Assembly: GCA_009377665.1 (NCBI GenBank)
Contig: WHTO01000002.1
Coordinates: 1 to 33,242 of the forward strand
DNA from: Dehalococcoidia bacterium
GTDB taxonomy: Bacteria > Chloroflexota > Dehalococcoidia > WHTO01
Direction of reading: 5' to 3'
Length of the DNA stretch: 33,242 nt
Shown here piece by piece: positions 1-33,242 of this stretch. The notes below the pieces were generated by a model that was not told the DNA's origin, searched no databases, and saw only the letters and a list, made by a program, of their open reading frames with translations. Both the position numbers and the translations under genes were made by a program. How positions within the stretch are numbered: position 1 is the first letter of the stretch; every line of letters starts with the position of its first letter.

Positions 1-111
1 GCCGCCCTCGACCGCTGGCTGCACATCTACAATCATCACCGTCGACACACAGCCATCGGAGGCTTCCCTCCCATCAGCCGTGTCACCAACCTCCCGGGAA
101 AGTACACCTAG
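1..111 (+). CDS. IS481-family transposase, C-terminal end (partial, runs off the window)
   Basis: Frame 1 reads AALDRWLHIYNHHRRHTAIGGFPPISRVTNLPGKYT*, the typical IS481 C-terminus (YNxxRxHxxxGGxxP...NLPG). The TAG stop lies in the flanking CTAG. Confidence 0.85.
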   Translation, partial: AALDRWLHIYNHHRRHTAIGGFPPISRVTNLPGKYT

Positions 112-112
112 A
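81..112 (+). mobile_element. IS481-family right terminal inverted repeat (81-106) plus NCTAGN target site (107-112)
   Basis: 26-bp TGTCACCAACCTCCCGGGAAAGTACA ends in ACA and is followed directly by CCTAGA. IS481 is known to target NCTAGN. Confidence 0.75.
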
Positions 113-159
113 AGGCCGGCGACTCCGGTTACTATTGGCTTTGTCTTACCGCCAAACAT
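107..159 (-). pseudogene. 5' end of a probable secreted/membrane protein gene interrupted by IS481
   Basis: SD GAGGAG (170-165), ATG at 159, reading MFGGKTKPIVTGVAGLL (signal-peptide-like) directly into the CTAG target and IS end. Confidence 0.55.
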
Positions 160-350
160 CGATTCTCCTCATTGCGGCAGGGGCTCTGCCTCCTGGTTCT
201 CGCGTGTGTCTTACCTGCCTTCGCCTCCTTCCGGAGAAGGGCCAACTTCCAACTCTTGCCTGCAGGCTATGTGGGCGGCCTGCGGCCTGTGTACATACGG
301 CGTAGGTATCGAAGGAGCTTGTTACGCTTCTGCAAGGTGATCCTGCTTGG

Positions 351-364
351 CGGGAGAGTCGGGT
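351..364. repeat. 14-bp direct repeat copy 1 (CGGGAGAGTCGGGT)
   Basis: Exact match to 1506-1519. Confidence 0.7.
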
Positions 365-500
365 TAGGGGTGTGGTCGCCGGGGATCCTCCGAGTGACCG
401 TGCCTCGGCCTACCGGCGGGGCGCGAGGCGCGGAGGACGCCTGTGCTATCCAGCGAGACGAACGGTTTCGGCCGCGGCGAGTGTTGTCATGTGGGTGCGT

Positions 501-642
501 TCAATGCACCGTTCTGGCAATCTCCAGGCATTCGTCAGCGGTCATGAGCGTACAGGTTACGGCCATGCCGATGGCGTCCGGTAGGCGCCACGAGACCTGG
601 ACCGCAGGCTCGTCGTAGGTGCGTGTGAAGACCAGGGCGCCG
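501..642 (-). pseudogene. 3' remnant of an unrelated gene fused to the truncated transposase
   Basis: An alternative frame reads GALVFTRTYDEPAVQVSWRLPDAIGMAVTCTLMTADECLEIARTVH* (stop 503-501) with mostly GC-ending codons. It starts where transposase similarity stops. Confidence 0.45.
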
Positions 643-981
643 GCGGAGGACCAGCCAAACACCGTTGGCCGAGAGCTGCATGCCGCCCCACTGCAGGCGG
701 GCCAGCTCGGCGGCGATGCGTCGCGGTCCGAAACCGGGGAAGCCCAGCGCGAAGGCGACCACTCGCTGCTCTATCCACGGCGGCGTCTTGTTGGGCATGC
801 GTGGCTTGCGACGCTCGCGTGGGCGCAGCGCGTCCAAGCCCCACTGTTGGACCTTCTGGCGCCAACGGTAGTAGGTCGAGCGATGAACACCAAACTCGCG
901 GCAGGCCTGGGCTACGCCGACCTGCCCCGCATGGGCGAACAGGGCCACACGAAAGCGGTGAAGTACGTCATCATCAGACAT
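535..981 (-). pseudogene. Truncated IS481-family transposase (HTH region only, no DDE core)
   Basis: MSDDDVLHRFR...VAQACREFGVHRSTYYRW...GFGPRRIAAEL...LSANGVWLVLRR is an IS481-type N-terminus. Similarity ends at about 640. Confidence 0.8.
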
Positions 982-1036
982 TGGTGGAGGCAGTCCCTTC
1001 TCTCGTTTTGCACCAAGAGAAGTCTGCCTCCGCCAA
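981..1036 (-). promoter_or_regulatory. Long hairpin covering the transposase translation-initiation region
   Basis: Arms TTGGTGGAGGCAG (981-993) and CTGCCTCCGCCAA (1024-1036), one mismatch, plus an inner CTTCTCT/AGAGAAG pair. It abuts the ATG. Confidence 0.55.
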
Positions 1037-1064
1037 CCCACTCATCGTCACTCGTAGCCGACGA

Positions 1065-1096
1065 TGTCTCCACAACTTCGAGACTGTTCAGTCTAG
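1065..1096 (-). mobile_element. Left terminal inverted repeat of the second IS481-family element and adjacent CTAG
   Basis: 26-bp TGTCTCCACAACTTCGAGACTGTTCA (1065-1090) aligns without gaps to the 81-106 end (15/26 identical). CTAG at 1093-1096. Confidence 0.6.
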
Positions 1097-1425
1097 TGGG
1101 TGTGGCCGCCGGGGCCGTGGGAGTGGCCATGACCGTGGTCGTGGCCTCCGGCGCCTGCGGCCGGCGCGGGCGAAGGCGGCGACGACGACGACTCTGAGGA
1201 CGACCCGCCGTCGCTGGAGCCGGAACTCTCGGACCCGCCGTTGGCTGAGCCGCGGCTCTCGGTCTTGTAGAAGCCGGAGCCCTTGAAGACGATGGGTGGG
1301 GCTACGGGCATGCGGCGCGAGGTCTTCCCGCACTCGGGGCAGTCGTGCTGCGTAGGCGCGGAAAAGCTTTCGCGGCGCTCATAGTTGGCGCCGCACGAAG
1401 TACACCGATAGACATAAGTCGGCAC
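1093..1425 (-). CDS. FmdB-family zinc-ribbon protein with Ser-rich linker and His-rich tail
   Basis: MPTYVYRCTSCG...CPECG...IVFKGSGFYKTE signature, SD AAGGAG, GTG start. Confidence 0.9.
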   Translation of the reverse strand: MPTYVYRCTSCGANYERRESFSAPTQHDCPECGKTSRRMPVAPPIVFKGSGFYKTESRGSANGGSESSGSSDGGSSSESSSSPPSPAPAAGAGGHDHGHGHSHGPGGHTH

Positions 1426-1472
1426 GTGGTCGACTCTCCTTACTCAAGACAATGTGCCAGAGGGCTAAGCAG

Positions 1473-1502
1473 ATGATACGGTGCCGGAGCGGTTGGCCTC
1501 AA
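1473..1502 (-). promoter_or_regulatory. Putative sigma70 promoter of the FmdB-family gene
   Basis: TTGAGG-N18-TATCAT on the minus strand. Confidence 0.5.
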
Positions 1503-1505
1503 TCC

Positions 1506-1519
1506 CGGGAGAGTCGGGT
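1506..1519. repeat. 14-bp direct repeat copy 2 (CGGGAGAGTCGGGT)
   Basis: Exact match to 351-364. Confidence 0.7.
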
Positions 1520-1631
1520 CTCCTGGCGTATCTAGAGTCGCTCCGACGGATAGGCCGCGGACGCTCGCGGGCCCTGGCCTGTGAACCTGCGTGCGCGGAT
1601 CAGCTGACATGTTGCTCGCGAATGCGCGGCG

Positions 1632-2693
1632 TTAGCCGAAGAGTGACTCGCCCCTGATCAGACGCAGGATGTCGAAGTAGCTGATGATCACAACCGCGCC
1701 CATCATCACGGCGAAGCCCACGAGGTGGACCAGCCCCTCCTTCTCAGGGGGCACGCGTTTACCGCCCCGCAGGTACTCGAGGAGGACGAAGGCGATGCGG
1801 CCACCGTCGAGCATCGGCAGGGGGAGGACGTTGATGATCGCCAGGTTGATGGAGAGCAGGGCGGCGAACTCGAACAATCTTATCCAGCCGGCCTGCTCCA
1901 CCACCTCGCCGGTGGCGTCGGCGATGCCAACCGGGCCGGCGAGGTCGGGTGCGCTGGTGCCACGGAACCAGCCCTCTATCTGCTTTTCAGCCAGGACCAG
2001 CGAGTCGATGGTGTACTCGACGGCGTGCGGTATCGATTCCCACGGCGGCTCGGAACGGGTCCGCGTGAAGGGATACTGACGGATGCTGATGCCGGTTGGT
2101 CCCTGTCCCTCGGGTGGTGACCAGCGGGATTGAACGTCGGTGGCCACGATCCCGCCGTCGCGCAGCACCTCGAACCCGACGCTATCGCCCAGGTTGACCT
2201 GGATGGCGCGGCTTAGCTCGTCGATGTTCTCGATCTCGCGGCCGGCGACGCTGACGATCACGTCCTCGGTTTCAAGGCCGGCCTCTTCAGCGGGGGAGCC
2301 GGGCGCGACATAAGTGACGGTTACGCCGCCGGTCCCAACCTCCTGGGGGATCGTGAAAGCGATGGCGAAGAGGAGAATGGGCAACAGGAGGTTCATGCCG
2401 GAGCCGGCGAAGAGGACGATCAGCCTCACCCAGCGCGGCTTGGCGGCGAGGCTGCGCGGGTCGCTGGGGTCCTCCTCGCCCAGGAGCCTGACAAAGCCGC
2501 CCAGGGGCAGCCAGTTGATGGTGTACTCCGTCTCGCCGAACTTCTTTCCCCAGGCTTTCGGGGGGTAGCCCAGGCCGGCCTCGAGGACCTTCACTCCCGC
2601 GAGCTTGGCGGTGATGAAGTGGCCCAGCTCGTGGACGACGATCAGGAAGACGAGGATGGCGACGAAGGGGACGATAGACTGCAGGACGCTCAT
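1632..2693 (-). CDS. rseP: RIP metalloprotease RseP (M50 with PDZ)
   Basis: HELGH, PDZ segment (PGSPAEEAGL), NVLPLPMLDGG. Lies downstream of dxr with ATGA overlap. Confidence 0.93.
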   Translation of the reverse strand: MSVLQSIVPFVAILVFLIVVHELGHFITAKLAGVKVLEAGLGYPPKAWGKKFGETEYTINWLPLGGFVRLLGEEDPSDPRSLAAKPRWVRLIVLFAGSGMNLLLPILLFAIAFTIPQEVGTGGVTVTYVAPGSPAEEAGLETEDVIVSVAGREIENIDELSRAIQVNLGDSVGFEVLRDGGIVATDVQSRWSPPEGQGPTGISIRQYPFTRTRSEPPWESIPHAVEYTIDSLVLAEKQIEGWFRGTSAPDLAGPVGIADATGEVVEQAGWIRLFEFAALLSINLAIINVLPLPMLDGGRIAFVLLEYLRGGKRVPPEKEGLVHLVGFAVMMGAVVIISYFDILRLIRGESLFG

Positions 2694-3817
2694 ACTCGGC
2701 TGGTCAGCGTTTCCTCGGCTGCCTTACGGGCCCACTCGTCCGCGGCGATTATCTGGTCGAGCGATGGGTCGGACACACTCTCGTGCTTTTCCAGCACCTG
2801 CTCCACTATCTGCGCGATGTCCACAAAGCTAATACGTCCGGCAAGGAAGTGGTGGACTGCTGTCTCGTCCGCCGCGGCCAGCGCCGCTGGGTACGTCCCC
2901 CCTCTGCGGCCCGCTTCGATCGCTATCCCGAGCAGGGGATAGCGATCGCGGTCGATGCGGCCGAAATGCAGGGCGCCCAGCGCGGCGAGGTCAAGCGCGG
3001 GCGTCTGGGGCGTCGTTGAGCGGTCCGGATAGGTCAGTGAAAGGAGGATCGGCAGCCGCATGTCAGGCACCCCGAGCTGGGCCTTGACCGAGCCGTCGGT
3101 GAATTCGACCAGCGAATGCACGATGCTTTCGCGATGCTGCACGACCTCGATCTGATCCAACGGCAGGTCGAAGAGCCAGCGGGCCTCGATCACCTCGAGG
3201 CCCTTGTTGAAGAGCGTGGCGCTGTCGACGGTGATCTTCGGGCCCATGTTCCAGGTCGGGTGAGCGAGAGCCTGGCCGGGCGTGACGTGTTGAAGCTGCT
3301 CGGGCGGCAGGTCGCGGAAAGCGCCGCCCGACGCCGTCAGGATAAGCTTGCCGATGCGGGCGTGGTCTTCCCCCCACAGGCACTGCCAGATGGCGCTGTG
3401 CTCGCTATCGATGGGGCGCAGGCTGGCGCCCGATTGCCGCGCCGCCTCGGTCAGGAGGGCGCCCGCCATGACCAGGGTTTCCTTGTTGGCCAGGGCCACG
3501 GGCTTTCCCGCGCGCAGGGCGGCAAGGGCGGGGGCGAGCCCGGCCTTGCCAGTCGTGGCGACGACGAGGATGTCGACGTCGGGGTGCACGGCGATCTCTT
3601 CGGGGGATGCCCGACGCGCTTCGGGGAAATGAAGACCAGACCGCTCGTCGAGGCTGATGAGCTTCGGCTCGAAGCGGTGGACCTGGCTGGAAAAGACGTC
3701 CCGGCTGCTGCGAGCGGAGATGGCGACGACGCGGAACCGCTCCGGGAAGGAGCTGATCACGTCGAGGGTTTGGCGCCCGATGGAGCCGGTGCTGCCGAGG
3801 ACGGCAACACCCGTCAC
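2690..3817 (-). CDS. dxr: 1-deoxy-D-xylulose-5-phosphate reductoisomerase
   Basis: LGSTGSIG, LANKE, PIDSEHSAI, HPTWNMGPKITVDSAT, NKGLEVIEA. GTG start at 3817 overlaps the cdsA stop (GTGA). Confidence 0.97.
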   Translation of the reverse strand: MTGVAVLGSTGSIGRQTLDVISSFPERFRVVAISARSSRDVFSSQVHRFEPKLISLDERSGLHFPEARRASPEEIAVHPDVDILVVATTGKAGLAPALAALRAGKPVALANKETLVMAGALLTEAARQSGASLRPIDSEHSAIWQCLWGEDHARIGKLILTASGGAFRDLPPEQLQHVTPGQALAHPTWNMGPKITVDSATLFNKGLEVIEARWLFDLPLDQIEVVQHRESIVHSLVEFTDGSVKAQLGVPDMRLPILLSLTYPDRSTTPQTPALDLAALGALHFGRIDRDRYPLLGIAIEAGRRGGTYPAALAAADETAVHHFLAGRISFVDIAQIVEQVLEKHESVSDPSLDQIIAADEWARKAAEETLTSRV

Positions 3818-4641
3818 TCCACGACCCATATCAGCCAGTAGTATACCAGCGCGTTCGTAAACAGCAGTGAATCGAGGCGGTCGACCAGCCCACCGTGACC
3901 GGGGATCAGGGAGCTTGTGTCCTTGACTTTGAGGCTGCGCTTGATGACTGATTCGGCAAGATCCCCCGCGATCGCGAAGACGGGGAAGAGCAGCGCCAGC
4001 GGGATCACTTCGAGCGTCGAGAGGCCCGCGTCGAGCAGTGCGTTAAGGACGATCACGGTGGCGAAGCCGCCAACCACGGCCGCCGCCGTGCCCTCCCACG
4101 TCTTGCTGGGGCTGATCCTCGGCGCGAACGCCCGGCGTCCCACGGTCTTGCCCACGAAGTAGGCGAAGCTGTCGGTCGCGTAGGTCCCGAGCAGCACGAG
4201 GAGGACAAGGTCGCGCCCGCCCCCCTCGTCGCGCAGGAGGATGAAATGCGCGCCGAGGAAACCGGCATAGACGACGGCCGACAGGAATCCACCCCAGTCG
4301 GCTGCGCCGTCCTCGGTGTCGGAGGTCAGCACGAGCAGGCTCAATGACGCCAGCGACGCAGCCGCCATTGCGTAGACCAGCCAGTCGATGCCCTCGGTTG
4401 CGGCGATGGCCAGGGCTGCCGCGCCCAGTCCAGCGGCGAGCGCCACGGGTGTCCGCCATTCCTTGCGGGCCGCGTGGTAGAACTCGACAGCTGTCAGCGC
4501 CAGGACGCCGGCGACCACGACGTGAAAGGTCGGACCGCCGACCCAGACCACGAGCAGGACGATCGGTATCCCAACCGCGGCTACAGCCAGGCGTTGCGCA
4601 AGCACCCTCGGATTCTCACGGTCGTTCGTTGGACGCGCCAC
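3814..4641 (-). CDS. cdsA: Phosphatidate cytidylyltransferase
   Basis: Multi-TM protein with DSFAYFVG, ISPSKTWEG, GDLAESVIKR, KDTSSLIPGHGGLVDRLDS. Confidence 0.95.
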   Translation of the reverse strand: MARPTNDRENPRVLAQRLAVAAVGIPIVLLVVWVGGPTFHVVVAGVLALTAVEFYHAARKEWRTPVALAAGLGAAALAIAATEGIDWLVYAMAAASLASLSLLVLTSDTEDGAADWGGFLSAVVYAGFLGAHFILLRDEGGGRDLVLLVLLGTYATDSFAYFVGKTVGRRAFAPRISPSKTWEGTAAAVVGGFATVIVLNALLDAGLSTLEVIPLALLFPVFAIAGDLAESVIKRSLKVKDTSSLIPGHGGLVDRLDSLLFTNALVYYWLIWVVE

Positions 4642-4705
4642 GCCGTTCCCTACCCGTGCGGCTCCTCGAAGGGCCGTCGTGGTCCTGACCGGGTGGAGGC
4701 GCCTT

Positions 4706-4743
4706 TAATGTCCGAAGGATGCGGTAATGTCCGAAGGATGCGG
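4706..4743. repeat. Perfect 19-bp tandem duplication (TAATGTCCGAAGGATGCGG x2)
   Basis: Seen directly at 4706-4724 and 4725-4743. Confidence 0.95.
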
Positions 4744-4910
4744 TGGCAGCTGGTGGAAGCGCGACGCGGGTCGCTAAGGCCACGTAGCGAGACCTTGGTG
4801 GGGCTATCACTCCGTCAGCGGGCCTGCCCTCCCCACCTGGGACGCAGCGCAGGCCCGTGGAAGTTCTCTTCGGGCGCGGAGGCCTGCATCCCCCGTGCCG
4901 ACGGGACAGC

Positions 4911-4940
4911 GAAAGGGCGAGGCCGTAGCCTCGCCCTTCC
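4911..4940 (-). terminator. Putative intrinsic terminator of the polysaccharide operon
   Basis: AAGGGCGAGGC-4-nt loop-GCCTCGCCCTT 11-bp stem about 30 nt after the stop. The U-tract is short. Confidence 0.65.
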
Positions 4941-4967
4941 ACCAATGCCTGGCGCTTGCCGCCGAAA

Positions 4968-6983
4968 TTAGCTTCGTACGCTGGAGGCCCGCTGGAACTC
5001 GTATCCAGCGTCCTGGATCCCCTCGATCGTCTCCCTCAGGTAGCTGAGGTCGAAGAACGGGTGGAAGTAGAAGCTCGCCCAGGCGTCGCGCAACACCCTG
5101 TTGCGCGTGGCGTCGCGGACGAGCGCCTCCGGTAGCCGCGGCATGTAGGGTCCCTCGACCGGGTCCGGCCAGCCCGTCGGCTCGATGTTGTTCAGGTTCT
5201 CGGGCAACAGCTTGTTGCGGTAGACGTCGCGCTGGATGACGTAGGGAAAGAACTGACCGGCGAACTTGTCCGGCTCAGCCTGCGCCTGCGCCCGTTCTGC
5301 TCCGCCGTTGCCGCCACCGCCATTCCCGCCGCGTCCGGGAGTCCCGGCGCCGGCGCGGCCGGCGCCACCGGCAGCGCCCGCGTTGCGGTTGCCAATGCGC
5401 CGCTCACGCCGCCGCCGGCGGCCCTCCTCGGCCTGGCGCGTGGTGCCTGGCGTCGGGGCGTGCCGCTCCGCGACAAAGCTCTGATCCTGGAAGTACAGCA
5501 CACGATGGTACGTCCAGTCGAACATGCCACCCACGGCCAGGTAGTCGACCTCCGACATCCCGTAGTGGGGAGCCTCGAACGTGGTGGGCGTCCCCCAGCC
5601 GGCGCGCCTCAGTTCCCTGATGCCGTTGTTGAGCAAACCGCGCGCCCACTGTCGCGAGTCCTCGGGGACAGGGCCGTGGAAGGTCAGCGACAGGTCCGGG
5701 TTCTCCGTAACACGGAAGAACTCGAAGTCGTCGGCGCTAACCCCGGTGTAGGGATTGGGCACGTCCTGGTACTGGTGCGTCGTGCCGTGCATGATGACCT
5801 CACCGCCCCGGCCGCGCATGTAGTTGATCGCCGATTTCACGGTGGCGGCCCGGCTGATCGGTATGCGCTCCGCGACGCCCCCGTTCCAGGTCCCCAGCGG
5901 GTCGTTGTAGATCGGGATGGTAGCGATCGAGAACGGCGCGTTGCGGCCGCTCAGATAGTCGGCGCACGCCCTGAGCTGCGCCGGGTTCGAGATCGCGCTG
6001 ACATCCTCCAGGCGGACCAGCCCACGCCTCGTCTGAGCGTGGGTCACACCCACCATATCGAAGAGCACGTCGCTGAAGACCATGTAGCGGTCTTCCTCCG
6101 ACATGTACGAGAAGGGTGAGTCAGCCACGTACCAGAGACCGCCGTTCGGGCCGATCGCGTTGGCCGGCCTGCCGTGGATGATGTACGGGACCTCGTTGTT
6201 GTTCGCGTCGACCGACCAGGCCTTCACAGTGGCCTGTCCGGCGTTGATAACCCGGGTCACTCCAAGCTCGGCATCGAGCAAGCTCTTGGCGAACTCCGCG
6301 CCCTTGTAGCTCACGCGCGAGAACGTCGAGCCCGCGCCGGGGTGCAGACCCTCCCAGCGGAACCCGAACCGCTCCACGAAGGTCGCGTTGTCGGCGGAGA
6401 AGTCCGGGGTCCAGGCAATCTGCCACAGGTTGTACTTGAAGAAGACAAACGGCTTGCGTGTGGCCAGGATGTCATTCCTCAACGCGGTGGGAAGCTGGTT
6501 GTCGTACGTCTGGCCGAGGTAGAACGTGGCCGTGTACTGGCTCTGGTTCATCTCGCCGGCCGTGTACTCGGCGACCGTCTTGATCACGGTGTTGTTGGCA
6601 CGCGCTCCTGTGGGCAGGAATCGCCCGATCAGGTTTGCCAGCTGTTTGGCGTGCACGTTGCCGATCCAGGCGAATTCGCCTGTTCCGTCATAGAGCACGA
6701 GCGCCCGCTTGAAGCCGTTGCCGTTCGGCCCGCCGGCGCTCGCGTCGTCAGCCGCGAGGTCGAGCTCGCTGAAGTCCATGAGCCCGCCGGTCAGGCCCGA
6801 CGTCGCCATCGCGATGGGTACGCCGGCCGCGGCCGCACCGGCGCCCTTGATGAAGTCGCGGCGGCTGAACCACCCGCCCCGGCACATGATCGCCCGCTGC
6901 TTGTCGATGTTGTTCTTTTCGTCTTGTTCCATTCCTACCTGCCTTTGTGGGGAGTTTGTGTAGCCAGGGTCTTGAGCCGTCAT
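4968..6983 (-). CDS. Tat-exported DUF2334-like putative polysaccharide deacetylase (NodB/CE4-like barrel)
   Basis: Tat motif SRRDFIK plus hydrophobic stretch; VRLEDV, MHGTTHQ, FEAPHY, ASFYFHPF motifs. Alternative start at 6932. Confidence 0.75.
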   Translation of the reverse strand: MTAQDPGYTNSPQRQVGMEQDEKNNIDKQRAIMCRGGWFSRRDFIKGAGAAAAGVPIAMATSGLTGGLMDFSELDLAADDASAGGPNGNGFKRALVLYDGTGEFAWIGNVHAKQLANLIGRFLPTGARANNTVIKTVAEYTAGEMNQSQYTATFYLGQTYDNQLPTALRNDILATRKPFVFFKYNLWQIAWTPDFSADNATFVERFGFRWEGLHPGAGSTFSRVSYKGAEFAKSLLDAELGVTRVINAGQATVKAWSVDANNNEVPYIIHGRPANAIGPNGGLWYVADSPFSYMSEEDRYMVFSDVLFDMVGVTHAQTRRGLVRLEDVSAISNPAQLRACADYLSGRNAPFSIATIPIYNDPLGTWNGGVAERIPISRAATVKSAINYMRGRGGEVIMHGTTHQYQDVPNPYTGVSADDFEFFRVTENPDLSLTFHGPVPEDSRQWARGLLNNGIRELRRAGWGTPTTFEAPHYGMSEVDYLAVGGMFDWTYHRVLYFQDQSFVAERHAPTPGTTRQAEEGRRRRRERRIGNRNAGAAGGAGRAGAGTPGRGGNGGGGNGGAERAQAQAEPDKFAGQFFPYVIQRDVYRNKLLPENLNNIEPTGWPDPVEGPYMPRLPEALVRDATRNRVLRDAWASFYFHPFFDLSYLRETIEGIQDAGYEFQRASSVRS

Positions 6984-8602
6984 CGGACGGCGAGTTCGCG
7001 TTTCTTAACCGTGCTTACGTCCACCAGCACCTCGCTGTCGTCGCGTCGGCTCCTACCAGAGGGCACCTCCTTGATTGCTGCCAGGGTCTGCCTCAACCGG
7101 CCCAGGTGGGCCTGGCCTCTCGCCATTAAGAGTTCGCCCGTAACCCGTGAGGGCCGGATGCTCGCTGCTTCGTAGTTGACCGCGGTCGTCACGTGCTCGC
7201 GCCGTGTGTGCCGCGGTAGAAAGTTGTCGGCTCGCAGGGGCAACAGTTGCCGCGACTCCTGGAGCCAGTACACCGTCGTGCGCGTCGCGAGATAGCGGTC
7301 GGGCTCAGCGTCGGCCCTCTCCAGGACGGCCACCTCATCGCCGGGGATCGGCGTCCGCGCCGTCTTCAACCAGCCGCCGCTACGCTGCAGCAGACGCCAG
7401 CCGGCCATGAAGGCAGCCGCCATCCAGATGTATCCGCCCGCCACGTAGAAGTGCGAGAGGAGCAACGCGCGCGGCAGGCGGGCCTGGCCGTCCTTGATCA
7501 GCGCCCACGCCGCAAGCGGCACCGTGCCGAGCCCCAGCACGTACCACGCCATCCATCTGCTCGGGTCCGCGACCGGACGGGGCATCCAGTCGGGGGCGAC
7601 AGGCGCCAGGACGCCAAGCATGAACGCCGTGAATGCGAAGATCGAGAAAAGGCCCAGCGGCACGACCAGCGCCGGCGCCAGCAGATAGTTCAGGATGTCC
7701 AGCTTTCTGAGAAACGGCATCCGGGCGCCCAGGACGGCGGGTATGTGCCGCCAGCAGGAAAGATGGCCGTGATACCAGCGCGAGCGCTGACGCAGCAGCC
7801 GTCTGACGGAAGAGACCGCCTGCTGATGAACCTTCGTCGTGTTGCAGTAGTGGTTGGTCCAGCCGCGCGTGGCCAGGCGCAGTCCGACGTCCAGGTCCTC
7901 GGTCAGGCAAGCGGTCCAGGGCAGCCCGCCCAGCGAGGTCAGAGCCGAGAGGCGGACAAACTGGCCGTTGCCGCCCAGGCTCGCGCTGCCCAGGGCCTCG
8001 TGCGCCTGCGAGAAGACCCAGTTGAAGGTCGTGAACTCCAGCTGCTGCCAGAGGGTCACGAGGTTGTCTTTCTGGTTCATCATCCGTACGCCCACCTGGA
8101 CACCGGCTGTTTCGGAGCGGTCGAAGTAGGGGGCGACGGCGGTGAGGAAGTTCGGCTCGACTTCGCAGTCGGCGTCCATGACGACGACGACGATGTTGTC
8201 GAGGCCATATATCTCCGGCAGCTCTGAGGTCAGGATCGCGTGATAGGCGTGGTTGAGGACGGCGCCCTTGCCCTTGCGTGCGACCGGCGCCTTGCGCGTC
8301 GAAAGCCGCACCTTGTCCGAATTGAAGCGCTCCACCACCGACGCTGTGTCATCGTCTGAACCGTCGTCGACGACGAACAGCAAGTAGTTGTCCCCCGGCA
8401 GGGTCAACAGCCGCCTGATCGTATTGCCGATGACAAGCTCCTCGTTGAGGGCCGGGATGACCAGGACGAAGAAGTAGGGCGACGTGTCCTCCCGTTCGCG
8501 CGGCACGCGAGCGAACAGCGAGGCCGCGAACATCAGGTAGCCCCACGCGATCATGTAGATCGGCACGGCTGCCAGGATGGCGAAGGTCGCCTCGAAACTC
8601 AT
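6980..8602 (-). CDS. Processive GT2 glycosyltransferase (cellulose/PNAG-synthase-like)
   Basis: N-terminal TM; IPALNEE, DDGSDD, KGAVLN, DAD, TEDL, QRSRW; several C-terminal TMs. Confidence 0.9.
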   Translation of the reverse strand: MSFEATFAILAAVPIYMIAWGYLMFAASLFARVPREREDTSPYFFVLVIPALNEELVIGNTIRRLLTLPGDNYLLFVVDDGSDDDTASVVERFNSDKVRLSTRKAPVARKGKGAVLNHAYHAILTSELPEIYGLDNIVVVVMDADCEVEPNFLTAVAPYFDRSETAGVQVGVRMMNQKDNLVTLWQQLEFTTFNWVFSQAHEALGSASLGGNGQFVRLSALTSLGGLPWTACLTEDLDVGLRLATRGWTNHYCNTTKVHQQAVSSVRRLLRQRSRWYHGHLSCWRHIPAVLGARMPFLRKLDILNYLLAPALVVPLGLFSIFAFTAFMLGVLAPVAPDWMPRPVADPSRWMAWYVLGLGTVPLAAWALIKDGQARLPRALLLSHFYVAGGYIWMAAAFMAGWRLLQRSGGWLKTARTPIPGDEVAVLERADAEPDRYLATRTTVYWLQESRQLLPLRADNFLPRHTRREHVTTAVNYEAASIRPSRVTGELLMARGQAHLGRLRQTLAAIKEVPSGRSRRDDSEVLVDVSTVKKRELAVR

Positions 8603-8636
8603 CGCCCGGCGATCACCCGGTCATGGCCTGTGGGGA

Positions 8637-9683
8637 TCACTGGCCCTTACGCCTCTTCATGGCGCGGAAGAATCCGCTGTTCGGCTCCGGCGTCTTGCCG
8701 ACCCAGCGCACGAAGTCGCGAGCCACCTGTTCGAATTCGCGTTCCAGCCGCTGCATCTCCAGCCAGCGGCCGTTGGCCTCGTCGAGCGAGCCAGAGGTCG
8801 AGTTGCAGATCTCGTCCGCCTGGCGATTGGCCTCGGCGCGGATCTTGTCAGCGTCATCCATGGCCTTGCGGCGCAGCGCCTCTCCCTCGCCGCTGGCCTT
8901 GCCCACGATCGTGTCGGCGTCGCGCTGCGCGCGCTGCAGAGCCAGCTGAGCTTCGGTCGAGGCCTGGGCCTTGATCCGGTTGGCCTCTTCGAGAGCGCGG
9001 TTGAGGATCTCCACGGTGTGCTGTTCGGTCTGGCCCATCTGCTCGCGGACCCTGGCCAGGGCGTCGAGGCGGATCTCCGAGCCGCTCTCGTAGGCCTCCT
9101 CGAGGATCTGCCGGGCGCGGCGATAGACCTTGTCAAGGAAGGTTGGTGCATCCACGCCCTGGGCAAGAGTCCCAATCTCGGCTTCGATCGCCGGCGGCAC
9201 GGGGCCCTTCGCGGATATCGATAGCGACGATTCGGCCGGCTCTTCCCCCACCTTCTGCAGGCTCTTGCGCAGGCTGACCACGACCTCGTCGACGGACTCG
9301 TCCTTCACGGCGGGCCCCTTCGGCTCGGGGGTGTGGCCGTTGGTGCCCGGCCCTGGCAGTCCGAAAGCGCCGGGCATGCCATCCTTGCCGCTCCAGGTCG
9401 CGGTCAGATGTGAGCTATCTGTGACCACGATCCTCGCCTTGTGCCCGTTTTGGCCGTTGTGGCCGTTGACCGCGGCTTGCAGCGCCTCGGGGATGGGGTC
9501 GCCCGGCTGGCCATGGCCGTTCGCGTGCGCACCGTGACCGTTGCCCCCGGGATCCGAGGGAGGTGGCGTCGGCAGGTCGGAGCGATTCACGACCACCCGG
9601 CGCTGAACGCCCTCCTGGTGGCCTGGCGCACCATTGCCTCCGCGCTGGCGGTCGAATCTATCGGCGATGAATGTTGGTTCCAA
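8637..9683 (-). CDS. Hypothetical protein with disordered NGH-rich N-terminus and DivIVA-like coiled-coil C-terminus
   Basis: SD GGAGG 7 nt before TTG at 9683. Ala/Glu/Arg heptad-like repeats (ALEEANRIKAQA, AQRDADTIVGKA, AMDDADKIRAEANRQADEI). Confidence 0.7.
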   Translation of the reverse strand: MEPTFIADRFDRQRGGNGAPGHQEGVQRRVVVNRSDLPTPPPSDPGGNGHGAHANGHGQPGDPIPEALQAAVNGHNGQNGHKARIVVTDSSHLTATWSGKDGMPGAFGLPGPGTNGHTPEPKGPAVKDESVDEVVVSLRKSLQKVGEEPAESSLSISAKGPVPPAIEAEIGTLAQGVDAPTFLDKVYRRARQILEEAYESGSEIRLDALARVREQMGQTEQHTVEILNRALEEANRIKAQASTEAQLALQRAQRDADTIVGKASGEGEALRRKAMDDADKIRAEANRQADEICNSTSGSLDEANGRWLEMQRLEREFEQVARDFVRWVGKTPEPNSGFFRAMKRRKGQ

Positions 9684-9969
9684 GGTGAAGCCTCCGCTTA
9701 CAAGACGTCCAGGGTCGGATTGGATAGCTGCAAGTCTGGGGAATGCCCTATAGGGCCCGGCTACGGACACGGAGCCAGCCGGTTAGGTGGTCCTGACACG
9801 GTTGGCGATTCGCCAGTGGCGCTGTTCGCGCCGCGGCCGTCGACCCCGACCAGTCTTTACAGATCTCTGTCGGGTCTATTCGTATGGCACTCAGTGGTCC
9901 ACGACCAAGCTGATCCCCCTCGCTAAAGCTGTCTTATGGGCAGCTGGGGCCAGCAGATGCCTTACGCTG

Positions 9970-9989
9970 TCGTAACCATTCTGTTACGA
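9970..9989. promoter_or_regulatory. Palindromic candidate operator TCGTAAC-N6-GTTACGA
   Basis: Perfect 7-bp inverted repeat in the divergent intergenic region, with a related GTAA...TTAC at 9993-10009. Confidence 0.5.
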
Positions 9990-10114
9990 ACAGTAAGCCG
10001 TATGGTTACCCACTCGATTCCTCTTGTCAAGCGGGATGTGGTCACGCTAAGCTCTGGGTCCTAACGTAGGAAGAACAGGCTCCCCCTGGCGGGGCCGAGT
10101 CTTGCCCTGGCTCA

Positions 10115-11248
10115 ATGCCCCGGGGGTGGCCTGCTCTGCTTAGCAATCGACTGTTTGCCGTTCTGATAGTCGGCATCCTTGCCCTTGGCGTGATCGCCCT
10201 GGCGCAGCCCGCGACCCCGGTCTCGACGACCACCGCCGAGCCCTCCGAGGCGTCATCACAGGCCGCGTTGCGGCCAAGAATGATCAGAGGAATCAACCTC
10301 AACGTCTTCTCGCGCGGTTACCTCGGGTTTGACCGCAGCCATGCCCAGCTCGACGCCATGAAGGCCGCGGGCGTCACCTGGGTCGCCGTCGTGCCCAACT
10401 GGTACATGCCGACGAAGGAGTCCAACCAAATCCGCCGGCATCACGACACCCCGACGGACGCCTCGCTGCGTACCTTCATCCGCGAAGCGCACGAGCGCGG
10501 GATCAGGGTGCTCCTCAAGCCGCACGTCGATGTAGAGACGGGCGACTGGCGCGGCGAAATAACCCCGGCCAACGATGCAGCCTGGTTCAACAACTACAAG
10601 CGGATGATCACGGGCTACGCGCGCCTCGCCCAGCAGGAGGGCGTCGAGGCCCTGGTGATCGGCGTCGAATTCAACACCATGCAGGACCGCACGCTGCGCT
10701 GGCGCCAGGTAATCTCGGCCGTCCGCCGCGCGTACGACGGGCAGATCACCTACGCCGCGAACTGGAACGGCTACGACGGCGTCCAGTTCTGGGACGACCT
10801 CGATTGGATCGGCATCGACGCTTACTTTCCGCTCGCCGGTGGAAACCGCAATCCAAGGGTGGCCGGCATGACGCAGCGTCTACGCGGCCACCTCGATGCC
10901 GTGGAGGACTGGCGAACCCAGCAGGGACACCCCGTGTCCCGCAAGCCGGTCGTCATCACCGAGGTTGGCTACACCAGCGTCGACGGCGGCAGCCAGTCGC
11001 CTTCGCACTATCCCGACTCATGCGCCGAGCCGGGCGTCGTCGTCGACATGAACGAGCAGCGCGACGCCTACACCGCCCTCTTCCGCGCCATCAGCGAACG
11101 TCCGTGGCTGGCTGGCGTCTTCCTCTGGTGGTGGGACAACCCATCGACCAGCGACCACTACCCGCACGGCGATGACTGGGAGTGCTTCTACACGCCCCGC
11201 GGCAAGCCCGCGATGCGCGTCATCATTAACGCCTACCGCCGCCCCTGA
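10115..11248 (+). CDS. Secreted GH113-like glycoside hydrolase (beta-mannanase family)
   Basis: Signal/TM segment; VLLKPHVD, WRGEI, IGVEF (acid/base), ITYAANW, FWDDLDWIGIDAYFPL, ITEVGY (nucleophile). Confidence 0.8.
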   Translation: MPRGWPALLSNRLFAVLIVGILALGVIALAQPATPVSTTTAEPSEASSQAALRPRMIRGINLNVFSRGYLGFDRSHAQLDAMKAAGVTWVAVVPNWYMPTKESNQIRRHHDTPTDASLRTFIREAHERGIRVLLKPHVDVETGDWRGEITPANDAAWFNNYKRMITGYARLAQQEGVEALVIGVEFNTMQDRTLRWRQVISAVRRAYDGQITYAANWNGYDGVQFWDDLDWIGIDAYFPLAGGNRNPRVAGMTQRLRGHLDAVEDWRTQQGHPVSRKPVVITEVGYTSVDGGSQSPSHYPDSCAEPGVVVDMNEQRDAYTALFRAISERPWLAGVFLWWWDNPSTSDHYPHGDDWECFYTPRGKPAMRVIINAYRRP

Positions 11249-11385
11249 CCGCGCCCACGAGAGGCCTCCCGCGAGAGTCGTCGCGAATTCGCCACAGCGG
11301 ATTGCTTCGGGCCTAGTTAGGTGGGCGGTTCGCCATCAGCCAGGAAGGGGCAACCCTCGCCTGGACTGTCCTAACGTGGTCGCGA

Positions 11386-12774
11386 TCAGATGCCGGCCAA
11401 CGACGCCGGCGGCGCAACCTCCACCTTCCGCGGCTTGATGTGGCGCTCGACGATGGTGGCGCTCCCCGGCACGGCCAGCTGCTCGAAGAGAAAGGCGAAC
11501 TTGTCCTCCAGCGCCTGCGATATCGGCGCCATCCGCTCCTCCGGCATATCCCAGATCGGCTGCTTGAAGGTGCCCCAGGCCCGCTTGCGCTGCCTGTAGT
11601 AGAACTGCTGCTCGGTCTCGCCCTCTTCAAGCTTGAATTGATCCCTGAGCCAGCCGTACATCTCGTCCTTCAGCGCCGGGTCGAACGAGGCCGCGTCGAG
11701 GACGATGTTCTGGAAGCCGGTGGCCAGGTGAATCTCGGTCGTGCCCGTCTCGGGAAACTTGTGGAACATCTCGTCGGGGAGCGTCGAAGCGCCGTGTTGC
11801 ACCGCACCCGCCATCCCATAATCTTCGCGAGCGACGCGCGAGAGGTCGCGCAGCGTGTCGAAGTCGAGGGCCACGCTGGCAATCGTGCCGTCGGCCAGGA
11901 CGACGCCGCCGTGCGACGTGCCGCTCTGCACGCTGACCTTCGACGGACCCTTGTAGCCACCGCGCTCAGCCAGCCGGCGCTTGAATCCGTCCATATAGGC
12001 GCGAAGCTCCTCGACGGTGCTGTTCTGCTTGCCGACCTCGCCGATCTCGCCGCCCACGGAGATCTCGTTGCCGGGTAGCTCGCGGTCGCGGACGTGCGCC
12101 GTCAGCTCGGCCGCCGTCTCATAGTTCGGCTTCTGCTGAGAGTCGAGGTCGGGCTGCGAGAGGTCGACCAGCGTGCTCGAATCGATGTCGATGTTGAAGA
12201 ACCCGGATTCGACAGACTCGTTGATCAGCGTTTTGATGGCGCTGATCTCCGGCTCAGGGTCGCTCGACCACTTCTTCCTATCCACCTGGTAGTGGTCGCC
12301 CTGGATAAAGACCGGCGCGTCCCATTTTTCGGCGAGCGCCGCCGCCAGCACGATGGGCGCGTACTCCGAAGGCGGCATCTTGCAATAGCCCATCTCCGAC
12401 CTGGCCAGCTCCATCACGACAAGCCTGCCGTCCATCTTCTTCGCCGCCCTGTAGGCCGCGCGGATCTCGTGGTAGGCCAGCCCGCGGGCGTTGATCGCCG
12501 GGACCGTGACCCCGCTCCACTCGCCGCGGCCGCGCGCGGCATAGGCATCCTGGATAGAAGCCGGGAGGATCCCGCGTGACGCCGCGAGCTCGCGAATCAA
12601 CCAGCGCGCCGCCTGCCTGACGTCGTCACCCCCGAAGGTCGAGGCCCACACCAGTCGGTCGACGTCCGGGCTGTCAACGGTCGTCGCGTCGACCTTGATC
12701 CGGCCGTCCGCTGTGCCAACGACCCCATCGAGGGCGCGGAGAAGTTCCTGCGTCTGGCTCGCGACGGAAACCAT
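11386..12774 (-). CDS. Class II fructose-bisphosphate aldolase family protein (long form)
   Basis: VPAINAR, GDHYQV, GGEIGEVG, GTSHGG, VQHGASTL motifs; SD AGGAGG. Confidence 0.85.
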   Translation of the reverse strand: MVSVASQTQELLRALDGVVGTADGRIKVDATTVDSPDVDRLVWASTFGGDDVRQAARWLIRELAASRGILPASIQDAYAARGRGEWSGVTVPAINARGLAYHEIRAAYRAAKKMDGRLVVMELARSEMGYCKMPPSEYAPIVLAAALAEKWDAPVFIQGDHYQVDRKKWSSDPEPEISAIKTLINESVESGFFNIDIDSSTLVDLSQPDLDSQQKPNYETAAELTAHVRDRELPGNEISVGGEIGEVGKQNSTVEELRAYMDGFKRRLAERGGYKGPSKVSVQSGTSHGGVVLADGTIASVALDFDTLRDLSRVAREDYGMAGAVQHGASTLPDEMFHKFPETGTTEIHLATGFQNIVLDAASFDPALKDEMYGWLRDQFKLEEGETEQQFYYRQRKRAWGTFKQPIWDMPEERMAPISQALEDKFAFLFEQLAVPGSATIVERHIKPRKVEVAPPASLAGI

Positions 12775-12909
12775 TTCAAGTTCCTCCTGTGTGACGGCCC
12801 TGGCCGGTTCCTGGGACGCGGCTTACAGGACCTTAACAACTCTATGATGCCACTAGTCCGCCATGCGCCAAGTGAGCCACGGCGGTGAACTTTTATCCAG
12901 GCGGGGAAG

Positions 12910-14202
12910 ATGACAGCGGTGCGAAGAAATTCATGGAGTGGAAGCGCGTTTACCTCGCTGCGCAATCATCAGTTCCGCATCCTCTCCGCAGGTTCGTTCG
13001 GGGCTTTCCTGGCCTTCATGATGTCGTCGACAGCCCAGAACGTGGTCGCCTTCGACCTGACCGGCAACAACCGCGCCGTTGGTTTCGTCGCCTTCGGCCA
13101 GGGCATCGCCATGCTTGTCTTCCCGCCCTTCGGCGGGGCGTTGGCGGACAGGTTCTCCAAGCGGCTGATGCTCCTGGTCTGCCAGGGGATCATCGGCCTG
13201 GTCACCCTGGTCGTCGCCGTGCTGCTGGCCACGGGCGACATCACCATCCTCTACCTGAGCATGGGCGCCTTCGTCACAGGTGTGATGTTCTCGCTGGTCG
13301 GCCCAACCCGCCTGGCCCTGATCGGGGAGATAGTGGAACCGGCTCACCGGGGCAACGCGGCCGCGCTAACCCAGGTTGCCCTGGCCTCGGCCCGGGTCAT
13401 CGGACCCTTCTGCGCCGGCGGTCTGCTCGCCTGGGAGGCGTTCGGTGCGGCAGGGACCTACTTTATCACCGCCGTGATCTTCATCATCGTCGTGGCCACG
13501 CTGTCGTTCCTGCCTCCGACCAGGAGCCGGCACGATCGAGCAGCGTCATCAATCGGGCAGGACGTGGTCATCGGCCTGCGTTACGTCCGGGACAACCGGG
13601 ACGTCCTGCGCCTGGTGATGGGCTTCTTCCTCGTCGTGACCTTCGGATTCTCCTACCTCACTGTGCTTCCCGGCTTCGCTGACCAGGAGTTGCACGTGGG
13701 CGCGGCCGGCTTCGGCACCCTCGTCGGTGTGTCCGCGATCGGAGGCCTGATGGTGAGCCTCGCCTTCGCACCGATCGCCGACTCGCCACGCGGGTCGACC
13801 CTGCTCCTTTCCTCCAGCTTGGCCACGGGTATCAGCATCTTTCTGCTGGCCTTGGCTCCCGGGTTTGTCTTCGCCCTGGTGCTGATCTTTTTCGTGGGCG
13901 GCGCAACCAGCGGCTTCCAGACACTAAACAACGCGCTCGCTCTCAGGCACGCCGACCCCCTCTATTACGGACGGCTGATGTCGCTGATGATCCTGGCCTG
14001 GGGGGCCGTGGGGTTGGTCGCCCTGCCGATCGGTATCCTCGCCGACGCGGTCGGGGAACGCGCGACGCTAATGGCGATTGGCGTCACCGTCTGCGCGCTT
14101 GTCATCGGGAGCGAAGCGGCCTTCGCTCGGCTCCACCCTGCGGGCGCGGCCGAGCCCAAACTCGGAGAGAAAGCCGACCTGACGCCGGCTGACCGGTCTT
14201 AG
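12910..14202 (+). CDS. MFS transporter
   Basis: About 12 hydrophobic segments; MFS motif A GGALADRFSKR. Confidence 0.92.
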   Translation: MTAVRRNSWSGSAFTSLRNHQFRILSAGSFGAFLAFMMSSTAQNVVAFDLTGNNRAVGFVAFGQGIAMLVFPPFGGALADRFSKRLMLLVCQGIIGLVTLVVAVLLATGDITILYLSMGAFVTGVMFSLVGPTRLALIGEIVEPAHRGNAAALTQVALASARVIGPFCAGGLLAWEAFGAAGTYFITAVIFIIVVATLSFLPPTRSRHDRAASSIGQDVVIGLRYVRDNRDVLRLVMGFFLVVTFGFSYLTVLPGFADQELHVGAAGFGTLVGVSAIGGLMVSLAFAPIADSPRGSTLLLSSSLATGISIFLLALAPGFVFALVLIFFVGGATSGFQTLNNALALRHADPLYYGRLMSLMILAWGAVGLVALPIGILADAVGERATLMAIGVTVCALVIGSEAAFARLHPAGAAEPKLGEKADLTPADRS

Positions 14203-14302
14203 GCAAACGCCACGGGCGACAACCCAGAGGCTCACCCTTGAAGGGCACGGACGAACTGCCGAGACATGATCGAGAAGCGCTCAGCAGCAGGAGGGACGAG
14301 CG

Positions 14303-14482
14303 ATGCACGACGACCAGGGGACGGACAGGCACGCCCGCGATCAGCGCCTCCGGCTGGACGCCCTATTGGAGCGCGACCGGCGGCTAACCGAGCGCCTCGA
14401 AGGCACCATGAAGAAGGCAGACGCCGCTATCGATGCCTGGGAAACGACGCGCGACGCACTGCCGGGGCGCGGCAGGCTCTGA
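14303..14482 (+). CDS. Small 59-aa helical hypothetical protein (below the ORF-track cutoff)
   Basis: SD AGGAGG at 14289-14294. MHDDQGTDRHARDQRLRLDALLERDRRLTERLEGTMKKADAAIDAWETTRDALPGRGRL*. Confidence 0.6.
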   Translation: MHDDQGTDRHARDQRLRLDALLERDRRLTERLEGTMKKADAAIDAWETTRDALPGRGRL

Positions 14483-14492
14483 GGGCGAGGAG

Positions 14493-14569
14493 TGGTGGGC
14501 GATAGAGGGCTCGAACCTCTGACCTCCTCGGTGTAAGCGAGGCGCTCTAGCCATCTGAGCTAATCGCCC
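14493..14569 (-). tRNA. tRNA-Val(TAC)
   Basis: GGGCGATTAGCTCAGATGGCTAGAGCG CCTCG-CTTACAC-CGAGG AGGTCAGAGGTTCGAGCCCTCTATCGCCCACCA; cloverleaf with encoded CCA. Confidence 0.97.
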
Positions 14570-14889
14570 TCGCTCAGATCGTAGGGCGCGCTGGCAAGGC
14601 GGGGCAATTGGGTGTCACCCCGAGGGCCGAACGGGACGCCCCGTAAGGATGCGTCGCCTTGCGCGCGGCGTTGAGGCAGGAACAAACGAAGTGGGCGCCG
14701 GCAACTACCAAACGCGGTTTCCTGGAAGCTCGCCAGCGGCGTGCCCTGGCATCGATTGTCGAGGCGCCGGGCCGTGACTGAGGGTTGGCGCGACCGTATT
14801 GGGCCCAGCCCGGATTACCTATAGGACTCATGCCCACCAGGGCAGTGCCTGCGTCCGCGGACACGTATCATGGGCAGGCAGAGGAAATC

Positions 14890-16059
14890 TTGGACGGCAA
14901 CATTAGAGTCGCCCGCATCGCGGGCATCGACCTGCTCATTCATTGGAGCTGGTTCCTCATCTTCGGCTTCCTAACGTACTCCCTGGGCGCCGACGACGGG
15001 CTCTATGCCGAGATGTTCGACTGGGCCGCGCGCGAGCGTTATCTCATTGGCGCGATATCGGCCTTCCTGTTCTTCGCCAGCGTGATCGCGCACGAGCTCT
15101 CCCATTCGTTGCTGGCGTTGCGCCTGGGCATCCCGGTCAAGAGCATCACGATCTTCATCTTTGGCGGCGTCTCTGCCCTGGAGCGCGAACCGGACAACGC
15201 CAGGCACGAGTTCTGGATCGCCTTCGTCGGCCCTGGCATGAGCTTCCTGCTTGCCGCCGTGTTCGGCGTCCTCTGGTTCCTCTTCGCCGGGACCAGCACC
15301 CACATCGGCGCGATCACCGGCTACCTCTCTCTGATCAACGTCGCCACCGGCGCCTTCAACCTGGTGCCCGGCTATCCGCTCGACGGAGGAAGGGTCCTGC
15401 GCTCCATCCTCTGGGGGCTGAAGCGAAACCTCCTTGTCGCCACGCGCATAGCGGCGCGTGTCGGCACCCTGACCGCCTATCTCCTCATGGCCGCCGGGAT
15501 CTTCATGTTCTTCAGCTTTGGCAACATCATCGGCGGGATCTGGCTGATCTTCATCGGCTTCTTCCTGAAGAACGCGTCGGAGACCAGTTACGAGCAGCTC
15601 TTGCTCGACCAGACCCTCAAGGGCGTAACCGCCGGTTCCCTTATGAACCGGACTTACGAGTCAGTCCCTCCCGACATGGCGTTGCAGGAGCTGATCGACA
15701 AGCACCTCTTCCGCACCCGCTTCGTCGCGGTCATGGTCGAGACCAATCTCCTCGGCGTGATCACCGCCTCCGACATCAAGGAGGTGCCCCAGACCGAGTG
15801 GGAGACCCGCAGCGTCTATCGGACGATGACCCCGCGCGAGAAGCTGCACGTCGTTCAACCCACCACGCCCATAACCGAGGCCCTGCAGATCATGGCCGAG
15901 CACGACATCCACCAGGTGCCGGTGATCGCCACCTACGACCTCCTGGGTTTCGTCACGCGCGGCGACGTGCTGCGCTTCATCGAGTTCCGCGCCAACCTCA
16001 GGCCGCCCGCGCAGGGTGAGCGGGAGCAAGAGCGTGGAGCCGAAGCCCCCCTTAGCTAA
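14890..16059 (+). CDS. Site-2 protease (M50) with tandem CBS domains
   Basis: HELSH, FNLVPGYPLDGGR, C-terminal CBS pair. TTG start at 14890 after GAGG. Confidence 0.92.
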   Translation: MDGNIRVARIAGIDLLIHWSWFLIFGFLTYSLGADDGLYAEMFDWAARERYLIGAISAFLFFASVIAHELSHSLLALRLGIPVKSITIFIFGGVSALEREPDNARHEFWIAFVGPGMSFLLAAVFGVLWFLFAGTSTHIGAITGYLSLINVATGAFNLVPGYPLDGGRVLRSILWGLKRNLLVATRIAARVGTLTAYLLMAAGIFMFFSFGNIIGGIWLIFIGFFLKNASETSYEQLLLDQTLKGVTAGSLMNRTYESVPPDMALQELIDKHLFRTRFVAVMVETNLLGVITASDIKEVPQTEWETRSVYRTMTPREKLHVVQPTTPITEALQIMAEHDIHQVPVIATYDLLGFVTRGDVLRFIEFRANLRPPAQGEREQERGAEAPLS

Positions 16060-18273
16060 CCCGCTCCAGTGGGGCGAACGAGACCAGGAGCCGCTTGACG
16101 CCGGGCTCGCCCTTGAAGGCCACCGTTACCTCACGATCGCTGCCGCGGTCTGCGGTAGCGACGATTATGCCTTCGCCGAACTTGGCGTGGCGCACCCTGT
16201 CGCCGGCGCGATAGTCCGCGTCTACGGCTGAATCGTCCCCGCCGGCAACGCGCCGCCGTTCGACCTGGGCATGGACTCGTGAGCGAGCACGGAGGTCCGG
16301 CTCCGTGATCTCGCGCCGGCGGAAATCCACGAGGTGGGCGGGATGTCTTTCCAGTAGCGCGATGGCGGGTTGGCCGAGCTCATGCCGTGGCGGACCCGGC
16401 GGACGGCCCGCAGCAGAAACAGGTGCTCCCGGGCGCGCGTCAGCCCGACGTAGCAGAGCCTCCGCTCTTCCTCCATCTGAGCCGTGCTGTCGAAGGATCG
16501 AATGTGCGGCAGGATACCCTCTTCGAGGCCGACCATGAACACGTTGGCGTACTCGAGGCCCTTCGCCGCGTGCAGGGTAATCAGGGTCACGGCGTCGCTG
16601 CGGTTATCGATGGTGTCCGCGTCCGAGACGAGGGCGATCTCCTCGAGGAACGACCCCAGCGCCGCATCGGGCGTCAGCTCCGCGTACTGGGCCGCGACGT
16701 TCTTAAGCTCCTCCACGTTGTCCCATCGCTCGTCGCTGTCGTCGAAGGAGCTCTGCAGGTGGCGGCGATAGTCAGTCGCCCGGCTGATTTCCTCGATTAA
16801 CTCGTAAGTGCTGACGGCAGCCCCCCGTTCGATCAGGCGGTTCAGGAGGTCGAGGAACCCGAGCAGCGCCGCCAGCGACCTCGATGCGAACGACGGTGGG
16901 CTGTCGACGCTGACCTCGCCCTCGCGCCAGTCGCGCAGCAGCTGCAACCCCGTGTAGGCAGGCACACCGAGGCCGCGCGACCAGCGCTGAAGCTCCTCGA
17001 TCGACCGATCACCAATCCCGCGGGCGGGCAGATTGATCACGCGCAGCAGGCTGACGCTGTCGAATGGGTTATGGACGAGACGCAGGTAGGCGAGGATGTC
17101 CTTGACCTCGCGGCGCTCGTAGAAACGGGTGCCCCCGACCAGCCGGTACGGTATGCGGGGGCGTGCCTCGACCAGGGCTTCCTCCATCGCGCGTGACTGG
17201 GCGTTGGTCCGGTACATCACCGCGAAGTCGTTGAATCCGTACCCCTTCTCTCGCTGCAGGCGGCGAATCTCCCGGATCACGAAGGCGGCTTCCTCCCCGC
17301 CGTCGTAGGCTTCGAAGCCTACGACCGGGCTGCCCTGGCCCCGGTTCGTGTTCATGCGCGTGGTTCGTCTGCGGCCCGGATGCTCCGAGATCACGGCGTG
17401 GGCAACGTCGAGGATCGTCTGCGTCGAACGATAGTTTTCCTCCAGCAGGACAACCTGGCAGTCCGGAAAGTCCCGCTCGAAGTTGGTGATGTTGCGAATG
17501 TCCGCCGACCGCCATGAGTAGATCGACTGGTCGGGGTCGCCGACGACGCAGATGTTCCCGTGCACCGACGCGACCTGCCTGGCCAGCGTGTACTGGGCAA
17601 GGTTCGTGTCCTGGAACTCGTCGATCAGCACATGGAGATAGCGATCGGCGTACCTCTGGCGCACGTCAGGTAGCTCTCGGAAGAGGTTCACCGTCTGGCC
17701 CAGGAGGTCGTCGAAGTCCAGGGCGTGCGCTTCGGCGAGTGCCGCTTCGTAACCGCGGTAGGCGCGCGCCACGACCTCATCGAAGTAGTTGCCGCTGCGC
17801 TTCGCGAACCCGGAGGCGTCGATCAGCTCGTTCTTCGCGCGCGAGATGACCGACAGCACCGAGCGGGGCGAGAACTGGCGGGGCTCGATGTTGTTCGCCT
17901 CCAGCACGGCCTTGATCAGCCGTATCTGGTCGTCGTCGTCGTAGATCGTGAAGCTGCGGTCGATGCCGAGCTTGTCGCCGTCGCGTCGCAGGAAGCGCGC
18001 GCAGACCGAGTGGAAGGTCCCGATGGTGATGTCGCCCACCGTATCCCCGAGGAGACCCTCAACGCGGTCGCGCATCTCGCGCGATGCCTTGTTGGTGAAG
18101 GTCACCGCCAGCACGCGGTAGGGCGGCACGCCGCCCTCCAGGACCAGGTTGGCGATGCGGTGGGCGATCACCCGCGTCTTGCCGCTGCCCGGTCCGGCCA
18201 GGATCAGCATTGGGCCGTCCAGCGTCTCCACGGCGCGGCGTTGTGCGGGGTTCAGTGCGGCGAGGATATCCAT
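16052..18273 (-). CDS. pcrA: PcrA/UvrD SF1 helicase with a 1-nt frameshift near 16336 separating the C-terminal Tudor-like domain
   Basis: AGPGSGKT, TFTNKA, DEFQDTN, VGDPDQSIY, YRTNAQSR, TLHAAKGLEY, EEERRLCYVGLTRA. The C-terminal GDRVRHAKFGEG...KRLL lies in another frame (16052-16330). Confidence 0.92.
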
Positions 18274-18286
18274 GGGGGGCGTCGCC

Positions 18287-18311
18287 ATTCTACCATCGGG
18301 TTGGCGTCAAT
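18287..18311 (-). promoter_or_regulatory. pcrA promoter: ATTGACGC-N11-TAGAAT (extended -10 TGnTAGAAT)
   Basis: Seen directly. Back-to-back with a plus-strand TATACT (18319-18324) for the divergent gene. Confidence 0.55.
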
Positions 18312-18355
18312 CCGCTGCTATACTTGCCGAAAGGTCGACCGGACCCGAACAACCT

Positions 18356-18889
18356 ATGTCCCTAGACACGATCACGGATAACTGGCAACGACTGGTCGCT
18401 GTTGGCGTCGGCTACGCCCTCCTCATCTGGTTGGCGATGGCCGTCTGGGCGCTGCGCGATATCCGCGATCGCACCCGCGATCCGGTCGCCCAGGTCCTCT
18501 CGGTCCTCCTCGTCCTTGTTTTCAACTTTCCCGGGCTTCTGATCTACCTCATAGTTCGCCCACGCGAGACCCTCGCCGAGGTCTACGAACGCTCGCTGGA
18601 GGAGGAGGCCCTGCTCCAGGAGCTCGAGGATCAGCGCGCCTGTCCCAGCTGCAAGCGGCGGGTACAGGAAGAGTTCATCGTCTGCCCGTACTGCGAGTTC
18701 CAGCTCAAAGAGTCCTGCGCCAATTGCGAGAAACCGCTGAGCCACAACTGGGCCGCGTGCCCTTACTGCGGCCGGTCGCGGCGCGCCGGGGCAGGCGAAC
18801 GCAGGCCACGAGCAGCCCGGTCTTCGGCGGCGCCCGTTTCCCCTGCCACCACCGCCCCGCTGGTCGAGATGCAGCGCGAAGCGCACTAG
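18356..18889 (+). CDS. Membrane-anchored double zinc-ribbon protein
   Basis: Two to three TM segments ending GLLIYLIVRP, then CPSC, CPYC, CANC, CPYC. Confidence 0.85.
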   Translation: MSLDTITDNWQRLVAVGVGYALLIWLAMAVWALRDIRDRTRDPVAQVLSVLLVLVFNFPGLLIYLIVRPRETLAEVYERSLEEEALLQELEDQRACPSCKRRVQEEFIVCPYCEFQLKESCANCEKPLSHNWAACPYCGRSRRAGAGERRPRAARSSAAPVSPATTAPLVEMQREAH

Positions 18890-18966
18890 CCCTCGCACGC
18901 CCACACGCCCGTCCCAGGACCTGGTCCCACTCCCCGTACCTCTTGCAATCAGCCGCGGACTGCGCT

Positions 18967-19803
18967 TCAGCGCAGCAGGGCTTCCGGGTCGATGTGGGCC
19001 ATGATGCTCGCCGCCCGTTCAACCTGCTTCAGGCTGCGCGGCGGGCCGGGGGCAAAGGTGGTCTCGATGCGCTGGACCGTCGGGAAGGTCGTCTCCCGCG
19101 TGATTGCCAGCGGTGTGGAAGCGGCCGCCGCTCGCTCCGCGACGTAGCCGAGCGGCTCGTCGCCTCCGGTGATAACCAGGAGCGTGGTATTGCCGGCGAG
19201 AGCCGACAGCGCGAGCTCGGGCTTGTCGTCGCGGCAGACGACGACGGCGTGGTCGGCGCCTCCGAAGTAAAGGCGGCCCGTGTCGTGCGCGATGGGAGCG
19301 ATCAGGAGGTCCTCACAGAGAGCCTCCTGCTTCCCGTCAATGAACCGCACCGTCGTCTCCGCCGGCAGAGCCGCCAGCACCCGGCTGACCGTCGGCGCCA
19401 TCAGCAACCTGTCGCCGCGGAAACCGGAAACGTCGATCTCCCCGGCGAACCGCTCGGGAGCGATCGGGAGATGGGCCGCCGCACTCCCCGCCACGACGAC
19501 GACCGCGTCGAGCTTCTCGACCGTCTCGCCGATGGCATCATCGGCGGGCACATCCGCCACGATGACGGCCGAGCCCAGGTCGCCCAGCATGGATGCCGCC
19601 TGCGAAAGGCCCAAAGGATTGACGCCAATGCCGTACGGCAATCCGCCGTAGAAAGCGGCGGTTCGCGCCGTTCCCGGGTCGTTCGCGGAGCCCATCGTCA
19701 GCAGCAACGCCTCCCTGCCCACGAGGTGTAAGCGGTGGGCGATGGCTGCCGCGAGCGTCGTGCGCTCGATGTCGGGCCCGGTAACAACAATCGAACGGGG
19801 CAT
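18967..19803 (-). CDS. Stand-alone DRTGG-domain protein (Pta N-terminal-like), degenerate
   Basis: AVVVCRDDKPELALSAL...LLVITGG...YVAERA...TTFPTVQRIE pattern; degenerate P-loop at the N-terminus. Confidence 0.7.
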   Translation of the reverse strand: MPRSIVVTGPDIERTTLAAAIAHRLHLVGREALLLTMGSANDPGTARTAAFYGGLPYGIGVNPLGLSQAASMLGDLGSAVIVADVPADDAIGETVEKLDAVVVVAGSAAAHLPIAPERFAGEIDVSGFRGDRLLMAPTVSRVLAALPAETTVRFIDGKQEALCEDLLIAPIAHDTGRLYFGGADHAVVVCRDDKPELALSALAGNTTLLVITGGDEPLGYVAERAAAASTPLAITRETTFPTVQRIETTFAPGPPRSLKQVERAASIMAHIDPEALLR

Positions 19804-19882
19804 CGACTGGAATTATATCCGGCGTTCTCGGGGAGGGCAGGCAGGTTCTTCCTGCCGGAGCCGTTTGCTAGGCTTGTCGGGT

Positions 19883-19958
19883 GCCGAGGTAGCTCAGTCG
19901 GTAGAGCACGCGGCTGAAAACTGCGGTGTCGGCAGTTCGATTCTGCCCCTCGGCACCA
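19883..19958 (+). tRNA. tRNA-Phe(GAA)
   Basis: GCCGAGGTAGCTCAGTCGGTAGAGCA CGCGG-CTGAAAA-CTGCG GTGTCGGCAGTTCGATTCTGCCCCTCGGCACCA. Confidence 0.97.
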
Positions 19959-19968
19959 CTTCCCTTCT

Positions 19969-20688
19969 TCAGCCCTCAGCCGCCCGCCGCTCTCCGGCGG
20001 GCGCAGGCGCCCGCTGGGCACGGCGGTCGAGGACGTATCCGAAGCCGCGTACCGTCCTGATCGCTGGTGATACCAGCCCGACTTCCTGCAGCTTATTACG
20101 CAGGCGGCTGATCAGGACCTTCACCGGCTCGCGCGACACCTCGTCGGGAAGGGCGACGCCCTGCATCGCGTAGTACAGGTCGGGGTGGGATACTACCCGT
20201 CCCGGGTTCGCGGCGAGGTGCGCGAGCACCTTGAATTCACCAGGCGTCAGCCGAAGCTGCTGATTTGCGGCCGTCGCTTCTCTCCGCGTCACATCCAGCT
20301 CCAGTGAGCCCACTTTGATCTGGTCGGCCTCCTGTGGGCGCGACCGGCGCAGCAGCGCGCGCAACTGCGCGGTGACGTGCGCGGGTCGGGCGCCGGCGGC
20401 AATGTGGACGTCGGCGCCCTCCTCGAGGGCGGCTATCGCCGGGCCCACCCCGTCGCCGCCGCAGGCGAGGACAATCGCGTCGGGGCTGGTACTACGGAAA
20501 CGCTGGATCACCTCGAGGCCGCGCTCCGTGTCGCTGGACAGGTCCACGACGAGAACGCGCAGGCCTTTGAGGGAATCCCCTTCGGGCTGCTGGACCTCGC
20601 GGAGGCGCAGCTGCAAAGGCTCAAGCGCTCTCTCCAGGACCTTTCGGGTTTCGTCGCCGACGGCAAAGACCGCCGCTTCCCCAACCAT
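19969..20688 (-). CDS. OmpR/PhoB-family response regulator with atypical receiver domain
   Basis: Winged-helix LTPGEFKVL...ISRLRNKL...IRTVRGFGY. The receiver keeps VVDL but lacks the conserved Thr/Ser and Lys-Pro. ATG at 20688 preferred over GTG at 20727. Confidence 0.85.
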   Translation of the reverse strand: MVGEAAVFAVGDETRKVLERALEPLQLRLREVQQPEGDSLKGLRVLVVDLSSDTERGLEVIQRFRSTSPDAIVLACGGDGVGPAIAALEEGADVHIAAGARPAHVTAQLRALLRRSRPQEADQIKVGSLELDVTRREATAANQQLRLTPGEFKVLAHLAANPGRVVSHPDLYYAMQGVALPDEVSREPVKVLISRLRNKLQEVGLVSPAIRTVRGFGYVLDRRAQRAPAPAGERRAAEG

Positions 20689-20751
20689 TACCTGCAAGTA
20701 TGGTGTCAGTTTTTGACTTCTCGCCACTAGAGCCGCGTCACGAGCGCGCGC

Positions 20752-23700
20752 TCAGCTCCCTGGTTCAACGGCGAGCGCCTGCCCCGGAGCCCGTGTGAGC
20801 AACTCTCTTCCGCCGTCGGCCAGGCCAGGTCCTGCCAGCGAAACGCCGACCCCAGGACGCGCAAAGTGGAAGAGGAACTCGGCGATTGGCAGGCCTGTCA
20901 CCTGTTCGCAGGCCAGCGCGTAGACCATCGCCTGCGGCGCGTAGCGCTGGGCTCGCGCCTCAGTATCGGCGGCAGCGACGTTGTCTGACTTGACGTCGAC
21001 GAGGACCAGTCCGGCGTCCTCGCGAAAGAGGAGGTCCATCGCGCCTTCGACGAGGCCGCCGTCGAACGGAAAGGCAAACGGCACCTCACGCCACACCTGC
21101 GCCGAGCGCAGCGCCCTCTCCATCAAGGGGGAACGCAGCGTCGAGCGCAGCATCGCCGAGAGCTCCGGCCGGCGATCCTCGACCTCGTAGTCCGCGGCCA
21201 CGGCCTCAACCAGGGCGTCGAGCCCCCGGTCGTCCCAGTGGCGCAGGTCTACCCGCTCCAACGCCGCGTGAAGCGCGCTGCCGAGGCGAATCGCCGACGA
21301 CGCCGGGGTCCGCGACAGGGGTTCGGCCCCGCCGTCGAACCTGACAAGGCTGGTTGCCGTCCAGATGGAGCGATGGGGCATGGCCGTTAGCAGCTCCGCG
21401 CGCCGCTGCTCCCAGGCGGCCCTTCCGGCCACGAGCCGCGCCGCCGCGTCCGCGTCGCTGGGTATCGGAGCCACGGCCGGCGGCTGGACTTGCTGGAGCC
21501 CGGATCTGTCGATGCCCGGCACGTCGTCGAGTCCCTTCCCCAGGTACCCGAGCCAGCAGCGCTCTACCTTCCCGCTGCGGAAGGCGCCGACCACCAGGTG
21601 GTCGCGGGCCCGGGTAGCCGCCACGTAGAGTTGCCTGACGCGCTCGGCATCGTCGCGCGCCTCCTCGTGCGGGGCGATCTCCGCGAACCGCGGCGTCGCG
21701 AACTCGGCTTTTCCCGAACTCCCCCGCCGCACGTGCAGCTCCTTGCCGACACGATCGGCGTACTCGCGGCTCGGGTTGTTGAGCGACCCTCCCAGGTTGG
21801 CAAGGATCACGATGGGAAACTCCAGGCCCTTCGCCGCGTGAATCGTATACAGGTTCACCTCCGTACCGGGGCTGTTGGGCACGTGCGCCGGGGCGTCGCC
21901 CTCGCGCGCGGCGCCGTCCCGGTTGGTTCGCAGCCAGCGCGTGAACCGATGCAGCGTCGCCGCGGTTTGCGCCTCGTACTGGCGCGACATCTGCGCGAGT
22001 TTTCGCAGGTTGGCCACGGCCTGCCTGCCCTGCCGGCGCAGCGTGTGCAGCTCGGTCAACCGCGATTCGCGCAGCGCCTCCTCCACCAGCGCCGACAGGC
22101 GCATGTCGTTACGCACCTGGTGCAGTCGCGCCAGGACCCGGTAGGCGTCCGTGATCGACGTGGGTGCTTCGGCGGGGGTGACGGCGGTGTAGTCGAAGGA
22201 GCCGCCCGCCACGCGGTGCGCCAGCAGATCCTCGTCGCTGACGCCGAAGACGTGCCGCAGAGTGGCTGCGACCGTGATCGAGTCCAGGGGGTTGTCGATG
22301 GCCAGGAGGAGCGCGATCGCGTCCTTTATCTCCTGGCGAACGTAGAAGAACGACCCACCCTCGTGACGATAGGTCAGTCCCTGGTCCCTGAAGACGGCCT
22401 CGTAGATGTGGAGCCCGGTCCGAGTCGGCATCAGGATCGCGATGTCGCTCGCCCGCGCCGGCCTGGTCTCCCGGTCGTCGGGGTCCTGCACCTGCCAGTT
22501 GCCTACGATCTTCTGCTGGATCAAAGCGGCGATGTGCTCCGCTTCCTGGCGCCTCATGCCATCGGCCCTCTCCTCCTTGTCGGGCGTGGTTGTGGGACGA
22601 AGCGCGGTCACCCCATCACCCTCGCCCCCGAGGGCAATGTCGCGGGTCTCGGAAGCAATGAGCGGAATGTAGTCGGCCTGCACCCCGGGCGCGCCGGTCA
22701 TCTGGGCTGCAAACGTCCCGTTCGCCCAGTCCACGATCCCTGGGCGGCAGCGAAAGTTCTGGCTGATCAGCAGCCGCCTGCCGCCGCGCTCGATTATCTG
22801 CCGCGCGTTCTCGTAAATGGCGATGTCCGCCCGGCGGAACCGATAGATGGACTGCTTGGGATCGCCGACTACGAACAGCTTGTCCGTCGCCAGCTCGACC
22901 TCGGTCCAGTCCGCCGCCGGCGTGCTTCCCTCTCGCTCGGCCAGGAAGAAGACGATCTCGACCTGCAGCGGGTCCGTATCCTGGAACTCGTCGACCAGGA
23001 TGTGCTTGAACCGCCGCTGAAAGTACCGCCGCACCTCGACACGCTCCTTCAGCAGCCGGCGCGCGAGCACGAGCAGGTCGTCGAAGTCCAGCTTCCCGGA
23101 ATCCCGGCGTCGTTTCTCGTACCAGGAAGGAAAGCCCTCCAACCACTGCATGAGCAGGACGAGGGCACCCGAGCAAAGTTCATTGCGGACGCGGTCGCGG
23201 GCCACCGTCAGCTCGCCGAAGACCTCCTTCTGGCGGGCGCAGTAGTCGGCTTCCCATTTCAGCTTGTTGCCCTTGTTTTTGAGGACGTCGCGATGGCCCG
23301 CGACTATGCGTTGCGCCTGCTCCCTGTCCGCCATCTGCAATCGCAGCAGGTAATCGGCGGCCTCGTCGATCTGGCGATAACCGAGGTCGCCGTGGTCGCG
23401 GCAGTGCGCCTGCATCTCCTGGAGCCGTGCCACGCCACCCGCCAGCTCCTGCCTGTAGGCATCAATGTCGGGCCGCGGCACGGGGGAATGGTTCAGTGGC
23501 AGCAGGTCACGCTGTTCGTTGATTCTCGCCGCCAGGTTCTTGATCCCGGAGAAGGGAAAGCCGAGCAGCAGCGCCCGCTCGACGGCCGTCGAGTCAGCCT
23601 CGAGCGCCGTCGCGAACCACTCCTCCCACGCCGCCTCGAAGTCCACCTTCATCGCCAGCTCGTCGAGGAGTTCGAACCGCGGGTCGATGCGCGCCTCGAC

Positions 23701-24084
23701 GGGTCTTTCCCTGAGTAGCGACTGGGCGAAGGCGTGGATCGTCTCAACGTGGGCGCGGTCGAGGTCGACCAGCGCCTCCTCGACCCGGCGCCGCTCGTCC
23801 TCGCTCCCTCCAGCGGCGAGCGCCTCCTCTAACCGGGCGCGGATGCGCACCCGCAACTCGGCAGCAGCAGCCTCCGTGAACGTTATGGCGACAATCTCGG
23901 TGATCCTGGCCTCGCCGCGGCTGACGATTGCCACCACCCGGTCGACCATCAGGCTCGTCTTACCGGTCCCGGCGGCCGCCTCGACGCAGACCGGCGTCGA
24001 GAACTCTCCGATGGCCAGGTCGCGCTCGCGCTGGTCCGCGGGCCTGCCCGGCTCAGGCCAGAGGCTCGACTGGAGGGCGCTCAA
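20752..24084 (-). CDS. addA: AddA-like UvrD-type helicase with C-terminal PD-(D/E)XK nuclease
   Basis: AAAGTGKT, ITFTEAAA, DEFQDT, VGDPKQSIYRFRRAD, TIHAAKGLEF, YVAATRARD; nuclease EGAMDLL...VDVKS...QAMVY. TTG start overlaps the upstream stop. Confidence 0.85.
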   Translation of the reverse strand: MSALQSSLWPEPGRPADQRERDLAIGEFSTPVCVEAAAGTGKTSLMVDRVVAIVSRGEARITEIVAITFTEAAAAELRVRIRARLEEALAAGGSEDERRRVEEALVDLDRAHVETIHAFAQSLLRERPVEARIDPRFELLDELAMKVDFEAAWEEWFATALEADSTAVERALLLGFPFSGIKNLAARINEQRDLLPLNHSPVPRPDIDAYRQELAGGVARLQEMQAHCRDHGDLGYRQIDEAADYLLRLQMADREQAQRIVAGHRDVLKNKGNKLKWEADYCARQKEVFGELTVARDRVRNELCSGALVLLMQWLEGFPSWYEKRRRDSGKLDFDDLLVLARRLLKERVEVRRYFQRRFKHILVDEFQDTDPLQVEIVFFLAEREGSTPAADWTEVELATDKLFVVGDPKQSIYRFRRADIAIYENARQIIERGGRRLLISQNFRCRPGIVDWANGTFAAQMTGAPGVQADYIPLIASETRDIALGGEGDGVTALRPTTTPDKEERADGMRRQEAEHIAALIQQKIVGNWQVQDPDDRETRPARASDIAILMPTRTGLHIYEAVFRDQGLTYRHEGGSFFYVRQEIKDAIALLLAIDNPLDSITVAATLRHVFGVSDEDLLAHRVAGGSFDYTAVTPAEAPTSITDAYRVLARLHQVRNDMRLSALVEEALRESRLTELHTLRRQGRQAVANLRKLAQMSRQYEAQTAATLHRFTRWLRTNRDGAAREGDAPAHVPNSPGTEVNLYTIHAAKGLEFPIVILANLGGSLNNPSREYADRVGKELHVRRGSSGKAEFATPRFAEIAPHEEARDDAERVRQLYVAATRARDHLVVGAFRSGKVERCWLGYLGKGLDDVPGIDRSGLQQVQPPAVAPIPSDADAAARLVAGRAAWEQRRAELLTAMPHRSIWTATSLVRFDGGAEPLSRTPASSAIRLGSALHAALERVDLRHWDDRGLDALVEAVAADYEVEDRRPELSAMLRSTLRSPLMERALRSAQVWREVPFAFPFDGGLVEGAMDLLFREDAGLVLVDVKSDNVAAADTEARAQRYAPQAMVYALACEQVTGLPIAEFLFHFARPGVGVSLAGPGLADGGRELLTRAPGQALAVEPGS

Positions 24085-27000
24085 TCGATGCCTCTCATCT
24101 CGTCGATTGCCAGCCGCCCCGACCCCGCGCTCTTGCGCTCCTCGTCGGTAGCCACGCTGACGGCGCAAGCGTGCTTGAAATCGCAGAACTGGCAGTTATC
24201 GCCGCGCTTGTTTCGCGGTGTCCCTGTTCGAGGCACGAAGACCCCGCTCCTGGCCGACCGTGCGAGAAGGTCTATGATCCGGTCGAAGTCGTGCCTGCGG
24301 GCGCCCAGCGAAGCGCCCGAAAGCGTCACCACATTGGTCTTGGCCTCGCGATTGATGTGGCGATAGCTGGCGTCGACATCCTCCTCCGAGATGCCGAGCG
24401 CGTTCGCGGTCGCTATCAGGTAGACGGGGAGCTGCACCTGGCGGCCGCCCTCGAACGAGGCGTCTGGGCCTTTCGTTGTGGCTGTCGTGCGCCCCGACTT
24501 GTAATCGATTACACGGGCGGCGTCGGGGCTGCGGTCGATGCGGTCGATTCGACCCTGGATTCGAAAGATGACCCCTTCCTCCGTCTCAAGCAGCAACGGA
24601 TCCTGCCGCGAGCCAAAGGGATACTCCAGCGCATATGGGACGAAACGCTCCCCCGCGTCCGCCAGCTCCTCCTCCAGGAATCGCTCCAGGTCCTCCAGCA
24701 AGATCCTCTGGTTCGCCTTCCAACCGACGAACACGCCCGTCACGCCCTGCCTCTCGGCCGCCTCGAACTCGATGCGCGCCGCTTCGTGCAGCAGGTCCCC
24801 ATACTCGGCGCGGCGGTCGCGATCGAGCGGGAGCATCTTCAGTTCGATGAGGTTCTCGAAGAACCGCTGCAGGATGGCGTGGACGATGTTGCCTCGGTCC
24901 AGCGGAGAGAGCTCGGTGATCAGCTCCGGATCGTCGATCTCCTCAAGGCCCAGCAGGTGGCGCATGAAGAAGCGCTGGGGGCAGGTGGCGTAAGCTTCCA
25001 GAGCGGACGCTGACAACACCGCCCGGTCGAAGTGACTGGTGAGCGCTGGCACAACCGACGAGCCGGCAAGATTGCCGTCGTAGACCGTCAGCGCCGCGCT
25101 GGCGCGCGCCGCGTATCCCGCCTTCATGCGCCCGAAATGGGCGCTGACCTGTGATAGGTAGGCGACCGCGTCCTGGCGCGGCGCCGTGCGGGCGACCCGG
25201 ATGTCGTACTCGGCGACCGTCAACGCGTCGTCGTCAGGCACCAGCGGGTCCGGCTCACCCGGGGGTATCCCGCCGCTCTCCAGGCCAACTGACGACCGCT
25301 TGAGCGCCAGGTAGAACGCCGACGGATGCCGCGTCCGCGGCTTGTTCTCATCGAAGAGCGGGTAAGAGGCATAGAGCCTGCCGGCAGAACCAACAAGGTT
25401 GGAGAACAGCAGCCTCTCCTCCTCCAGGCCCAGCGCGGCGCGCGGGAGCCAGCGCTCCGTCGGCCTTGCCGACAATCGAGCGCGCTCGCCCTCGAGCAGC
25501 AGCGAGTCCTGGCGCTGCGGCGCCGGGAAGCTGCGCTCGGCCAGGCCGATGACGAACACGTGCTCGAACGCCGCCCCGCGCATGCTCCTGGGCTGCCCGA
25601 CAAAGATGTGGCCTCCCCCGAGGTGGCCGCGCTGGACGGCGAGGTCCTCGAGATACAGCCGCACCGTCTCGCTGAAGCGTTCAAACGCCAGCGGCGAGGC
25701 AATCGCGTCCAGGCGAGCCACGTGCTCCAGCGCCCGCTGGCAGGCCTCGTAACCATCGGCATGATCGAGGTAGCGGTCGGCCACCGCGATGACAGCCGCC
25801 ACGTGTTCGCTGTAGGTGCGGTCGTCGGCGAGCACGCCCAGGTCGCCGACGAAACGTTCGATGAAGGCTCGCAGCCTGCTTGCGTCTTCCACCTGGCGCT
25901 CCAGGGCTTCGCGGGAACTCTCATCAGCCCGCTCGAGCCGCCGCTTCACCTGCCGCTCGTATGCCTCTAGCCGCTCCTGCCACTGCTCCTGGCCGGCGAT
26001 GATGGCGGCGCGGCGCGTCAGCCACTCCCAGGTCTCGGGGCGGCCGCCCGCCAGCGATTCCAACGTCAACGGCGCATAGGTCGCGAACTCGACGATGTCG
26101 CTGCGCCTCAGGCCGGAGGCAACCAGCCCCAGCATCAAGAGCAGCGAGCGGCCCCAGCGCGTTTCCGCCGCCCGATCGCCATCGGCCTGGAAGAAACGCA
26201 GGCCGGCGGTCGAGAGCGCCTCGCCCAGCAGGCGCCCGTAGGGGTCCGCGCTGCGATAGACGATGGCAATGTCGTCGCAGCTGACGCCATCGCGAAGCAG
26301 CCCCAGCACACGACGGACCACGTGTTGGACCTCGCCGATTTCGTCGGGCGCCTCCACCAGCTCGATCGGTGCACCCGCCACCGGGTTGCGGGGCTCAACG
26401 AACAGCGACGCCGCGACCGTCTCCAGGGGCGTGCTGCCGCCGGCGAGCGCGTCGCGTTCGAAGCCATGACGGGCGAGCGACCCCAGCACGTGGGCGTTGT
26501 ACGATGAGCGACCGCACGCCTCGTCGGCCAACAGCGCCGTGACGTCCAACGTCGTCGCCAGCCGCGCCAGGGCCCCGGCCTGGAGCTCGGTGAAGTCGTG
26601 AAAGCCGTAGGCCACCATCCTGTCCGAGCCCAACCGGTCGGCCGCCTGCTCCGCCGAGTCGAGGGCGTTGCGAAACAGCTGCCGCACCGTCTGGTGGACC
26701 GCCTCGATCCGCTGTCCGGCCGCCTCGGCGACGGTGGCCAGGCTGAGGATGCGCTCGGCATCATATGGGCCGGCGGCATCCGTCCGGCGCACTCGCTCCG
26801 CAAGCGCCCGGAGGTCATCCGCGCTGACACCCGCGTTGGCAAGGTCGTCGATAACAGCCAGGAGCGCGCTGTGCAGGCCGGCATGGTCTGCCACTGCCTC
26901 GAAGTACCCTGGATGCTCCGCCAGCGTTTCCCTGATCGCCGCGAGCCACTCCAGCTCACCGGCCAGCGGACCGCTGCCGCCCATGGCCGTCAACTTGCGC

Positions 27001-27206
27001 AGCAACTCGACGAACGTCAGCAGGCGGACGTTGACGACCCCCTCGGACGCCAGCGCCAGCCGCCGCTGCAGGAGCAGGGCGACGAGGTAGCTGGGCACCA
27101 CGATGTTGACGGGGCCAAGCGGGTCAACAGCCCGCTGGCCGGCGATCTCCCGCTTCAACCAGTCGTCCAGCGCCGCGCGCGGGCCCGTGATGACGCGAGC
27201 GCTCAA
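24081..27206 (-). CDS. addB: AddB-like inactive-helicase / Fe-S PD-(D/E)XK nuclease subunit
   Basis: LSASALEAYATCP, GRIDRID, VIDYKSG, QLPVY, CQFCDFKHAC (four Fe-S Cys). No intact Walker A. Confidence 0.82.
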   Translation of the reverse strand: MSARVITGPRAALDDWLKREIAGQRAVDPLGPVNIVVPSYLVALLLQRRLALASEGVVNVRLLTFVELLRKLTAMGGSGPLAGELEWLAAIRETLAEHPGYFEAVADHAGLHSALLAVIDDLANAGVSADDLRALAERVRRTDAAGPYDAERILSLATVAEAAGQRIEAVHQTVRQLFRNALDSAEQAADRLGSDRMVAYGFHDFTELQAGALARLATTLDVTALLADEACGRSSYNAHVLGSLARHGFERDALAGGSTPLETVAASLFVEPRNPVAGAPIELVEAPDEIGEVQHVVRRVLGLLRDGVSCDDIAIVYRSADPYGRLLGEALSTAGLRFFQADGDRAAETRWGRSLLLMLGLVASGLRRSDIVEFATYAPLTLESLAGGRPETWEWLTRRAAIIAGQEQWQERLEAYERQVKRRLERADESSREALERQVEDASRLRAFIERFVGDLGVLADDRTYSEHVAAVIAVADRYLDHADGYEACQRALEHVARLDAIASPLAFERFSETVRLYLEDLAVQRGHLGGGHIFVGQPRSMRGAAFEHVFVIGLAERSFPAPQRQDSLLLEGERARLSARPTERWLPRAALGLEEERLLFSNLVGSAGRLYASYPLFDENKPRTRHPSAFYLALKRSSVGLESGGIPPGEPDPLVPDDDALTVAEYDIRVARTAPRQDAVAYLSQVSAHFGRMKAGYAARASAALTVYDGNLAGSSVVPALTSHFDRAVLSASALEAYATCPQRFFMRHLLGLEEIDDPELITELSPLDRGNIVHAILQRFFENLIELKMLPLDRDRRAEYGDLLHEAARIEFEAAERQGVTGVFVGWKANQRILLEDLERFLEEELADAGERFVPYALEYPFGSRQDPLLLETEEGVIFRIQGRIDRIDRSPDAARVIDYKSGRTTATTKGPDASFEGGRQVQLPVYLIATANALGISEEDVDASYRHINREAKTNVVTLSGASLGARRHDFDRIIDLLARSARSGVFVPRTGTPRNKRGDNCQFCDFKHACAVSVATDEERKSAGSGRLAIDEMRGID

Positions 27207-28162
27207 CTGTACATGCTCAGCGCCCGCCCGGCGTCGGCGGCAAACTGGTCTCGCAGCTCAGCCGGCATCAGCACCTCTACCTCTGGCCCCCAGCTCCGGA
27301 TCCACGAAGCCACCTCCACCGTGTCGCTCACCGTCAACCTGACGAGGTACGAGCCGTCGGGCTGCCTCTCGATCACCTGGCTGGGGTGCCACTGCGCCTC
27401 GAGCAGGCGCTCGGCCACGGCACGCGAGAAGCGCAGGATCACGTCCTTCTTCTCGCCGCCGATCCAGACGCCCCAGGCCGGGCCCAGGACCGATTCGATG
27501 CTGAAGTCGTCGGGCATCTCGAACGAGTAGGCGAGGAGCCGGGCCTCGTGCGCGCGCTCGATCTTGAAGACCCTGATCGACTTGTGCGTGTGCGAGAACC
27601 CGATCACATACGTCGAGAAGCCCGTCCCCGGCTCGATGAAATAAGGCTCCAAATCGACCTGCGACTCGTTGCCCCGCGCCGACCGATACGAGAAGCTCAC
27701 GCGGCGCGCCCGCGCCCAACCCTGCGTTAACACCCGCATGGTCTCCGAGAATGCCGGATTTGCCGCCCTGTCCGCAAGCGTCGTCACCGCCTCGGCGACC
27801 CTCCGCGCCATCGGCGCCGGCAGGATCTCGCCCAGCTTGCTCAGGCTCGTCAGCACGTCGGGGTCCTGTTCGTCCGTGTAGCGGGTGTACAGGCGCAGGG
27901 CCAGGTAGAGCGCCCGCGCCTCATCAACCGAGAGTCCGAGGGGCGCCAGGCGGGCGCTGCGGTCGACGCTGTAGCGGCCACCCTGGGCCAGCACCGGCAC
28001 GCCGAGCTCCGACTCGAGCACCGCCAGGTCGCGCTGGATCGTGCGCTGCCCGACGCCCAGCATCCTCGCCAGTTCGCTCGTCGAATAGCCACGAGGCGAA
28101 CGGTACAGTATTTCGTTGAGCCTTTGCAGGCGGGCGGCGCGGCGCGCAGGTTCGGCAACCAT
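27203..28162 (-). CDS. HTH-WYL-WCX transcriptional regulator (DriD/PafC/YafY-like)
   Basis: HTH ELARMLGVGQRTIQRDL; WYL domain FSYRS...LEPY...TYVIG...IRVFKIER; WCX WHPSQ...WIRSWGPEVEVLMPAELR. SD GAGGAG before ATG at 28162. Confidence 0.93.
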   Translation of the reverse strand: MVAEPARRAARLQRLNEILYRSPRGYSTSELARMLGVGQRTIQRDLAVLESELGVPVLAQGGRYSVDRSARLAPLGLSVDEARALYLALRLYTRYTDEQDPDVLTSLSKLGEILPAPMARRVAEAVTTLADRAANPAFSETMRVLTQGWARARRVSFSYRSARGNESQVDLEPYFIEPGTGFSTYVIGFSHTHKSIRVFKIERAHEARLLAYSFEMPDDFSIESVLGPAWGVWIGGEKKDVILRFSRAVAERLLEAQWHPSQVIERQPDGSYLVRLTVSDTVEVASWIRSWGPEVEVLMPAELRDQFAADAGRALSMYS

Positions 28163-28196
28163 CGAGTACTCCTCAGCTTTTCCCGTCAGTGATGCC

Positions 28197-28230
28197 ATGA
28201 TGCCTGAACCGCGCGTCAATTACTGTCGCG
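28197..28230 (-). promoter_or_regulatory. Candidate WYL operator/promoter: CGCGACA-N5-TGACGCG pseudo-palindrome overlapping TGACGC-N10-CATCAT
   Basis: Inverted repeat with one mismatch at 28212-28230; -10-like CATCAT at 28202-28197. Confidence 0.6.
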
Positions 28231-28359
28231 TGCCGCAGAGTGCGCGACACTTCTATAGTTGTCCGGACATTCACGGGGTTCGCTCGATGCGACACCGTGC
28301 TCAACGCAGCCAGGCCGGCCGGCGGGCAGCCCGACCCCCGCGCTCGCTAGGATGCAAGC

Positions 28360-29373
28360 GTGGCGTCCGTCTTAAAAGACCTGCTCGGGAGACCGCTGCG
28401 CGACCTGCGCATCTCGGTCACCGACCGCTGCAACTTCCGTTGCACCTATTGCATGCCGAAGGAGGTCTTCGGCAAGGAGTTCCAGTTCCTGCCGCGCGCC
28501 GGCCTCCTGACCTTTGAGGAGATCACCAGGCTGTCGCGCATCTTCATCAGCCAGGGCGTGAGGAAGCTGCGCATCACCGGCGGCGAGCCACTCCTGCGCC
28601 GCGACCTGCCGCGCCTGGTCGCCCAGCTCAGGGCCATCGACAAGGGCGTCGACCTGACCCTGACGACCAACGGCTCGCTCCTCAAGGAGCAGGCCCACGA
28701 CCTCAAGGCCGCCGGCCTGAGCCGCATCACGGTCAGCCTGGACTCCCTCGATGACGCCGTTTTCAGGGCCATGAACGACGTTGATTTTCCCGTGACCCGG
28801 GTGCTCGACGGCATCGAGGCGGCGAGGGCAGCGGGCCTCGTGCCGATCAAGATCAACACCGTCGTCAAGCGCGGCGTCAACGACGACCATGTGGTGGACC
28901 TCGCCCGCCACTTCCGCGGCACGGGGTTCACCGTCCGCTTCATCGAGTACATGGATGTCGGCAGCACAAACGGCTGGCGCCTCGACGATGTCGTGCCGGC
29001 CGCAGAAGTGATCCAGAGGATCAGCGCCGAGATGCCCCTTGAGCCCCTCGATTCCCAGTACCGGGGCGAGGTAGCCGAGCGCTGGCGCTATCGCGACGGC
29101 GGCGGCGAGGTCGGTGTCATCGCCTCCGTCACCCAGCCCTTCTGCCAGGACTGCACGCGCGCCCGCCTGTCGGCCGATGGCGCCCTCTACACCTGCCTCT
29201 TTGCGACGACCGGGCAGGACCTCCGCTCGCTGCTGCGCAATGGCGCCACCGACGACGATATCGTCGCGACCCTTGCCACGATCTGGGGCCGTCGCGACGA
29301 CCGCTACTCCGAGATCCGCTCCGAGGAGACTGCAGGGGCCGCCAGGGTAGAGATGTCCCGCATCGGCGGCTGA
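28360..29373 (+). CDS. moaA: GTP 3',8-cyclase MoaA
   Basis: [34 protein letters not shown]...TCLF, C-terminal GG. Confidence 0.97.
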
Positions 29374-29478
29374 CCGCCTGTCGGTGCGCCTGATTCCCGT
29401 GGGGTGAGGGCAGGCCTCTCCCACAGGCCGTTCTCCTACGCCATCGACGCTCAGCCCTGCGTTAGGGGCCGGCAACCG

Positions 29479-29588
29479 TATAATTAGCGGAGTAACCAGA
29501 ATCTCGCCCCAATCTCCAGGGGTGCCCGCGCGGGCACCTTCTTTTTGCGGGCGATCCTGGCCTACCTGATTCAAGGAGGCAATCGAAT
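29479..29588 (+). promoter_or_regulatory. rpsB promoter (-10 TATAAT) and structured 5' leader
   Basis: TATAAT at 29479-29484; hairpin at 29521-29538 followed by TTCTTTTT; SD AAGGAGG. Confidence 0.6.
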
Positions 29589-30564
29589 ATGGCAGCACCA
29601 TCAGTTTCCATGAAGGCCCTGCTCGAAGCAGGCGTCCACTTCGGCCACCAGACACGGCGCTGGGATCCACGCATGCGGCGCTTCATCTTTACCGAGCGCA
29701 ACGGCATCCACATCCTCGACCTGCAGCAAACCGTTGGCCGCCTGCAGGCCGCGATGGACTTCGCGCGTGACACCGCCGCCGACGGCGGCCTGGTCCTGTT
29801 CGTCGGTACCAAGAAGCAGGCCGTCGAGACCATCGAGCAGGAAGCCACCCGCGCCGGCATGCCCTACGTCACCAACCGCTGGCTCGGCGGTACGCTGACC
29901 AACTTCAACACCATTCAATCGCGGATCGACCACCTGGCGCGCCTCGAGAACCAGAAGTCGCGCGGCGAGTTCGAGCGGCTGATCAAGAAGGAAGCGCTCC
30001 TCCTCGACGAAGAGATCGTGCGCCTCAACCGCTTCTTCGGCGGCATCAAGGAGATGCAGAGGCCCCCCGCCGCCCTCTACGTCGTCGACTGCGTCAAGGA
30101 GCACATCGCGATCGCCGAGGCCCTGCGCCTGGGCATCCCGATCGTGGCCATGGTCGACACCAACTGCAACCCGGACGAGATTGACTACCCCGTGCCCTCG
30201 AACGATGACGCCATCAGGGCCATCAAGCTAATCACGGCCCGGATCGCCGACGCCATCGTCGAAGGCACGCGCATGCGCGAGTTCGCCGAGGAGGCAGGCC
30301 TCGAAGCCGAAGACATGACACTCGAAGAGTACGCCGAGGGCTACTCCGCCTCGCCCGACGACAGCGGCCCCGAGACGCCTCCGGCCGAAGGCGAGGCGCC
30401 CGCCGAGGCTGAGGCGCCCCTGGACCCGGCCGAGGAGCTGGCGCGCACGCGAGCCGAGCTGGCACGGGCGCGTGCCGAGCTGGCCCGGGCCAAGCACGAG
30501 GCCGCACAGGTCGTCGGGGGACAGGGCGACACCACCACCACCACAAGTGACCAGGAGACGAGCG

Positions 30565-30581
<17 letters not shown>
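29589..30581 (+). CDS. rpsB: 30S ribosomal protein S2 with long C-terminal extension
   Basis: [39 protein letters not shown]. Confidence 0.98.
30435..30497 (+). repeat. Degenerate 21-bp x3 coding repeat ([21 protein letters not shown])
   Basis: GAGCTGGC units at 30435, 30456 and 30477. Confidence 0.8.
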
Positions 30582-31849
<1,268 letters not shown>

Positions 31850-31905
31850 CCTGGCAACCCCCAATCGCGGAGTCGCATCTATCCTTGAGCACGGGAGGGA
31901 CATCC

Positions 31906-32463
31906 GTGATTAACGACGTACTGGCTGACGCCCGCGACCGCATGGGCAAAGCGATCGAAGCGACCAGGCGGGAGTTTGGTGGAGTGCGCACCGGCCGCGC
32001 CAATCCGAGCCTGGTAGAGAACATCAAGGTTGACTACTACGGCACTCCGACGCTCATCAAGCAGCTAGCCAACATCAACGTCCCCGAGGCGCGCCTGCTG
32101 ACGCTCCAGGTCTACGACAAGGGCGCAGTCGGCGCCGTCGAGAAGGCCTTGCGCTCGGCCAACCTTGGCCTGAACCCGGCCAACGATGGCAACCTGATCA
32201 GGCTGGCCATCCCCCAACTCACCGAGCAACGACGCAAGGAGCTCGTGAAGATGGTCCACGGTAAGGCGGAGGAGGGCCGAGTGTCCGTGCGCAACGTGCG
32301 CCGCGACGCCATGGAGCGCATCCGCCAGGCGCGCAAGGACAAGGAGGTCGGGGAGGACGACGAGAAGCGCGCCGAGGGCGAGCTGCAGAAGCTCACCGAC
32401 CAGTTCGTCAAGGACATCGACCGGCTGAGTCACGAGAAAGAGGCCGAGGTCCTGGAGGTCTGA
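31906..32463 (+). CDS. frr: Ribosome recycling factor
   Basis: VRTGRANP, VDYYG, LTEQRRKELVK, VRNVRRDA. GTG start after GGAGG. Confidence 0.97.
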   Translation: MINDVLADARDRMGKAIEATRREFGGVRTGRANPSLVENIKVDYYGTPTLIKQLANINVPEARLLTLQVYDKGAVGAVEKALRSANLGLNPANDGNLIRLAIPQLTEQRRKELVKMVHGKAEEGRVSVRNVRRDAMERIRQARKDKEVGEDDEKRAEGELQKLTDQFVKDIDRLSHEKEAEVLEV

Positions 32464-32465
32464 CG

Positions 32466-33221
32466 TTGCCCAGCCCGTCCCGCGCCAGCACGACGCACCC
32501 CGTGGATCCAGCTGAGAACGGCTGCGCCCCGCCGCCTCCCCAGCACGTGGCCATCATCATGGACGGTAACGGGCGCTGGGCCCGCGCCCGCGGCAAGGAT
32601 CGCAACTTCGGCCACCGCGCCGGTACCGAGAACATCCGCAACATCATCCGCCTCTTCGGCGAGTGCGACGTGCGCTACCTGACCCTTTACGCTTTCTCGA
32701 CCGAAAACTGGTCGCGTCCGAAGAGCGAGGTCCGGGCCCTGACCAGGCTGATCGGGCAGGTGTTGAAGCGCGAGGTCAAGAAGATGCATCGTGAGGGGGT
32801 GCGCCTGCACCACATCGGCCGCCTCGACGCCCTCGACGAGGGGCTGCGGCGGCAGGTGCAGGACGCGATAGAGCTGACGAAGGACAACGAGCGCATAAAC
32901 GTCGTGCTGGCCTGGAACTACGGCGGACGCGGCGAGATCGTGGACGCCGTCAGGCAGCTAATCACCGAAGGTATGGGCGCCGAAGCGATAGACGAGCAGG
33001 CCATTGAAAGTCGCCTCTACACCAGCGGCCTACCCGACCCCGACCTCGTCATCCGCACAGCCGGCGAGATGCGGCTGTCCAACTTTCTCGTCTGGCAGGC
33101 GGCCTACGCCGAGTTCTGGTCGACGCCAACGTTGTGGCCGGATTTCGGCGCCGCCGAGATCGACGCCGCCCTCAGCGCCTACGCCGAGCGCACGCGCAAA
33201 TTCGGCGCCGTCGTCGAGTGA
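32466..33221 (+). CDS. uppS: Undecaprenyl diphosphate synthase
   Basis: HVAIIMDGNGRWA, YAFSTENWSRP, NYGGR, IRTAGEMRLSNFLVWQ. Confidence 0.97.
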   Translation: MPSPSRASTTHPVDPAENGCAPPPPQHVAIIMDGNGRWARARGKDRNFGHRAGTENIRNIIRLFGECDVRYLTLYAFSTENWSRPKSEVRALTRLIGQVLKREVKKMHREGVRLHHIGRLDALDEGLRRQVQDAIELTKDNERINVVLAWNYGGRGEIVDAVRQLITEGMGAEAIDEQAIESRLYTSGLPDPDLVIRTAGEMRLSNFLVWQAAYAEFWSTPTLWPDFGAAEIDAALSAYAERTRKFGAVVE

Positions 33222-33242
33222 TGCGGGTCAGCGCCACCACGC

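Follow-up and report, generated by a model that had tools for sequence, protein, structure and literature searches.

What does a gene for a WYL-domain regulator do directly ahead of the genes for an AddAB-like end-resection enzyme in a member of the Dehalococcoidia? It is becoming clear that bacteria answer DNA damage by a second route independent of LexA, run by WYL regulators that read single-stranded DNA (ssDNA); those characterised so far are from Actinobacteria, Caulobacter and Acinetobacter, and few genetic tools exist for the phylum Chloroflexota. The locus lies in a window (the whole stretch of DNA analysed here) of 33,242 nt from an 86%-complete MAG (G000), in which the open reading frame (ORF) list gives, on the minus strand, an HTH-WYL-WCX regulator followed by addB and then addA (Table 1). 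The neighbouring genes, rpsB-tsf-pyrH-frr, moaA and pcrA, provide a housekeeping context. Two relatives, G401 (91% complete) and G402, make up the family sample together with G000.

Table 1. Features of the wyl-addB-addA locus, numbered from the first letter of the window.
Feature	Position	Strand	Description or basis
ORF 1	27203..28219	-	338 aa, ORF list
ORF 2	24081..27206	-	1041 aa, ORF list
ORF 3	20752..24168	-	1138 aa, ORF list
HTH-WYL-WCX transcription factor, 319 aa	27203..28162	-	Pfam, structure model; sole WYL gene found in G000
AddB-like subunit, 1041 aa	24081..27206	-	PDDEXK_1 3.2e-39 (Pfam)
AddA-like subunit, 1110 aa from TTG 24084	20752..24084	-	Pfam, motif positions
TTGA stop/start overlap wyl/addB	27203..27206	-	Read from sequence (...TAC AGT TGA GCG CTC...)
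TTGA stop/start overlap addB/addA	24081..24084	-	Read from sequence (...ATC GAT TGA GCG CCC...)
Ribosome-binding site GAGGAG	28169..28174	-	Precedes ATG 28162; matched in position by GGAGG in the orthologues
-10-like hexamer CATCAT	28197..28202	-	Exactly 10 nt past the box; weak, not TANNNT
WYL box, GCGACA-gtaat-TGaCGC, half-sites B + C	28213..28229	-	17-bp palindrome, 1 mismatch to GCGACA-N5-TGTCGC
Half-site A, TGTCGC	28244..28249	-	Inverted repeat TGTCGCG-N12-CGCGACA with half-site B
Extra upstream half-site TGTCGC	28290..28295	-	Direct repeat GCGACAC on + strand

Both the sequence and Pfam bear out what a sequence-only reading had described, an HTH-WYL-WCX gene, an addB-like gene and an addA-like gene joined by 4-nt TTGA overlaps, each of which combines a TGA stop with a possible TTG start of the downstream gene. 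Both junctions also overlap in the relatives, by 11 nt and by GTGA in G401 and by 8 nt and by ATGA in G402, and these stop/start overlaps are a genuine conserved feature. The same reading had remarked that both downstream genes begin with TTGAGCGC; this is correct for the addB and addA frames of G000, but the octamer, unlike the overlaps, is absent at the orthologous starts of G401 and G402, and therefore is probably a coincidence in 67% G+C DNA. Regarding start codons, the WYL gene most likely begins at ATG 28162 rather than at TTG 28219, the start of its ORF, which falls within the operator (see below); the WYL orthologues of G401 and G402 start at the position aligned with ATG 28162, behind their GGAGG. 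An alternative upstream start is possible for addA, with an ORF that extends to TTG 24168, although the alignment with its orthologues begins only at residue 43-45 of that longer frame, which fits a start at TTG 24084.

The regulator scored above the Pfam cut-offs for HTH_11 (4.9e-7, 30 bits, cut-off 25), WYL PF13280 (1.6e-11, 44.5 bits, cut-off 21.8) and WCX PF25583 (6.1e-19, 68.6 bits, cut-off 23.9). With phmmer it matched DriD (8tp8/9pfq) over the full length at E about 3e-14 and PafC at 7.5e-8, and neither BrxR nor CapW at E <= 0.01. An AF2 model (pLDDT 85.8) has three-helix and wing elements at residues 4-66, and its best Foldseek match was again DriD (8tp8, 1.7e-17), followed by PafBC (9fnd, 1.7e-14), with probability 1.0, the matches to BrxR (1.4e-8) and CapW (2e-7; range E 1e-8 to 3e-6) being weaker; TM values against the solved members were only 0.42-0.49, which is to be expected of a protein whose several domains are mobile. 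By sequence and modelled fold it is thus a DriD/PafBC-type HTH-WYL-WCX protein. Seven ssDNA-contact residues have been named in DriD (PMC9186387), and in the phmmer pairwise alignment Y168, Y192, R204 and W206 pair with Y, Y, R and F, with no like residue for S172, R178 and K202. Y185, R197 and F199 of the WYL protein are at least 90% conserved among 21 homologues. G000, G401 and G402 each yielded a single WYL gene, and within the family the regulator (69-75% identity) is better conserved than AddB (41-43%) or AddA (50-53%).

Both enzyme subunits have recognisable counterparts. AddA is a UvrD-type SF1 helicase (UvrD-helicase 5.8e-56, UvrD_C 7.6e-22) with the Walker A AAAGTGKTS at 23979-23953 and a C-terminal PD-(D/E)XK nuclease (PDDEXK_1 2.9e-13; VDVKSD at 21000-20983). 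AddB also ends in a PD-(D/E)XK nuclease (IDYKSG at 24509-24492), bracketed by four cysteines (C742, C1005, C1008, C1014; codon of C742 at 24983-24981, CxxCx5C at 24194-24165) in a C...CxxCx5C pattern, which we take to be an iron-sulfur staple; no Walker A was found at its N-terminus, where the sequence reads VITGPRAA. The best solved matches are those of Bacillus subtilis AddAB (AddA 3u44_A 8.4e-51, AddB 2.5e-8), and scores remain far below the NCBIfam equivalog cut-offs (283.5 vs 707.65 bits for addA_Gpos, 83.8 vs 903.7 for addB_Gpos, 210.9 vs 860.75 for addA_alphas). Judged by these matches, the pair is a real but divergent member of AddAB, outside all three equivalogs. Searches of G000 gave a single AddA and a single AddB, those of G401 and G402 a single AddA each. 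The check for a second addAB or recBCD, which the sequence-only reading had suggested, returned none in the 86%-complete G000, where an AddA query found no RecB, and AddAB is the sole RecBCD-class end-resection enzyme found in this genome. AddAB activity produces ssDNA.

The promoter of the WYL gene carries a candidate operator, GCGACA-N5-TGTCGC, which the orthologous wyl-addB-addA promoters of G401 and G402 share as exact or 1-mismatch copies (3/3 family genomes), together with the A-B-C layout of half-sites. The proposal that a WYL sensor is encoded together with an AddAB-like enzyme therefore stands, on a real AddB/AddA pair and a conserved operator, and since the promoter carries this operator, autoregulation of the WYL gene together with AddAB is likely. 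In G000 the exact box occurs six times, against 1, 0, 2, 2 and 0 copies with spacers of 3, 4, 6, 7 and 8, and four of the six are intergenic versus none of the five with other spacers. G401 has eight exact copies and G402 six, the reversed pattern being absent from both (0 and 0), and five are present in G372, a genome of another family. With up to one mismatch allowed, the box outnumbers the reversed control only modestly (28/15, 47/26, 24/17 and 18/14).

The spacing to the -10 region is fixed. NANNNT is found exactly 10 nt past TGTCGC in 14/44 orientations (13/22 sites), compared to 0-5 at each of the offsets 2-30, and TANNNT at N10 in 4/40 orientations, with none at the remaining offsets from 2 to 20. 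The palindrome would then span roughly -39 to -23, its promoter-proximal TGTCGC coinciding with the '-26 element' of PafBC promoters. No -35-like hexamer was recognisable, on our reading of the consensus, 17 +/- 1 nt upstream of the hexamers, nor was a sigma-70 consensus promoter found in 19800-28500. At the wyl-addB-addA promoter all three family genomes have poor -10 hexamers (CATCAT, CAAACT, GAGCCT), and in G000 a better one, TATAGA, lies directly upstream of half-site A. The G401 promoter additionally bears a LexA-like GGAACAAGTGTTCC palindrome. The locus had been put forward as a candidate SOS-independent module, and with LexA encoded in 3/3 family genomes (RecA in two) this label is unproven.

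Other boxed genes extend the picture beyond the locus. An operon consisting of a small ORF, rmuC and ligD (PrimPol), which continues into lhr, is boxed in all three family genomes, and the box at ligD-PrimPol, lhr and rmuC points to a damage regulon. Upstream of the type I-C cas3 a 1-mismatch box with the N10 hexamer is present in both G000 and G401 (2/2), in G000 on a different contig from wyl-addB-addA; this is a link to defence of another sort than the one first proposed for the locus. The boxes found at uvrB and recA in G401 had no counterpart in G000. In G372 an exact box with TAGCAT at N10 lies 55 nt upstream of addB, and a box with N10 and TANNNT also stands just upstream of the WYL gene, which is 550 kb away. 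Among distant homologues, 8/20 loci have a box (<=3 mismatches) followed by N10 and TANNNT just upstream of the WYL gene, and TANNNT stands at N10 in 8/8 of the boxed distant WYL promoters. Besides wyl-addB-addA, the predicted targets are the operon of the small ORF, rmuC, ligD(PrimPol) and lhr, the operon of type I-C cas3, and a gene for an ADP-ribosylglycohydrolase; the conserved box suggests that the regulator switches on, along with the operon that encodes it, further repair genes and a nuclease of a CRISPR system.

The three-gene arrangement itself is confined to one small Dehalococcoidia family. Synteny of the WYL gene with addAB holds in 3/3 family genomes, overlaps included, but not beyond: linkage was absent from distant WYL loci (0/8 and 0/11), and a WYL gene was near addB, and not upstream of it, in only 1/50 other Chloroflexota addB loci. 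Of these 50 loci, 40 have an AddA-like match (>80 bits) behind addB. WYL homologues at 39-44% identity front type I cas operons in G407 and G417 or sit in an AbiEii/MazF island in G025, and several in the phylum are contained in open frames of 1096-1274 aa.

We consider it reasonably probable, from sequence, modelled structure and analogy, that the WYL protein is a homodimeric, ssDNA-activated activator of a small repair regulon that includes its own wyl-addB-addA operon. A factor of the DriD/PafBC class would bind GCGACA-N5-TGTCGC as a homodimer and activate from there, standing in for -35 recognition; ssDNA at the WYL domain would switch it on, and the active regulator would raise transcription of the three genes as one unit. 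AddAB being the sole RecBCD-class enzyme found and a producer of ssDNA, the arrangement would give positive feedback after double-strand breaks. Domain architecture, fold, operator, its fixed spacing, its conservation at the orthologous promoters and gene overlaps are direct results; binding of the box by this protein, the ssDNA ligand and co-transcription are predictions, and for the sign we infer activation by AddAB-made ssDNA, a feed-forward. Counting against this reading are the poor -10 hexamers of the wyl-addB-addA promoter, the mismatch in its G000 box, the DriD contact residues, of which only four in seven have a like residue, the uvrB and recA boxes of G401 that G000 does not share, the modest excess once a mismatch is allowed, and the lack of a sigma-70 consensus promoter in 19800-28500. 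A repressor of the CapW/BrxR kind on the same box, lying over the -35 or downstream of TATAGA and released by ssDNA, would still make the operon damage-inducible. CapW is described as an ssDNA-sensing wHTH-WYL-WCX repressor, and DriD has been proposed to autorepress from a position similar to that of the boxes downstream of TATAGA (PMC9186387). Moreover, a repressor would also use the position of the palindrome, in G000 half-site A and the extra half-site lie on the flanks of the promoter, and the A-B-C layout recurs in three genomes; were TATAGA, which directly precedes half-site A, to be the promoter, the boxes would fall at about +1 to +45, a position suggestive of repression. However, an operator held at N10 from the -10 hexamer (13/22 sites; 8/8 boxed distant WYL promoters) is typical of a polymerase-contacting factor, the lack of a recognisable -35 speaks in the same direction, and in sequence and fold the protein resembles the activators DriD and PafBC more closely than BrxR or CapW, so that we regard repression as rather unlikely.

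Two further explanations place the function of the locus elsewhere. The WYL protein might be mainly an ssDNA-binding accessory subunit of AddAB, kept in a fixed ratio by translational coupling, with transcription control as a secondary role; both overlaps are kept in three genomes, and WYL-helicase-nuclease fusions exist, given that the WYL protein matches positions 5-316 of the PADLOC model PDLC01766 'Cas3c' (E 3.1e-74) and the G000 Cas3 positions 326-1001, the long-frame homologues pointing the same way. Yet the protein has an N-terminal HTH, an operator in its own promoter and operator copies at unlinked genes, and in G372 the box precedes addB with the WYL gene far off, making this very unlikely. 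The original proposal of an anti-MGE module, in which a defence-type WYL regulator would guard an anti-phage or anti-plasmid nuclease-helicase effector and not the repair enzyme of the cell, we hold to be most unlikely of all. It could draw on the homologues at cas operons and in the AbiEii/MazF island and on AddB and AddA identities far below that of the regulator; but the single AddA and AddB found in the 86%-complete G000, the absence of RecB with the AddA query and the sole WYL gene found, in a housekeeping neighbourhood, argue that wyl-addB-addA is not a defence island. The addB-addA pair is besides common in the phylum, PADLOC gave only generic UvrD/Cas4-like similarity for AddB and AddA, and neither PADLOC nor the neighbourhood revealed a recognised defence system directly downstream of the WYL gene.

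Returning to the activator, a more ambitious version is doubtful, namely that PafBC-style reprogramming (-26 element, no -35) operates outside Actinobacteria through a homodimeric WYL protein on a palindrome, controlling an ssDNA-triggered regulon of AddAB, an NHEJ-type module (LigD PrimPol, Lhr, RmuC) and type I-C cas3, in which, the sensor gene being part of the addBA operon, the signal-making enzyme would amplify its own sensor. For Chloroflexota the gain is a candidate regulator, a 17-bp candidate operator, a promoter rule (box-N10-TANNNT) and a short list of predicted targets. The locus also suggests a greater age or a wider distribution for the promoter geometry of PafBC than had been assumed. 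Break repair and CRISPR-Cas would be linked by one predicted sensor, a point relevant to the way in which CRISPR systems are supplied with resection products, and, if regulation is positive, the operon would be a compact natural case in which an enzyme and the sensor of the signal it produces are expressed together.

Comparison with known systems places these elements in context. As in Bacillus subtilis AddAB (PDB 3U44, 4CEH), AddA combines a UvrD-like motor with a RecB-type nuclease and AddB a nuclease with the Cys4 pattern, and the order addB-addA is that of other Chloroflexota. In the type I-C WYL-Cas3 fusions (PDLC01766) the N-terminal 316 positions align with the WYL protein and the rest with the G000 cas3, whereas in G000 the WYL module forms a protein of its own, encoded alongside AddAB. 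CapW and BrxR share the wHTH-WYL-WCX architecture and a place directly upstream of the operon they control, but they repress CBASS, BREX and other defence systems that they adjoin. SiwR of Mycobacterium smegmatis is a homodimeric WYL activator with an imperfect palindrome between -35 and -10 that controls adjacent dinB-like genes on genotoxic stress (PMC10693628); it resembles the predicted regulator in its homodimer, palindrome upstream of the -10 and neighbouring targets, and differs in its DinB-superfamily targets and divergent layout versus a single operon here. DriD of Caulobacter crescentus, which among solved structures comes closest in both sequence and fold (identity about 23-26% in the structural alignment), is a homodimeric activator with a palindromic site that binds its own promoter, has a small regulon of DNA metabolism (recA, dnaG, recJ, bapE) and responds to ssDNA, of which its authors named AddAB as the likely source (PMC9186387); it contacts alpha-CTD and beta (PMC13004042). 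Its 20-bp site is just upstream of a normal -35/-10, whereas our box stands in the -35 region, and driD is unlinked to addAB, unlike the WYL gene here. PafBC, which activates the DNA damage response that does not depend on LexA in Mycobacterium and other Actinobacteria, is likewise a WYL/WCX protein, with ssDNA as its ligand (PMC8635444, PMC8682763, PMC11804915). Its promoter motif, tGTCgg(N10)tA(N3)T (PMC8635444), has the identical N10 spacing, with TGTCGC-N10-(T/N)ANNNT, a GTC element and no -35 in the boxed promoters described here. Without PafBC, adnA is expressed properly neither at the basal level nor on induction, and both adnAB and lhr are termed PafBC-dependent (PMC8682763), an end-resection enzyme plus lhr as in the addBA and lhr predicted here; the circuit logic is thus not new and has a mycobacterial precedent. 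On the other hand, PafBC, the model of 'sigma adaptation' promoters, is a two-WYL heterodimer or fusion in which PafB alone contacts DNA, at a non-palindromic site, with the other HTH on sigma region 4, and G000, G401 and G402 have one WYL gene each and a 17-bp palindrome. PafBC also comes from a different phylum and is not encoded in the adnAB operon, whereas the WYL gene of this Dehalococcoidia family is in the addBA operon itself.

The three minus-strand genes lie in a window of 64–71% G+C and could be assigned by their domains: gene 1 to an HTH-WYL-WCX regulator (HTH_11 4.9e-7, WYL 1.6e-11, WCX 6.1e-19), gene 2 to an AddB-like protein (PDDEXK_1 3.2e-39) and gene 3 to an AddA-like one (UvrD-helicase 5.8e-56, UvrD_C 7.6e-22, PDDEXK_1 2.9e-13). 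The nearest NCBIfam models were addB_Gpos (83.8 bits) and addA_Gpos (283.5 bits), both far under their equivalog cut-offs (903.7 and 707.65, respectively), and the best solved relatives were B. subtilis AddB (2.5e-8) and AddA (8.4e-51). AddB carries the cysteines C742 and C1005-x2-C1008-x5-C1014, the nuclease motif IDYK and, in its N-terminus, VITGPRAA at the Walker A position, while AddA has GTGKT and, at its C-terminal side, VDVK. The 4-nt TTGA overlaps (27203-27206 and 24081-24084) and the octamer TTGAGCGC common to both downstream frames, described in the sequence-only reading, are confirmed by the sequence read at both junctions (...AGT TGA GCG CTC... for wyl/addB and ...GAT TGA GCG CCC... 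for addB/addA). As a signal the octamer was dropped, being absent from the two same-family relatives G401 and G402. The most likely start of the WYL gene is the ATG at 28162, after GAGGAG, and its orthologues start at the aligned position. A sigma-70 consensus scan of 19800-28500 gave no promoters, and the terminator-like matches were all inside genes.

Features of the operon, its surroundings and the loci compared with it (window coordinates unless a contig, C, or fetched locus, L, is named; G000 is the genome under study)
Feature	Position	Strand	Remark
WYL-gene ORF	27203..28219	-	ORF listing
addB ORF	24081..27206	-	ORF listing
addA ORF	20752..24168	-	ORF listing
Response-regulator-like gene	19969-20727	-	degenerate receiver + Trans_reg_C
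DRTGG protein gene	18967-19803	-	
PcrA/UvrD gene	16222-18288	-	
Perfect palindrome, 10 nt	28259-28268		TGTCCGGACA
Conserved small ORF, 48-49 aa	G000 C265 3729-3875 = L040	-	MDKIVALRPMPNGFE...
Conserved small ORF, 48-49 aa	L051 1540-1689	+	MKGKIVALRPLPAGFE...
Conserved small ORF, 48-49 aa	L133 from ~3483	+	MKAKLIALRPLLNGFE...
ADP-ribosylglycohydrolase gene	G000 C27 5886-6995 = L134 1387-2496	+	
Type I-C operon	G000 C111 (L041 3370-8000)		
Perfect palindrome in G401	L025 ~10691-10706		TGGAACAAGTGTTCCA
Two tRNA-like genes in G402	L026 ~6160-6350		by eye
WYL-homologue frame in G372	L136 3497-5779	+	760 aa
WYL homologue in G224	L083 15747-16745	-	
Boxed distant WYL loci	L027, L028, L030, L032, L061, L062, L063, L066		

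Among the 41 relatives sampled for synteny of the regulator, close orthologues were found only in G401 and G402. Both show the order WYL-addB-addA (tblastn), with start/stop overlaps of 11 and 4 nt in G401 and of 8 and 4 nt in G402, and identities to the window of 69-75% for WYL, 41-43% for AddB and 50-53% for AddA (tblastn). The resection enzyme AddAB evolves unusually fast in this family, the regulator being far better conserved. Beside these two units no counterpart was found of the window's Trans_reg_C, DRTGG or moaA genes: in G402 the unit is directly preceded by two tRNA-like genes, beyond which comes a gene for a LonC-like protease, and in G401, which shares with the window a UvrD-like helicase downstream of addA (there at ~5 kb), the flanks are different again. 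Since the flanks differ between G402 and G401, the three genes have moved together, as one block.

Farther away, addAB was absent, within the DNA fetched, from eight more distant WYL homologue loci (36-44% identity). These adjoin a cas6-cas3-cas8b...cas5 operon (G407) or a cas3 cluster (G417), or have alongside a PDDEXK_1 nuclease with an AAA ATPase and RNase_H_2 (G114), AbiEii and MazF (G025) or a radical-SAM/HHH protein (G044), and the rest have metabolic or unknown neighbours (106 ORFs were called around ten WYL loci, and the 54 taken to Pfam were flanking ORFs, exclusive of those of WYL, addB and addA). A contig scan gave 13 loci, two of them with WYL-addB-addA, from Dehalococcoidia MAGs and with statistics identical to those of G401 and G402; in the other 11 addAB was not near the WYL gene. 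Across the phylum, AddB was matched (E <= 1e-10) in 51/401 sampled genomes, a tally that takes in the unpublished genome G227, and a WYL homologue (E <= 1e-5) in 238/401, including the unpublished G038, G173, G272 and G227. When 50 addB loci from 49 other genomes were surveyed (G227 left out, G348 giving two), exactly one, in G224, had a WYL homologue within ~8 kb of addB, convergent and 2.1 kb past addA. The gene is a full HTH-WYL-WCX one, and outside the family no further addBA locus surveyed had a WYL homologue close by. With one such case among the addB loci and none at the distant WYL loci, the operon form is confined to one family-level lineage; the proposed WYL-addB-addA synteny thus stands in 3/3 family genomes but not outside the family (0/8 and 0/11 distant WYL loci; 1/50 addB loci).

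An anti-MGE role had been suggested for the operon. Its neighbours in the window are housekeeping genes: moaA is divergent from the WYL gene, to the right of which comes rpsB-tsf-pyrH-frr-uppS, and to the left of addA are the response-regulator-like Trans_reg_C gene, the DRTGG protein gene and pcrA/uvrD. The first of these begins 24 nt past the end of addA and may share its transcript. In the G000 assembly (2.96 Mb, 269 contigs, 86% complete) the AddA query matched only itself and PcrA, the AddB query only itself, and PF13280 only the WYL gene of the window; one AddA and one WYL gene each were found in G401 (91% complete) and G402 (72% complete). All three genomes have a LexA_DNA_bind match; a RecA match came from G000 and G401. 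As the sole AddA and AddB found in the 86%-complete assembly, among housekeeping neighbours, this is the housekeeping AddAB, and the anti-MGE reading is not supported.

Compared with solved chains by phmmer, the regulator matched DriD (8tp8, 9pfq) at ~3e-14 over its full length, PafC at 7.5e-8 and fused PafBC at 1.6e-5, with no BrxR or CapW at E <= 0.01. An AF2 model built from 21 homologues (pLDDT 85.8) was ranked by Foldseek in the same sense, DriD (1.7e-17) and PafBC (1.7e-14) coming ahead of BrxR (1.4e-8) and CapW (2e-7). Like residues occupy 4/7 of the DriD ssDNA contacts named in PMC9186387, and Y185, R197 and F199 are near-invariant among the 21 homologues. PADLOC aligned the WYL protein with positions 5-316 of its 'Cas3c' model, the remainder of which corresponds to G000's own Cas3; as the model spans both, the WYL module therefore also occurs fused to type I-C Cas3.

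All three family genomes have in common the layout TGTCGCS-N12/13-SGCGACA-N5-TGTCGC ahead of the WYL gene. Pairing the first two half-sites (TGTCGC-N12..16-GCGACA), the initial guess at the operator, gave 4 genome matches against ~2.4 expected from hexamer frequency; this pair being without regulon signal, the palindrome of the second and third, GCGACA-N5-TGTCGC, was taken instead as the productive unit and candidate operator (hereafter the box; consensus GGCGACAGnWnCTGTCGCC). G000 has six exact copies, against 1, 0, 2, 2, and 0 at spacers 3, 4, 6, 7, and 8, and 4/6 are intergenic versus 0/5 for the other spacers, on a crude ORF map that is 91% coding. Exact copies number eight in G401 and six in G402 (reversed pattern 0 and 0), and five in G372, which belongs to another family. 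With <=1 mismatch allowed, the box exceeds its reversed control only modestly (28/15, 47/26, 24/17, 18/14), and the 65 two-mismatch sites near gene starts in G000 were set aside as mostly chance by spacer controls. Half-site clustering (>=3 within 75 nt; nine clusters in the genome, two intergenic) was useful only as a lead to contig C265, and the single half-site TGTCGC-N10-TANNNT, with 8 genome-wide matches (4 intergenic) versus 1-9 at other spacers, was too weak alone, so that the palindrome was required. Between the upstream half-site and TATAGA, the wyl-moaA intergenic region also holds the palindrome TGTCCGGACA, which could be part of moaA regulation or of that of another factor.

The distance from the box to a -10-like hexamer was evaluated on 22 sites (20 exact ones together with the WYL operon's promoters in G000 and G401). 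NANNNT occurs exactly 10 nt past TGTCGC (N10) in 14/44 orientations, that is at 13/22 sites, with 0-5 at each of the other offsets from 2 to 30; for TANNNT the figures are 4/40 at N10 and 0 at the other offsets from 2 to 20. At several boxed promoters an ATG follows 6 nt past the hexamer, which suggests leaderless mRNAs. The geometry is that of mycobacterial PafBC, whose motif is given as tGTCgg(N10)tA(N3)T, an upstream element at -28 to -23 with no -35 (PMC8635444). Of 20 distant WYL homologue loci, eight have a box (1-3 mismatches), N10 and a perfect TANNNT immediately ahead of the WYL gene; by sample or by title these eight are Chloroflexota, and none of the six loci labelled other phyla or 'uncultured bacterium' has such a box; no box (<=3 mismatches) was found upstream of the G224 WYL gene. 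An exact box and TAACGT precede the WYL ORF of G372.

This G372 frame has HTH and WYL matches but none to WCX, and continues without interruption into an aminopeptidase (AMP_N + Peptidase_M24); the fusion is either real or an error of assembly or frame. The next gene, overlapping it by 4 nt, encodes a DPP-IV/S9 peptidase, and in G228, of the same family, a DPP-IV gene is beside the WYL gene too. In G401 a perfect palindrome of the GAAC-N4-GTTC type (Cheo/LexA-like), TGGAACAAGTGTTCCA, sits just ahead of TAGAAT, upstream of the WYL boxes and the WYL gene, and LexA may share control of the operon there with the WYL factor; G000 has no box of this type.

The predicted regulon comprises wyl-addB-addA itself and a small-ORF-rmuC-ligD repair operon, each boxed in 3/3 family genomes. 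On contig C265 the latter is opened by an exact box, N10, TAAAGT and an apparently leaderless ATG, followed by a 48-aa ORF, an RmuC-family gene, LigD PrimPol (4.8e-85) and an Lhr-type helicase gene, incomplete at the contig end. In G402 an exact box and TAGTCT stand before the orthologues of the small ORF and of LigD PrimPol, and in G401 two 1-mismatch boxes and GAAGAT are ahead of small ORF, rmuC and ligD. In 3/3 family genomes the small ORF begins 6 nt past the box-dependent -10 hexamer and precedes rmuC, ligD or both. Its product matches nothing in Pfam, is not hydrophobic and may be a damage-induced small protein.

Type I-C cas3 is boxed in 2/2 family genomes having it, by one-mismatch boxes with GAAGGT at N10 before cas3c-cas5c-cas8c in G000 and with GATCGT in G401 (cas3 was not found in G402, 72% complete). 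About 50 nt farther upstream in G000 lies GTACAAGTGTTC, resembling the LexA-type boxes before its recA and lexA. The remaining predicted target is an ADP-ribosylglycohydrolase gene (PF03747, 5e-72) of G000 after a 1-mismatch box, TACGTT and a seemingly leaderless ATG, over which the longest-ORF map had an opposite-strand ORF; all ORFs outside the window are longest-ORF calls. In the survey of sites that covered uvrB in G401 and the G402 copies, 56 ORFs were called, and the 38 next to the sites were taken to Pfam. In G372 an exact box with N10 and TAGCAT stands 55 nt upstream of addB, with the WYL gene 550 kb away; as one of only two sites (<=1 mismatch) in 853 kb of addB loci, it lends the predicted regulon independent support from another family. 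A trypsin-like peptidase gene is boxed in G000 and G402, and sites in G000 only concern thyX/MBL, DUF5131/MFS, yjeF and a glyoxalase gene. The G401 boxes at uvrB and recA (the latter with 1 mismatch, upstream of a LexA-type promoter) have no G000 counterpart and were rejected as conserved targets, as was a 1-mismatch dnaG box without an N10 hexamer.

Overall, with sequence analysis of MAGs as the basis of all results, the sequence-only interpretation holds in its general form, a WYL sensor of the ssDNA type probably being co-expressed with the resection enzyme, but the enzyme is the housekeeping AddAB, the sensor is a predicted regulon-level factor that has a defined box, and the SOS independence and feed-forward sign put forward there stand as hypotheses. 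Judged from titles and the opening lines of abstracts, none of the papers retrieved on WYL proteins together with AddAB describes a WYL-addBA operon, and none of those retrieved on WYL proteins and DNA damage in Chloroflexi concerns a WYL regulator of that phylum. The regulatory logic, by analogy, is already known from PafBC: in mycobacteria adnA expression, basal and induced, is reported to depend on PafBC, and both adnAB and lhr are described as dependent on it (PMC8682763); further targets of this kind may be listed in the PafBC regulon tables. The authors of the DriD study name AddAB as probably supplying the ssDNA to which DriD responds (PMC9186387). The DriD site is upstream of normal promoters, with contacts to alpha-CTD and beta (PMC13004042), and SiwR is a homodimeric WYL activator with a palindrome between -35 and -10 (PMC10693628). 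Compared with these systems, what is new is the WYL-addB-addA operon fusion, the predicted use of PafBC promoter geometry by a homodimer on a palindrome in Chloroflexota, the apparent inclusion of type I-C cas3 among box-marked genes, and the conserved small ORF.
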